Under the pieces are notes generated by a model. It did no database searches, was not told where the DNA came from, and worked only from the letters and a program-made list of their open reading frames with translations. Below are positions 1 to 64,000 of a stretch of DNA of 64,000 bases, in pieces (positions within the stretch are counted from its first letter, which is position 1; every line of letters begins with the position of its first letter). The position numbers were made by a program, and so were the translations under genes. Source of the stretch: Gammaproteobacteria bacterium (GTDB lineage Bacteria > Pseudomonadota > Gammaproteobacteria > Magnimaribacterales > D2472); NCBI GenBank assembly GCA_038142505.1, contig JAYQKD010000005.1, forward strand, positions 30,217 to 94,216. Reading direction: 5' to 3'.

Positions 1-1
1 C

Positions 2-367
2 ATAGCTTTTACCATCGTTAACTCACCATCTGAAATAGTTGAACCAGTCGAAGTCGCAGAGGCTGTTATTGAAGAACCTGTTGCAGTCATTGAAGAAATA
101 ATTGAAGAGCCTGAGCCTATATTTGTTTCAGGTTCTGAGATGGAAACCTTATGGAGTACTGCATCTCAAATAGCTAATGATTTAGACGTAGATAAGTATC
201 AAGTTATGTACGCAATCTACGAAGCTAATAAAGATTTCTTTGTAAACAATGATATCAATGCTCCAAGAGCAGATAGGAATTACTTTGTTGATCTATCCAT
301 TATTGAAACTGTTGATGTTTCTTTTGCAGCTAGTGAAGTAAAACGACATATCTTTTGTCATTGTTAA
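2..367 (+). CDS. C-terminal part of a FimV-type LysM-like peptidoglycan-binding protein (5' end outside window)
   Basis: The frame is open from base 2. An acidic repeat (IVEPVEVAEAVIEEPVAVIEE) runs into ETLWSTASQIA...YQVMYAIYEANKDFF..NDIN, which resembles the FimV N-terminal-domain signature (GDTLWxIA ... QxMxAL..NPxAF..NIN). Confidence 0.5.
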   Translation: MAFTIVNSPSEIVEPVEVAEAVIEEPVAVIEEIIEEPEPIFVSGSEMETLWSTASQIANDLDVDKYQVMYAIYEANKDFFVNNDINAPRADRNYFVDLSIIETVDVSFAASEVKRHIFCHC

Positions 368-438
368 ATTAATTTGTAACAAATCCATTTCTGACTCGTT
401 AAGAAAATAACGAAACAATTTTTTTTTAGGAGTTATAT

Positions 439-1164
439 ATGGAAGAAGTTATTGGATTTGGTCTATTGGTTTTAATGCTCATCACTGCATTTCTTAGTAT
501 CAAGAGATGGTTAAAGCCAAAGAAAGATTTGTTTGAGTATGAAGATGAGATTATCTTAGACGACAAGATGGTGCATTTCGGTCCTTTCTCCGGGAACCCT
601 ATGTATAAGCATCATAAGTTTATCCTCCTCCTAACGGTCTCATCTTCATTTCTCTCGGCTGACTGGACAAGAACCATTGATGGCTGGGGTATAGACTCAT
701 ACTCGAATGAAAACCTTATCCTACATAAAACAGGCAATGACACTAGTACTAATTTTTATTTGGAAATGGCTAGACCCTTTTGTGTAACCTCTGAGCCAAC
801 TATTACAGTGCCGGTAGGCAATACTAAATATTTAGAGGATGATGAAATTAAAGCAACTATGACTGTTGATAGAAGCAAACCAAAAGATATAGTTCTAAAG
901 GTAGGTAATATCATTGGTGAAGGTCCTAATATCGACTACGTCTTTAAAATTAAATACATTCTATCTATAAGAGATGCTAAATCTTTTGAGATTAAATTTG
1001 ATAATTCATCACGGCTAGAAGATATGAGCTTTACAATTGAGGGGCTGTCACATGCAATCAAGCACTCTGAAAGAATGTGTATGAGTAGCTATGATATTTA
1101 TGAATCAGATATTCCTCTAACCAAGCTGAGCTACAGACCCGTATTGAACGGAAACGCATTTTAA
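439..1164 (+). CDS. hypothetical membrane-anchored protein
   Basis: 241-aa ORF with one N-terminal hydrophobic helix (FGLLVLMLITAFLSI). The rest is a soluble domain with no motif I recognise. Confidence 0.5.
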   Translation: MEEVIGFGLLVLMLITAFLSIKRWLKPKKDLFEYEDEIILDDKMVHFGPFSGNPMYKHHKFILLLTVSSSFLSADWTRTIDGWGIDSYSNENLILHKTGNDTSTNFYLEMARPFCVTSEPTITVPVGNTKYLEDDEIKATMTVDRSKPKDIVLKVGNIIGEGPNIDYVFKIKYILSIRDAKSFEIKFDNSSRLEDMSFTIEGLSHAIKHSERMCMSSYDIYESDIPLTKLSYRPVLNGNAF

Positions 1165-1206
1165 CGTTTATATATTAAAGATTAAAGAGAAAACAACAGC
1201 TTATTT

Positions 1207-1881
1207 TTATTGAGTTGATTGTGATTTATATAAGCTGTAATAAATATAAATCCAGGGGACTATTATCACATATTCAACAATACCCAATACTCCAAGCTGA
1301 ACCAAACCACTGTCGAGAACGGATGAAAAAATACTTGCCAATATAATACTCAACAATGCAAAGATTATTGTTAAACCAAATAAAGTGCCTCCGTGCTCAT
1401 CAGTGTTTTCCCATGAAAGTTTTAGAGATTCCATAACGCCTTTATTTTCCAACATTATGTAAGCAGGAAAAAGTGCAAGCCTTGCTCCTACATATATTCC
1501 TGGAAGAATCAAAAGCAAAAGTCCAAAAAATACAACAATTGCACTTAACATATATGCTCCGAATAATGGGAAGAATTTCTTTAAGCCAGCAAATAATGCA
1601 TTTAAAGGTTCTATTGAAACATTAGAGTTCTTAGCATCAAAAGATAAATGAAGTGCACCCAAAAAAGAAACGCTTAATATCATTCCTAGCAGACCCATAA
1701 TACCAATTAGTCCTCCATTTGATGAGAAGAACTCGACTATATCCTCCGCCACAGTAGTGTCTTCAAGAGGGGCAAATAAATGCGCTGTTGCAACCTCAAC
1801 AAAAAATACAGGTGCGGCAAGTACTGCAAAAAATTGCCAATTATTTAGATAAAAATTCCAAGCGCTTTTAAATTGATTCAT
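1207..1881 (-). CDS. polytopic inner-membrane protein (YciC/UPF0259-like)
   Basis: 224-aa ORF with multiple hydrophobic segments. The N-terminal pattern is reminiscent of the YciC family. Confidence 0.4.
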   Translation of the reverse strand: MNQFKSAWNFYLNNWQFFAVLAAPVFFVEVATAHLFAPLEDTTVAEDIVEFFSSNGGLIGIMGLLGMILSVSFLGALHLSFDAKNSNVSIEPLNALFAGLKKFFPLFGAYMLSAIVVFFGLLLLILPGIYVGARLALFPAYIMLENKGVMESLKLSWENTDEHGGTLFGLTIIFALLSIILASIFSSVLDSGLVQLGVLGIVEYVIIVPWIYIYYSLYKSQSTQ

Positions 1882-1900
1882 AAGCTTATTGTAAAGTATT

Positions 1901-4015
1901 ATGCTGGTTATGAATAAAAATATATCCTATTTAATACCTTTAAGTTTAATAATTTTTGGTTGTTCAACTGAACCAAAAGACACCGATTATCCAGAGTCAA
2001 AAAAAATTGATTTTGTAGAAACTATTCACGGATATGAAATTAGAGACGACTATAGGTGGCTTGAAGACTTTACAAGCGAAGAGTCAAAGGTGTGGGTTGA
2101 AAATCAAAACAAGTATACCCAAGGCTTTATAGGAAAAAATAAATATAAGAAATCCATTGCAAAAAATTTAAATAAAACATGGGAAACGGAATCAATAAGT
2201 ATTCCCTATAAAGTTAAAGATAAAACTTTCTATTATTTTAATGATGGCACATGGCAACAAAGCAAGTTAATGATTAAAGACTGTGACGAGTGCGATGCTA
2301 GAGTTTTGCTTGATCCAAATACATTATCTGAAGATGGAACTGTTTCGCTGGGAGGAACAAGTGTTAGTAACGATGCTTCAATGCTTGCATATTCTATTTC
2401 AGACGGCGGTTCAGATTGGCGCATATGGAAAGTATTAGATATTAGCTCAGGTGAAAATCTAGAAGATACAATCAAATGGGCAAAGTTTTCTGGAGCATCA
2501 TGGGAAACAGATGATTCAGGTTTTTTCTATCAAAAATATGATGAGCCCTCTGATGAAGCTCTTAAAGATATTAATACTGCTCCAAAACTTATGTTTCATA
2601 AGCTAGGTACTTCTCAATCTGAAGATGTAATTATTTATGAAAATCCTGATAAGCCCAGATGGGGTTGGGGTATTAGTGTAGTAAGTGATTCTGAGATAAA
2701 GTTTTTATCAATCTCAAATGGGACTGATGAAAGAAATAGGCTTTACGTTCAGCTAGAAAAAGATGGTTCATTTATACCACTTATCGATGAGCTAATTGGT
2801 GCTTACCAGTATTTAGATAGTAAAGACGATATTCATTGGTTTTATTCAACTGAGAATGCAAAAAATGGAAAAGTTGTTTCTTTGGAAATTAAAAACGGCT
2901 CTTTTGTTTGGAACGACGTTATCTCTGAAAGTGATCATTCAATTAGAGGAGTTAACTTTATTAACAATTCTATTGTTGTTACTTATTTAGTAGATACCTT
3001 TTCAGAAATTAATTTCTTCGCTCTTGATGGATCATTTATTAGAAAACTACCTCATGATGCTAAAGGCACCATTGGAGGATTTGGCGGTAGTTTAGAAGAT
3101 AGTAAAACTTATTTCTCATTCTCAAACTTTGTAACACCAAGAAAAATTTATGAAATAGACTTAACTGACATGTCTAAAGAAATTTTTTGGGAAGAGAGCC
3201 TAGATAATTACGACTCAAATAATTACATAAGCGATTTTAAATTCTTTAAATCAAAAGATGGGACTATGGTTCCTGTTCATATTAGTTATAAGAAAACACT
3301 CGATATAAATGAAAACACTCCAGTTCTTTTGTACGGTTACGGTGGTTTTAATATCTCAATACTGCCCGGCTTTAGTAAAAGATACCTAGCATGGATGAAT
3401 CAGGGTGGCGTTGTAGCTGTAGCTAATTTAAGGGGTGGTGGAGAATATGGAGATGACTGGCATGAAGCTGGCATGTTGTTTAATAAACAGAATGTATTTG
3501 ACGATTTTGCTTATGCTGCAAAATTCCTTCATCAGCAAAATATTGGCTCGCCAGGCTCAACTGCGATTCAGGGTGGTTCAAATGGTGGCTTGTTGGTTGC
3601 AGCTACTATGTTGCAAAATCCAGATCTTTTTAAAGTAGCTATCCCACAGGTAGGTGTACTGGATATGCTTAGATTTCATAAATTTACAATTGGTTGGGCT
3701 TGGGAAAGTGATTATGGCTCACCAGATGATAAAGATGGGTTTGAAAATTTACTTGCGTACTCACCATTACATAACATTAAAAAAGATGAGTGTTATCCAA
3801 CAACCTTAATTACAACTGCAGAAAGAGATGATCGAGTTGTCCCATCACATTCATTTAAATTTGCAGCAAAGTTACAGGAGTATCAAGGTTGCAATAACCC
3901 CATTCTTCTTCGAACCGAAGGAAGAGCTGGTCATGGCGCAGGTACTCCAAAAGACAAACAGATAAATCAGATTGCTGAAATTTATGGATATGCGCTTTCA
4001 GTGATTAATCAATAA
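1901..4015 (+). CDS. prolyl oligopeptidase (S9A serine peptidase), lipoprotein-type signal
   Basis: 704 aa. Signal LSLIIFGCS (alternative start ATG 1910), N-terminal propeller region, and a C-terminal catalytic domain with the GGSNGGLL nucleophile elbow, ERDDRV and GHGAG. Confidence 0.9.
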   Translation: MLVMNKNISYLIPLSLIIFGCSTEPKDTDYPESKKIDFVETIHGYEIRDDYRWLEDFTSEESKVWVENQNKYTQGFIGKNKYKKSIAKNLNKTWETESISIPYKVKDKTFYYFNDGTWQQSKLMIKDCDECDARVLLDPNTLSEDGTVSLGGTSVSNDASMLAYSISDGGSDWRIWKVLDISSGENLEDTIKWAKFSGASWETDDSGFFYQKYDEPSDEALKDINTAPKLMFHKLGTSQSEDVIIYENPDKPRWGWGISVVSDSEIKFLSISNGTDERNRLYVQLEKDGSFIPLIDELIGAYQYLDSKDDIHWFYSTENAKNGKVVSLEIKNGSFVWNDVISESDHSIRGVNFINNSIVVTYLVDTFSEINFFALDGSFIRKLPHDAKGTIGGFGGSLEDSKTYFSFSNFVTPRKIYEIDLTDMSKEIFWEESLDNYDSNNYISDFKFFKSKDGTMVPVHISYKKTLDINENTPVLLYGYGGFNISILPGFSKRYLAWMNQGGVVAVANLRGGGEYGDDWHEAGMLFNKQNVFDDFAYAAKFLHQQNIGSPGSTAIQGGSNGGLLVAATMLQNPDLFKVAIPQVGVLDMLRFHKFTIGWAWESDYGSPDDKDGFENLLAYSPLHNIKKDECYPTTLITTAERDDRVVPSHSFKFAAKLQEYQGCNNPILLRTEGRAGHGAGTPKDKQINQIAEIYGYALSVINQ

Positions 4016-4471
4016 TCATTGGATATCAAGTAACTCAATATCAAAGATTAATATCGAGTTTGAGGGGATTCCTGGCCTGCCCTCATCCCCGTATGCCATG
4101 CTAGGATCAATATATACTCGCCACTTATCATTTATCTTCATAAGAGAAATAATTTTTTGGCAACCTTCAATCAGTTTAGACAATTCAATAGTGAGAGGTT
4201 CATTTGAATCAACTGAGCTCCAAAAAACAGTGCCATCTGTTAGAGTTCCATGAAAGTGGGCAGTGATGGTGTCAGAAAGTTCAGGAGATTTCGAATTCAT
4301 ATCTCCATAATTTAAAACAGCATAGTGAAGCCCTTTTTCAACAACATTAATTCCCTCTTGCTCTTGATTCTCAATGAAGAATTTCAAGTTGGCTATTTGT
4401 TTAACATTTGGACTATCTTGTACACAACCAACAAGAACCAACAAAGACATTAATGTTAAGAATCTTTTCAT
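4016..4471 (-). CDS. FKBP-type peptidyl-prolyl cis-trans isomerase, lipoprotein
   Basis: Signal LVLVGC, followed by HFHGTLTDGTVFWSS ... YGDEGRPGIPSNSILIFDIELLDI, typical of the FKBP domain. Confidence 0.85.
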   Translation of the reverse strand: MKRFLTLMSLLVLVGCVQDSPNVKQIANLKFFIENQEQEGINVVEKGLHYAVLNYGDMNSKSPELSDTITAHFHGTLTDGTVFWSSVDSNEPLTIELSKLIEGCQKIISLMKINDKWRVYIDPSMAYGDEGRPGIPSNSILIFDIELLDIQ

Positions 4472-5658
4472 TATTTAATTATGATTTTAAGGAATTTTCT
4501 TTTACCAACTTGATATATTGCATCTGAGCCTTTATCAATTTCAAGTTTAACATCAGAAATTTTTTCAGAATTTATTTTTACACCACCCTGCTTAATTAGC
4601 CTCATGGCTTCAGAAGTGCTAGCAGCCATTCCTGTATTCTTTAATAAATTTGTTAATGGAATTTTATTATTATCTATTTGAAGACTTACTTCCTCTATTT
4701 CATCTGGTAAGGTGCCTTTTTGAAATCTTTGTAAGAATGCTTCTTTACATTTAGCGCCTTCGCCTGGCTTGTGAAATCTATCTACTAATTCTTCAGCAAG
4801 GATAAATTTAACGTCTCTTGGGTTTTTGCCGTTCTGAACTTCTTTTTTTAAATCGGCTATTTCTTTTTCAGGAATAAAACTAAGCAACTCAAACCATCGC
4901 CACATTAATTCATCTGATATAGACATTATTTTTCCAAACATCTCATCGGCCTTCTCATCTATACCAATAAAATTATTTAAAGATTTAGACATCTTATTGG
5001 TGCCATCAAGACCCTCGAGTATTGGAACAGTTAAAACTACCTGTGGCTCTTGATCATAGGACCGTTGCAATTCTCTGCCAACAAGAAGGTTGAATTTTTG
5101 GTCAGTTCCTCCACACTCAACGTCAGCATTGAGGGCTACAGAATCATAACCCTGAACCAAAGGATATAAGAACTCGTGAACGGCTATGCTTTGATTAGCG
5201 TTATAGCGCTTATTAAAATCATCTCTTTCTAGCATCCTTGCTACATTATATTTTGATGCTAGACCAATTAGCCCTGCAGCTCCAAGCTTATTACACCATT
5301 CTGAATTGAAACGAACTTCTGTTAACTCTTTTTTTAAAATTTTAAAAACCTGTTTCTCATAAGTTTTAGCATTTTCTTTTAGTTCTTTCTCATCAAGAGT
5401 TGGTCTGGTTTTATTTTTACCTGAAGGATCACCTATTTGGCCAGTAAAATCTCCGATTAAAAAAATAACTTTGTGCCCTAGATCTTGAAAATGCCTAAGT
5501 TTATTAAGCAAAACTGTGTGTCCAAAATGAAGATCTGGAGCAGTTGGGTCAAAGCCTGCTTTTACGACGAGCTGCTTGCCTGATTCTAATTTTTTTAAAT
5601 CAGATTCAGTCAGTATTTCATCTGTTCCTCTCTTAATTATGGTTAAGTCTTCTTGCAT
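4471..5658 (-). CDS. tyrS: tyrosine--tRNA ligase
   Basis: HIGH-type motif (DLHFGH), KMSKS, and a C-terminal S4-like RNA-binding domain. The stop overlaps the FKBP start by 1 nt. Confidence 0.93.
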
Positions 5659-5736
5659 ATGACTATGATAGTATTTTTCGTCACTTAATAGAATGAGTAA
5701 GTTGCTACTTAATGCTTTAAGATTAAAATATTAATT

Positions 5737-8700
5737 ATGTCTTTGTCCGATAGTAAATTTATTCCTGAATCAAAAATACTTCCTAAGCTTTTAGAAGATA
5801 CTAAATTTTTAAATGATTCCTTAATTTCTAAAAATGCAGAAAAAATAATTGTTGCCTGCAGAGAAAATAAAAAAGAACGAACAAAATTAGATGCATTTTT
5901 AAGCGAGTATGGATTGGATAACCAAGAAGGTGTAGCTCTTATGTGTCTTGCAGAATCAATACTTAGAATTCCGGATAGCAAAACCAGAGATCTCATAATT
6001 TCTGAAAGATTATCTGAGGGAAAATGGATTGAACACTTGAATAAAGCAGACAGTTTATTTGTTAACGCATCAACTTGGGGACTTTTATTAGCTGGAAAGG
6101 TTGTAAAAACACCACTTGAATGGTCACAAAATCCAAATAAATTTCTTCGCTCAATAGTTTCTAAATCTGGTGAATTTCCAATAAGAAATGCTGTGATTGC
6201 AGCCATGCATATTCTTAGTCAAGAATTTGTAATGGGGCGTGATTTTAAAGATGTAAATAAAATACCAAATATCAATGAATCAATTTATTCATTTGATATG
6301 TTAGGAGAAGCTGCACGAAATCAGGAGCAAGCTAAAATTTATTATGACTCATACGAGAATGCTATCTTGGAAGTTGGCAAGCTCAATCTTACAAATGGTA
6401 ATAATAACGGGGTTTCTATTAAGATTTCTGCCCTATGTCCAAGCTACGAGACAAAAAAATATGACGATATTAAATCAAATCTAGTGCCTAGACTTATTGC
6501 TCTAACTGAGCTTGGTATGTCAAAGGATGTTGAAATAACTATTGATGCAGAAGAACAGGATCGACTTGGAGTAAGCCTTGAAATTATAAGAATCATTGCT
6601 GAATCAAAAAAAATTAAAGACTGGCCTGGCTTTGGTCTTGCATTACAGGCTTATGGCAAAAGAGCTCTTAACGCAATTGATTGGATAAAAGTAATTATTA
6701 ATAACAGGGCACCAATGCATCTTAGGTTGGTTAAAGGTGCTTATTGGGATTACGAAATAAAACATGCTCAAGTTTTTGGATATGAGGATTATTCAGTTTT
6801 TACAAAAAAATCTATTACAGATCTTTCTTATTTGGCATGTGCAAAAAAGTTATTTGAAGTTGATTCAATATATCCAAAATTCGCTACTCATAATGCTCAT
6901 ACATTATCTGCAATAAATTACTTAGGAGTAAATAAAAATTATGAATTTCAACGACTCTTTGGCATGGGAGAACTTTTATATAAATGTGCTGAAAATGTAC
7001 TAAATGATAAACATCACACTTCTATATATGCACCAATAGGCCAATATAAAGATCTGCTTCCTTATCTTGTTAGAAGGCTGCTTGAAAATGGAGCAAATAG
7101 TTCTTTTATTAATAGGCTTCTTGATCCAGAAACTGATGCAAAATGGTTGGCATCAGGACCAGATAAAAAAATTGAAAATGAAAGGAAAGATATCCCCCTT
7201 CCATGTAACATATTCACCAATAGAAAAAACTCAAAAGGATTAGATATATCTGAAATGGACAATCTTGACACTATTAAAACTGAAATTAGTAAATTTAAGA
7301 ATCAGTCCGTGAATGCTATATCTATTTATCGAAACAGAGCAGACGATGGGTCAAAAAAACATGATATCTTTTCACTTGCTGATGGTGCTTGCATTGGAAG
7401 TGTATGTTTTATGACGATCATACTCTCATCAAAGAATCGCTTGAAGCTAAAACTGATTTAAATTGGTCTAAGGTTGATGTAAAGCAAAGAGCTCAAATAT
7501 TACAAGCTATATCAAATGAACTAGAATCCAACCCTTATCAATTAATCTATTATTTGATGCACGAGGCTGGCAAGACTATTCAAAATTCTATAGATGAAAT
7601 TAGAGAAGCTGTAGATTTTTTAGATATTACTCAAATCAAATGATTGAACTAGAAGAAAAAGATGGAAAGCTTGATGGGCCCACTGGTGAAGAAAATATTC
7701 TTACTTATGGACCAAAAGGTCACATTGTTTGTATTAGTCCATGGAACTTTCCTGTTGCAATCCTTATTGGACAAATTAGTGCTGCTTTGATAACTGGAAA
7801 TAAAGTTACCGTAAAACCTTCTGAACATACTTCAATATTAGGTTTCTTAGTAGTAAATATATTTCATAAAAATGGTGTGCCTGTTGATGCACTGGAATTA
7901 ATTCTGGGTGACGGTTTATACGGTGATTTATTATCAAAATTAAATAATATTAACGGAATTGCTTTTACTGGATCTCTTCAAACAGCAAAAAAGATTCAAA
8001 CTAATCTTAATGAAAATCAGAAAGAAATATTGCCCCTTATTGCTGAAACAGGAGGTATTAATGCAATGATTGTTGATTCAAGCGCCCTTCTTGAACAGGC
8101 AACTGATGATATTGTCCGATCAGCATTTGATAGTGCCGGTCAAAGGTGCTCAGCCTTGAGGGTCTTATGCATTCAAGACGACATTTATGATGATTTATTA
8201 GAAATGGTCAAAGGCAATATGCGAGAATTAAAAATTGGTAATCCTGAAGAATTGGATACTGATATTGGTCCAATAATTAATAAACTGCAAAAGATAAACT
8301 TGATGCTTATATAAAAAAAAAAGCTAAAGCAGGTTTTCAAGTCTATCAATCAAGCTTAGAATAATGGAACAGCATATTTCACCAACGATAATTGAAATAA
8401 TCATTAAATGATTTAGATGAAGAACAATTTGGGCCAATACTTCATGTCCTTAAATTTAAATCCTCAGAAATTGATAACTTGATTCAAGATATAAATAATA
8501 CTGGATATGGTCTAACTATGGGTATTCATACAAGAATTGAATCTAGAGCAGATTTATTTAGTCAAAAGTGTAATATCGGCAATGTTTATATAAATAGAGA
8601 TATTGTTGGTGCAGTTGTTGGATCTCAGCCTTTTGGTGGCCGTGGACTATCTGGTAGTGGATTTAAAGCCGGGGGACCAAACTATTTAATACAATTCTTA

Positions 8701-8775
8701 AATGAAAAAGTTGTGTCTAAAAATTCAGTTGCATTCGGGGGCAATGCAGAACTACTTAATATTCAAGAAGACTAA
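5737..8775 (+). pseudogene. putA: bifunctional proline dehydrogenase / P5C dehydrogenase PutA, frame interrupted by several 1-nt indels (probably sequence error)
   Basis: Fragments 5737-7461, 7389-7643, 7640-8314 and 8479-8775 in different frames tile the full protein (REAVDF|RYY, ISPWNFPVAI, AETGGINA, GSQPFGGRGLSGSG). The frame is restored by adding a T to T4 7407-7410 and to T6 7616-7621. At least 2 more shifts lie in 8280-8480. Confidence 0.9.
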
Positions 8776-10021
8776 TGGTTGGTTTTAAAAAAGTTCCTAC
8801 AAATGCAGTTTTATCAATTTTTTATTATCAATTTTTTTTATTTTATTATTGTATGTTGACTTTTCAACAGATGAATCTCTTCCTGAAGAAATAATTGAAA
8901 TAACAGAAAATTTAGAAAAAAACCCTACAGATGTCTTAAGTTATAAAATTCATACAGTTAAAGATGGAGAAAATTTATCAATTATTTTTGAAGATTTTAA
9001 TGTACCTTTAAATACTGCATATAGAATTTTTAGATTAGATAACAAAAAATTACTGTCAAAAATTAAACCTGGCGACAAAATGAGATTTACCTATTTGGGA
9101 AGTGAAATAACCAATATTGAGATAGGTAAAGATAGTATTAACTCTTTATTAATTGATTTGACAGATGGAATATCCATTAAAGAGATAACAAAAGAGGTTG
9201 AGTTAGTTCGATCATTCAAAAGCGGTACCATTAAAACCTCCTTTTATGAGTCTGCTTTAGAGGCCGAAATTCCTGATAGTGTGATAATGGATTTTGCTTA
9301 TATTTTTGGGTGGGATGTTGATTTTGTATTTGATATAAGAGAGGGTGACTCATTTTTTCTTGTGTATGAGACAGCATTTTCAAATGGAGAAAAAATTGAG
9401 AATGGAGACATAGTTGTTGCAAAATTTATAAATAATGGAAATGTTTATAAAGCTAATAGATTTTTTACAGATATAAATAAAAAAGAATTTTTTGATGATA
9501 GTGGAAACAATCTTCAAAAAGCCTTCCTTAGAGCTCCTCTAGATTTTGCGTATATAAGCTCTCATTTTAATCCCAATAGAATGCATCCAGTTCTTCATAC
9601 AATAAGAGCTCATAATGGAACCGATTATGCAGCCAAAAGAGGATCTCCGGTCAGAACAACTGGAAATGGAACCATAAAATACTCTGGAAGAAGAAATGGC
9701 TGTGGTAATGAAATTGTTATTCAGCATACAAATGATTATTCAACGAGATACTGTCACCTAGATAAATTTCATTCGGGAATAAAAAAAGGTAAAAAAGTTA
9801 TTCAGGGTGAAACTATTGGTTATGTTGGTAGTACTGGTCTTGCTACTGGGCCACATCTTCACTACGAATTTAAAATAGGAAATAAACATATTGATCCAGT
9901 AAAACTTAAATTACCTTCTGCAGAGCCAATAAACATTAATCTAAAATCTGATTTTGATACACTTGTAGAAAACAATAAGATGATGTTAAAAAAATTAGAA
10001 TCCTTGTACCCCAATGAATAA
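8775..10021 (+). pseudogene. mepM: M23 murein endopeptidase (MepM/YebA-like); N-terminal anchor separated by one frameshift
   Basis: HNGTDYAA ... GSTGLATGPHLHYEF M23 motifs. ATG 8775 (TAATG overlap with the putA stop) gives MVGFKKVPTNAVLSIF. One extra T in T6 8818-8823 joins it to LLSIFFILLLYVDF of the 8849 ORF. Confidence 0.85.
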
Positions 10022-11121
10022 TTATAAGAATATATATATTGGTGCTATGTCCGGAACTAGCTATGACGCAGTTGATGTATCAATCTTAAAAATTGAAAAA
10101 GATATCACTTTGAATTTCTTTTATTCAAAACGTATTCCAAATTCAATTAAGAACCAGAATAAAAAATATTATCGAATCGGATTCGGCTTCCCTTAATGAA
10201 CTTGGGCAACTGAATAAAAAAATTGGATATTTATTTGCTCAAGCTATCAATGAATCTATTGAAAAAGCAAAATTAAAAAAGAACAAAGTTAGGTGTGTTG
10301 CCATATCAGGTCAAACTATTAGACATGATGTTATAAAACGCTAATCCATTTTCTATGCAGATTGGTGATCCAAATGTAGTCTCTAATGAGACTGGACTGA
10401 CAACCATAAGTGATTTTAGAAATATGCATATTTCTCTTGGCGGTGAAGGTGCTCCTCTGGTTCCTGAGTTTCATAACGAACTATTTCATTCATCAAGAAA
10501 ATCTAAAATAATTTTAAACATAGGCGGCATTGCAAATTATTCATATATAAAAAATAAAAATCATTTTTGGGGTCTCAGATGTTGGCCCTGGGAATGCTCT
10601 TATGGATGCTTATTGTCAAAAATATTTAAATAAGCCATTTGATAAAGATGGAAAAATTGCATCAAAAGGCAAAGTTAACTCAAGAGAACTTAGGAAGACT
10701 TGTATCGCATAAATTTTTTAAACAAAAATTTCCTAAAAGTACTGGAAAAGAGTTATTTAATTTAAATATGCTTTCAAAACAATTTCTCAAAGAGTCACCT
10801 GAAAATATATTGGCAACACTTGTTGAATTCACTGCTATATCTATAGAAAAATCTATAAAAGCTAATAGCCATACATATGATGAGTTTATAGTTTGTGGTG
10901 GTGGTGGAAAAAATAAATTTTTAATTAAGAGATTGGCTGCAATACTTGGTAATGAAGTTGTTTTATCTAATGCTTATGGATATGACATTCAAGCAATTGA
11001 ATCTATGGCTTTTGCATGGATGGGATATAAAAGAATAAACAATCAGGTTATGAAAGTTCAATTAGGAAAAAATAAATTTAATAAGGGTTTGCTCGGTTCA
11101 ATAGTTCAAGCTAAACCGTAA
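10014..11121 (+). pseudogene. anmK: anhydro-N-acetylmuramic acid kinase, frame interrupted
   Basis: Fragments 10014-10196, 10355-10633 and 10639-11121 carry IGAMSGTSYDAVD, LGGEGAPLVPEFH, NIGGIAN and VCGGGGKN, colinear with AnmK. Confidence 0.88.
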
Positions 11122-11445
11122 AAGATTCTCCGCACCCACAAGTTGTTTTAGCATTGGGATTATTTATAACAAACTTTGCGCCGGATAAGTCCTCAACAAA
11201 ATCTAAGGTTGATCCATATAAATATGGATAAGACAAAGAATCTATTAACACCTTAAAACTGCCAAAATCTATTACGTCGTCGTCAAAAGCTTGATCATCA
11301 TCAAATTTAAAACCGTACTGAAAGCCTGAGCAGCCTCCTCCAGTAACATATACTCTAAACTGTGATGCATCATCTTTGCTTAACACGCTCATAATTCTCT
11401 CGAGGCCGAGCTTGTAAGAGTTATTGAGCTATTATTTTGATTCAT
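11111..11445 (-). pseudogene. erpA: iron-sulfur cluster insertion protein ErpA (A-type carrier), one frameshift near the 5' end
   Basis: [16 protein letters not shown] ... [14 protein letters not shown]. The upstream ATG at 11445 encodes [15 protein letters not shown], which is out of frame with the 11392 ORF by one base. Confidence 0.85.
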
Positions 11446-11529
11446 ATGTCTATTATATCTAAGTTATCTGTCAAAGATTTAAATTGATAAGATAAAGTAT
11501 AATAATAAAATACAACTAAGTTTATTTTA

Positions 11530-12051
11530 ATGAAATCAACTCTTATTATTTACTCATCAACCGATGGCCAAACAAAAAATATTTGCTTAAGAATTGGTGA
11601 AACTTTGAGTAATGATGTTCCGTCAAAAATCATTTCTTTGAGCGAGGCTACAAGTAGTGATATAGAAAAATATGATCAAATAATCATCGGTGCAAGCATA
11701 AGATATGGGAAACATAAAAAAGAACTTTTTGAATTTTTAGAAACAAATCTTGCTGAACTCACAAAGAAAGATAATGCTTTTTTCTCTGTGAATGTTGTGG
11801 CAAGAAAGCCAGAAAAAAATACTCCAGAAACTAATCCGTATATGAAGAAGTTTTTATTAAAAACCTCTTGGGTTCCAAAAAAGCTTGCTGTCTTTGCAGG
11901 AAAAATTGATTACCCAAAATATAATTTTATTGATAAGCAAATGATTAGGTTTATTATGTGGATAACAAAAGGTCCAACAAATATAAAAAATACCTATGAA
12001 TTTACTGATTGGAACAAAGTTGATTCTTTTGCTAAAGAGTTAATTGCATAA
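11530..12051 (+). CDS. hemG: menaquinone-dependent protoporphyrinogen oxidase HemG (flavodoxin-like)
   Basis: Colinear with E. coli HemG over its full length (IIYSSTDGQT, IGASIRYGK, VNVVARKPEKNTPETNPY, YTDW-type C-terminus). Confidence 0.88.
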   Translation: MKSTLIIYSSTDGQTKNICLRIGETLSNDVPSKIISLSEATSSDIEKYDQIIIGASIRYGKHKKELFEFLETNLAELTKKDNAFFSVNVVARKPEKNTPETNPYMKKFLLKTSWVPKKLAVFAGKIDYPKYNFIDKQMIRFIMWITKGPTNIKNTYEFTDWNKVDSFAKELIA

Positions 12052-12104
12052 AAGAGTTATAATTGTTGGAATCAATTATAAACCCATTAAAACTATAAAT
12101 TATT

Positions 12105-13402
12105 TTGAATAAAATAGATAAATCTATAGCCCTTTTTAATCAAGCTAAGTCGCTTATGCCAGGCGGGGTCAATTCACCAGTTCGTGCTTTCAAAAACATT
12201 AATGGAAACCCTATTTTTTTTGAAAAAGCTCAAGGCGCATACCTTTTTGATGCTGATGGAAATAAATATATAGATTATATTGGATCATGGGGTCCTATGA
12301 TTATGGGGCATTCACACCCTGAAATAGTTAATGCCATTAAAAATCAAGCTGAGCTGGGTACAAGTTATGGAGCACCAACAAGTCTAGAGTCTAACGTTGC
12401 TGAGTTAATTATAAAAAATGTTCCCAGTATAGAAAAAATAAGAATGGTTAATTCAGGCACCGAGGCAACAATGAGTTCTATTAGGTTGGCTAGAGGATTT
12501 ACAAACAGAAAAAGATAATTAAATTTGATGGTTGCTATCATGGTCATGTTGATTCTCTTTAATAAAAGCAGGGTCTGGGAGTTTCAACCTTTGGCTTACC
12601 AGATTCACCAGGAATTCCAGAAGATTTAGCTAAACATACCATCACATGTCCATATAATGATATTGAAGCTTTTATAGAAATTTTTAATTAGTGTTAAAGA
12701 TGATCTTGCTGCAGTAATTGTTGAGCCTATTGCGGGTAACATGGGCTTTGTTCCAGGAACAGAAGAATTTTTACAAACACTAAGGTCATACACAGAATCC
12801 AATAACTCCCTCCTAATATTCGATGAGGTAATGAGTGGTTTTAGAGTTTCACTTGGTGGAGCTCAAGAAATCTTTAACATAAAACCTGATTTAACTGCTT
12901 TAGGAAAAGTAATTGGAGGAGGACTTCCGGTTGGAGCATTTGGTGGAAAAAAAGAAATTATGGATTTTCTTGCGCCAGAAGGCCCTGTATATCAAGCCGG
13001 AACACTTTCTGGAAATCCTCTAGCTATGGCTGCTGGGTCAACTTTATTAAATCTATTAATTGAAAAAATCCATATAAAAATTGGAAGAAAAAGCAAAGCT
13101 GATGCTTGAATGGAATGAAAGAAATTATGAGTTCTGCTGGAATTCCTTTTTCTACAAATCAAATTGGGGGAATGTTTGGATTCTTTTTTTCTGAAGAGCT
13201 TCCATTAAATATTGATGATGTTTCCAGAACAAATGATCAAACATTTTCTGCATTTATTAATGCTTGTATAAAAAATGGAATATATTTTGCGCCTTCAAAA
13301 TTCGAAGCTGGATTTATTTCTTCAACACATGGAAATATGGAAAGAAATAAAACATTTGAAGTTGTTGGCAAAATAGTTAAAACCGGAGAAATTAACAAAT
13401 GA
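12105..13402 (+). pseudogene. hemL: glutamate-1-semialdehyde 2,1-aminomutase, frame interrupted at least 4 times
   Basis: [28 protein letters not shown] | [11 protein letters not shown] (other frame) | [44 protein letters not shown]. Shifts cluster in 12500-12740 and near 13100. Confidence 0.9.
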
Positions 13403-14400
13403 AATATGATATCAGTGCTCTTGGAAATGCTCTTGTAGATACACAATATAAAGTTAGTCATGAATTTTTAGCCAGTGTGGGTCTTGAGGCTGATTCGATG
13501 ACTCTAGCTTCTGCAGAAGAGCAAGCTCCGATTATAGAAAAGTTAATAAGCATGGGTGCAGAGTCTGTTTCTGACTGTGGTGGCTCTGCTACAAATTCAT
13601 TAGTTGCTGCTGCAAACTATGGGTCAAAATGCCATCATGTTTGTCGTGTTTCAGATGATGAGGATGGTAGAAAGTATCTTGAAAGCTTAAGATCTGCTGG
13701 AGTCCATCATATAGGCATTAGTTCTGAAAACTCTGAAGTGCCAACTGGTAAATGCTTAATTTTAGTTACTCCTGATGCAAAAAGAACAATGAGTAGCATG
13801 CTAGGCGTGAGTGCATTTTTAGGTTCAGCTGATATTGATTATGAAGTTGTGGAAAATTCTAAAATATTTTACATAGAAGGTTACATGGTAACTAGTGATG
13901 ATAATTTTAATGCTGTTATATCTGTTTTAGAGCATCTTAAAAGGAAAGAATACAATTAAAGCTCTATCTTTATCTGATGCTGGAATTGTTCATGGATTTA
14001 AAGAAAATTTGATCAAATTGTTTCTTATGGTATTGATATGATTTTTTGTAATGATGATGAAGCTATAGCCTTCTCAGATGCTAATGATATTTGAAGAAGC
14101 TATAGATTTTTATAAATCTAACCCTATATGACTGTAATTACAAAAGGTGCTGAAGGAAGTGTTGTTGTAAAAGATGGCGCTGAAATTCATGCAGATGCTC
14201 AAAAAATTACACCAATAGATACTAATGGTGCTGGTGATATGTTTGCTGGTTCATTTATGCATGCCTATCTTCAAGACAATGATTTAAAAACTTGTGCAGA
14301 GTTTAGTAATTTTGCATCGTCTAAGATTGTCGAAACTTTTGGGCCTAGGTTATCTGCAGATGGATATGCAGAAGTTGCAAATAAATTAAGAAAAAGCTAG
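13399..14400 (+). pseudogene. PfkB-family adenosine kinase-like sugar/nucleoside kinase, frame interrupted
   Basis: The N-terminus (ALGNALVD) and C-terminal DTNGAGDMFAGSF motif are in the same frame. The stretch 13940-14130 is readable only by switching frames several times (IKALSLSDAGIVHGF, FDQIVSYGIDMIFCNDDEA). Confidence 0.75.
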
Positions 14401-14457
14401 CTTATTTAACGAGTTTCTGATATTTTCTCCACCTAAAATTTTATTAAATCGTAATTA

Positions 14458-15021
14458 ATGGCAAAAACTAAACAGCTACTACAAAAAAAACAGTTAAAAA
14501 AACCACTACTAAAAAAAACTGCTAGCAAAAAAAGCTCCAGCAAAAAAAGTTGTAAAAAGTTGTTACAAAAAAAACAGTAGCAAAAAAAGCGCCTCAAAAA
14601 ATTGCTAATAATAAATCTAAAATTGCGCCGTATAAATCCAAGAAAAATGAAAAATACATGAGTGCAGCCATGAAAAGACATTTTGTAGCAGTGTTATTGT
14701 TATGGAAAGAGCACTTATTAGACGAAATGCAAAAAACATTTGATCATCTTAAAGACTAAAGGCGAAACATATGCAGATCCAGTTGACAGAGCTTCTCAAG
14801 AAGAGGAGTTTGCTTTTGAATTAAGAACTAGAGATAGAGAAAGAAAACTAATTAGCAAAATAGCTGTATCTTTAGAAAAAATTAAACAAGATGACTATGG
14901 TTGGTGCGATGCATGCGGATGTGAAATAGGAATAAAGAGACTTGAAGCAAGACCTACAGCAACACATTGTATTGATTGCAAAACTCTTGATGAAATTAAA
15001 GAGAAGCAATTAAATGGTTAA
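14458..15021 (+). pseudogene. dksA: RNA polymerase-binding factor DksA with Lys/Ala/Thr-rich N-terminal extension; frame interrupted in A-runs
   Basis: IAPYKSKKNEKYMSAAMKRHF ... [27 protein letters not shown] ... C-x2-C-x17-C-x2-C zinc finger (CDACG...CIDC), colinear with E. coli DksA. The tail is encoded across three frames. An extra A lies in A3 14751-14753. Confidence 0.88.
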
Positions 15022-16282
15022 TGTTCTTTAACCCATGTGAAAAAATTTGATCGATAATACAAAAATAAGCAAATTTGCTATATCTGTTATCACAGAATTA
15101 CAAAAAAATAATTTTCAAGCATATCTAGTTGGAGGATGTGTTAGAGATGCTCTTGTCTGGTATAGAGCCAAAAGATTTTGATATTGCTACAGATGCTACG
15201 CCTGAGCAAGTTAGAAAAATATTTAAAGCTTCAAGAATTATTGGCAGGCGATTCAAACTTGTGCATGTTTTTAATAGAACAGAGCTTCTTGAAGTTGCTA
15301 CATTCAGATCTGGCAATAATGAAACTGAAGATGAGTCAAAGTTAATTAAAGATGAAAGTGGCAAAATTCTTAGAGATAATGTTTGGGGTACTTTAGATCA
15401 AGACTGTTACAGAAGAGACTTTACAATAAATGCTCTTTATTACTGTCCTATTTCAAAAAAAATAGAAGATAAAAATAATGGGTTAAGTCATATTCATAAA
15501 AAAATAATTGTGTCGATAGGAGACCCTCAATTAAGATTTGAGGAGGATCCAGTAAGAAGTCTAAGAGCTATTCGATTCAGTAATAAGCTAGGCTTTAAAA
15601 TAGATGGTCAAATTAAAAATGCTATTTATGATAAAGGCCATTTGCTATCAAGCATCTCAAATGCAAGATTGTTTGATGAATTTTGTAAAATATTTTTAGG
15701 AGGTATGGGAGAAAAAAATTTTAACAAATTATGCTCATTTAATTTAAATAAATACTTAGTTTTATCTAATCCAAATAAAAATGATTTTTCACACAATATT
15801 ATGATTCAAGCTTTAGAAATACGGATAATAGAATAAAAAACAATCAATCTGTTACTCCTGGTTTCTTATTAGCTGCTTTATTATGGCCAACATTAATTTC
15901 TAGATGTACAAAAAATAATGAAATTAACATCAGAAAGTTCTTTAGATCTATGGATGGAGTTCTCAGAGAACAACAAAAACTTACAGCTGTTCCAAGAAAA
16001 TTTAATAGTTATATAAAAGATATATGGGTTCTTCAGCTTAAACTTCATAGCAGAATTAAAAGTCAGCCATATAAAACAATAAGACATCCAAGATTCAGAG
16101 CTGCATATGATTTTCTTCTTGTAAGAGAAAAGGCAACATCTGATAAAAATGGATTGGGGAAATGGTGGACTGATTTTCAAAAAAATGATGACTCTCTCAG
16201 AGGGTCATTGATTGCAAGAATGAATGAAAAAAATGATGCAGATTCTTCTAAAATATTTGGCTTCTATAACGAGTTGAGATAA
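15021..16282 (+). pseudogene. pcnB: poly(A) polymerase I, frame interrupted
   Basis: AYLVGGCVRD | EPKDFDIATDATPEQVRKIF..RIIGRRFKLVHV ... RDFTINALYY ... | VTPGFLLAALLWP | HPRFRAAYDFLLVRE. ATG 15021 (TAATG overlap with the dksA stop) joins if A6 15040-15045 gains one A. Confidence 0.88.
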
Positions 16283-16309
16283 TCTAGAGTAAAAACAAAT
16301 ATGTAAATA

Positions 16310-16975
16310 ATGAAGCCAGCTATTAAAGAAGTTCCACTTCCTAAATATATTGCAATTGAAGGACCAATCGGAGTTGGTAAAACAACTTTAGCAAATAAAA
16401 TAGCAACCACATTTAATTATGATGCTTTTTTAGAGCAACCAGCAGAAAATCCATTTCTTAAAAATTTCTATAGAAATCCAAGTCAATCTGCTTTAGCCAC
16501 TCAGCTGTTCTTTTTATTTCAAAGAATGCAGCAAATACAAGATTTAAAACAAAGAAGTCTTTTTGAAACAGTTAGGGTTGCTGATTTTTTAATTGAAAAG
16601 GATAGATTGTTTGCTGAAGTTACTCTTTCAAATGAAGAAATGGATCTTTATGACAAGGTTTATGACCATATTACACTTGATGCACCAACCCCTGATCTAG
16701 TTATCTACCTACAAGCGCCAATAGATGTTTTAAAAGAAAGGATAACAAAAAGAGGAAACATTAATGAGCAATATTTAACATTAGAGTATCTAGAGAAACT
16801 TAATGATGCTTATTCACGATTCTTTCTTGATTATAATGATGCTCCTTTGCTTATTATTAATGCTGCTGATATAAATTTAGAGTCAAATGAAGCTGATTAT
16901 GAATCACTTATAACAACAATTATGTCAAATCCTAAAGGCAAAAATTTTATTAACCCACAACCTTCAATAATATAA
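16310..16975 (+). CDS. deoxynucleoside kinase family protein
   Basis: P-loop IAIEGPIGVGKTTLA and the overall dNK/dGK-like layout, 221 aa, intact. Confidence 0.75.
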   Translation: MKPAIKEVPLPKYIAIEGPIGVGKTTLANKIATTFNYDAFLEQPAENPFLKNFYRNPSQSALATQLFFLFQRMQQIQDLKQRSLFETVRVADFLIEKDRLFAEVTLSNEEMDLYDKVYDHITLDAPTPDLVIYLQAPIDVLKERITKRGNINEQYLTLEYLEKLNDAYSRFFLDYNDAPLLIINAADINLESNEADYESLITTIMSNPKGKNFINPQPSII

Positions 16976-16981
16976 GATTAA

Positions 16982-18910
16982 TGGCTGAAAATATTTTTTA
17001 TCCCAAAGAAGGAACTAATCCTTTTATTAAAAACCTTGATGAGTATAAAAAGCTATATAAGCAATCTATTGATAATCCAAAGAATTTTTTGGAAATCTTG
17101 CTAAAGAAAACATTCAATGGATAGAAGATTTTGATTCTGTTCACAATGGTGAATTCTCAGAAACAAAATGGTTTGAAGGTGGAAAAACTAATATTAGTGT
17201 TAATTGTATTGATAGACATCTAGAAAAAAATGCAGAAAAAACTGCCATAATTTGGGAAGGTGATAATCCAAGATGACTCTAAAGAACTATCTTATCAAGA
17301 GCTTCATGATGAAGTTTGTAAATTTGCTAATGTATTAAAAAAGGGCTTGGAGTAAAAAAAGGTTCTAGAGTATGTATTTATATGCCAATGATAGTTGAAG
17401 TTGCATATGCAATGTTGGCCTGTACAAGAATTGGGGCAATTCACTCGGTTGTCTTTGGTGGGTTTTCTCCAGAATCGCTTAAAGATAGAATTCTTGACGC
17501 TGATTGTAGAGTTGTAATTACTGCAGATGAAGGAGTAAGGGGTGGAAAATCTGTTCCTTTAAAAGGCTAATGTCGATGAAGCATTAATGGGATGTCCAAA
17601 TGTCAGCAAAACATTGGTTATTAAGAGAACTGGTAATGATATTTCGTGGGATTCAAATAGAGATGTTTGGTATGAGGATTTAGTAAAAGATGTGAGTGCT
17701 ATATGTCAGCCTGAGCCAATGGATTCGGAAGATCCTCTTTTTATACTTTATACATCAGGCTCTACTGGAAAACCAAAGGGTGTACTTCATTCAACAGCTG
17801 GGTATTTATTGGGAGCTCACATAAGTTTTAAATATCTCTTTGGAATAAAGGCTGAAGATAAATATTGGTGTACAGCTGATGTTGGTTGGATTACAGGGCA
17901 TACCTATATTTTATATGGGCCTCTTTCAAACGGTGCTACAACTTTAATGTTTGAAGGTGTTCCGACCTATCCTTCAGCATCTAGATGTTGGGAGATATGT
18001 GACAAGCATAATATTAGTATTTTTTATACTGCTCCAACTGCAATTAGAGCTTTAATGGCCCAAGGCGATGATGCTGTGACAAAGACTAAGAGAGATAGCT
18101 TAAGGATTCTTGGAACTGTGGGTGAGCCAATTAATCCAGAAGCTTGGGATTGGTATTATAGAGTTGTTGGAAAATCTAATTGTGAGGTTATAGATACTTG
18201 GTGGCAAACTGAAACTGGTTCTGTTTTGATAACTCCTATTGCTGGTGTTACTCCAACAAAACCAGGATCAGCTACACTACCCTTCTTTGGAGTTAAGCCA
18301 GAACTTTATGATGAATCTGGTAATGTATTAAAAGATGTCAATTCAGGCAATCTAGTTATAGAACAATCATGGCCAAGCCAAATTAGAAGTGTTTATGGCG
18401 ATCATGAAAGAATGATCAGCACCTATTTCAGTATGTACAAAGACATCTACTTTACCGGGGATGGGGCAAGAAGAGACGAAGATGGTTATTTTTGGATTAC
18501 TGGACGAGTTGACGATGTATTAAATGTTTCTGGTCACAGACTTGGAACAGCAGAAATTGAAAAGTGCTTTAGTACTTCATCCAAAAATTGCTGAGGCTGC
18601 AGTCGTTGGTTTTGAACACCCAATCAAGGGTCAAGGCATATATGCTTACGTTACATTAATGATTGGTGAGTCATATGTTGAAGGCTTTGATCAAGAGATA
18701 AAACAATTTGTTGCAAAAGAAATAGGTCCAATTGCAAAACCAGATCTTATTCAAAATGCATCCGGTCTTCCAAAAACTCGATCGGGAAAAATCATGCGGA
18801 GAATTCTTAGAAAAATAGCTGAAGGCGATCTATCTAATTTAGGTGATACAACGACCTTAGCAGACCCTGCTGTTGTAGAATCTTTAATAGAAAATAGGCA
18901 AACACTATGA
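16982..18910 (+). pseudogene. acs: acetyl-CoA synthetase, frame interrupted at least 4 times
   Basis: [94 protein letters not shown] | [29 protein letters not shown]. The first shift is at T6 17085-17090. Confidence 0.92.
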
Positions 18911-19278
18911 ATAAAATAATAATATTTTTATCATTACTTATAATTCAGGGTTGCTTAATTTCTCCGAAAGAGTTGGATGAATTAAATGCTGACAACAACT
19001 TTTACTCTCCTGCACAAACAATCAAATGTATGCAAATGCCATCTCCTCAGAGACCAACGCCAATAAATAAAAAGGGAGAGACAAGAGAAAGCTATGATCA
19101 AAGCGATTGTTATGATGATCTACTTACTAAAAACACGAGAGAGCTAACATTAGAATTTAAAAAATCATCAATAGAGCTTGAGAAAAAAGAAGAAAGTATT
19201 GAATTAGCTGAAAGCGCTGATGATATTGATATAGAAGCTATAGAAGAAAAAGTTCTTAAAAAAAATAAAAAAGATTAA
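18907..19278 (+). CDS. hypothetical lipoprotein with acidic C-terminus
   Basis: Signal plus lipobox (LLIIQGC). ATGA overlap with the acs stop. No recognisable domain. Confidence 0.5.
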
Positions 19279-19284
19279 TTTAAT

Positions 19285-20073
19285 TTATAAAATTCTTCTT
19301 TCTCTTTTAACTTTATTTTCTCCAATAAGTTTGATTAGGTGTGCCTCCAAGCTAAATTTGGCAATAGGATGGAGCTGTTCTGGAACATCATCATATACAT
19401 GTTTAACAAGCTCATCGATTGTATTTTTTCCAAAATCTTCAAGCTTTCTTATAGTTTTGCTTTCTCTTGCTAGTCTATGTCTGATTATTGATTGAATTGT
19501 TTTCTTTGGTTCGTGCATGAAATTTCCATGACCTGGTGCAAAAAAATCAACCTGTAGAGTTAATAAACGTTTCAAAGAATTAAGATAGTCACCCATGTTC
19601 CCATCTGGGGGACCTATGACAACAGTTGACCCATCCATAATATGATCACCAGTTATTAAACAATTTAAATTTTTTATTAAAAAGCAAAAATGATTTGATG
19701 CATGCCCGGGGGTATGGATAGCTTCCAGAATATATTCTTCTGTTTCTATTTTATCTAAATCTTTTAATACCACATCTGGAGAAAATGTTTCATCTTCCCA
19801 TGTTGAATCTCCGTCAACCAATCTTCCATACATAGGAACATTTAATATTTTTGAAATAGGCAAAGCTGCTGGAGAGTGATCGGTATGAGTATGGGTCACT
19901 ATAATTCTTTTAATGTTTCCATTACCCAATTTAATTATTTCTTCAATATGCTCTTGAATATTTGGGCCTGGATCAATCAAAGAAATATCTTTATTACCAA
20001 TTAAATAAGTATTAGTTCCCTTTCCAGTAAAAACACTTGGGTTTGGAGCAGTAATTTTTTTTATTAAATCCAT
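19285..20073 (-). CDS. MBL-fold metallo-hydrolase (LACTB2-like)
   Basis: GTNTYLIG ... IIVTHTHTDHSPAA (HxHxDH) ... HTPGHASNH ... GDH ... PGHG. Confidence 0.8.
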   Translation of the reverse strand: MDLIKKITAPNPSVFTGKGTNTYLIGNKDISLIDPGPNIQEHIEEIIKLGNGNIKRIIVTHTHTDHSPAALPISKILNVPMYGRLVDGDSTWEDETFSPDVVLKDLDKIETEEYILEAIHTPGHASNHFCFLIKNLNCLITGDHIMDGSTVVIGPPDGNMGDYLNSLKRLLTLQVDFFAPGHGNFMHEPKKTIQSIIRHRLARESKTIRKLEDFGKNTIDELVKHVYDDVPEQLHPIAKFSLEAHLIKLIGENKVKRERRIL

Positions 20074-20084
20074 TTATTTCTATT

Positions 20085-20878
20085 TTAATAATTATCATAA
20101 TCTAAATCATCAGGTAATAGTCCAATCCATCTACCTTCTTTTTTAAAAAATTTAGGTAATATTGCTGGAATATCATCATTAGTAAGTTTTGATTGATGTT
20201 CTAATAAATTTTTTCCTGAATCAAATTCTAAGCATTGTTGAAGATTTTTTATTGTAGGCATTATCATTGGCATTTCACCAGTTGATGATCTATCTAATGC
20301 TTTTTTTGGTGAGATCCATAAACTATCTGTAAGCTCTGTTCCATCATGTTTTTCAGTTTGTTTTGATGGGATATATGCTATAAAAAATCTTGTATCAAAC
20401 CTTTTGATTTCAATTTCAGGAGTAATCCAATGAGAAAAAGGTTCTATGCTATCTAAATTTAGTATAAGTTTTCTTGATCACATATTTCTTTAAGACTTAT
20501 TTGGTTCTCTATGAGCATCTTTCTATAATCATTAAACTTTTGTTTATCTAAGCCATTTAAATCAAGCTCTTCTCCATCTTTTTTTGTAGCCAGTAGAATT
20601 CCAACTTCCTCAAAACACTCTCTAACACAAGCGATCCAGTATGAGAGCCCTCCCTCATCTATTCCAAGCTTGGAAGAAGCTAATTTATCATCAAGGGTGT
20701 TACAAAAATCTTGTAAATTTTGATCTTTATCGGATTCGTCTATTTTACCACCTGGAAAAACATAAAGATTTTCAAACGGAGGTCTTTTAGACCTTTTAAC
20801 CATTAGAACTTGCAATCCTTCATTGGAATCTCTTATTAAAAGTACTGTTGCAGCTGGTACAAGCGAAAGATTGTTCAT
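20085..20878 (-). pseudogene. Nudix hydrolase with C-terminal extension, one frameshift near 20460
   Basis: Nudix box GGKIDESD...VRECFEEVGILLA in the 20459-20878 ORF. The downstream frame continues NLDSIEPFSHWITPEIEIKRFDTRFFIAYIP...GEMPMIMPT to 20085. Confidence 0.75.
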
Positions 20879-20910
20879 AATTTGTGTTTTATTAGCTTAG
20901 AATACTGTCT

Positions 20911-21783
20911 ATGAATATAACTAACAATCTAAAAGATGACATTCTTCATGCCCCTGATTGGTTTCATCAAGCCATTCAAGACAAACCTGAGGATAAAATA
21001 TTTGAACATAAGTTGGGAAATCGTTTCATATTCTCAAAATGGGCAACTAGCTCTGCTAATAAAAACCTAATTGTTTATTGCATGGTGGTGGAGCTCACAA
21101 AAAATGGTGGGATCCAATTGGGCCGCAACTAATCGAAAATTGGAAACATAATAGCTATAGATTTGCCTGGAATGGGTTTCTCTGAGTTTTAGAAAAAATA
21201 TAAAATTATAGATTTTGGAAATTGTTACAGAAATAATCGAAAAAGAAAAATCAGACCATGGATTAGAGACCGTTAACATAGTTGGGCATTCTCTTGGAGG
21301 TCATGTAGCAGGATATATTGCAACAGAAAGAAAAGATTTAATTACTAATGTCATTATTATTGATACCTTCATAAGACCTCCAGACTATGATCCCTTCAAA
21401 GCATACTGGCCTCTTAGAATGATTAGATATTATCCTGATAAAAATACTATTCTTAACAGATTCCGATTAATGCCAAGTCAAGAGTGTTTGAATGATTGGT
21501 ATGTGAGATATATTGCTGAATACTCTATTAAAGAGACTAAAGATGGTTGGAGGTGGTGTTTTGATGATTTGTATTTACAAGTCTTGAAAGGCTTTTTGAG
21601 ATATCATTTTCATTTTCTTGTCCTGCGCTTTTTGTTCATGGTGCTAATAGTTTGCTTAACAAGTCTGGTTATTTTTTAGAAAATGTTAAAAATATGTATC
21701 AAATATTATGGAATTTTGAAGAAATACCAGGTGCTGCTCATCATGTCCCACTAGATAAACCTATTGAATTATTAAGCTTATAA
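20911..21783 (+). pseudogene. alpha/beta-fold hydrolase, frame interrupted several times
   Basis: HGGGAHKKWW (frame switch), nucleophile elbow VGHSLGGHVAGYIA, and a C-terminal FVHGANS...IPGAAHHVPLDKP readable in another frame. Confidence 0.7.
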
Positions 21784-21897
21784 AGGAAAGATGTAGGTTA
21801 TTTTAAATTTTTATGAATTATTTTTACTTTTTCTTTTTTTCTTTTTTTATCCCTACTTTTATATATTAAGCCACTAATTGTTCATATATGTAAAAAG

Positions 21898-23181
21898 GTG
21901 GATAGCGCTGAAAACCTAAATGTATTGGGGGGTCTTACATTTTTAATAGGTATGGCAATGGTAATATTTTCTATAAATTCCGATTGGGCAGAAAGACTTT
22001 GGATTCTTCTTACTTTAATACTAGGCATTCTTTTATGTATTAGAGGTTTGATAGTTATATTTTTCTTCGAAAAAATAAAAAAAATTCTTCCAATTTATCT
22101 AAATCATTATTACAAATTTAGCATTCCAATATCTATAGCAATGATATCTTTGGCATTCTTTGTAGTTACTACTGATTACATTGGGCCTCAAAAAGATATA
22201 AGCGAATGTAAATCAGATAAGGCTATTTCTGTAATATGCGGGTTTTCAAATCCAGAAGATATTGTAGTTACTCCCGATAATAAATATCTTTTAATTTCTG
22301 AGTTCGGCGGTATTCGTCCATATGATTCAACTAAATCAGGAGGGTTTGCGCTATTGAGATTATCTGATAACAAAATAATCACACCAAAAATTTCTTTTGG
22401 TAAAAATATCTGGGGCGAAGATTCTTGCAAGCAAAATGAGATATTTGGCCCGCATGGTATAGATCTTGTTCAAAGGGAGGATGGCAGTTACCAGCTTGGC
22501 GTTATAAACCATTATCCTGGTGAAACTATAGAGATGTTTGAGTTAGTTCAAAAGTCTGAGCAGGATACATGGTCATTTGTCTGGAGAGGTTGTATTGAGG
22601 TTCCAGAAAAATACTATCTTAATGATATTGCCTTAAAAAAAGATGGCACCTTTTATGTATCCCATATGTATTCAAGAGATATTACTATGACAAAGTGGCT
22701 AATAACCGCTCTACTTAAAAAAGATTCTGGTGTCATCCTTGAGTGGAATAAAGATAGTTTTATAGAGATTCCAAACTCTGAAGGTAGTGGTCCAAATGGT
22801 ATAACTTTCAATGAATCAACTAATAATTTATTTATAAGTTACAACCAAGGAGATCGAGTTGTGAAATTTGATCTATCAGACAATAAAAAACTTCAAACTT
22901 TTAAAGTAGAGTCTCCAGATAATATTTACATAAATAAAGATTCTGTTTGGCTCACATCATTAGATTTTCAGCCAAACGATGCAGGAGACTGTATTGAAAG
23001 ACCCGCATGCTCTTTGCCTTTTTCTATTTATGAAATAGATAGAGAAACTTTTGTTCTCAAAAATGAAAATTCTTTTAATAAAACTGTTTTTGGCCTCCCA
23101 ACAATAGCTGTTCCAATTGAAAATACTATCTTCATGGGGTCCTTCCATTCAGACAGGCTTGGCTACTTCACTCAAAAGTAA
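21898..23181 (+). CDS. membrane-anchored beta-propeller protein, paraoxonase/arylesterase (SGL/PON)-like
   Basis: GTG start, hydrophobic N-terminal segments, then GPHGIDLV..LGVINHYPGETIEMFEL...LNDIAL..DGTFYVSH, resembling the PON/arylesterase fold pattern. Confidence 0.55.
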   Translation: MDSAENLNVLGGLTFLIGMAMVIFSINSDWAERLWILLTLILGILLCIRGLIVIFFFEKIKKILPIYLNHYYKFSIPISIAMISLAFFVVTTDYIGPQKDISECKSDKAISVICGFSNPEDIVVTPDNKYLLISEFGGIRPYDSTKSGGFALLRLSDNKIITPKISFGKNIWGEDSCKQNEIFGPHGIDLVQREDGSYQLGVINHYPGETIEMFELVQKSEQDTWSFVWRGCIEVPEKYYLNDIALKKDGTFYVSHMYSRDITMTKWLITALLKKDSGVILEWNKDSFIEIPNSEGSGPNGITFNESTNNLFISYNQGDRVVKFDLSDNKKLQTFKVESPDNIYINKDSVWLTSLDFQPNDAGDCIERPACSLPFSIYEIDRETFVLKNENSFNKTVFGLPTIAVPIENTIFMGSFHSDRLGYFTQK

Positions 23182-23185
23182 AATT

Positions 23186-24013
23186 ATGAAAAAGAATTTT
23201 ACTTTTGAAAATTTACAAATTGCCATACCAAAAAGAAAATCAAACTCCCATAAAGGTTTAAATGGTAGAGTTCTTGTAATAGCTGGATCTAAAGGGCTTG
23301 GTGGGGCTGGAATAATGGCATCTGAAGCAAGTCTATATTCTGGAGCAGGATTAGTGACTCTGCACACACACAAATCAAATGTAGAGGCTTCTCTTATAAG
23401 AAATCCAGAAGTAATGGCATTGGGAATTAGTAAATTTTTTCCTATATCAGAAAACGTTAATGTAATTCTATATGGTCCTGGAATGCAAAATGATGAATGG
23501 TCTAATAAGATGCTAGAACATCTTCATAACCTTCCTAAAGAATCAAACTTGATAATTGATGCTGGAGGCTTGCAACATCTAAAAGATCAAAATCTAACAA
23601 TTTCAAATAAAACCATTCTCACCCCTCATCCGGGTGAAGCTAGTAATTTGCTTGGTATACCCATAAGTGAAATACAACAGAATAGAGAAAAAACGGCAAG
23701 AATAATTTCAGAAAAATTTAATTCTTCTTGTGTAATTTTAAAAGGTAATAAAACTGTTGTTTACTTTAAAGACAAAAGAGAAACCTTTGTATGTGAGGAT
23801 GGTGGACCTGAACTATCAACAGGTGGAACGGGAGATATATTATGTGGCGTTATTGGCGCTTTGCTTGCTCAGGGTCTCTCATTACATGAAGCGAGCTTAT
23901 TGGGTGTTGCAGTTCATGCTAAAGCTGGTGAAATTTTTGCTGATAAAAATGGTGAAATTGGTTTAAATGCTACTGCAATAATTCCTATAATAAGAAAACT
24001 TTTAAATAAATGA
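23186..24013 (+). CDS. nnrD: ADP-dependent NAD(P)H-hydrate dehydratase (YjeF C-terminal domain only)
   Basis: KGLNGRVLVIAGS..GGAGIMA ... TPHPGE ... GGPELSTGGTGDILCGVIGALLAQG. ATG 23186 is the first start after the upstream stop. nnr-tsaE-amiB synteny. Confidence 0.85.
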   Translation: MKKNFTFENLQIAIPKRKSNSHKGLNGRVLVIAGSKGLGGAGIMASEASLYSGAGLVTLHTHKSNVEASLIRNPEVMALGISKFFPISENVNVILYGPGMQNDEWSNKMLEHLHNLPKESNLIIDAGGLQHLKDQNLTISNKTILTPHPGEASNLLGIPISEIQQNREKTARIISEKFNSSCVILKGNKTVVYFKDKRETFVCEDGGPELSTGGTGDILCGVIGALLAQGLSLHEASLLGVAVHAKAGEIFADKNGEIGLNATAIIPIIRKLLNK

Positions 24014-24471
24014 AAAATCTAATTCTTGAAAATGATGGCGCTACCGAAAAACTTGGCCAAAAAATTTCTGAAATAATAAAAAGTTCTGATAAGCAAAATA
24101 TTGAAATTCATCTTCAAGGCGATTTGGGTGCCGGAAAAACTTTTATAACTAGATCAATTATTAAAAATTGTGGCTGGGAAGATTTAGTTAAAAGTCCAAC
24201 CTATACCCTTTGTGAAGAATATGATTTAGATGAGTTTCTTTTTTTACATATAGATCTTTATAGAACTAATGAAGCTCAAGACATAGATATTTTTAATTTA
24301 GATAGAGTTTTATATAAGAAGAAAATTATTTTAATTGAATGGCCAGAAAGGCTTCAGCTTGATAGAAAATATGATTTAAAAATTGATTTTTTTCATTTAG
24401 AAAATAAGCGTAAAATTAACATTGCAATCGGTACCGATGTTTTTAAAACTCTAGAAGCAAAATATGAATAA
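24010..24471 (+). CDS. tsaE: tRNA t6A biosynthesis ATPase TsaE
   Basis: LQGDLGAGKTFITRSII P-loop, SPTYTL, HIDLYR, 153 aa. Confidence 0.9.
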   Translation: MKNLILENDGATEKLGQKISEIIKSSDKQNIEIHLQGDLGAGKTFITRSIIKNCGWEDLVKSPTYTLCEEYDLDEFLFLHIDLYRTNEAQDIDIFNLDRVLYKKKIILIEWPERLQLDRKYDLKIDFFHLENKRKINIAIGTDVFKTLEAKYE

Positions 24472-25715
24472 GTTTTTACCATTATTAATTTTTACTTATT
24501 TCATTCATGCGAATGAGATTCAATTTAATAGCATTGATGAATATAAAGATGGAACTCTAAATATTTCATTTAATTTAGAACAAGTGGCATATATAAATTC
24601 TTATGCCTTAGAGAACCCTTCAAGACTGGTGTTAGAAATTAATGATACATATTCTAAAAAACCAATAAATGAAATATATAACTACCCCATTAAAAAAATA
24701 AGATCTTCTCAAGATAATAATCTTACAAGAGTGGTTATTGATTTATATGATCATGTTTTTTGGCACAAGCCAATACAAAAACAAGTAGATTCTGGCATTC
24801 TCATGGAACATTAAGCTGCTTAAAGATAAATCTTTAAAAGAAAATATGAGAGATATTATTGTTGCAATTGATGCTGGGCATGGAGGGAAATATCCAGGAG
24901 CTGTTGGACCAAATAACATATTAGAAAAAGACGTAACATTGCTCATTGCAAAAGAGATTGAAAGAACGCTAAGAGATACAAAGGGCTATCAGCCAATAAT
25001 GATAAGAGATGGCGATCAGACTATTAGTCTTAATGATAGATATCAAGATGCGCGTAAAAATGGAGCAGATATTTTTATTTCCATTCATGCCGATGGTTTT
25101 AGACTTTCTTCAGTAAAAGGTGCATCAGTTTTTATATGGTCTGAAGAAGCCTCCAGCACTATTGCAAGAAATTTGTCTGATAAAAAGAGAGAGCGAATTT
25201 TGGCAGAAATTAACAATTTAAAACCAACTGACTTCAATGAAGATTTAGCAAGAGAGCTATATCCAGATGTTTATGAAAAAAAGATTAAACAAAGCAAAAT
25301 TCTTGGAACAAAAATATTAGACCAACTCAAAAGAGATCCGTTTACTAAAATTCATAAAAAAAATGTTGAGTATGCTGACTTTAGAGTTCTTAAATCGATT
25401 GATATACCATCTGTTTTAGTGGAATCAGGATTTATTACTAATCCTGAAGATGCTGCCAGATTGAAGGGAAAACCAGGAAGAAGAATGATTGCAAGATCTA
25501 TCTTTCTTGGACTACATAATTATTTTATAGAAAACCCTATATCAGGCACTCTAATAAATGAGAATAAAGATTATCTTGAATATACAATTCAAAAAGGTGA
25601 CGTTCTTTCAGAGATTGCTATTAGATTTGGCGTTACCGTAGAGTCAATTGATGAAAAAAATAAATTAAATAATAAACCAATATATCCTGGTCAAATATTA
25701 AGGATATATATCTAA
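24464..25715 (+). pseudogene. amiB: N-acetylmuramoyl-L-alanine amidase (AMIN + Amidase_3 + C-terminal LysM), one frameshift near 24790
   Basis: AMIN-like N-terminal domain (RLVLEIND...RVVIDLYD), then IVAIDAGHGGKYPGAVG, ISIHAD, ESGFITNPED, and LysM YTIQKGDVLSEIA. The two ORFs overlap in adjacent frames. Confidence 0.88.
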
Positions 25716-27699
25716 TTAATATCTATTGGGTCTATATCAAAAGACCATTTAACCTTCTTTGCCTCTGGCCAACTTTCAAACTCCTTTACTAAAAACTTTA
25801 AAACTTTGTTTAGGTACGTCCTTTTAGGGGTCTGGACATATATGTTATGCCTATAATTACCTTTTGCTTTTGCAATCATAGATGGAATTGGTCCAATGAC
25901 ATATATGTCATTTCTATTGGTTAATTTATTAATAGCTTTTTCTAAGAAAGCCAAATTACTCTTTTGTGTTGGCGATGAGCATCTTATTAAGCACATTGCA
26001 GCATATGGAGGAAGATTGTTTTTTTTATTTCTTTTAAGGCATTGAGATGCAAAATTCATATAATTTCCGGTCTTTATCTGACCTAGATTTATATCATCAG
26101 GATATCTTGTTTGTATTATTACTTTGGCAAGTTTGTTATTTCTTCCTGCTCTGCCTGATACTTGAATAAGTAGCTGTGAAATTTTTTCTAGAGCGTTTAT
26201 TTCAGGGCTTACTAATCCATTATCTGCATTGAGAATAATGCTTAAAGATACTTTAGGAAAGTCATGTCCTTTTGCAAGCATTTGAGTACCAACAAGAATT
26301 GCTGATTCTGAAGAATTAATTTCGTTGATAATATCTTCCATCGCTCCGACCTTTTTTGTTGTATCGTGATCAACTCTTATGATTGGTACTTTTTTAAAAT
26401 TTGTTCTTAAAACCTCTTCAACTTGCTCCGTTCCAGTTCCATACATTTGAAAATTAGTAGATTTACATGATGGGCATGATTCATTAACTTTATAAGCTGA
26501 TTCACATCTATGGCAAATAAGTCTGTTTCTTTCTTGGTGATACACAAGATTAGAATCACAAGATTTACAATCAGCAACCCATCCACATGATTCACATTGA
26601 AATATTGGTGCAAACCCTCTTCTATTAATGAAAATTAGGACTTGCTCTTTCTTATTTAAAGTTCTCTCAATAATGTTAAGAGTTTCGGATGCAATGCCAC
26701 CAATTAAAGGAGTGTCATTAATATCCATTGCAATAAGTTTTGGAGGATTTTTTCCATCTACTCTGGTTAACATATCAATTTTTTTATATTTCTTTTCTTC
26801 CACTAATCTTAATGTTTGTAAAGAAGGTGTAGCTGATCCAAGCACAATAGGAATATTTTCTTCTTGAGCTCTTTTTATGCCGATATCTCTTGCAGAAAAT
26901 TTAAACCCTTCTGATTGTCTATAAGATTGATCATGCTCCTCATCTATTACAATTAATCCTATATTTTTCATTGGCATTAATACTGCAGATCTTGTTCCAA
27001 TTACTATCTTAATATTTCCAAATCTAGCATTTAGCCAAACTTTTAGTCGCTGGGCTGGCGTTTGTCTAGAATGATAGAGCCCTATCTCGCCATTAAATCT
27101 AGATGTAAATCTATTAAATAATTGTGGTGTTAAATTTATTTCAGGAACTAAAATAAGTGCAGATTTTCCATCCTTAATACAATTTTCTACCAGTCTTAAG
27201 TAAACCTCAGTTTTTCCTGAGCCAGTAACACCATATAAAAGAGATGGCTGAAAACTATTTAATTTTAAAAGTTGTTTTAAAGCCTTTGATTGATCAGGAG
27301 TTAAATCAAATCTTTTTTGTTTTTCATTTATGGATATTTGATAAGAATCCTCGACCGCAAGAGGTTCTATTACTTTATTGTTTGCTTTTCTGAGCTGATT
27401 AGGAATAAAGGTATTAAAAACCTCACCAATGGGATGATGATAATACTCAGACGACCATAAAATAGTATTAAAAATCGATTTATTGAAAACAGGATATGTA
27501 TCTATTAAAGAAATTATCTTTTTAATCTCAATATTATTTTCTATGGCTGCTTTGGATTTTTTAATGACAAGTCCAATGATTTCTATTTCCAAAAGGGACA
27601 AGAACACGGCTACCTTTCTCAATTTTTAAGTTCAGAGCTGTATGTAAAACATTGTCTTAGAGGTACTGAAATAGCTACATCATAGAAAAAAATATTCAT
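25712..27699 (-). pseudogene. priA: primosomal replication restart helicase PriA, one frameshift near 27570
   Basis: GVTGSGKTEVY, DEEHD, Cys-rich zinc-binding insert, GTQMLAKGHDFP. The true N-terminus [21 protein letters not shown]...GSRVLVPFGNR starts at 27699 in another frame. Confidence 0.9.
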
Positions 27700-27758
27700 T
27701 TTTTGATTGTAAAGAAATTGTTTTTTGTTATAGTTCTCATCCAAATTTTGATTTTATT

Positions 27759-28007
27759 ATGAAAAAAGATATACATCCCGAATACAGAGAAGTTTTGTTC
27801 CATGACTCTAGTGCTGATAAGTATTGGATCATTCGTTCAACCTTAGAAACTACTGAAACAAAAAAATGGGAAGATGGAAATACATATCCCTATTTTCCTC
27901 TTGATATATCTTCTGCTTCTCATCCTTTCTATACTGGTACCCAAAAAATTATTGATACTGGTGGAAGAGTGCAGAAATTCGAAGAAAGATTTGGTAAAAA
28001 GAAGTAA
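27759..28007 (+). CDS. rpmE: 50S ribosomal protein L31, type B (no CxxC zinc motif)
   Basis: [16 protein letters not shown]...[18 protein letters not shown] is colinear with YkgM-type L31 and has no cysteines. Divergent from priA, as rpmE is in E. coli. Confidence 0.9.
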
Positions 28008-28012
28008 GCCAA

Positions 28013-28468
28013 TCAATTTAAGCCCGAGCTACCAAAACCCTTCTCGCCCCTTTCCGACTCTTTAAAATTTTCTACAATTTTAAATTTTGCCTGAACGACT
28101 GGCACAATTATCATTTGAGCAATCCTATCTCCTGGATTAATTTCAAAATCTTTATCAGATCTATTCCACGCAGGAACCATTAATTCGCCCTGATAATCTG
28201 AATCAATTAAACCAACTAAATTTCCCAATACAATACCTTTTTTTGATCCAAGCCCAGACCTTGGAACAACCAAAGCAGCTAAATTTGGATCTTCAAGATA
28301 CATAGCAAAACCAATAGGCACCATGAAAGTGGTTCCCGCTGCCAGAAGAACTTTTTCTTCAATACATGCTCTTAAATCAATTCCTGCAGACCCTTTGGTC
28401 TCATATTTTGGAATTGGGATTGAATCTCCCATTAAAGGATTAATAATTTTAATTTCAATATCTTTCAA
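28013..28468 (-). CDS. dut: dUTP diphosphatase
   Basis: [36 protein letters not shown]. Confidence 0.93.
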
Positions 28469-28959
28469 GATTTCAACTCCTTAGGCCTAAGGAATAATTT
28501 TAACTCACATTTATTTAATAATAAGTCTTTCCATTCTTTTTGTAGAATAATTTGAGCAAGAGTAGACGTGGGGTACTTAATGATACTTAGTCCTGTTAAC
28601 TGCTCTAATAAAATATGCATAGTTGGGTTATGCCCAACAACAAGTACTGAATTTGCAGACTGATTAACATTGACTAATAAATCTATTATTGATTCATGAT
28701 TACCATAATAAAGATCATCGTAGTATTTAGCATTTTTAATATCAAAATCAAATCCATCTGCACATAAATCAAATGTTTCTTTGGTTCTATTTGCGCTACT
28801 ACAAAGAACTTCATCTAGCTTAAAGTTATTTTTTTTTACATAATCAGATATTAAAGAGATATCTTTAATTCCTCTGCTAGCAAGCCCCCTATCAAAATCT
28901 TGTTGACCCATGGTGCTCCAATCAGATTTTGCATGCCTTAATAGAAAAATTTGTTTCAT
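28465..28959 (-). CDS. sixA: phosphohistidine phosphatase SixA-like (histidine phosphatase family)
   Basis: LLRHAKS catalytic motif, [16 protein letters not shown]. Confidence 0.75.
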
Positions 28960-29004
28960 AATAGTATTGCTATGTTACTCAGTGTTCTATAAAATCGCGG
29001 TTCT

Positions 29005-29241
29005 ATGAGTAAAATATGTCAAGTAACAGGTAAGATACCACAGACTGGGAACAATGTTTCCCATGCTAAAAATAGAACAAAAAGGAAATTCTTTCCTAAT
29101 CTACATACGCATAAATTCTGGGTAGAATCTGAAAATAGGTTTGTGAACCTCAAGGTTTCTGCAAAAGGCATGAGGATAATCGATAAAAAAGGCATTAGCG
29201 TTGTCCTTAAAGAACTCAGAGCTAAAGGCCAAAAGATATAA
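29005..29241 (+). CDS. rpmB: 50S ribosomal protein L28
   Basis: [10 protein letters not shown]...GNNVSHA.NRTKRKF.PNLH..KFWV..ENRFV.L.VSAKGMR. Confidence 0.93.
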
Positions 29242-30405
29242 TTAAATCTTATTAAGGCCAGAAGCATGCCTTGTAAAAAATGCTTTAATAAACCTTGTTT
29301 TGTTCACCGTCTTTAGACCCCAATTTCTTAACAATCTAATATAAGAATTATTATCATTAAAGAAATAAACAAAGAAATCCATAGACTTTAACATTAATAA
29401 ATTCATACCCTTTCTTCTAATCTCATATTTTTTTAAAACAGATGCCTCATTTATAGCTATCCCCTTGTTATAAGCACCTACTACCTCTTCACAAAATATA
29501 TCAGCATCAGCAAAACCTAAATTGATGCCCTGACCTGCTAGAGGGTGAATACTATGAGCAGCATCTCCAATTAAGACTATGGAATTATTTATATAACTTT
29601 CGAAATGATGATTAGATAATTGAAAATTAAGCAATTGGGAATCTATTTTCAGTTTAATTCCAAGCTTAGATTCAAAGAAAGATAAATTAGATGACACGAA
29701 ATCATTTATCGATAAACCTTCTAAGTTTTTATTATTTACCGACCAAACAATAGTACATCTATTGTCTATTGATTCTCTATCTGGCATGGGCATGACTGCA
29801 AAAATTCCTTTCTCTGAAAATACTTGATGAGCAATTTTTTTTTCAAAGTTTTTATCTGCTTTGCAAATAAATGTTATTGCTGTCTGATTATATTCTGAAG
29901 ACTTATCCGATAGACCGGAGATCTTGGCAACATTAGATTTCCTGCCATCACAGCCTGCGATTATTTGTGCCTCAATGCTGCTTCCATTAGACAGTAAGAC
30001 TTCATTTGTATCATTTTGATTAAGGTTTTGAATAGACTCGATTTGATTATTAAAAACTGTTCTTTCATGGCAAGCTTTTGCAAGTTTATTTTTTAATTCA
30101 TTAAACATGACGACATGGGATAAGAAATTTTCACCTATATCATCTGATAAAAACTTTATTCTCCCAGTCCCCTCTCCATCAAGAGCATTGATTTGATCTA
30201 TAGGTGCGGTCTCAACTTCTATTTTTTCCTTCTGCAATAAAGACAACGAATGATTATTGAGTGTAAGGGTTCTAACGCCTGAAGAATAATCTTGGGTTTC
30301 CGAAGATTTTTCAATAATTAATGATTCAATATTGTGTCGCTTTAATCTTACAGAAATGTAGTTGCCAATTATTCCACCACCAGAAATAATAATTGGAACG
30401 TTCAT
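29242..30405 (-). CDS. ubiH: UbiH/UbiF/VisC-family FAD-dependent ubiquinone-biosynthesis hydroxylase
   Basis: N-terminal GGGIIG dinucleotide fold, GDAAHSIHPLAGQGINLGFADA. Located downstream of pepP, as in E. coli and Pseudomonas. Confidence 0.8.
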   Translation of the reverse strand: MNVPIIISGGGIIGNYISVRLKRHNIESLIIEKSSETQDYSSGVRTLTLNNHSLSLLQKEKIEVETAPIDQINALDGEGTGRIKFLSDDIGENFLSHVVMFNELKNKLAKACHERTVFNNQIESIQNLNQNDTNEVLLSNGSSIEAQIIAGCDGRKSNVAKISGLSDKSSEYNQTAITFICKADKNFEKKIAHQVFSEKGIFAVMPMPDRESIDNRCTIVWSVNNKNLEGLSINDFVSSNLSFFESKLGIKLKIDSQLLNFQLSNHHFESYINNSIVLIGDAAHSIHPLAGQGINLGFADADIFCEEVVGAYNKGIAINEASVLKKYEIRRKGMNLLMLKSMDFFVYFFNDNNSYIRLLRNWGLKTVNKTRFIKAFFTRHASGLNKI

Positions 30406-30408
30406 GTT

Positions 30409-31704
30409 TTAAGCCATCAATGATTCAATTTCTTTAGGGCATGATGGAACTTTTTCAGTCAAATTTATATTTCCATCGTTAGTGACTAATATGTCATCTT
30501 CGATTCTTACGCCAATGCCCTTCCATTTATCATCTACGTTCATTGAGCTGCTTATATATATTCCAGGCTCAATGGTCGTAATCATTCCAGGCTTAAACTG
30601 CATAAACTCTCCATCCTCCATATAATCTCCAACATCATGAACATCTAAGCCTAGCCAATGCCCTATTTTATGCATATAAAAATCTTTAAATGCGCCTTCT
30701 TTATGAAGCTCTTCAGGATTGCCATTTAAAATACCAAGTTCAACCAAGCCTTTTGTGATAACTTTCTCAGAAATAAGTTGAGGTTCCATAATATTATTGC
30801 CAGTTTTAACTGCATCAATTGCAGCCTTATTTGCCTCAAGAACAATGTTATATATAGCCAATTGTTCCTCAGAGAACTTTCCCCCGACAGGAAAAGTCCT
30901 AGTGATATCAGATGCATACATCTTGTACTCACAACCAGCATCAACCAATATCAAATCAGATTCATTTAGATCTTGATTATTCTCAATGTAATGAAGAACA
31001 CATGCATTTTCACCACCAGCAACGATAGGAGTGTAAGCAGGGAACCTGCCACCTCTTTTTCCAAATTCATATAAAAATTTTGATTCAATTAATTGCTCAT
31101 TTTCACCGGGCTTAATATTCTTCATGACTTCTACAAAGGATTCAGCAGAAATATCACAAGCTTTTTTCATGATCTCTATCTCATGATCATCTTTTATGAG
31201 TCTCATATTTCCAATCATTGAAGATCCATCCATGATATCGATAGATTGAGAATGTCTATCTTTTGAACTGGCAGCACAAGTCCAATCTATAACATTCTGG
31301 TCAAAGCCGCTTTTTTTACCAATAGGATAAAAAACCTTTTTGACTCCTTGTAGTAGTTCAGGCATTAGTTCATTAATCTTAGTATTATCAAAAGCCTGAT
31401 CAAATCCGTAGTCATCAACTGCCCCAATAGGTCCAGCTCTATAGCCATCCCAAATTTCTCTTAACTTATCTTTAGGTGGTACAAAAATTATAGAAGAAAT
31501 TTTATCTTCTTGATGCACCATGACCATAAGCGATGAGGGCTCACAAAATCCAGAAAAATAATAAAAACTACTCTCCTGTCTTAAAGCATATGATGAGTCT
31601 GCGTTCCTATACTGAAGGTCTGCTCCAGGAATTATCAATGCACAATTTTTTGGAAGAATAGTATTTAAAGACTCTCTTCGTGATTTATAAATTTTATTAT
31701 CCAT
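30409..31704 (-). CDS. pepP: Xaa-Pro aminopeptidase
   Basis: M24B metal ligands (VDAG..Y.SDITRT, HKIGHWLGLDVHD, TIEPG, RIEDD), 431 aa. Confidence 0.9.
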   Translation of the reverse strand: MDNKIYKSRRESLNTILPKNCALIIPGADLQYRNADSSYALRQESSFYYFSGFCEPSSLMVMVHQEDKISSIIFVPPKDKLREIWDGYRAGPIGAVDDYGFDQAFDNTKINELMPELLQGVKKVFYPIGKKSGFDQNVIDWTCAASSKDRHSQSIDIMDGSSMIGNMRLIKDDHEIEIMKKACDISAESFVEVMKNIKPGENEQLIESKFLYEFGKRGGRFPAYTPIVAGGENACVLHYIENNQDLNESDLILVDAGCEYKMYASDITRTFPVGGKFSEEQLAIYNIVLEANKAAIDAVKTGNNIMEPQLISEKVITKGLVELGILNGNPEELHKEGAFKDFYMHKIGHWLGLDVHDVGDYMEDGEFMQFKPGMITTIEPGIYISSSMNVDDKWKGIGVRIEDDILVTNDGNINLTEKVPSCPKEIESLMA

Positions 31705-31768
31705 AGTTTATTTTACTCTTTTATTAAACAAACTTTCCAATTGATGAATGTGCAATTAAACTTATGTT

Positions 31769-31966
31769 ATGTCAGATGAAAATAATTTTTCGATTGAAGA
31801 TCTTGAAAATAAAATTGATCTTCTCATAAAACGTTTTGATGAACAAAAAGGAATTATCGATTCATACGTTCATAGAGAAAGAGACTGGAAAAAAAATAAA
31901 ATTTTACTTGGCAAAGAAATTGCTGCATTAGAAAAGAAACTTAACAAAAAAGGTAACCATGAGTGA
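31769..31966 (+). CDS. small coiled-coil protein upstream of zapA (TIGR02449-like)
   Basis: 65-aa heptad-rich ORF with an 8-nt overlap with zapA. This is the position occupied by a similar small coiled-coil gene in Pseudomonas. Confidence 0.45.
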   Translation: MSDENNFSIEDLENKIDLLIKRFDEQKGIIDSYVHRERDWKKNKILLGKEIAALEKKLNKKGNHE

Positions 31967-32225
31967 AATGGAAACACTATCTCTAAGAATTTTTGGAAGA
32001 GATTTAACTCTAGCGTGCCCTCCAGAGGAGAAAGATCAATTAATTAAAGCCGCTCAACTATTAAATTCTGAACTCGATTCTATAAATGATAAAAATAACG
32101 CATTAATAATAGCTGGTCTTACTCTTGCTAATAAGCTCATATCTAATCCAGATGAAAAGAGTAATGATACTCAAGTAGATCTATCATCAATTATAAAAAA
32201 AATTGATCTAGCTTTAGAAAAATAA
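31959..32225 (+). CDS. zapA: cell division protein ZapA
   Basis: LSLRIFGRDLTLACPPEEKDQLIKAAQLLNSEL parallels E. coli ZapA ([22 protein letters not shown]). Confidence 0.85.
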   Translation: MSEMETLSLRIFGRDLTLACPPEEKDQLIKAAQLLNSELDSINDKNNALIIAGLTLANKLISNPDEKSNDTQVDLSSIIKKIDLALEK

Positions 32226-32262
32226 TCTTTTATTAAATACTTATATATCCTATACTTTCTTT

Positions 32263-32433
32263 ACATTCTGGTTCATTCGCTAATGTGTTATTAAATTTGA
32301 ACCGATACTATTAAATAGGTGATATTCCACTATCATTGTTGTGCAATACCTATATAGGGAAGCCTGATTTGATAAGAAATTCACCACCTGACCTTTCGGT
32401 TCAGGTAAAACACATGGCGGTGATTTGGTTTGT
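32263..32433 (+). ncRNA. ssrS: 6S RNA
   Basis: Occupies the conserved zapA-ssrS-ygfA slot. The 5' ACAUUCUGGUUCAUUCGCUAAUGUGUU pairs with the 3' AACACAUGGCGGUGAUUUGGUUUGU to form a closing stem. Internal hairpin CCUGACC-UUUC-GGUUCAGG, as in E. coli 6S. TATACT -10-like box at 32251-32256. End coordinates are approximate. Confidence 0.7.
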
Positions 32434-32450
32434 TAGCCTCGGCGCAATTT

Positions 32451-33026
32451 ATGGTGAAAGATAAAATTCGAAAATCACTTCTTGAGCAGGGGCTCACTCT
32501 TTCTTCTCAATCTATAGATCAACTAAATACTCAAGTTCAAAAAAATATAATTGAAAGTCTAGATCTATCAAAAATGAAAAACGTATTGCTCTACTTTCCT
32601 TATAAACAAGAGATAAAAACAAACCTTCTTCATCAAGAGCTTATTAAATACTCACACAATATTTATATGCCAAAAATTTTTCCAGAAAGAATAATGAAAT
32701 TCAATTTATATACTAGTGAATATTCTTTAGTTAAAAATAAATATGGAATTACTGAAGTAGATAATAAAGAATATTTAGAACCTCATTTTTTTGATGCTAT
32801 GTTTATTCCTTTTGTTGGAGTAGATGTTAATGGTTATAGGATTGGATATGGTGGAGGCTATTTTGATAGAGCTCTTACTAGTCTTATGGGCAGCTAATCA
32901 CAGCAAAAGCCATTAATTATTGGTCTTGGTTATGACTATCAAATACTGTCTAAAAATCTAGCTGAGCCACATGATTTGCGATATCACAAAGTTGTAACAG
33001 AGTCTCGTATACTTTCATATAACTGA
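32451..33026 (+). pseudogene. 5-formyltetrahydrofolate cyclo-ligase, one frameshift near 32890
   Basis: VDVNGYRIGYGGGYFDRAL, then in another frame KPLIIGLGYDYQ....EPHD.RYHKVVTE. Follows ssrS, as ygfA does in E. coli. Confidence 0.82.
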
Positions 33027-33045
33027 TATATAAAATATATATATT

Positions 33046-35328
33046 ATGAAAAGGTTCTTTTTAACTACCCTTCTATTTTCGACGATTCTAATGAAAGCTG
33101 AGTCAATAGTTATTGATGGAGTTCTAGATGAGCCTGAGTGGGCAAATGCCTTTTCTATTAGTGAGTTTTATCAAACTTCTCCATTTAATCTTACAAAAGT
33201 CAGAAGGTGAAACACTGGTCTACATATTTTCAAATGAAGATGGTATTTATGTTGGTTTTATTAACAAACAAAGTAATTCATCTATGTTATCTAAAAAGAC
33301 CTTGAGAGATGAAATGACATCATTGAGCGACAAAAACTCCATTAATATTGATTTTGATGGCGATGGGAATAAGGCTTATATTTTAGTTGTAAATCTTGGA
33401 GATTCTTTGTTTGATGCTATCAAGATTAAAACAGGCGATTTCAAAACGGATTGGGATGGAGATTGGATAGCAAAAACTAAAAAGCATGATGGATATTGGG
33501 TCTCTGAATTTTATTTACCATGGAATCTTGTTCTTATGAATCAACCTGCAGGAGATAAAAGAACAATAAAATATTCCGTCTTACGTTATAAAGCTAAAGA
33601 CAAATTTGGGTAAGCAGCTCAGGATCAATGGCTAGTAGACCAGACTATTTTGAGAAACTAGATTCCTTAGAAATTGCTAACTATACAAAATCAAAATTAA
33701 ACTTTTTTCCATATGTGTCTTCCAATCAAAATTCAGTTACAAAATTTGAAGATAACAAAATAGGAGCAGAAATTTTCTATAACTCAGGAACAGGTAAGCA
33801 AATTAATGCAACATTTAATCCAGATTTTGGTCAGGCTGAGAGTGATGATGTTGTAATAAATTTTTCAGCTCGAGAAACTTTTTATTCTGAGAAAAGAGCC
33901 TTTTTTAATGAAAATCAGTCCCTTTTTAATATTAATAACTATGATCGTTATACGGTTATGAATACTAGAAGAATTGGTTCGGCTCCAAGCTATAAATGTT
34001 CGGAAGAGGAGAATATTGATGAATGTGAAAATTCAAAGAAAAATTATTCAGACATAGATTATGCTTTGAGGTATTCACAAAAAACAGGAAAAACAGAATT
34101 AGGATTCTTTACTGCAAGAGAGGCGGATGAATCCTTTTCTGTAGGAAGAAATTTTTATGCTCTTAGATCAAGAACCGATTTTGGCAACAAAACACTTGGA
34201 TATATGTTGACTCATGTTGATGATAGTTTTAATAACAAAACAGCAACTGTTAATGTAATTGATTATGTAAATGTGAAATCAGATCAATTAACTTATTTTA
34301 CAGATCTACTTTTTTCTGAAAAAGACGATGACTCTAGATTTGGTTATAGGTCGCAATTTAACTATCAGCCTTCAAATTTTTCTTATATATCCGGAAGCAT
34401 CTTATATTTTGATGAAAATTTTCAGTTAAATGATTTTGGTTATCTCAGAAGAGCTGATTGGATTCATGTTGGTCTTGGTGGGGGATTTAAGCAAATAAAC
34501 TTTTCAAAAGAGTCACCTGTAGATCAAGTTGATATGAATGTTGACTTTAATTATGATGCCGACTCAAATGGGAATTCAAACCCTATTAGAATTGATCAAA
34601 AAAATGAAATTACCTTTAAGGACACATCAAAACTTAAGTTTGATTTTGGTATTAAAACCTCAGGCAAAAACACAACAATAACTAGAAAAAATCCTGATTT
34701 TCCATTTGTAAAAATCAAAAAGAAAAAAAATATAACTTTGGATTTTGAAGCAGTTAATTATAAATTTTGGACCTACGATTGGAGAATTAGTTTTGAAAAA
34801 GGAGACAAATATAACTCCTGGAACTCTGATGGCTACAAAAGAGAGTTTTATAAGATAGCAGGCTCATATTTCCCAAATGATAATCTAAAGATAAATCTAC
34901 AATACAGAATTCGAAAAGAAAATGAATGGCTTATATGGACTGAGGATAATAAGTTTGGTTTGTATGACTCTGAGCAAGACACTGTCTCTATAGGCTTAAA
35001 TTGGTTTAGTGGGAATAAGCATGAAATCAGATTAAAAAGTCAATTTGTTGCACTTCAGGCAGATAATCCACAAAGTTTAATTTCTGATAGTGGTGGCTAC
35101 TTATATGACTCAGATGACTTGATAAAGCCATTCACTCAAGGCGTTGTTTCGTTTCAAGTAAGATATAAGTACGAAATTGCCCCTCTATCCTACCTTTATC
35201 TTGTGTATTCAAAAGGTGGAACTAGTTATGATGAAGATGAAGATTATTCTAAATCTGAAATTTTTAATCAACCATGGAACAACCCTTCAGACGAAGTATA
35301 TTCAATCAAGTTTAGATTAAAGTATTAG
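33046..35328 (+). pseudogene. secreted CBM9-like / DUF5916-type large beta-rich protein, two frameshifts
   Basis: Signal peptide MKRFFLTTLLFSTILMKA, IDGVLDEPEW (CBM9-like start), and a C-terminal ...FRLKY aromatic end. There is an extra A in A4 33195-33198 and a missing G in G3 33608-33610. Confidence 0.6.
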
Positions 35329-36873
35329 TTATTTTAAAAAGTCTTTATAGGCTTTATTAGAAGTCTCTTCAATAAATATAGTATCTGTCTTATTAAGGTG
35401 TTTGATAAGATGTAACTTGTTCGAATTGCTGTCTTCTATTCCAATTAATATTTTTCCGAATGCTGATCCAAGATTCCTATAATGAAATAATGATATGTTC
35501 CAGTTGCTACCAAATTTTTCTAAGAATGTTAAAAGAGCTCCTGGCTTTTCAGGAAATTCGCCTCGAAAAATTCTCTCATTTTTATGACCTTTTTGATTGA
35601 TTCTTCCTCCCACCATATGTCGTAGATGGTCATTAGAAATCTCATTTCTTGTAAGGTCTTTATAAGCAAAGCCTGATTTTTTTAATTTATTTTTTATGGC
35701 TTGATATGATTTATCTGTCTTTGTTCTAACACCAACAAGAACATATGCATCATTTAGATCTGATTTTCTATAATTGAACTCGGTTATTAACGATGATCCA
35801 AATATTCTGGAGAGATTTAAAAAACTTCCTGGTTGTTCCGGTATTTTTATACTAAGTATTTTTTCTCTATTTTCACCAAGCTCAGATCTTTCAACAATAA
35901 AGTTCAATCTTTGGAAGTTAACATTAGCACCACTACTAATAGCTAATAAATTTTTACCCTTAATTTTCTTTGAATAAACTTTTAGTCCAGCTAAGGCAAG
36001 TGCTCCCGCTGGCTCTGATAGCACTCTAGTATCTTCAAATATATCTTTTACAGCAGCGCAAACCTCATCTACTGTTACTGTTATAACCTCGTCTACACAT
36101 TCTTTTAAAACATCAAAATTATTTTTACCAACTTGAGATACTGCTACGCCATCTGCAAATAAACCAACTTCTTTGAGCGTAATCCTTTTATTAGCTTTTA
36201 TTGCTTCTGTAAAACAAGCTGAGTCCTCTACTTCCACTCCAATTATCTTGATTTTTTTGTTGTGCTGAGCAATCCACGAAGAGACGCCGGCTAGAATTCC
36301 CCCGCCTCCAACTGGAACAAATATAGCATCATAATGATTATCATCCTCAAGAATTTCTTTACCAATAGTTCCTTGACCAGCAATTGTATAAGGGTCATCA
36401 AAGGGATGGACAAAGGTTAATTTCTTTTTCTTTGATAAAGATTTTGCCTCATGTAAAGCTGTATTTACATCGTCACCATGCTGTATTATTTTTGCGCCAA
36501 ACCTTTTTACATCTTTAATTTTTATCTCAGGTGTTGTTATAGGCATTACAATGGTGCACTTTATTTTTAATTTTTTACAAGCACTTGCAACTCCCTGTGC
36601 ATGATTACCCGCTGAGGCAGCTATAACACCCCTCTTCTTTTCAGAATCAGATAAATTGATTATTTTGTTATAAGCTCCTCTATTTTTAAAAGAAAAAATT
36701 GGTTGTAAATCTTCTCTTTTTAAAAAGATTTTATTCTTTTCTTTTAGAGATAAATTAGGTGCAAATGTTATGGGCGAGTTTATTGCTACATCATATACAG
36801 ATGCATTTTCAATTAGCTTTATATATCTTTTAGAGTTCTTAAAAGAACCTGTTTTCTTTATTTTTAATCTCAA
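35329..36873 (-). CDS. ilvA: biosynthetic threonine ammonia-lyase (two C-terminal regulatory domains)
   Basis: FSFKNRGAYNK PLP lysine motif, SAGNHAQGVA, GGGGILAG, NISLFHYRN. Colinear with E. coli IlvA. TTG start. Confidence 0.92.
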   Translation of the reverse strand: MRLKIKKTGSFKNSKRYIKLIENASVYDVAINSPITFAPNLSLKEKNKIFLKREDLQPIFSFKNRGAYNKIINLSDSEKKRGVIAASAGNHAQGVASACKKLKIKCTIVMPITTPEIKIKDVKRFGAKIIQHGDDVNTALHEAKSLSKKKKLTFVHPFDDPYTIAGQGTIGKEILEDDNHYDAIFVPVGGGGILAGVSSWIAQHNKKIKIIGVEVEDSACFTEAIKANKRITLKEVGLFADGVAVSQVGKNNFDVLKECVDEVITVTVDEVCAAVKDIFEDTRVLSEPAGALALAGLKVYSKKIKGKNLLAISSGANVNFQRLNFIVERSELGENREKILSIKIPEQPGSFLNLSRIFGSSLITEFNYRKSDLNDAYVLVGVRTKTDKSYQAIKNKLKKSGFAYKDLTRNEISNDHLRHMVGGRINQKGHKNERIFRGEFPEKPGALLTFLEKFGSNWNISLFHYRNLGSAFGKILIGIEDSNSNKLHLIKHLNKTDTIFIEETSNKAYKDFLK

Positions 36874-36912
36874 GATAATTATCTATTGTTATTTTTCTTG
36901 TATTATACAGAT

Positions 36913-37551
36913 ATGAGTAGCTCAAAGATAAATGTTGCTAAACAAGCAATAGATTATATTAAAGATAAACTTCATCCTGAAATGATTTTGGGTATTGGAA
37001 CTGGCTCTACTGTAAATTTTTTTATAGAAGAACTTGGTGCATATAAAAATTTATTTGCTGGTGCGGTATCAAGCTCGGAAGCATCTTCGAACTTATTAAA
37101 TGAAAAAGGTATTGAGGTTTTTAATCTAAATGATGTTATGGATATTGCCTATTACATAGATGGTGCTGATGAAGTTTCTCCAAATTATGAGCTAATAAAG
37201 GGAGGTGGTGGTGCTCATACAAGAGAGAAAATCGTTGCGTCTGCTTCCAATGAATTTGTATGTATTGTTGATGAAACAAAACTAGTGTCACAGCTTGGAG
37301 CTTTTCCATTGCCTGTAGAGGTTCTTCCAGAAAGTAGAAGCTTAGTTGCAAGAAAAATTGTCTCTATGGGAGGAACGCCGATATATAGGGCCGGTTTTAT
37401 TACCGACCAAGGTAATGAAATATTGGATATCAAAGATCTTGATATATCAAACCCAGAAGCGATAGAAGCTTTGCTTAATAACATTCCTGGGGTTGTAGAT
37501 AACGGAATCTTTGCTTTTAACAAGCCCAAGAAAGTTTTAGTATCCAGCTAG
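36913..37551 (+). CDS. rpiA: ribose-5-phosphate isomerase A
   Basis: GIGTGSTVNFFIEEL, DGADEV, KGGGGAHTREK, GVVDNGIF. ATG 36913 is preferred over the upstream alternative start. Confidence 0.92.
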   Translation: MSSSKINVAKQAIDYIKDKLHPEMILGIGTGSTVNFFIEELGAYKNLFAGAVSSSEASSNLLNEKGIEVFNLNDVMDIAYYIDGADEVSPNYELIKGGGGAHTREKIVASASNEFVCIVDETKLVSQLGAFPLPVEVLPESRSLVARKIVSMGGTPIYRAGFITDQGNEILDIKDLDISNPEAIEALLNNIPGVVDNGIFAFNKPKKVLVSS

Positions 37552-37553
37552 TA

Positions 37554-38081
37554 TTAAAGTATTTCTTCGATTGCAGAAATTAACTCAAGAGAATCTGGCT
37601 TCACACCAGATTTAAATGTTGAAACAACTCTTCCCTCTTTTGAAATTAAATACTTATTAAAATTCCATGTTGGCTCAACACCAGATTCCTCTTTTAATTT
37701 TTTATAAAAAGGGTGCGCCTTCTTCCCTCTTACTTTTACTGTTGCGAACATAGGAAATTCAACGCCGTATTCAGTGGAACAAAACTCAGCCACAGCACTT
37801 TCTTTGGAATATTCTTGAAAGAAATCTCTTGATGGAACACCCAAAACTACAAAGTCATTATCTTTATATTTTTCATAAAGATTTTGAAGACCAGAATATT
37901 GATACGTATAACCACATCTGCTGGCGACGTTAACCACTAGCAATGTCTTGCCTTCATATGCACATAAATTTTGTGATTCTGCAGAATCTAGTATTCGCAT
38001 ATCAGAATTAAGAAGATTCGGACAGGCATGAATATTTTGAACAACGAAAAAACAAAAAAAGCTGAACAAGATTTTTTTCAT
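37554..38081 (-). CDS. glutathione peroxidase (Cys type) with signal peptide
   Basis: VVNVASRCGYTYQY...LYEKY, PSRDFFQE, WNFNKYLI. Confidence 0.88.
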   Translation of the reverse strand: MKKILFSFFCFFVVQNIHACPNLLNSDMRILDSAESQNLCAYEGKTLLVVNVASRCGYTYQYSGLQNLYEKYKDNDFVVLGVPSRDFFQEYSKESAVAEFCSTEYGVEFPMFATVKVRGKKAHPFYKKLKEESGVEPTWNFNKYLISKEGRVVSTFKSGVKPDSLELISAIEEIL

Positions 38082-38108
38082 TAAAAAATTATATATATTT
38101 AATGGCGA

Positions 38109-38291
38109 TTAAGCTATTGGGCCTATTGCAAGAACAGAGATCACAAAAACACTTACTAAAATTACAGTTTCAAATAATTCTTTATATTTACTCATTTTAT
38201 AATTCTTAATTAAAAATGGAGGGACTGAGCCCTCCATATGATTCCAGAGTGTCAGCAAATCTAATAGGGGGAGAGGAGTGCTGACATGCAT
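38109..38291 (-). CDS. small protein with C-terminal hydrophobic helix; start ambiguous (60, 42 or 28 aa)
   Basis: The ORF ends in FETVILVSVFVISVLAIGPIA. Its 5' half coincides with two strong hairpins and may be non-coding leader. The shortest version, MSKYKEL..., starts at 38195. Confidence 0.3.
   Translation of the reverse strand: MHVSTPLPLLDLLTLWNHMEGSVPPFLIKNYKMSKYKELFETVILVSVFVISVLAIGPIA
38205..38237 (-). terminator. intrinsic-terminator-like hairpin in the leader upstream of the small ORF and gpx
   Basis: The minus strand reads ATGGAGGG-CTCAGT-CCCTCCAT-TTTTAATT. Perfect 8-bp stem, 38230-38237 pairing with 38216-38223. Confidence 0.45.
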
Positions 38292-38292
38292 T

Positions 38293-38320
38293 ATTATATA
38301 TACTTATATTATATTATCAA
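38293..38320 (-). promoter_or_regulatory. sigma70-like promoter candidate TTGATA-16 nt-TATAAT
   Basis: Minus strand TTGATA at 38320-38315 and TATAAT at 38298-38293. The AT-rich background makes chance matches likely. Confidence 0.3.
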
Positions 38321-38412
38321 TACTTTTTATAAAATAAATTTAAATTATTCTAAATAATCGCTAAATGTGCGATTTTATAAGGATAAATATGCTTATTTTT
38401 TATGTATAATGC

Positions 38413-40593
38413 ATGTCTAATTTATTTACGGAGTATAAATTGAAAGGAACAGTCCACTATGAAATTGTTGATAGCGTTGCGCTTTTAACTGTAGATAACC
38501 CCCCTGTGAATCCTCTGAGTGAGGGTGTTAGGAATGGTCTTTTTGAAGGCATTGCTAAAGCAGAGGCTGATAATGATGTTGTTGGTGTAGTTGTTACAGG
38601 TAAAGGAAGAGCATTTATAGCTGGAGCAGATATTTCTGAATTTGGTGGAAATATGAGCGGACATAGCTTAAATGACGTATTTAAAAGCATGGAGTATTGT
38701 TCCAAGCCTTTGGTAGCTGCTATTAATGGTATAACTCTTGGTGGTGGACTTGAAACTGCGCTTTGTTGTAACTATAGAATAGCCTCTAAACAAGCATTTG
38801 TTGGTCTACCTGAGGTAAATTTAGGCCTTTTACCTGGTGGAGGTGGAACACAAAGACTTCCTAGGCTGGCTGGCCCTGCAGAAGCGCTTAAAATGATGCT
38901 TACAGGAGCACATATACCTGCCAAAAAAGCTTTAGATATGGGAATTGTAGACTCACTGTCTGATAATGTTGTAGAAGATTCTATTCAATTTGCTAAAGAA
39001 AAGGCAAAAGAAGGCTCTAATCACCCTAAAGTTCGTGATCTTAATGAAAAAATGATCGAAGCAAGAGGATCAGAAAATGTTTTAGTTGAGGCGCAAGCTT
39101 TGGCAGCTAAGGCAAGAAAGGGCCAATTTGCCCCTGGTCAAATCATTAAATGTGTTGAGGCTGCTATAAATCTTGATGATTTTGATGAAGGCTTAAAAAA
39201 AGAAGGAGAGTTATTTGTTGAGTGCCTAATGCATCCACAAAGAGAAGCAATGATTCATATATTCTTTGGAGAGCGAGCTGCATCAAAAATTTCAGATGTT
39301 CCTGCCGACACCCCTTCAATGGATATTAAAAAAGCTGGAATCATTGGATCAGGAACTATGGGTGGAGGTATTGCTATGTGTTTTGCTAATGCAGGAATTC
39401 CAGTCCATATAATTGATCAAGACGAAGAAAATTTGAAAAGAGGTCTTTCTGTAATAGAAAAAAATTATGACTTTATGGTTGGCAAGGGTCGAATGACGCC
39501 CGAGCAAAAAGATATGGTTTTTGGACTAATATCATCAAGCCTTGAATATAAAGATTTACATGATGTCGATATTGCAATCGAGGCTGTATATGAAAATCTA
39601 GATTTAAAATTAGAAATTTTTAAAAATCTTGATGAGCATACTAATGAAAATGCAATACTTGCAAGTAACACATCTGGATTAGATGTAGATGCAATAGCAT
39701 CAGTAACTAAAAGGCCTGATAAGGTAGTAGGTACTCACTTCTTTAGTCCAGCTAATATCATGAGATTGTTAGAAGTAGTTCGTGGAGAACAGACATCTCA
39801 CGAAACACTAGCTAGTGTAATGACAGTTAGTAAGAAGATAAAAAAAGCTGCGGTTGTATCTCTTAATGCACCAGGTTTTATTGGCAATAGGATGCTTTTT
39901 AATTACACAGCACAGGCTAATATGCTTCTTCTTGAGGGCGCCCTTCCCCATCAAATTGATCAAGCTATAGAATCATTTGGATTAAATATGGGCCCATTTA
40001 GAATGATGGATTTAGTTGGTCTTGATCTTGGCTGGAGAGCAAGAAAGCTTAGCGGTGTTGAATCGCCACTTCATGCAAAGATTGGAGATTATTTATGTGA
40101 TAACGATAGATTTGGTCAAAAAAACGGCAAAGGTTATTACAACTATAGTGAAGGCTCAAGAGCTCCTAACCCTGCTCCAGAAAACGAAGAAGTCTATGAA
40201 AAGATTTCTTCAGAGAATGGTTTTACAAGAAGAGAAATTTCAGATGAAGAAATTACTGACAGGTGTATCTTAGCTCTTATTAATGAAGGAGCTGATATAT
40301 TATCAGAGGGTGTAGCCCAGAGAGCAGCGGATATAGATGTTGTTTATATTAATGGTTATGGTTTTCCAATATGGAGAGGTGGGCCAATGCATCATGCCAA
40401 TGCTATGGGCTTAGACGTAGTTGTTGATAAATTAAAGAAATATCATGAAATTACTGGAAATGATGCATACAAACCTAGTGAATTACTAATAAAACTTGCA
40501 CAAAGTGGAGAAAAGCTAAATGTTGCGCCTTCAGGGGACGATAGAAAAGAAAAACTTAATTTTGCTATGTCCTCAGTTGCAGGCAACTTTTAG
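38413..40593 (+). CDS. multifunctional fatty-acid oxidation protein (enoyl-CoA hydratase + 3-hydroxyacyl-CoA dehydrogenase), FadB/FadJ-like
   Basis: N-terminal crotonase fold (FIAGADI, GGGLE), then GSGTMGGGIA Rossmann motif and the 3HCDH C-terminal domains. 726 aa, intact. No adjacent thiolase. Confidence 0.88.
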   Translation: MSNLFTEYKLKGTVHYEIVDSVALLTVDNPPVNPLSEGVRNGLFEGIAKAEADNDVVGVVVTGKGRAFIAGADISEFGGNMSGHSLNDVFKSMEYCSKPLVAAINGITLGGGLETALCCNYRIASKQAFVGLPEVNLGLLPGGGGTQRLPRLAGPAEALKMMLTGAHIPAKKALDMGIVDSLSDNVVEDSIQFAKEKAKEGSNHPKVRDLNEKMIEARGSENVLVEAQALAAKARKGQFAPGQIIKCVEAAINLDDFDEGLKKEGELFVECLMHPQREAMIHIFFGERAASKISDVPADTPSMDIKKAGIIGSGTMGGGIAMCFANAGIPVHIIDQDEENLKRGLSVIEKNYDFMVGKGRMTPEQKDMVFGLISSSLEYKDLHDVDIAIEAVYENLDLKLEIFKNLDEHTNENAILASNTSGLDVDAIASVTKRPDKVVGTHFFSPANIMRLLEVVRGEQTSHETLASVMTVSKKIKKAAVVSLNAPGFIGNRMLFNYTAQANMLLLEGALPHQIDQAIESFGLNMGPFRMMDLVGLDLGWRARKLSGVESPLHAKIGDYLCDNDRFGQKNGKGYYNYSEGSRAPNPAPENEEVYEKISSENGFTRREISDEEITDRCILALINEGADILSEGVAQRAADIDVVYINGYGFPIWRGGPMHHANAMGLDVVVDKLKKYHEITGNDAYKPSELLIKLAQSGEKLNVAPSGDDRKEKLNFAMSSVAGNF

Positions 40594-40615
40594 TAGGTAT
40601 GTTCAATTTGGGGTG

Positions 40616-41155
40616 TTAGGCTCTAATTAGAACTTTTGTCCCAATATTTACTAAATTAAATAATTCAATTACATCATAATTAAACATTCTAATGCAGCCA
40701 TGTGATGCTTTTGTGCCTATTAGGCCCTCTTCATGGGTTCCGTGAATGTATATGTATCTTCGAAAAGAGTCTACATTTCCACCTTTGTTGAAACCATCCT
40801 CTTCGCCATCTAGCCACATTATTCTGGATGTAACATAGTCATTATCGGTATCTTCAAACTGATCAATTATAGTTGCAGATCTCTTAGTATTTATTCTTGA
40901 AGTAAATATAGTGTTTATCTCTGCTTCTTCACCAATCATCTCTTTAATAGAATGTTTCCCAAGCGGTGTTTTGAATGAATTTTCAATGCTACCCTCTCCA
41001 TATTTAGATGTTGAGATTGGATAAGAGGCTTTAATTAAGCTGTTTTCTATCAAATATAGTCTTTGTTCAGATATATCAACTTCAATATGGGCACTTTCAG
41101 CATATGTAATTACTGAGAACAGCAATAATGTTAATATTTTTTTCTTTTTGAGCAT
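40616..41155 (-). CDS. L,D-transpeptidase (YkuD domain) with signal peptide
   Basis: IYIHGTHEEGLIGTKASHGCIRM catalytic motif. The start overlaps the lnt 3' end by 25 nt. Confidence 0.85.
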   Translation of the reverse strand: MLKKKKILTLLLFSVITYAESAHIEVDISEQRLYLIENSLIKASYPISTSKYGEGSIENSFKTPLGKHSIKEMIGEEAEINTIFTSRINTKRSATIIDQFEDTDNDYVTSRIMWLDGEEDGFNKGGNVDSFRRYIYIHGTHEEGLIGTKASHGCIRMFNYDVIELFNLVNIGTKVLIRA

Positions 41156-42599
41156 AAATCAATTATAAACGATGTTAAAACCATTATTAAAGCCAAAATA
41201 AATGGAATATAGTGTCCAAAAATATTATATAGGCTTCTTTTATAAGTAAAATTAATACCAGAATTAATTACACCAGAGATATTTTTATCTAATTTATCAA
41301 CAATTGTTCCATTATTAGTTATTATTGCTGAAATTCCATCATTGGTAGCTCTTATAATCCATTTATTATTTTCAATAGCTCTAATTCTTGTTATTGCTAG
41401 ATGCTGATATGGGCCCATTGATTTCCCAAACCAAGTGTCATTGCTAACATTAATCATAAAATTAGAACTAATGTTGCTTTTTCTTACAGTATTTCCAAAA
41501 GCTACATCAAAACAAATTAGCGGTGAGAAGCTTACCCCATCTATACTGTTAATTCGAATATTATTCTGATTACTGCTGCCATGAGATACATTTGACATGG
41601 GCATATCAAAAAAATCTATTAGGCCTCTTAATGAGCTTGTGAAGGGTATATATTCACCAAATGGCACTAGATGTCTTTTATTATAGATTTCGTTAGTATT
41701 AACGTTGATTAATGAGTTAAAGAGAGTTTTATCGTAAATATTCCAAACACCCATAATTATTTCTTTATCTTTTTTATTAATTTTATTAATAAACTGACTA
41801 AAATCATTTGAATTTAAAGAATATGGAAGCTCTGCTTCAGGAAGCACAATCATTTGAGATTCTGCTGAGGTGTCTTTTATCAGATCAAGAATATTATTTT
41901 CAATATATGATTTATAACCAAGATTATATTTTTGAAATGGGTCGGAGGAGGGTTGAATTATTGAAACGTTAAGATCGAATTCAGTACTTTCGTTTTTTTC
42001 AATTATTGGAATAAATAATACCAAAGATCCAAAAAATATTTTATATCTATGCTCCCAAAAAATTGCTATTGAAGTAGCTATGAGATAAACAATGAAAGAG
42101 CCTCCTGTAACTCCAACAAGAGAATAAATTGCATGAAGTGGTGTATCAAGAAAAACAGTTCCTGGAATTAACCACGGAACCCCATTTAATAAATAATATC
42201 TTGATAATTCAAACAAAATTAGAAGACTTGAAATAGAAAAAATTTTTAAATGTTTAGACCCTTCGCCTTACCGCTAAATAATCTGTATTTTAATGCTATT
42301 AAAGGTAATCCAAAGCATAGTGTAAGGAATAAAGTTAATAGAATAAAAATAATAAGAGATATTAATATACTTGTTTCTCCATAATAGTAAACACTTACTA
42401 TTAACCATGACATTCCAAAACCCCAATGACCAATTGCCCAAGATATTAATTTCTTAAATGTATAGTTATTTTCAAATAATATAGATCTTATTAAGTATGC
42501 ATATGATACTAATATCAGTGGCTTGATGGAGAAGGGCGCAAAGGCAAAAATTCCAATAAGCCCAAACACGAATGCAGCGAAATATTGCTTGAGGGCCAT
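41131..42599 (-). pseudogene. lnt: apolipoprotein N-acyltransferase, one frameshift at 42259-42261
   Basis: N-terminal polytopic membrane part (42246-42599) and the CN-hydrolase domain (LPEAE, CFD, the latter holding the catalytic Cys) in adjacent frames. One extra G in the G3 run (minus strand) gives ...GKAKGSKHLKIFSISS.... Confidence 0.88.
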
Positions 42600-43453
42600 T
42601 AAGATTTTGTTATCTGAACTTTATCTATTTTTCTGTCATCAGCATGGGTAACTTTGATGGATAGATTTTCAATTTTTACAACGTCACCTTTTTTAGGGAG
42701 CACCCCTAATTCGCTAATAATAAATCCACCCAATGTTTCTGCATCGATCTCTAGAGGATCTATATTTAGATTAAAAAACTCTGTGAAGTCTTCAATTTCA
42801 ACCTTAGCATCTGCTGTATAGATATTTTGTGATATTTTAATTATTTCTTCTTCATCAATATCGTGTTCGTCTTCAATTTCACCCACTAACTCCTCAAGGA
42901 TGTCCTCGATGGTAACTAGTCCCGATATAGTTCCATATTCATCAATGACAACAGCAAGATGTGATCTATCTTTCTTGAACTCTTCAAGCAATGAATCAGC
43001 TTTTTTGGTTTCAGGGACTACATTTGCGTCTCGTAGCATTTCAGACAGGCTAAATTCTTCAATTCCACCATAAATTTTAGGCAACATGTCTTTTGCAAGC
43101 AAAATACCTTTTACTTCATCCCTTTCCTGCCCTAATACCGGATATCTAGAATGACCAGACGCAATGATCTTTTCTATAATGGAGCCAATCTCTTCATCAA
43201 TTCCAAATGTCACCATATCAACTTTAGGAACCATTATTTCTTTGACTGTTGTATTACCAAGTCTTATAGCTTTGTTAGCAATGGATTCTGCTTCTTTATC
43301 AATGATATTAAGGTCAACAGCATCTTTTAGGAAGTCTGTGACCTCAGAAACAGATTGAGTCTTAATAAAAAATGGATTTCTAAAAAATTTTTTTATTTTT
43401 GATAAGAATCCCGAAGGAGGGTGACTGTCGTCGCTATCTAAATTTTGATTCAT
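42599..43453 (-). CDS. corC: magnesium/cobalt efflux-associated CBS-domain protein CorC (YbeX)
   Basis: CBS pair plus CorC_HlyC C-terminal domain, in the conserved ybeZYX-lnt operon position. Confidence 0.88.
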   Translation of the reverse strand: MNQNLDSDDSHPPSGFLSKIKKFFRNPFFIKTQSVSEVTDFLKDAVDLNIIDKEAESIANKAIRLGNTTVKEIMVPKVDMVTFGIDEEIGSIIEKIIASGHSRYPVLGQERDEVKGILLAKDMLPKIYGGIEEFSLSEMLRDANVVPETKKADSLLEEFKKDRSHLAVVIDEYGTISGLVTIEDILEELVGEIEDEHDIDEEEIIKISQNIYTADAKVEIEDFTEFFNLNIDPLEIDAETLGGFIISELGVLPKKGDVVKIENLSIKVTHADDRKIDKVQITKS

Positions 43454-43900
43454 TTAATATGGATTACTAATATTTATTTTTTTTAAAGTTTGTATTTCTT
43501 TGTTTTCCATGATCACAGCATTTTCATTATTTTCATGATCATATCCAAGTATATGATATACACCATGAGCCAACATGTGAATAATATGATCATCAAAAGT
43601 TTTTCCTTCTTTTTTAGCTTCCGCTTTCACATATTCAACACTAATTGCAATATCGCCAATATTTTTTGTTTGTTTTACTGAAATATCGTCATTTGGAAAA
43701 GATAATACATTTGTGGTTTTATCTTTTTGACGAAATTGCATATTTAATTTTTTCATTTCCTTGTCATTCAATAAGCGAAGATTTATAACGCAATCAGACA
43801 TTTTCTCTTGGTCAAGAATTGTGGACACAACCTTATTTAATTTATTATTGAGGGGCTTTTCAATATCAATGCCCTCATCTAGAGAAATTATTAAGCTCAC
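43454..43900 (-). CDS. ybeY: rRNA maturation endoribonuclease YbeY
   Basis: HMLAHGVYHILGYDH zinc motif, 148 aa. Confidence 0.92.
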   Translation of the reverse strand: MSLIISLDEGIDIEKPLNNKLNKVVSTILDQEKMSDCVINLRLLNDKEMKKLNMQFRQKDKTTNVLSFPNDDISVKQTKNIGDIAISVEYVKAEAKKEGKTFDDHIIHMLAHGVYHILGYDHENNENAVIMENKEIQTLKKINISNPY

Positions 43901-44880
43901 TTATTTATATTTAATTCAAATTTTTTATATGCATCAATTATTTTTCTGACAAGAGGGTGTCTCACCACATCATTTGAAGAAAATCGAGTAATACCGATAC
44001 CATCTGTTTCCTTCAAAACATGAATAACATGATCAAGGCCTGAAGTAATGTGTTTAGGTAAATCAATTTGAGTTAAGTCACCATTAATAACTGCTTGTGA
44101 ACCAAAGCCTATTCTTGTTAGAACCATCTTCATTTGCTCAACAGTTGTATTTTGACTTTCATCCATGATGATAAAAGAATTGTTAAGTGTTCGTCCTCTC
44201 AGATAAGCAAGAGGAGCAACTTCTATTACTTCTTTTTCAATTAACTTAGTTGTTTTTTCAATGCCTAACATCTCATACAATCCGTCATATAGAGGCCTTA
44301 GATAAGGGTCAACTTTTTGTGAGAGATCACCAGGTAAAAAACCAAGCTTCTCACCAGCTTCTACAGCTGGTCTAATTAATACTATGCGCTGAACTTTATC
44401 ACTAAGAAGAGCCTCTACAGCCGCTGCTACAGCTATATAAGTTTTACCAGTTCCAGCATCGCCAATGCCAAAATTAATCTCATATTTATTTATATTTTTT
44501 ATATAGCTCTGCTGATTACCACCTCTTGGCCTGACGATCTTTTTTGGTGTTCTTATTTGGATATCTGTATCAATAACCTCAGGTTTTTTTGATAGGCTCA
44601 AGTTCAGATGTGATTGAATTGTTAAGTGGACGGCTTCTTTACTAATTTCAATATTTTTCTTTGTTAGATTATATAAATCCAAAATTGCATCAGACGCGTG
44701 TTTAATATCTTTTTCGTTACCAGTTATTTTTACCTCATCGCCCTTATGAAAAATTTTTACTGAAAAACTTTTTTCTATAAGCTTTAAATTACCATTAAGC
44801 TCTCCAACAAATAGGGCTATTCTTTCTGCATTAGATGGTTTTAAAGAGATGTTTCTTAAAGCGGTTTGAGTTTCTTGCAT
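43897..44880 (-). CDS. ybeZ: PhoH-like ATPase YbeZ
   Basis: GDAGTGKTYIAVA P-loop, DESQNTT, LTRIGFGS. Confidence 0.9.
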   Translation of the reverse strand: MQETQTALRNISLKPSNAERIALFVGELNGNLKLIEKSFSVKIFHKGDEVKITGNEKDIKHASDAILDLYNLTKKNIEISKEAVHLTIQSHLNLSLSKKPEVIDTDIQIRTPKKIVRPRGGNQQSYIKNINKYEINFGIGDAGTGKTYIAVAAAVEALLSDKVQRIVLIRPAVEAGEKLGFLPGDLSQKVDPYLRPLYDGLYEMLGIEKTTKLIEKEVIEVAPLAYLRGRTLNNSFIIMDESQNTTVEQMKMVLTRIGFGSQAVINGDLTQIDLPKHITSGLDHVIHVLKETDGIGITRFSSNDVVRHPLVRKIIDAYKKFELNINK

Positions 44881-44886
44881 TAATTT

Positions 44887-46227
44887 TTAAATTTTACCTC
44901 TTGGATTATGCAAAGTGCCTAATAAAGAATAGGATAATGCCTCTGTAATCTCTATGTCTACTAGTTTTCCTATAAAACCTATATTTTCAAGATCAAAATT
45001 TACAACTCTATTACATTCTGTTCTTGCCTGGAGTTGATCTGATCTTTTTTTTGCAATGCCGGTTACAAGGCATCTTTGAATACTACCAACCATACTCTTG
45101 CTATGATTTCTATGAAAATGGTTCAGCCTATCTTGAAGTGTGTTAAGGCGTTCTTTCTTTTCCTCTAATGGGGTCATATCCTCTAATTTAGAGGCAGGAG
45201 TTCCAGGTCTCTTGGAATAAATAAAACTAAAAGAAGAATCAAATTCTATCTCATTAACCAAATCCATGGTCTCCATAAAATCATCATGAGATTCACCAGG
45301 AAATCCTACAATAAAATCAGATGAAACCCTCAAATCTGGTCTGAAAGATTTAATTCTTTGAACTGCATCATGGAAAATATCTATTGTGTAATTTCTTTTC
45401 ATCTTCTCTAGAATTTTATTTGATCCTGATTGCACCGGTAAGTGAAGTTGACTCACCAATTGTGGTATATATTGATATGCCTCAATTAAATCATCTGTCA
45501 TATCTAATGGATGAGAAGTTGTATACCTAATTCTTTCGATACCATCAATATGACTTGTTATCTCTATGAGGTCTGACAACCTTAAAATTCTATCCTTATA
45601 TGGCATTTTGTATGAATTTACATTTTGTCCTAAAAATGTAATTTCACTTACTCCTTGCTCAGCAAGGCGAGCAACCTCATCAAAAATTTGCTCAGGCTTT
45701 CTACTAACCTCATCACCTCTGGTATAGGGAACAACGCAAAAAGAGCAATATTTTGAACAGCCCTCCATAATAGCAACATAGCTTGAGGGGCCGCCTGTAG
45801 TTGGTTTTGGCAAAGAATCAAATTTTTCTTCAATTGGAAAAGTTATATCAATTGCTTTGATGCCCTTGTTAGGGTCAACGTCCAGCAAATCAGAGACCCT
45901 ATGAAGGGTTTGAGGGCCATATATAAGATCAACATAAGGAGCACGTTTTTTTATATTGCTGCCTTCTTGAGTTGCAACACATCCACCAACACCTATTTTT
46001 AAGTTTGGATTTTTCTCTTTAAGTTTATTGAGCCTTCCAAGTTCTGAATAAACTTTTGATTCAGCCTTATCTCTTATAGAGCATGTGTTCAGTAGAATGA
46101 TGTCTGCGTCTTTAACATCATTTGTTAGTTCTACTCCTTTTTTTTCTTTTAAAATATCTACGGTCTTGTCCGAATCGTATTCGTTCATTTGACAGCCATA
46201 GGTTTTAATATAAAGTTTCGTACCCAT
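44887..46227 (-). CDS. miaB: tRNA-2-methylthio-N6-dimethylallyladenosine synthase
   Basis: YIKTYGCQMNEYDS, radical-SAM CSKYCSFCVVP, TRAM C-terminus. Confidence 0.93.
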   Translation of the reverse strand: MGTKLYIKTYGCQMNEYDSDKTVDILKEKKGVELTNDVKDADIILLNTCSIRDKAESKVYSELGRLNKLKEKNPNLKIGVGGCVATQEGSNIKKRAPYVDLIYGPQTLHRVSDLLDVDPNKGIKAIDITFPIEEKFDSLPKPTTGGPSSYVAIMEGCSKYCSFCVVPYTRGDEVSRKPEQIFDEVARLAEQGVSEITFLGQNVNSYKMPYKDRILRLSDLIEITSHIDGIERIRYTTSHPLDMTDDLIEAYQYIPQLVSQLHLPVQSGSNKILEKMKRNYTIDIFHDAVQRIKSFRPDLRVSSDFIVGFPGESHDDFMETMDLVNEIEFDSSFSFIYSKRPGTPASKLEDMTPLEEKKERLNTLQDRLNHFHRNHSKSMVGSIQRCLVTGIAKKRSDQLQARTECNRVVNFDLENIGFIGKLVDIEITEALSYSLLGTLHNPRGKI

Positions 46228-46240
46228 ATAATTAAGTATT

Positions 46241-46567
46241 ATGAAATCTAAAAGTGTTTACAAGATAATTTTCATGCAACTTGGTGAAGTATATGAAGTT
46301 TTTGCAAAACAAATTTTTCAAAGCGATATGTACGGTTTCATTGAGGTTGAGAATTATATATTCAATAAAGACAAACAACTAGTTGTAGACCCATCATCAG
46401 AAAAACTCAAAAATGAATTTTCAGATGTTCAAAGAAGTTATATTCCTATGAATGCAATTATAAGAATAGATGAAGTAAAAGAGACTGGAGAAGCAAAGAT
46501 CAAGGAAAACAAAGGACAGGTAAGTCCGTTTCCATTAAACATTCAACCTTTAAATAAAAAAGATTAA
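46241..46567 (+). CDS. DUF1820-like small conserved protein
   Basis: YKIIFMQLGEVYEVFAKQIFQSDMYGFIEVE...VVDPSSEKLKNEF..V.RSYIPMNAIIRIDEV matches my recollection of this gammaproteobacterial family. Confidence 0.55.
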   Translation: MKSKSVYKIIFMQLGEVYEVFAKQIFQSDMYGFIEVENYIFNKDKQLVVDPSSEKLKNEFSDVQRSYIPMNAIIRIDEVKETGEAKIKENKGQVSPFPLNIQPLNKKD

Positions 46568-47119
46568 TTAGCCCTCTGGTAAAAAAAGATTTTTATAAAA
46601 TTTCAATTCTGCAACAGACTCTTTAATATCTCCCATAGCTCTATGAGAACCCTCCTTCTCATATACTTGAGCCTCATTCATCCACCTAACTGCGGCTTCT
46701 TTAAAAGAAGATACATCTATATGCCTGTAATTAAAATAAGATTCTAATCTGGGCATATATTTAGCTAAAAATCTTCTATCGTGCGAAACTGTATTTCCGC
46801 ACATGGGTGATTGATTTGGGCCAACGTATTTTGAAACAAAGTCTAATGTCTCTATTTCAGCCATCTGTTCAGTAATAGAGCTTTTCTTTACAGCGTCTAT
46901 CAAACCTGATGATCCATGCTGGTTTTGATTCCATTCGTCCATTTGATCTAGCAAAGAGGTTTGTTGGGTTATTATCAAATTTGGTCCCTCAGCTAAAATA
47001 TTAAGTTGAGAGTCTGTAATTAATGTAGCAATTTCTATGATTCTTTCTTTTTCAGGGTCAAGACCGGTCATCTCTAGGTCAAGCCAGACTAAATTATCTT
47101 TTGATTGTAAGCTCTTCAT
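46568..47119 (-). CDS. orn: oligoribonuclease
   Basis: LVWLDLEMTGLDPEKERIIEIA DEDD exonuclease motif, GNTVSHDRRFL, HRAMGDI. Confidence 0.93.
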   Translation of the reverse strand: MKSLQSKDNLVWLDLEMTGLDPEKERIIEIATLITDSQLNILAEGPNLIITQQTSLLDQMDEWNQNQHGSSGLIDAVKKSSITEQMAEIETLDFVSKYVGPNQSPMCGNTVSHDRRFLAKYMPRLESYFNYRHIDVSSFKEAAVRWMNEAQVYEKEGSHRAMGDIKESVAELKFYKNLFLPEG

Positions 47120-47160
47120 AACTTTTTATATTTCTTCCTTTAGTGTATTTTGTGCTTATT

Positions 47161-48033
47161 ATGCAAAAAGTTCAAACTGGTTTAGTAATAGAATTTTACT
47201 CAAATAGCTGTTTGGTTCGTACAGACAAAAAAGACATCCCATGTATTGGAATAAAAGACATTATTGTTGGAGATGTGGTTGAAATTGAAATATTACAAGA
47301 TAGCAAAGAGACTAAGGGAGTAATTTTATCTAGAGAAGATAGGAAATCGCTTTTGCAAAAAAAGGATGGAATAAAATACAAAAATATAGCTGCCAACCTT
47401 AGTCATGTTGGCATATTGGTAACACCAAAACCCAAAACTACTGCTGAATTTATTGATAAGTGGATATTAACTTCATTATTATCAGGTATTGAGCCTTTTG
47501 TTATTTGTAATAAATCAGATCTTAATCATGATGATGCTTATTTGAAGCAAATAAATCTATATAAAAGCCTTGATATTCAAACCTTTAGTATTTCTGCAAA
47601 AGAAAATACAAACATAGATCTCCTTCAAAACTATTTGAAACATAAATGTGCTCTATTTGTTGGTAACTCTGGTGCAGGAAAATCAACTCTTACTTCATTA
47701 ATTACAGGCAAGGAGATCAAAACAAACACGCTCTCAAACAACCAAGGGGTGCATACGACATCTATCTCAACGCTATATCAGGTTAATGCAAGCACTCAAA
47801 TTATTGATTCTCCAGGAGTTAGGGACCTCCCAATATCTGGATGGAAAACAAATCAAATTATTGCTGGTTTTAAAGAAATATATGCATCTTCAAAAGAATG
47901 TGAGTTTAATGACTGCAATCATATAAACAATAAAGGTTGTAATGTCATAAAAAAACTTAATGATGGTGAAATAAGTCAAAGTAGATACAATAATTTCATT
48001 AAGTTTAGAGATAGCGTGCTTAACGATGAATAA
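47161..48033 (+). CDS. rsgA: ribosome small-subunit-dependent GTPase A
   Basis: NKSDL, GNSGAGKSTL, DSPG, zinc knuckle CEFNDCNH..NKGC. ATG 47161 is preferred over GTG 47143. Divergent from orn, as in E. coli. Confidence 0.9.
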   Translation: MQKVQTGLVIEFYSNSCLVRTDKKDIPCIGIKDIIVGDVVEIEILQDSKETKGVILSREDRKSLLQKKDGIKYKNIAANLSHVGILVTPKPKTTAEFIDKWILTSLLSGIEPFVICNKSDLNHDDAYLKQINLYKSLDIQTFSISAKENTNIDLLQNYLKHKCALFVGNSGAGKSTLTSLITGKEIKTNTLSNNQGVHTTSISTLYQVNASTQIIDSPGVRDLPISGWKTNQIIAGFKEIYASSKECEFNDCNHINNKGCNVIKKLNDGEISQSRYNNFIKFRDSVLNDE

Positions 48034-48766
48034 AAAAACTCATTTTGGTTACAAAGAGGTAGACGAAAAAGATAAAAGCTCCCATGTTGGAGGGGTTTTT
48101 TCTTCTGTTGCAGAAAACTACGACATCATGAATGATGCTATGTCATTTGGCATGCATAGACTGTGGAAAATGATTCTAGTTGAGCTTGCCGCTATTTCAG
48201 ATAAAGACAGTGTTCTAGATATAGCAAGTGGAACTGGGGATATTGCAAAACTAATTTCCAAAGACTTTCCCAATACTGAGATATACATGACAGATATCAA
48301 CATGGACATGCTCTCAGAGGGTAGAGATAGAGCAATTAATGAAAGCTTTTATGCTAATTGTCATTTCTGTCAACTCAGTGGAGAAGAAATCCCATTTGAT
48401 GATGATGCTTTTGATGTAATCACAATTGGATTTGGTTTGAGAAATTTTACAAATAAAGAAAAAGGCCTCAAAGAAATGAGAAGATGTCTTAAAAAAGATG
48501 GCAGGCTGCTTGTTCTAGAGTTTTCTAAACCTTTAAATCCTATTTTTTCTAAAATCTATGACTGGTATTCATTCAATGTTCTTCCCAAGCTTGGTTCTAT
48601 GCTTGCAAATGACTCTGATAGCTATCAATACCTTGCAGAATCTATTCGCATGCATCCTGATCAAGAAACATTAAAATCAATGATAATAGAAGCCGGATTC
48701 AGTAATTGTAAATTTTATAATCTCCTTAACGGCATTGTTTCGATACATGTGGCATATGACGAATAA
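48026..48766 (+). CDS. ubiE: demethylmenaquinone/ubiquinone C-methyltransferase
   Basis: YDIMNDAMSFGMHRLWK, DIASGTGD SAM motif, LEFS.P. Confidence 0.92.
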   Translation: MNKKTHFGYKEVDEKDKSSHVGGVFSSVAENYDIMNDAMSFGMHRLWKMILVELAAISDKDSVLDIASGTGDIAKLISKDFPNTEIYMTDINMDMLSEGRDRAINESFYANCHFCQLSGEEIPFDDDAFDVITIGFGLRNFTNKEKGLKEMRRCLKKDGRLLVLEFSKPLNPIFSKIYDWYSFNVLPKLGSMLANDSDSYQYLAESIRMHPDQETLKSMIIEAGFSNCKFYNLLNGIVSIHVAYDE

Positions 48767-49253
48767 CTTGTTAAAAATAATAAATAACATCATAAATGAC
48801 ATTGAAAACGCCTCTCCGGTTGCTCGAGATAAGCTGATACAAATTTATCCAATAAGTTTCCTGTTATCCTTAAAGGGTCACAAAAATATTTACTTTAGCC
48901 TAGACAAAAACAGTAAGAATATTTCTTTTGAAAAAACTTCGCATATAGATTTTGAAATACGATCTTCAATCAAAGAAGTGCTTGATTTAATTCTTTCCAA
49001 AAAAATTAAAAAAGAAATTATCTACGGTGATAATGAAAAAGCAATTTTAATGATTAATGCAATCTTAAAATCTGATATTGATATTGTATTTTTAATAGAT
49101 AAATATTTTGGAAATGTGCCTGCTGTTTTAGCCTATCTTGCAAAAGAAAAATTATTTACGACAAACCAGTATAATAAAAAAAATGAGCTTCAGTCTAAAT
49201 TGAGAGATCTGTCTATAAGACTTGATAGACTTGAGGCTATTAATAATTTATGA
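48756..49253 (+). CDS. ubiJ: ubiquinone biosynthesis accessory factor UbiJ (SCP2-like, YigP position)
   Basis: Sits between ubiE and ubiB. C-terminal coiled segment LRDLSIRLDRLE. The start is uncertain (48735, 48747 or 48756). Confidence 0.65.
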   Translation: MTNNLLKIINNIINDIENASPVARDKLIQIYPISFLLSLKGHKNIYFSLDKNSKNISFEKTSHIDFEIRSSIKEVLDLILSKKIKKEIIYGDNEKAILMINAILKSDIDIVFLIDKYFGNVPAVLAYLAKEKLFTTNQYNKKNELQSKLRDLSIRLDRLEAINNL

Positions 49254-50731
49254 ATTTCTTAATAATAATTTTTCAAGGCTTAAAGATGTTAACTTTAGGC
49301 ATTAGGTTCAAAATCTTTATGAATCCTAATGGTGAAAAAGCTGCAAAATACCTTGAGTCGCTTGGGCCAATTTTTATTAAATTTGGTCAATTGCTCTCTA
49401 CCAGAACAGATATTCTAGATATAGACACTGCAAAAGAACTTCAAAGCCTGACTGATAGCTGCAAGCCTTTTTCAGTTAAAGAGCTTAAAAAAATTGTAGA
49501 AAAAGAACTAGGCAATTCAATTAATGATCTGTTTGATGATTTCAACGAAGTGCCAATGGCTGCTGCATCATTAGCGCAAGTTCATTCTGCAAAACTTAAA
49601 GATGGTAAAAAAATTGTTGTAAAAGTTTTAAGGCCAAATATTGAAAAAGAAGTTAAGAAAAATCTCAGGCTTTTAAAATCTGCTGCAAAAGTTTGTACAT
49701 ATCTATATTCTGAGAGCGATAGAATAAGACCAATTGAGGTAGTAAAAGATTATGAAAATACGATTTTACGTGAATTAGATTTAAGGCTAGAAGCTGCTAA
49801 TACAAACCTTACTAGAAAAAACTTTGCAGGCTCTGAAGAATTATATATTCCTGAAGTATATTGGGACTTAACCACTTCAAAGGTAATGGTATTAGAAGAG
49901 ATCGATGGAATACCTTGTACGGACATTGAGACCATTGAGAAATTTAATATAGATAAAAAAAGATTGGCAGAAAACGGTGTCATGATTTTTCTTAATCAAG
50001 TATTTCGCGATAATTTTTTTCATGCGGATATGCATCCAGGAAACATATTTGTTTCAAAAGAAAATCCTGAAAAGCCAGGATATATAGCAATCGACTGTGC
50101 GATAAGTGGTTCTCTTTCTAATGATGAAAGATATATTCTTGCAAGAATGCTTCAAGCTGTAATCAAACAAAATTATAAATCTCTGGCTCAGTTATTTATA
50201 AGCTCAGAATGGGTTAACCCCAATTCAAACCAAATAGAACTTGAAAATACTCTCAGAGCTTGTTGTGAGCCAATATTTGAAAAACCTTTATCAGAAATTG
50301 AATTTGGTAAACTGCTCTTATATCTTTTCCAAAGCACTAGACCTTTTGGATTATCGCTTCAGCCATCATTAGTTTTACTTCAAAAAACTCTTATACATAT
50401 TGAGGGAATGGGTCGACAAATATACCCTCAACTAGATTTTTGGGGAATAGCTGAGCCATACCTTGATAATTGGCTTAAAGAACAATTTAATCCGTTAAAA
50501 ATAAAAGATTATATTTTAGAGAATAAAGACGAATTAATAATGAAGGCTTCTGAAATGCCTAGCTTTATATATGAAACCTTGGACGAAATTAGAGGTTATT
50601 CTAAAAATAGAAGATCGTATGAAGAAAAAATCCATAAGATGGAGATGGATCTGCAAAAACAAAAATACATCATAAGTTTCTTCCTAATAGGTATAATATT
50701 AGGGTGTGGTGCTTTTTTATTGCTCACATAG
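49250..50731 (+). CDS. ubiB: ubiquinone biosynthesis regulatory kinase-like protein UbiB
   Basis: GPIFIKFGQLLSTR, AASLAQVH, FHADMHPGNIF, C-terminal TM helices. Confidence 0.92.
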   Translation: MNFLIIIFQGLKMLTLGIRFKIFMNPNGEKAAKYLESLGPIFIKFGQLLSTRTDILDIDTAKELQSLTDSCKPFSVKELKKIVEKELGNSINDLFDDFNEVPMAAASLAQVHSAKLKDGKKIVVKVLRPNIEKEVKKNLRLLKSAAKVCTYLYSESDRIRPIEVVKDYENTILRELDLRLEAANTNLTRKNFAGSEELYIPEVYWDLTTSKVMVLEEIDGIPCTDIETIEKFNIDKKRLAENGVMIFLNQVFRDNFFHADMHPGNIFVSKENPEKPGYIAIDCAISGSLSNDERYILARMLQAVIKQNYKSLAQLFISSEWVNPNSNQIELENTLRACCEPIFEKPLSEIEFGKLLLYLFQSTRPFGLSLQPSLVLLQKTLIHIEGMGRQIYPQLDFWGIAEPYLDNWLKEQFNPLKIKDYILENKDELIMKASEMPSFIYETLDEIRGYSKNRRSYEEKIHKMEMDLQKQKYIISFFLIGIILGCGAFLLLT

Positions 50732-50740
50732 GAGATTTAT

Positions 50741-50911
50741 ATGGGCTTAGGTGGAATAAGTATTTGGCAACTTCTAATCATTTTAGTTGTGGTGCTTTTA
50801 ATTTTTGGTAGTGGCAAATTAAAGACTTTGGGATCTGACCTTGGCTCGGGCCTAAAAAGCTTTAAAAAGGCTGTAAAAGAAGAAGATAAAGAAGACAACA
50901 AACAAGATTAA
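50741..50911 (+). CDS. tatA: twin-arginine translocase subunit TatA (56 aa, below the ORF-track cutoff)
   Basis: Manual translation gives [63 protein letters not shown]-like sequence at 50731-50734. Confidence 0.9.
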
Positions 50912-50914
50912 CAA

Positions 50915-51163
50915 TTGCTTCAGATTGGTTTTTTAGAAATTGCTATTATCCTAATTATAGGATTATTAGTTATTGGCCCCGAGAGGCTGCCTGAGCTTGT
51001 CAAGAATCTCTTAAAATTTTATAAAAAAATTCAAAATCAGTTTTCTGAATTTAAAAATAACTTCGAACAAGATATTGGTGCTGACGATATTAAAAAAGAT
51101 GTTTTTAATGAAATGCGGATGGAAGAATTAGAAGGCTTTGAGCAAAAGAACAAAGATGAATAG
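50915..51163 (+). CDS. tatB: twin-arginine translocase subunit TatB
   Basis: LQIGFLEIAIILIIGLLVIGPERLPELVKN. TTG start. Confidence 0.8.
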   Translation: MLQIGFLEIAIILIIGLLVIGPERLPELVKNLLKFYKKIQNQFSEFKNNFEQDIGADDIKKDVFNEMRMEELEGFEQKNKDE

Positions 51164-51860
51164 CAGCTCAGTTTCATCTCATCTAATAGAACTTAGATCT
51201 AGGCTGATTAAAACATTAATTTGTATGGGGGTTCTTACCATTATCGGATTGCCATTTGCTTCAGAAATATATTCTTTTGTAGCATCACCATTGATATCTA
51301 TTTTGCCTAGTGGCAGCTCAATGATTGCTACTGGAGTAAGCTCGCCATTTATGGCACCTATAAAATTAACTCTATTTGTGGCGCTATTACTGAGCATGCC
51401 TTATTTCTTCTATCAGATGTGGCTCTTTATGTCTCCGGGCCTTTATAAAAATGAAAAAAGCTTAGTTCTTCCCTTGATGACATCAACAATTTTTTTATTT
51501 ATAACAGGTGTAGCTTTTGCATATTACGTTGTATGTCCGATTATCTTTAGTTTTTTTATTAACTCTGCTCCTGATTCAATTGTTGTTATGACTGATATAA
51601 GTCAATATTTAAATTTTGTTCTTAAGGTTACTTTTGCTTTTGGAGTTGCTTTTGAGATGCCAGTAGCAACATACCTAATAATAAGATCTGGTATTGCAAA
51701 TAAAGAGAAATTAAAGAAGGCGAGACCATACTTAATTGTGTTATTTTTTATTTTAGGAATGCTTCTAACACCGCCAGATGTTTTTTCTCAGTTATTTTTA
51801 GCCATCCCAATGTGGCTTCTTTTTGAATTAGGATTGCTAATTTCAAAGGATAAAATTTAA
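51156..51860 (+). CDS. tatC: twin-arginine translocase subunit TatC
   Basis: HLIELRSRLIK, six TM segments, TPPDVFSQ. ATG 51156 is preferred over TTG 51138. Confidence 0.92.
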   Translation: MNSSSVSSHLIELRSRLIKTLICMGVLTIIGLPFASEIYSFVASPLISILPSGSSMIATGVSSPFMAPIKLTLFVALLLSMPYFFYQMWLFMSPGLYKNEKSLVLPLMTSTIFLFITGVAFAYYVVCPIIFSFFINSAPDSIVVMTDISQYLNFVLKVTFAFGVAFEMPVATYLIIRSGIANKEKLKKARPYLIVLFFILGMLLTPPDVFSQLFLAIPMWLLFELGLLISKDKI

Positions 51861-52564
51861 TGGATATTGAGAATCTTTCAAAAAGGTTTAAGGAAGATGG
51901 CTACATTTACATTGAAAATTTTTTTGATGGGAATTTGATGGATAGCTATCATCAGAAAATTCTTAGTCATTTTAAAAAAGATACTGAATACAAACATGGC
52001 ATGGCTTTTATAGAAAAATCAGACACGGATGTTATTCCATGGTTTCCTCAGCTTGAGGGAGAAACAATCTTTAATATTGTTGAAGATGACCAAAGATTGC
52101 AAAAGATTACAGAAAAAATACTTGGCAGTGGATGGAAGTCTTTGTACAGCATGGTAATGTTTAGCAATAAGTCATCAAATGGCCAAGCATGGCATCAAGA
52201 CTGTAATCCTGAAAATAAAGAAATCTATAACCTCAACAGACTTGTTTATACCATGGATATTAGTAAATTAACCGGTGGCGAGCTAGTCTTAATTCCAGGC
52301 TCACATAAGAAAGGAATAATACCCTCAGATTCTTTTGGTAATGAGATAGGGCATGAAGTAGTTATTGAGCCAAGCAAAGGGTCTCTTGCCATATTACATG
52401 GGCATCTATGGCACAAGGTTCTACCAATACATGAAAACATAAGAGTCTCTACAAATTATCGCTGCATACCAAGTGGAACTCCGGATAATATTACTGATAT
52501 ATGCGTTTATAGAAATATGATGTATCGCTTCTCGGATGAAAAAATCTTAACAACTAGAGATTAA
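51860..52564 (+). CDS. phytanoyl-CoA dioxygenase (PhyH)-family Fe(II)/2-oxoglutarate oxygenase
   Basis: WHQD ... LHGHLWH facial-triad pattern, 234 aa. Confidence 0.65.
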   Translation: MDIENLSKRFKEDGYIYIENFFDGNLMDSYHQKILSHFKKDTEYKHGMAFIEKSDTDVIPWFPQLEGETIFNIVEDDQRLQKITEKILGSGWKSLYSMVMFSNKSSNGQAWHQDCNPENKEIYNLNRLVYTMDISKLTGGELVLIPGSHKKGIIPSDSFGNEIGHEVVIEPSKGSLAILHGHLWHKVLPIHENIRVSTNYRCIPSGTPDNITDICVYRNMMYRFSDEKILTTRD

Positions 52565-53142
52565 AGACCCAATCTTTTCGTCCAATCATTATTGTCAGGT
52601 CTCTGGTTTTCAATAATAAGATTTACTAAATCTTCACACGAAGAGGAGACTATTAAATCATTAAAATTTGCTTCTGTTATAAAATCTTCTTCAACTGCCT
52701 TTTTCATCCATGCTAGCAAATGGTCGTAATATCCCTCGGTATTAAGAAGTCCCACCGGCTTGTTGATAAGTCCAAGCTGATTGTTAGCCATTATCTCAGC
52801 TAACTCATCCAAAGATCCCACACCTCCAGGAAGCACTATGAATGCATCTGATCTTTTCATAAACTCATCTTTTCGATCTAATAAGGTTTTTGTAATTATT
52901 TGATTTTTTAACCTTGGGTTCACTAACTCAAGATTATGTAAAGATTCTAAGCCAATTCCTATAGCATCTACTCCATTATCAAGAGCTGCGTCTGAAACTA
53001 TTTTCATAAGACCTACATTTCCACCACCAAAAACAACATTGATGCCTTTTGCTGCAAGAATTTCTCCAATCTTTTTCGCATCTTCAGCATATCTAGGATT
53101 GTTACCCTCATGAGCTCCACAAAAAACTGATATATTTTTCAT
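52561..53142 (-). CDS. LOG-family nucleotide 5'-monophosphate nucleosidase (TIGR00730)
   Basis: VFCGA, VVFGGGNVGLMK, LPGGVGSLDELAE. Confidence 0.85.
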   Translation of the reverse strand: MKNISVFCGAHEGNNPRYAEDAKKIGEILAAKGINVVFGGGNVGLMKIVSDAALDNGVDAIGIGLESLHNLELVNPRLKNQIITKTLLDRKDEFMKRSDAFIVLPGGVGSLDELAEIMANNQLGLINKPVGLLNTEGYYDHLLAWMKKAVEEDFITEANFNDLIVSSSCEDLVNLIIENQRPDNNDWTKRLGL

Positions 53143-53149
53143 AATTAAA

Positions 53150-53587
53150 TTAAGTTTTAAAATTAAATGTTACTGGTCCCTTATTTATCGATGATATATT
53201 CATTGATGCGCCAAACTTCCCCTCTTTTACGAACTGATGTTCTTTTTTAAAAAGATCTACAAATTTATCATACATTAATTTTGCTTTATCCGGCTTGGCC
53301 GCTTTATGAAATGTTGGTTTGTTTCCTTTATTGGTTATTGCTGAAAGAGTAAATTGACTTACTATCAAAACTTCTTCTTTTGAATCTTTTAACGAGCGTG
53401 AGGTTATGCCTTTTGAACCATCAATCATTTTAAAGTTGAGAAGCTTTTCTGACATCTTAGCTATAGATTCATTTGTATCAGAATCTTCGATACAAATTAA
53501 AACTAATAGGCCGCTTCCAATTGACGAAAATTCTTTATTATCAATATGTACTTTGGCCTCTAGGACTCTTTGAACTAAAGAAATCAA
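53150..53587 (-). CDS. dtd: D-aminoacyl-tRNA deacylase
   Basis: MISLVQRV, VSQFTL, and the family-typical 145-aa length. Confidence 0.9.
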   Translation of the reverse strand: MISLVQRVLEAKVHIDNKEFSSIGSGLLVLICIEDSDTNESIAKMSEKLLNFKMIDGSKGITSRSLKDSKEEVLIVSQFTLSAITNKGNKPTFHKAAKPDKAKLMYDKFVDLFKKEHQFVKEGKFGASMNISSINKGPVTFNFKT

Positions 53588-53590
53588 TCT

Positions 53591-54604
53591 TTATTCGTCT
53601 TCTAATCCTTGATCCCATTCTCCGAGAGAAGCAAGTTTATTCATTTTAGCTCTATGGGATAACGCATCTTGAGAAATAAACATGTTTTCTGGCTTACCGC
53701 CCCAAGCTTTCAGCGCAGCAGCTTGAAGCGCTCTTCCATATGAAAAACTTAACTTCCATTCAAACCCACCTATTTTATTCATGGCGTCTAAATGCGCAGT
53801 TGCCAAAATATCAGACTGACCTCCTGATAAAAAAGTAATTCCAGGAAGCTCTGAAGGAACATTGGCAATTAAACAATCTAATGTTTTTCTTGCAACCTCA
53901 TTAATATTAGCTTGCTGATTACAGCTTGAACCTGATGTAACCATGTTTGGTTTTAATATTGTTCCTTTTATATTTACTTCATTATCTGCAAGGTGTTTAA
54001 AGAGTGATTTCAAAGATCTATCTGATGCTTCATAACAGTCTTCAATTGAGTGAGAACCGTCCATCAACACCTCTGGCTCGACCATAGGAACCATTCCATT
54101 ATCTTGAACAATTTTTGCATAATCAGCCAGTGCTTTCATATTAGCGTCAATGCATTCTTGGGTTGGCATACCATCACCAATTTTTATAACAGCTCTCCAC
54201 TTGGTAAATTTTGCTCCCATAGAAACATATTCTTTTAATCTTTCATCTAAACCATCTAAGCCAACAGTTACTGTCTCATCTAAATCACCAAAAGGCTGAA
54301 GTCCTTTATCAACTTTAATTCCAGGAAGGGCGCCTTGATTAGAAATAATATCAACGAGAGGGGTGCCGTCTTTAGCATTCTGTCTGATAGTTTCATCAAA
54401 AAGAATAACGCCACCGATATTATCTTTCATGCCTGAAGATCTAAATAACATTTCTCTATAATCTCTTCTATTATCCTCATTAGACTCAACCCCAATGCTG
54501 TCGAATCTTTTACCGCATGTTGGATTGCTCTCATCAGCAGCAAGGATACCCTTGCCGTCTGAAACAATATAAGACGCTATTTCTTCTAAAGTATTTAATG
54601 ACAT
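53591..54604 (-). CDS. fba: fructose-bisphosphate aldolase, class I
   Basis: GILAADESNPTCGKRF, Schiff-base region ILKPNMV, FLSGGQS, SFSYGRALQ. Confidence 0.9.
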   Translation of the reverse strand: MSLNTLEEIASYIVSDGKGILAADESNPTCGKRFDSIGVESNEDNRRDYREMLFRSSGMKDNIGGVILFDETIRQNAKDGTPLVDIISNQGALPGIKVDKGLQPFGDLDETVTVGLDGLDERLKEYVSMGAKFTKWRAVIKIGDGMPTQECIDANMKALADYAKIVQDNGMVPMVEPEVLMDGSHSIEDCYEASDRSLKSLFKHLADNEVNIKGTILKPNMVTSGSSCNQQANINEVARKTLDCLIANVPSELPGITFLSGGQSDILATAHLDAMNKIGGFEWKLSFSYGRALQAAALKAWGGKPENMFISQDALSHRAKMNKLASLGEWDQGLEDE

Positions 54605-54620
54605 TACTATCTCCCTATCT

Positions 54621-55769
54621 TTATGTTTTAGCTTTTAAAGCCTGTATAGATGGTAAATCTTTTCCTTCCATAAATTCAAGAAAAGCTCCTCCGCCTGTTG
54701 AACAATATGATACATCATCTTTGTTAATAAATTTGTTGATAGCAGATAGAGTCTCTCCACCCCCTGCTATTGAAAAACCATCTGATTTTGCAATTTCTTT
54801 AGATAGTTCTTCTGTTCCCTTTGAAAAATAATCATTTTCAAAAACTCCTAATGGCCCATTCCATAAAATAGTTTTTGAACTTAAAACTATATCTTGAATT
54901 TTTTGACTAACAAGTTGATCCAGAATCATTTCATTGATGCCAACATCAGAAATATTTTTTTCACTGATATTTTTACCTTCAAAAGTCTCTGAGGTGATAA
55001 CTTTTTCTGGCAGAATTACTTTGCCCTTATCTAAAAGTTCCTTTGCAATAGCAACCATAGATTCCTCTATAAGAGATTGACCCACCTCATATCCTGCAGC
55101 TTTGATAAAAGTATTAGCTATCCCTCCGCCAACAATAACGTGATCAGCTTTAGAGTTAATATTCTTAATAAGTTCTAATTTTGTTGAAACTTTTGCACCG
55201 CCAATGATAGCGGTATAAGGCTTTTGAGTATTATTTAATGCTTTTGTAAGCGCATCGATTTCTTGTTCTAATAGGATTCCTGAGCATGCTGCGTTAGCTT
55301 GAATAATGGATGAATGAGTAGATGCCTGCTCTCTGTGAGAGGTTCCAAATGCATCAAAGACATAGAGATCTCCAAGATTACCAAGCTTATCTCCTAACTC
55401 TTCAGCATTTGCTTTTTCTCCTTCAAAAAACCTTATATTTTCAAGTAATTGGATACTGGAATTTCCTTGAAAAATTGCAGGATCTTCAATAGATTTAACT
55501 ACTTCTACCTCCTGACCAAAAATCTCTGATGCTGCTTTGGCAACCGGTTTTAAGGAAAAGATTTCTTCGTACAAACCTTCTGTGGGTCTTCCAAGGTGGC
55601 TTACTAATAAAATTTTTGCGTCCTGGTCTAAAGCATATCTTATAGTTGGAAGACATGCCTTTATTCTAGTTAAGTCTTGAACATGTCCCTCCTTGATAGG
55701 GACGTTCATATCAACCCTTATAACAAGATTTTTATTGGTAATATTTTTTAATGAGGATAATTTAATCAT
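54621..55769 (-). CDS. pgk: phosphoglycerate kinase
   Basis: RVDMNVP, SHLGRP, FGTSHR, GGAKVSTK, STGGGAFLE. Confidence 0.94.
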   Translation of the reverse strand: MIKLSSLKNITNKNLVIRVDMNVPIKEGHVQDLTRIKACLPTIRYALDQDAKILLVSHLGRPTEGLYEEIFSLKPVAKAASEIFGQEVEVVKSIEDPAIFQGNSSIQLLENIRFFEGEKANAEELGDKLGNLGDLYVFDAFGTSHREQASTHSSIIQANAACSGILLEQEIDALTKALNNTQKPYTAIIGGAKVSTKLELIKNINSKADHVIVGGGIANTFIKAAGYEVGQSLIEESMVAIAKELLDKGKVILPEKVITSETFEGKNISEKNISDVGINEMILDQLVSQKIQDIVLSSKTILWNGPLGVFENDYFSKGTEELSKEIAKSDGFSIAGGGETLSAINKFINKDDVSYCSTGGGAFLEFMEGKDLPSIQALKAKT

Positions 55770-57754
55770 TAACTAATGATTTTGATAACTCAACAACATT
55801 TGCAGTTGTGAAACCAAAATGCTCAAGCAAAACATTAGCAGGAGCAGACTCACCAAAGGACTCAATGCCTAGGACTTTGTCACCCTTATTTAATATTTTG
55901 TACCAAGAGTTAGGATGCGACAGCTCAATAACAAGCGCTGGCAGGTCAGGCTTAATGACCTTTGATTGATAATCATCGCCTTGTTCTAAAAATACATCAA
56001 GACATGGCATTGAAATGACATTAGTTTTAATCCCATGCTCATTTAACAAAACATCTGATGCGTCTAGGGCTAGCTGTAACTCACTTCCAGATGCAATTAA
56101 TGAGAGAGTTGCATCTCCCTCTTCTTTTATTAGGTAGCCTCCATTCTCAATTGCATCTATCTGTTCTTTGGTTCTGCTAATAGCACTAGTATTTTGTCTG
56201 CTTAAAACTAGGCATGTAGGAGAGCTTTCAGAAATGACAGCATTTTTCCAAGCAATTGATGTCTCAACAAGGTCGGCAGGTCTCCAATTATAAAGATTTG
56301 GAGTAGATCTTAGTGTAACTAAGTGCTCTACAGGTTGATGGGTAGGGCCATCTTCTCCAAGAGCTATGGAGTCATGCGTATATACAAATATGTTTGGTAA
56401 CCCCATTAGTGCAGATAGTCTTACAGCATTTCTAGCATAGTCAGTAAATACAAGGAAGGTTGCTCCATATGGCTTAATGCCACCATGCAAAACCATACCA
56501 TTCATAATTGCAGACATACCAAACTCTCTAACACCATAATTTATGTGATTGCCGGAAGGATTTTCATTTGAAAATGTTGAGCTTGATTTGGTAAAAGTAT
56601 TGTTTGAAGGGGTAAGATCAGCTGATCCTCCAACAAGTTCTGGAAGCTCTTTGACAAAAAAAGTCTAAGCATACCTGAGATGCTTTTCTTGTTGCCATTG
56701 AAGTATTTTCTGAATCACATTGATTAAGAAAATCAATGAATTTTTTATCGAAATCTTCTGGCATCTTAGAAGCAATTCTTCTTTTTAACTCTTCGTACTT
56801 TTCAGGATTGCTTGTTTTATATGCCTCCATTTCAGCATTCCATGATTCATTTAAACTAGTTCCCTTAGATTTTTGATCCCAAAAATCATAAATTGACTGC
56901 GGTAATTCAAACGGCGCATATTCCCATCCAAGAGCTTCTCTAGTTTTTACAATTTCTTCTTCGCCGAGAGGGGCGCCATGAACATCTGATGTTCCAGATT
57001 TGTTTGGGGAACCAAAACCAATTGTTGTTCGGCAGAAAATCATAGTTGGTTTTTCAGTCTCATTTTTTGCAGCAATAATTGCCTGATCTATTTCCTCAAC
57101 GTTGTGACCATCGACTTCTATGGTTTGCCAACCATAACTATCAAATCTCATTACAGTATCATCAGTAAACCAATTTTCTATCTCTCCATCAATTGAGATT
57201 CCATTTTGATCATAAAAGCAGATTAGTTTTCCTAAATTATGTGTCCCAGCAAAAGAACATGCTTCATGTGAAATTCCTTCCATAAGACAGCCGTCACCCA
57301 AGAATGCATAAGTAAAATGATTAATGGGCGAGTGTTCCTTAGAATTAAATTCAGCTGAAAGTATTTTTTCTGAAATTGCCATTCCAACAGCATTAGCAAT
57401 CCCTTGGCCTAATGGTCCTGTAGTAGTTTCAACTCCACAATCAAGATCATACTCAGGATGACCGGGGGTTTTAGATTTTAATTTTCTAAAATCTTTAAGA
57501 TCATCCATCGAAATCTCATATCCCGTTAAATGCAATAAGCTATAGAGAAGCATTGATCCATGACCGTTGGATAAAACAAAACGGTCTCTATTGAACCAAT
57601 GAGGGTTTAATGGATTATGATTTAAATGATTTTTCCATAATGCTGTTGCAATTTCAGCCATTCCCATTGGCATTCCTGGATGGCCACTGTTAGCTTTTTG
57701 TACAGCGTCTATAGAAAGAAATCTTAGGGCGTTTATAGATTCGGAGTGTTCCAA
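55762..57754 (-). pseudogene. tkt: transketolase, single frameshift in A7 run 56656-56662
   Basis: [22 protein letters not shown], then after the shift [15 protein letters not shown]...EFGMSAIMNG, THDSIALGEDGPTHQP. Removing one A/T from the 7-mer fuses ORFs 56618-57754 and 55762-56517. Confidence 0.92.
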
Positions 57755-57935
57755 TTTTTTTCCATTTATTAGAAATTTAATAAATAATAATAGTATTGGC
57801 AGGAAATTAATAGATTAAATATAACTTTTTGCTATAAAATACGCTTACACGTAATTTATCTTTTTTTTACACATAGTTTTTGTGTCAAAAAAACGTACTT
57901 TGCATAACATCTTTTAGTGAATTGGAGAGAATAAT

Positions 57936-59090
57936 ATGAGTTATATTTTCACATCGGAATCAGTTTCAGGAGGTCATCCAGATAAAGTTTGCGATCAAAT
58001 TTCAGATGCAATTTTAGATGCTTATTTAGCAGAAGATCCTAATAGTAGAGTTGCATGTGAAACTATGATTAAAAATAACATGGTCTATATTGCTGGAGAA
58101 ATTACTTCATTGGGTAGTCCTGATCTTGAACCAATTGTCAGAAAAACAATTAACGATATTGGATACAATAATGACGAGTATGGCTTCAATGGCGATACAT
58201 GTGAATTTACTAATCTCGTATTCGAGCAATCACCGGATATTTCTCAAGGTGTAACTGAAGGTGAAGGAGAAAACTTAGAACAAGGTGCTGGTGACCAAGG
58301 GTTAATGTTTGGTTACGCATGTAAAGAGACTGATTCTCTTATGCCTCTTCCAATAGATTTATCTCACAAACTAGTAAAGAGACAGGCTGATGTAATGAAA
58401 AGTGGGGAAATTTCATGGCTTAGACCTGATGCTAAGAGTCAGGTGAGTGTAATTTATTCTGATGATGGAAAAACTATTGAAGGCTTATCAGCCGTGGTCT
58501 TGTCAACACAGCATGATGAAGACGTAACACAAGAAGAAATAAAATCTGAGGTCATGGAAAAAATAATAAAACCAATAGTCCCAGAAGAATGGCTTTTAGA
58601 TTCTACAAATATATATATTAATCCAACAGGTAAATTTGTTATTGGAGGCCCTGTTGGTGATTGCGGACTAACGGGAAGAAAAATTATTGTTGATACCTAT
58701 GGAGGTATGGCTAGACATGGTGGTGGAGCTTTCTCTGGCAAAGATCCATCTAAGGTTGACAGGTCTGCAGCCTATGCAGCGAGATATGTAGCAAAAAATA
58801 TAGTTGCAGCTGGGCTTGCTGATTATTGTGAGATTCAAGTCTCATATGCTATCGGTGTTGCAAAACCAACATCTATTCATGTTGAAACATTTAATAGTGA
58901 GAAAATTTCTAAGGAAACTATTGTAAAAATAGTTGAAGAAGAATTTGATTTAAGACCTAAAAGCTTAATTAATATGCTTGATTTAAAGAGGCCCATATAT
59001 TTGCCAACTGCTGCCTACGGGCATTTTGGAAGATCAGATATTGATCTTTCTTGGGAAAAAACTGACAAAGCTGCAGATATTGCACAATAA
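57936..59090 (+). CDS. metK: S-adenosylmethionine synthase
   Basis: [46 protein letters not shown]. Confidence 0.95.
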
Positions 59091-59110
59091 AATTAAAAAG
59101 GAAATTAAAA

Positions 59111-60503
59111 ATGGAAAATGACTATAAAGTAGCAGATATTAATCTTGCTGAATTTGGCAGAAGAGAAATTTCGTTAGCTGAAAATGAAATGCCAGCATTA
59201 ATGGCTTTAAGAGAAAAGTATCGTGATGAGCAACCACTTGCTGGTGCAAAAATAATGGGATGCATACATATGACGATCCAGACAGCTGTCTTAATGGAAA
59301 CTCTTGTAGACCTTGGAGCTGAATTAAGATGGTCATCTTGTAACATCTTTTCTACACAAGATCATGCTGCTGCTGCAATGGCAGCAAAGGGAATACCAAC
59401 ATTTGCATGGAAGGGTGAAACTGAAGAAGAATACGAATGGTGTATAGAACAGACTATTTGTAAAGACGGTAAGCCATGGGATGCAAATATGATCCTTGAT
59501 GATGGTAGTGATCTTACATCTATGGTTCATGCAAAATTTCCAGATATGCTAGAAAATATTCATGGTGTTTCAGAAGAAACAACTCAGGTGTGCACAGACT
59601 AAAAGAAATGCTTGAAAAAGGTGAGCTTAAAATTCCAGCAATTAATGTTAATGATTCAGTAACTAAAGCAAAAAATGATAATAAATATGGTTGTAGACAT
59701 AGTCTTAATGATGCGATCAAAAGAGGTACTGACATGTTGTTATCAGGCAAGAAAGGTTTAGTAATAGGCTATGGTGATGTAGGTAAAGGCTCGGCAGCCA
59801 GTCTTGCACAAGAAGGAATGATTGTAAGTGTTGTTGAATCAGATCCAATTTGTGCCATGCAGGCTTGCATGGATGGTTTCGCAGTTGTTTCCTGTTATAA
59901 AGATGGCGTTGTTACAAGAAAGCCTGAAGATATAAATATGCATGTCATGGGTGATATTGACTTAGTAGTTACTACAACTGGTAACGTCAATGTTTGTGAT
60001 TCAGCAATGTTAACTACCTAAAAAATACTGCTGTTGTTTGTAATATTGGCCATTTCGATAATGAAATAGATACAGCTTTTTTAAGAGATGAATTCTATTG
60101 GGATGAGATTAAACCTCAGGTTCATAGAATTTTTAGAGATACAAAACCCGATGGAACACCAGATCTCTCAAGTAAAAATTACATAATACTTTTGGCAGAA
60201 GGTCGATTGGTAAACCTCGGTAATGCAACTGGTCATCCAAGTAGAATTATGGATGGATCTTTTGCAAACCAAGTGTTGGCGCAAATACATTTATTCAAAC
60301 AAGGTTTTGCTAATATCAATGACGAAGATAGAAAAGCAGAAATGATTACTGTAGAAGTTCTTCCTAAAAAACTTGATGAAGAGGTTGCCTCGTTGATGGT
60401 TGCTGGTTTTGGGGGTGTAGTAACTAAGCTAACCAAAGATCAAGCTGATTACATCAATGTTCCTCAAGAAGGTCCATTTAAAGAAGAAAGCTACAAATAT
60501 TAG
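59111..60503 (+). pseudogene. ahcY: adenosylhomocysteinase, two frameshifts (about 59585 and about 60019)
   Basis: [21 protein letters not shown] | [25 protein letters not shown] | [11 protein letters not shown] ... [17 protein letters not shown]. The gene starts 20 nt after the metK stop. Confidence 0.92.
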
Positions 60504-60548
60504 TCTTAATCTGTGCAATTATGGGCATAATTGCCCATAATACGCACT

Positions 60549-60656
60549 ATGAATTTAATCAAAATTATATTTAGTTTGCTAATCTTGGCTTCTATATCTA
60601 GCTGTGGTGTAAAAGGCCCATTAGTTAATTCATACGTTGTTACAAAAATACAATGA
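60549..60656 (+). CDS. small lipoprotein, LppL/LptM (YifL)-like, 35 aa (below the ORF-track cutoff)
   Basis: Manual translation gives MNLIKIIFSLLILASISSCGVKGPL..., with lipobox plus GxKGPL as in YifL/LppL. The TGA overlaps the lysA ATG (ATGA). Conserved position before lysA-dapF. Confidence 0.75.
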   Translation: MNLIKIIFSLLILASISSCGVKGPLVNSYVVTKIQ

Positions 60657-61892
60657 ATACATTTAAATACATAGATGGCAGCCTGCATTGTGAAGGCGTT
60701 GATCTTTCAGTACTTGAAGAAAAACATGGTACGCCTTCATATGTTTATTCAAAAAAAACTATAGAAGAAAATGCTAAAGCATATGTAAATTCATTTACAA
60801 ATAGTAGAAACCTCGCCTGTTTTGCAGTTAAGTCACTAAGTAACTTATCAATACTTAAAATTATTAAAGATGCTGGTTGTGGGTTTGATATTGTTTCTGG
60901 TGGAGAACTTCATAGAGTATTATCTATTGGCGTAGATCCAAAAAAAGTTATTTTTTCTGGAGTAGGCAAAACAAAGGATGAGATACAACATGGAATTAAT
61001 AATGGCATTTTGTCTTTTAATGTTGAGTCTGAATCTGAGCTTTACAGAATTGAAAAAATTGCCGATGACATTGAATCTCCAGCACCAATTTCGATAAGAA
61101 TTAACCCTGACATTGATTCAGGTGGACATGACTATATAACTACCGGTAGAAAAGGTGACAAATTTGGAATTTCTGACACAAGAAAGGTTATTGATTTGTG
61201 CAAACATGCTCACCAGTCAAAAAATCTCAAAATAGTTGGACTTGCCTGTCACATTGGATCGCAAATTTTAGATCTTGACGGGTTTATGAAATCAGCTGAT
61301 AAAATTTTTGAGTTAGCAGATGAATTAGCAAATTTTGATATTTCACTAGAGTTTTTAGATCTTGGAGGAGGTCTAGGTATTTCATATGAAAATGAAGTCC
61401 CACCTTCACCACTTGGATCTTATCTCATGTCTTGAAGATAAATTCAAAAACAGAAAAGAAAGATTAATATTAGAGCCCGGAAGAAGTATATCTGCAAATG
61501 CAGGAGTTCTTCTAACCAAGGTTGAATACATCAAAGATAATTTCTTGATTGTTGATGCTGCTATGAATGATCTTTTGAGACCCTCGCTCTACAAAGCTCA
61601 TCATGATGTATGCAATGTAGAAGATAAAAAAGATAATTTAAAAAAATGGACTGTTGTTGGCCCAGTATGTGAATCATCAGATTTTCTAGCAAAGAATGCA
61701 TCTCTTGATGTGCATGAGGATGATTTGATTGTTGTTAAAAATGCTGGTGCTTATGGTTTTGTAATGGCATCAAATTACAACTCAAGACCAAAAGCCTGCG
61801 AAATTCTTATCGATGGGGATCAATCTAAGATTATTCGACGAAGAGAAACTCTTGATGATCTTCTTGAAAAGGAAAAGATTGAAAATGATTAA
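60653..61892 (+). pseudogene. lysA: diaminopimelate decarboxylase, one frameshift at GG 61415-61416
   Basis: FAVKSLSN PLP lysine region, GGGLGISY, EPGRSI, CESSD, GAYG. Removing one G gives ...VPPSPLDLISCLEDKF.... Confidence 0.92.
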
Positions 61893-62658
61893 TTTTGATA
61901 AGATGCATGGTAATGGCAATGATTTTATTGTTATTAATTCAATAGAAAATACTTATAAACTATCAAAATCAAAAATTAAGATACTAGCAGATAGAAATTT
62001 TGGTATTGGTTTTGATCAAGTAATTCTAATTGGCCCACCAGCAAAAGATAGTTTTGATTTTTCAATAAGGTTTTTTAATGCTGATGGCAGTGAAGCTTCA
62101 ATGTGCCTTAATGGGATAAGGTGTGCTGCCTCTTATGTCTGGCGTAATAATTTTGCTCCTAAAAAATCCATTACTTTTAAAACTAAAAACAGGCATGTAT
62201 TATGTGAGCCTTTTAAAAATCAAGTGAAAGCATTGCTAGAAACACCATCAACATATATCGATACTAAGCTTCATTCAAAACTTGCAAAATTAATTTCAGA
62301 TAAATTTGACTTAGTGGATGCAGGAAATATGCATCTTTGCATTAAATCATCCTCAATAAAAAAGAAAGACTTAGATTCAATATATAAAAATCTTGAAAGA
62401 TTAATAAAGCCTTTTGGGTTTAATTTATCAATATACAAAGTATCAAAGAATATTGCTGAAATGAGAACTTATGAGAATGGTGTTGGTGAAACATTTTCTT
62501 GTGGCTCAGCTGCTTTAGCAGTTACATCTTTGTGTATTAAAAATAAATTTAAGACTATATCTCCTGGAGGGGAACTTAATTTTATTAAAAAAAATAATGC
62601 TAATATAGAAATGATGGGACCAGCTAAATATATATATTCAGGAAATATAGATGTCTAA
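61885..62658 (+). CDS. dapF: diaminopimelate epimerase
   Basis: FDKMHGNGNDFIVI, MCLNGIRC and FSCGSAA catalytic cysteines. ATG 61885 overlaps the lysA end by 8 nt. Confidence 0.9.
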   Translation: MINFDKMHGNGNDFIVINSIENTYKLSKSKIKILADRNFGIGFDQVILIGPPAKDSFDFSIRFFNADGSEASMCLNGIRCAASYVWRNNFAPKKSITFKTKNRHVLCEPFKNQVKALLETPSTYIDTKLHSKLAKLISDKFDLVDAGNMHLCIKSSSIKKKDLDSIYKNLERLIKPFGFNLSIYKVSKNIAEMRTYENGVGETFSCGSAALAVTSLCIKNKFKTISPGGELNFIKKNNANIEMMGPAKYIYSGNIDV

Positions 62659-63289
62659 AAAATTAGATTCAAAAGATGTCGAATTATTTTTACTCGACAA
62701 TATAGATTTTTTTGAATCAAGAGAATCTCTTCTTAGCGAGATGAAATTTAAAGATTCATCAAGCTCTGCATCATCCCTGCTTGAACGACAAATTAATAAG
62801 CTCAGAGATGAGCAGAAAGACTTAATGGATCTTTTAACTTCTTTTATTCAAACAGCACAGTTAAATGAAGATTTATTTAACAAGTCGAAAGAACTCACTT
62901 TATCTATTCTAGAAGCTTTAGATAAGAATGAGATTATAAATACTGTTCAAAATGATTTTAAGAAAAGTTTTAACGTAAATAACTGTCAATTAGATTTTTA
63001 TTCAAATTCAGAAATAGATGACATAGAACAAAAGACTGGTATGTCTTTTCATAAAGGTGCTATTCATTGTGGATCTTTTTCCAATGAAAAAATGGAGTTC
63101 TTGTTTAACGATAATAAAGTTGAATCATTGGCTATAGCTGTTTTAGTTAATAAATCAGAGATAGGTTTGCTTAAGCTTGGTAGCTATGAGAGAACTAGGT
63201 ATCTTGGAGATGAGGATACAACTTTTATAGAATATATAAGAGATATCTTAGAAAAAAAATTCCAATCGATTGACAGTCTTAATGCCTGA
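62651..63289 (+). CDS. DUF484 (YigA-like) protein
   Basis: Located between dapF and xerC, as yigA is. N-terminal DVELFLLDNIDFF and a GAF-like C-terminal half. Confidence 0.7.
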   Translation: MSKKLDSKDVELFLLDNIDFFESRESLLSEMKFKDSSSSASSLLERQINKLRDEQKDLMDLLTSFIQTAQLNEDLFNKSKELTLSILEALDKNEIINTVQNDFKKSFNVNNCQLDFYSNSEIDDIEQKTGMSFHKGAIHCGSFSNEKMEFLFNDNKVESLAIAVLVNKSEIGLLKLGSYERTRYLGDEDTTFIEYIRDILEKKFQSIDSLNA

Positions 63290-64000
63290 GAAATATTTTG
63301 TTAATAAAGATATAGAGCTTTATATAAATTATATTTCTGAAGTTAAAAATCTTTCAAAAAATACCTCTAGTTCTTATCAAAGAGATCTAAAAAAATTATC
63401 TAAATATTTACAGTCTATAAATATAGCGACCTACTATGAAATTGATGACTCGGTATGCTCTGGATGGCTTGGAAGTCTTTATGCTTTAGAAAATAATCCT
63501 AGAAGCATCCAAAGACATCTTTCATCTGCAAAAGGTTTTTTTAAATTTCTTAGAAAAAATTCTTTAATTGACTCATCACCTTTTGACCTAATTACAGCAC
63601 CCAAGGCTCCCAGTTATCTACCTGAAGTGTTGTCACCTGAAGATGTCAGCCAGTTACTAAATTTTAAACCAACTGATTCTCTTGAAATGCGTGATCTGGC
63701 AATTGTTGAATTAATGTACTCATCAGGATTAAGGGTTTCAGAGGCTGCAAATATTAATTTAGAAGACTTCGAAGAAGAAATGTCTTTTCTAAGAGTTTTG
63801 GGCAAAGGATCTAAAACCAGGTTGGTTCCAATTGGTAGATATGCAAAAGCCGCTATAGAAAATTGGATTTTAGAACGTTCTAAGTACTCTGATAAATCTA
63901 GTGCCCTGTTCATAAATTTAAAAGGGTCAAGATTAACAGTTAGGAGCATACAATTAAGATTAAAAAGATTAGCATTAAAGCAAGGACTTCCTCCAATTCA
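63282..64000 (+). CDS. xerC: tyrosine recombinase XerC, 3' end outside window (absent from the ORF track because it is open-ended)
   Basis: Manual translation from ATG 63282 is stop-free to the window end: YINYISEVKNLSKNTSSSYQRDL..L, RDLAIVELMYSSGLRVSEA, LRVLGKGSKTRLVPIG. Confidence 0.85.
   Translation, partial: MPEKYFVNKDIELYINYISEVKNLSKNTSSSYQRDLKKLSKYLQSINIATYYEIDDSVCSGWLGSLYALENNPRSIQRHLSSAKGFFKFLRKNSLIDSSPFDLITAPKAPSYLPEVLSPEDVSQLLNFKPTDSLEMRDLAIVELMYSSGLRVSEAANINLEDFEEEMSFLRVLGKGSKTRLVPIGRYAKAAIENWILERSKYSDKSSALFINLKGSRLTVRSIQLRLKRLALKQGLPPI

Follow-up and report, generated by a model that had tools for sequence, protein, structure and literature searches.

In 2019, Watson and Warr reportedly drew attention to indel errors that fragment genes in long-read assemblies. 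Such gene-fragmenting errors are documented for assemblies of Nanopore and PacBio CLR reads and for metagenome-assembled genomes (Kastor, PMC12007338; Sereika et al., 2022, PMC9262707). Inter-genome chimeric and strain-collapsed contigs form a second class of comparable records; among these, chimeras arising in De Bruijn graphs switch between genomes within shared k-mers, with no added indels. A third system is provided by Buchnera and Blochmannia, whose reduced genomes are rich in pseudogenes and display transcriptional slippage at poly(A) tracts.

The stretch of DNA considered here (the window, 64,000 nucleotides) belongs to a marine SAR86 gammaproteobacterium with an AT-rich (32% GC), streamlined genome. 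Its indels resemble those of long-read assemblies in that they comprise 1–2 bases, are private to this assembly and disrupt genes that are otherwise conserved. Such indels recur at low frequency over the length of the contig (8 of the private frameshifting kind in the compared right stretch of about 34 kb, 22.25–56.6 kb), and indels of the same type occur in contigs L108, L114 and L122, which derive from Nanopore reads and Racon/Pilon polishing. Unlike typical long-read errors, however, they lack the usual homopolymer bias and are concentrated in one 14-kb zone, which is a mosaic of two species. This brings the window close to chimeric or collapsed contigs: its flanks correspond to different species from the same samples, its middle zone carries mixed alleles with almost no private substitutions, as a consensus should, and natural genomes are of one type across the locus. 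In contrast to De Bruijn-graph chimeras, the switches in the window come with indels, which argues for pile-up or POA consensus calling or polishing rather than for a changed graph path. With Buchnera and Blochmannia the window shares its AT-richness and the conservation of frameshifted genes at the protein level; unlike in these endosymbionts, its indels lie outside long A/T tracts, are absent in relatives and are restricted to the chimeric zone, and the organism belongs to a free-living planktonic lineage whose relatives keep all of the genes intact.

Based on these sequence comparisons, we consider it probable (roughly 0.87) that the contig is a chimera of two co-occurring SAR86 species, and that the block of broken genes is a collapsed, mis-polished metagenome consensus rather than biology. 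The broken genes would accordingly be assembly artefacts and not pseudogenes.

Extent and content of the indel block

The window was aligned to about 30 natural relatives (MAFFT alignments of 8, then of 21 related sequences), and indels were counted if they were private to the window and of a length that is not a multiple of 3. The labels X and A denote two SAR86 species, which share the same gene order and 70–95% identity across the locus; clade B is a further clade among the relatives.

The original prediction of a dense block of frameshifts is borne out by this count, which yields 54 private frameshifting indels with the 21 relatives and 50 in an independent alignment of 8 genome loci. All of the genes that it had named as broken (putA, mepM, anmK, erpA, hemL, the adenosine-kinase-like gene, dksA, pcnB, acs, the Nudix gene and the alpha/beta hydrolase) do carry shifts. 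The block and its genes are as follows:

7407–21834, unstranded: indel block, 54 private indels of 1–2 bases, about 3.7 per kb (MAFFT against 8, then 21 relatives)
5737–8775, plus strand: putA (proline dehydrogenase / P5C dehydrogenase), 5 indels (7407, 7619, 8281, 8362, 8400)
8775–10021, plus strand: M23 peptidase (mepM-like), 1 indel (8821); intact at 415–417 aa in relatives
10014–11121, plus strand: anmK, 4 insertions (10145, 10335, 10574, 10693); intact at 367 aa in relatives
11111–11445, minus strand: Fe-S carrier of the erpA/iscA family, 1 deletion (11401)
11530–12051, plus strand: flavodoxin-family gene, intact; protein identical to that of clade X (100%)
12105–13399, plus strand: hemL (class-III aminotransferase), 7 indels (12511, 12559, 12577, 12688, 13066, 13075, 13111)
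13399–14400, plus strand: pfkB-family (adenosine-kinase-like) gene, 4 indels (13945, 14003, 14089, 14116)
14458–15021, plus strand: dksA, 5 indels (14471, 14509, 14525, 14558, 14755)
15047–16282, plus strand: pcnB (poly(A) polymerase), 2 indels (15156, 15814)
16310–16975, plus strand: deoxynucleoside kinase, intact
16981–18910, plus strand: acs (acetyl-CoA synthetase), 5 indels (17084, 17273, 17343, 17565, 18560)
19285–20073, minus strand: MBL-fold hydrolase, 1 insertion (19299) close to its 3′ end; an A-to-X junction lies inside it at about 19897
20085–20878, minus strand: Nudix-family gene, 1 deletion (20465)
20911–21800, plus strand: alpha/beta hydrolase, 14–15 indels, the densest part of the block

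The two hot spots that had been pointed out are real, one in hemL (12511 to 12688) and one comprising all four indels of the pfkB-family gene. The indel in the MBL-fold hydrolase had been missed, as had the two-species mosaic of the block. No private frameshifting indel was found at 1.5–7.4 kb in the alignment with relatives, and indel density in the 14-kb zone is about 16–19 times that of the remaining compared window. About 20 relatives from short-read or single-cell data show 0–3 such indels apiece; the long-read contig L108 shows 10. Comparison with sister genomes, which the original prediction had proposed, finds the orthologous genes intact and the frameshifts absent: contigs of X and of A carry all 15 block genes in intact form. 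In relatives, PutA has 1013 aa with the Pfam domains Pro_dh and Aldedh, and the erpA/iscA-family protein comprises 111 aa in clades X and B and 125 aa in the clade A genome L004. In the public collection, 90 blocks contain the exact flavodoxin-family protein. Exact look-ups of four further proteins of the window (deoxynucleoside kinase, peptidase S9, TyrS and MetK) returned no match.

The fragments had been described as well-conserved protein with no other decay, and this holds true. Frame-corrected proteins are 88–100% identical to the X or A parent and nearly stop-free, with 0–3 stops per gene, every one of them adjoining closely spaced indels. In those columns of the first alignment that are identical among its eight relatives, private substitutions at 9–21 kb amount to 0–0.8% in most of the block, versus 1–11% in real genomes. 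In a three-taxon comparison the private branch of the window is 2%, versus 7–9% for the other two. With private substitutions close to zero, the block is not of raw-read quality, and a model of raw long-read errors was hence rejected. No periodicity of 100–1000 bases, such as polishing in windows of fixed size could cause, was seen in the indel positions.

Two species along the window

A first ancestry painting relied on two clades of the genome collection, A and B, whose representatives do not include species X. The final painting was redone with X contigs, at 1831 sites that separate X from A, and divides the window as follows:

1–7406, unstranded: left flank of species-X type, clean; peptidase S9, FKBP, tyrS and the 5′ part of putA
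8100–22245, unstranded: X/A mosaic zone
22245–56600, unstranded: right flank of species-A type, 97–100% identical to L081, L115, L119, L121, L122 and L132–L138

The left flank is 96–99% identical to natural clade-X contigs (L083–L092, L103–L112) and only 76–86% identical to clade A and B genomes, with the A allele at 3.4% of informative sites. The right flank is only 75–96% identical to clade X (L113, L120). Natural X contigs remain X over 1.5–22 kb and 17.7–38 kb, and from 3.4 to 38 kb the A genome L004/L117 belongs to clade A, save for a clade-B-like stretch at 10–12 kb. Among the approximately 30 natural contigs compared, none is of X type in the left flank and of A type in the right flank.

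Between the flanks, the sequence changes from X to A alleles or back at intervals ranging from a few tens to hundreds of bases. The zone is X with A patches at 8.1–13 kb, about 50:50 at 13–16.4 kb, mostly A at 16.4–19.88 kb, and, between 19.88 and about 22.0 kb, once more X interspersed with A patches; the fraction of A alleles in these successive segments is 25%, 49%, 86% and 22%, versus 0–14% in natural X contigs. A runs test on the mosaic alleles (z = −6 to −8) indicates that the mosaic consists of tracts and not of single sites.

The indels cluster at the switch points. Flanking sites of discordant ancestry enclose 32 of the 54 indels, versus 14.6 ± 3.3 expected; under a stricter rule of two concordant sites per side, 15 indels lie at switches versus 4.5 expected, and the enrichment also holds with three concordant sites per side. 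Once the informative site closest to the indel is left out on both sides, the enrichment weakens (9 indels versus 6.3 expected, P = 0.17), which may suggest that part of it stems from local misalignment around indels. Region by region, indel density tracks switch density, which reaches its maximum of 55 per kb in the alpha/beta hydrolase region. In hemL, a species-A tract at 12510–12680 has the indels 12511 and 12688 as its borders.

Both species occur together in single samples: ERZ23491155 contains L093 (A) and L105 (X), and the sample north_1 contains contig_8003 (X) and contig_8000 (A). One A|X junction, a 57-mer at 19871–19927, was searched exactly against public metagenome contigs with 0 matches; a degenerate pattern of the junction returned four pure-X and four pure-A contigs from public metagenomes, and no recombinant.

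It is conceivable that the mosaic itself is real, namely a rare hybrid formed by homologous recombination between X and A (identity about 80–90%) with short import tracts, and that only the indels are polishing errors, left behind where reads of the pure parents polished the rare hybrid badly. Kilobase-scale mosaicism does exist at this locus among SAR86 single-cell genomes (L004 versus L003: 76–79% identity at 10–12 kb, 92–98% elsewhere), so some of the coarse X/A switches could be genuine recombination. The X contigs L105 and L110 likewise carry 5–14% A alleles in parts of the region. However, tracts of tens of bases with the switch density given above are far finer than natural mosaicism on the kilobase scale, the X-left/A-right combination is missing from natural contigs and the searched junction from public metagenomes, and the indels are clustered at switches. 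Hence, we regard a natural recombinant as very unlikely.

Proposed origin of the block and consequences for the record

For a chimeric contig with a mis-polished consensus, the following course of events may be proposed. During assembly, a left arm of X type would have been fused to a right arm of A type, and over the approximately 14 kb between the arms, reads of the two species would both have entered the consensus, at calling or at polishing. A mixed-species consensus of this kind would lead to the observed alternation of X and A alleles. The 1–2-base indels may have been introduced, or left uncorrected, where the read populations of X and A conflict.

As to the technology, the most likely source appears to be noisy long reads of Nanopore type, assembled and then polished with Racon or Pilon, because errors of this type occur in contigs obtained from the same species by that route. 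Contigs with the name ending _pilon are the product of metaFlye, Racon and Pilon (PMC13558084). Among those compared here, L108 has 10 one-base indels, L114 has 10 within 18.1–20.7 kb, and L122 has 3. The insertion at 13945 in the pfkB-family gene is common to the window and L108.

At least 12 housekeeping genes would be annotated as pseudogenes from this record. The original prediction had warned that a pseudogene count would be misleading, and rightly so, as the record itself is in error. With two species mixed in one contig, not only pseudogene counts but also estimates of completeness and ANI, pangenome calls and inferences about recombination would be wrong. More generally, clustered indels in a genome derived from a metagenome can be a sign of a chimeric zone of mixed populations, and not only of low coverage. 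Such zones are detectable without reads, by private indels together with near-zero private substitutions and alternating ancestry relative to natural relatives.

Run length and the possibility of genuine frameshifts

The original prediction had attributed the breaks to a record error and not to biology, which agrees with our reading, and more specifically to flow-chemistry homopolymer miscalls at low coverage, which does not, for lack of any dependence on run length. Under that explanation the contig would be the genuine genome of a single organism, with a low-coverage stretch affected by 454, Ion Torrent or similar run-length miscalls. Such miscalls would fit with indels that are private and run in both directions, as had been stated (21 deletions and 20 insertions among 41 single-base events), with otherwise well-conserved proteins, and with a few events in short runs (T2 to T4 at 7407, T7 to T6 at 17084, T6 to T7 at 21834). 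The claim that most breaks lie in mononucleotide runs did not survive: runs of at least 4 hold 5 of the 41 single-base events (12%), versus a background of 13%, and in 13 of the 21 single-base deletions (62%) a lone base is lost. No rise of indel probability with homopolymer length was found among the block indels, and most runs of at least 8 in the block are without an indel (A10 at 8313, T8 at 12214, A8 at 15455, A8 at 19258, T8 at 20055). Of six sites listed in the original prediction, five have a real indel no more than a few bases away; there is none at A6 15040–15045, and the shift in pcnB lies at about 15156. Miscalls also leave the two-species mosaic, the differing flanks and the near absence of private substitutions unexplained. 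The run-length table thus largely refutes this explanation, which we rejected as less probable still than a natural recombinant. Taken together, the original observation is partly confirmed and its interpretation partly supported.

The least probable explanation, and in our view a barely credible one, is that the frameshifts are real, with the 14-kb segment eroding or expressed, like genes of AT-rich endosymbionts, via slippage in transcription or on the ribosome: the AT-rich, streamlined genome and the conserved frame-corrected reading frames would agree with this, but no frameshift is common to any relative, nonsense and private substitutions are all but absent beside the 54 indels, and the boundaries are sharp and coincide with the chimeric zone. 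A free-living cell whose genome is streamlined is unlikely to be able to lose hemL, acs, dksA and pcnB all together, which also counts against real frameshifts. Slippage had already been ranked as less likely, and the position of the indels outside the long poly(A)/poly(T) tracts that it would need is in line with this ranking; among the block indels, no frameshift was found inside an A/T run of about 9 or more, and only one event, that at 21834, is located in a run of 6–7. Genome erosion was rejected, as the inactivating mutations are neither common to relatives nor joined by substitutions, stops and deletions. Programmed ribosomal frameshifting is likewise disfavoured by up to 15 shifts per gene with none conserved in orthologues, versus the single conserved slippery site that would be expected in each gene.

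A tRNA scan of the window found none, and the sole match of an Rfam scan is a 6S RNA at 32262–32435. A second cluster of split genes is present at 56.5–61.5 kb, near the right end of the window.

Gene breakage and its sequence context

A search with a pfkB-like gene fragment, using one genome per species, returned 80 loci, the majority titled SAR86 cluster and the others unclassified gammaproteobacterial MAGs, with top protein identities of 91–97%. The window, which has a GC content of 30–36% along its entire length, is therefore a SAR86 contig. Its ORF map is fragmented at 5.7–22 kb and displays mostly long contiguous ORFs in the remainder. Among single-cell genomes, the best locus (L004) runs collinear to window 3410–23966, and its genes, all intact, are listed below.

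Intact genes of the single-cell genome locus L004, with the number of indels in the respective gene of the window
putA: 1013 aa; 5 indels
M23 peptidase (mepM-like): 416 aa; 1 indel
anmK: 367 aa; 4 indels
erpA-family gene: 1 indel
flavodoxin-family gene: 173 aa; unbroken
hemL: 432 aa; 7 indels
pfkB kinase: 333 aa; 4 indels
dksA: 187 aa; 5 indels
pcnB: 411 aa; 2 indels
deoxynucleoside kinase: 221 aa; unbroken
acs: 641 aa; 5 indels
small lipoprotein: unbroken
MBL-fold hydrolase: 265 aa; 1 indel
Nudix protein: 264 aa; 1 indel
alpha/beta hydrolase: 293 aa; 14–15 indels

A MAFFT alignment with 8 related genome loci displays 50 window-private indels of a length that is not a multiple of 3, confined to 7410–21834, versus 0–3 private indels of this kind in each relative. 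When the alignment covers 21 relatives, some of them natural contigs of the window's species that were built from short reads, there are 54 private frameshifting indels at 7407–21834 (the block) and none at 1.5–7.4 kb. To the right of the block, further alignments add 7 at 22.25–38 kb and 1 at 38–56.6 kb. The indel density is about 3.7 per kb in the block versus about 0.2 per kb elsewhere. Once the indels are removed, the translations are 88–100% identical to the parental proteins, and internal stops are almost absent. The core of the original prediction, namely that genes are broken in a dense indel block, is thus correct. Within the clean left flank, tyrS carries a private in-frame 3-base deletion at 5590 (395 aa versus 396 aa in relatives).

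The proposed association of these indels with homopolymers is not supported. Single-base private events number 41 (21 deletions and 20 insertions); a lone base is removed in 13 of the deletions and created by 7 of the insertions. Runs of at least 4 bases hold 5 events (12%), which is background, as 13% of the block bases lie in such runs. No indel is found in the long runs A10 at 8313, T8 at 12214, A8 at 15455, A8 at 19258 and T8 at 20055. Five of the six sites originally listed do have a true indel a few bases away at most, but A6 at 15040–15045 is without one, and some indels near the listed sites are deletions of a C within a T run, with no change in run length.

Ancestry mosaic of two SAR86 clades

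Natural contigs of two kinds were gathered by exact-protein look-ups. Clade X (L083–L092 and L103–L112), mostly short-read assemblies from several projects, displays 96–99% identity to window 1–8 kb. Clade A (L081, L093–L095, the single-cell genomes L003, L004 and L006, and L115–L122) displays 98–100% identity from about 22,245 on, to 38 kb and beyond. Across the locus, X and A are 70–95% identical to each other; they are distinct species-level lineages. Both are found together in samples. Contigs of natural origin spanning the locus are of a single type throughout (X at 1.5–22 kb and 17.7–38 kb, A at 3.4–38 kb), and the window is of type X on the left and type A on the right. Divergence between X and A is greatest in the DUF5916 gene region at window 32000–35300 (75–78% identity), which is also variable inside clade A (92–97% identity to the window); this may be a fast-evolving surface-protein gene.

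At positions distinguishing X from A, the share of A alleles in the window is 3.4% at 3.4–7.4 kb, 25% at 7.4–13 kb, 49% at 13–16.4 kb, 86% at 16.4–19.9 kb and 22% at 19.9–22.07 kb, and from about 22.25 kb the window is essentially pure clade A. The same share is 0–14% in natural X contigs. The alternating tracts range in length from some tens of bases up to about 170 (runs test, z = −6 to −8). Strong candidate junctions, in addition to the one at 19871–19927 discussed below, are located at 8167–8212, 13665–13731 and 21919–21957. At 9–21 kb, in those columns of the first alignment for which the eight relatives are unanimous, the window deviates at 0–0.8%, versus 1–11% for real genomes. When three taxa are compared, the branch leading to the window is 2%, versus 7–9% for the other two. 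Such a short branch is impossible on a clock-like tree and is predicted for the consensus of a mixture.

Between neighbouring informative sites of differing ancestry lie 32 of the 54 indels, versus 14.6 ± 3.3 for random block positions. The excess is retained if two concordant sites are required on each side (15 versus 4.5, P < 0.001) or three (7 versus 2.3, P = 0.01). It fades when the closest informative site to the left and to the right is left out (9 versus 6.3, P = 0.17), and local misalignment around the indels may therefore contribute. Regionally, indel density tracks switch density: it is zero in the pure flanks adjoining the block, 0.9 per kb at 17.6–19.9 kb, where the sequence is nearly pure A, and 2.7–7.2 per kb in mixed stretches. 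Several A tracts are flanked by indels, such as 12510–12680 between the indels at 12511 and 12688.

Likely origin of the artefact and alternative readings

The contig is very probably chimeric between X and A, the broken genes being an artefact of assembly. In a noisy long-read metagenome assembly, the two species would have been collapsed across the locus, and consensus or polishing would have drawn on both read populations. We infer such a collapse, and with it a noisy long-read platform as the probable source, because X and A co-occur, because contigs with names ending in _pilon share the type of defect, and because the background of isolated indels in the window fits.

The _pilon contigs among the relatives derive from a Great Barrier Reef study, in which Nanopore reads were assembled with metaFlye and polished by Racon, Pilon and again Racon, and which states that strain heterogeneity of SAR86 is high (PMC13558084). 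They display the same defect type in the same genes as the window. One of them (L108, north_1__contig_8003_pilon) has 10 private 1-base indels, with putA, anmK, pfkB, dksA, acs, MBL and Nudix split, and the insertion at 13945 is common to it and the window. Another (L114, 13124_4__contig_8823_pilon) has 10 at the equivalent of window 18.1–20.7 kb, and L122 has 3; short-read contigs have no such private 1-base indels. In L114 and L108, which come from another project, the indels are concentrated in the acs–lipoprotein–MBL–Nudix stretch; this locus may tend to be mis-polished in general when SAR86 populations are mixed. The isolated window-private indels of 1–2 bases in the clean A part, none of them within a long homopolymer, form a low background compatible with a polished long-read contig:

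24807: amiC, split
27579/27631: priA, 5′ end shortened
32895/32905: isolated indels
33191/33600: DUF5916 gene, split
42259: lnt, split

A real recombinant backbone is unlikely. Natural mosaicism on the kb scale does exist in single-cell genomes. At the equivalent of window 10000–12000, the clade A genomes L004 and L003 are only 76–79% identical, versus 92–98% elsewhere, and L004 is similar to a further SAR86 clade (B), which looks like natural exchange between SAR86 lineages. However, a pattern with as many as 55 switches per kb and with indels at these points is unlike the traces of recombination. A single junction was searched in public metagenome contigs (19871–19927, 26 bases of A followed by 31 of X): it had no exact match, and a degenerate pattern allowing either parent at each variable site retrieved 8 contigs, of which 4 are pure X, 4 are pure A and 0 are recombinant.

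Plain homopolymer miscalling leaves both the mosaic and the sequence context of the indels unexplained; the original prediction was right that the error is in the record, but not in its mechanism. That the frameshifts are real pseudogenes or reflect slippage-dependent expression is very unlikely, given that zero frameshifts are common to relatives, other signs of decay are absent, the indels lie outside long A/T tracts, one gene has up to 15 shifts, and the block boundaries match the chimeric zone. There is no new biology in the block. The record should be handled as chimeric, and a pseudogene annotation is not warranted for genes at 7.4–21.8 kb.

Other features of the window and its relatives

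Split genes also form a smaller second cluster towards the right-hand end of the window, at 55762–61892 (Pfam assignments):

55762–56517 and 56618–57754, minus strand: pieces of transketolase (Pfam)
59111–59602 and 59590–60021: S-adenosylhomocysteine hydrolase, at least two pieces (Pfam for these two), with 60192–60503 probably a third
60653–61435 and 61386–61892: pieces of lysA (Pfam)

Many genes are also split in a public contig of 376 kb (L116/L133; JGI 3300046170, Ga0494229_00250), almost exclusively by 1-base insertions: these number 12 at 19–32.4 kb and account for 10 of the 11 indels at 36–56 kb. Its gene set is different downstream of zapA, starting at the position that corresponds to window 32.4 kb. 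Errors and variable islands are probably a separate problem in this contig. The window has an ordinary 6S RNA (RF00013, 60.7 bits) with zapA on one side and the 5-formyltetrahydrofolate cyclo-ligase gene on the other:

32262–32435: 6S RNA
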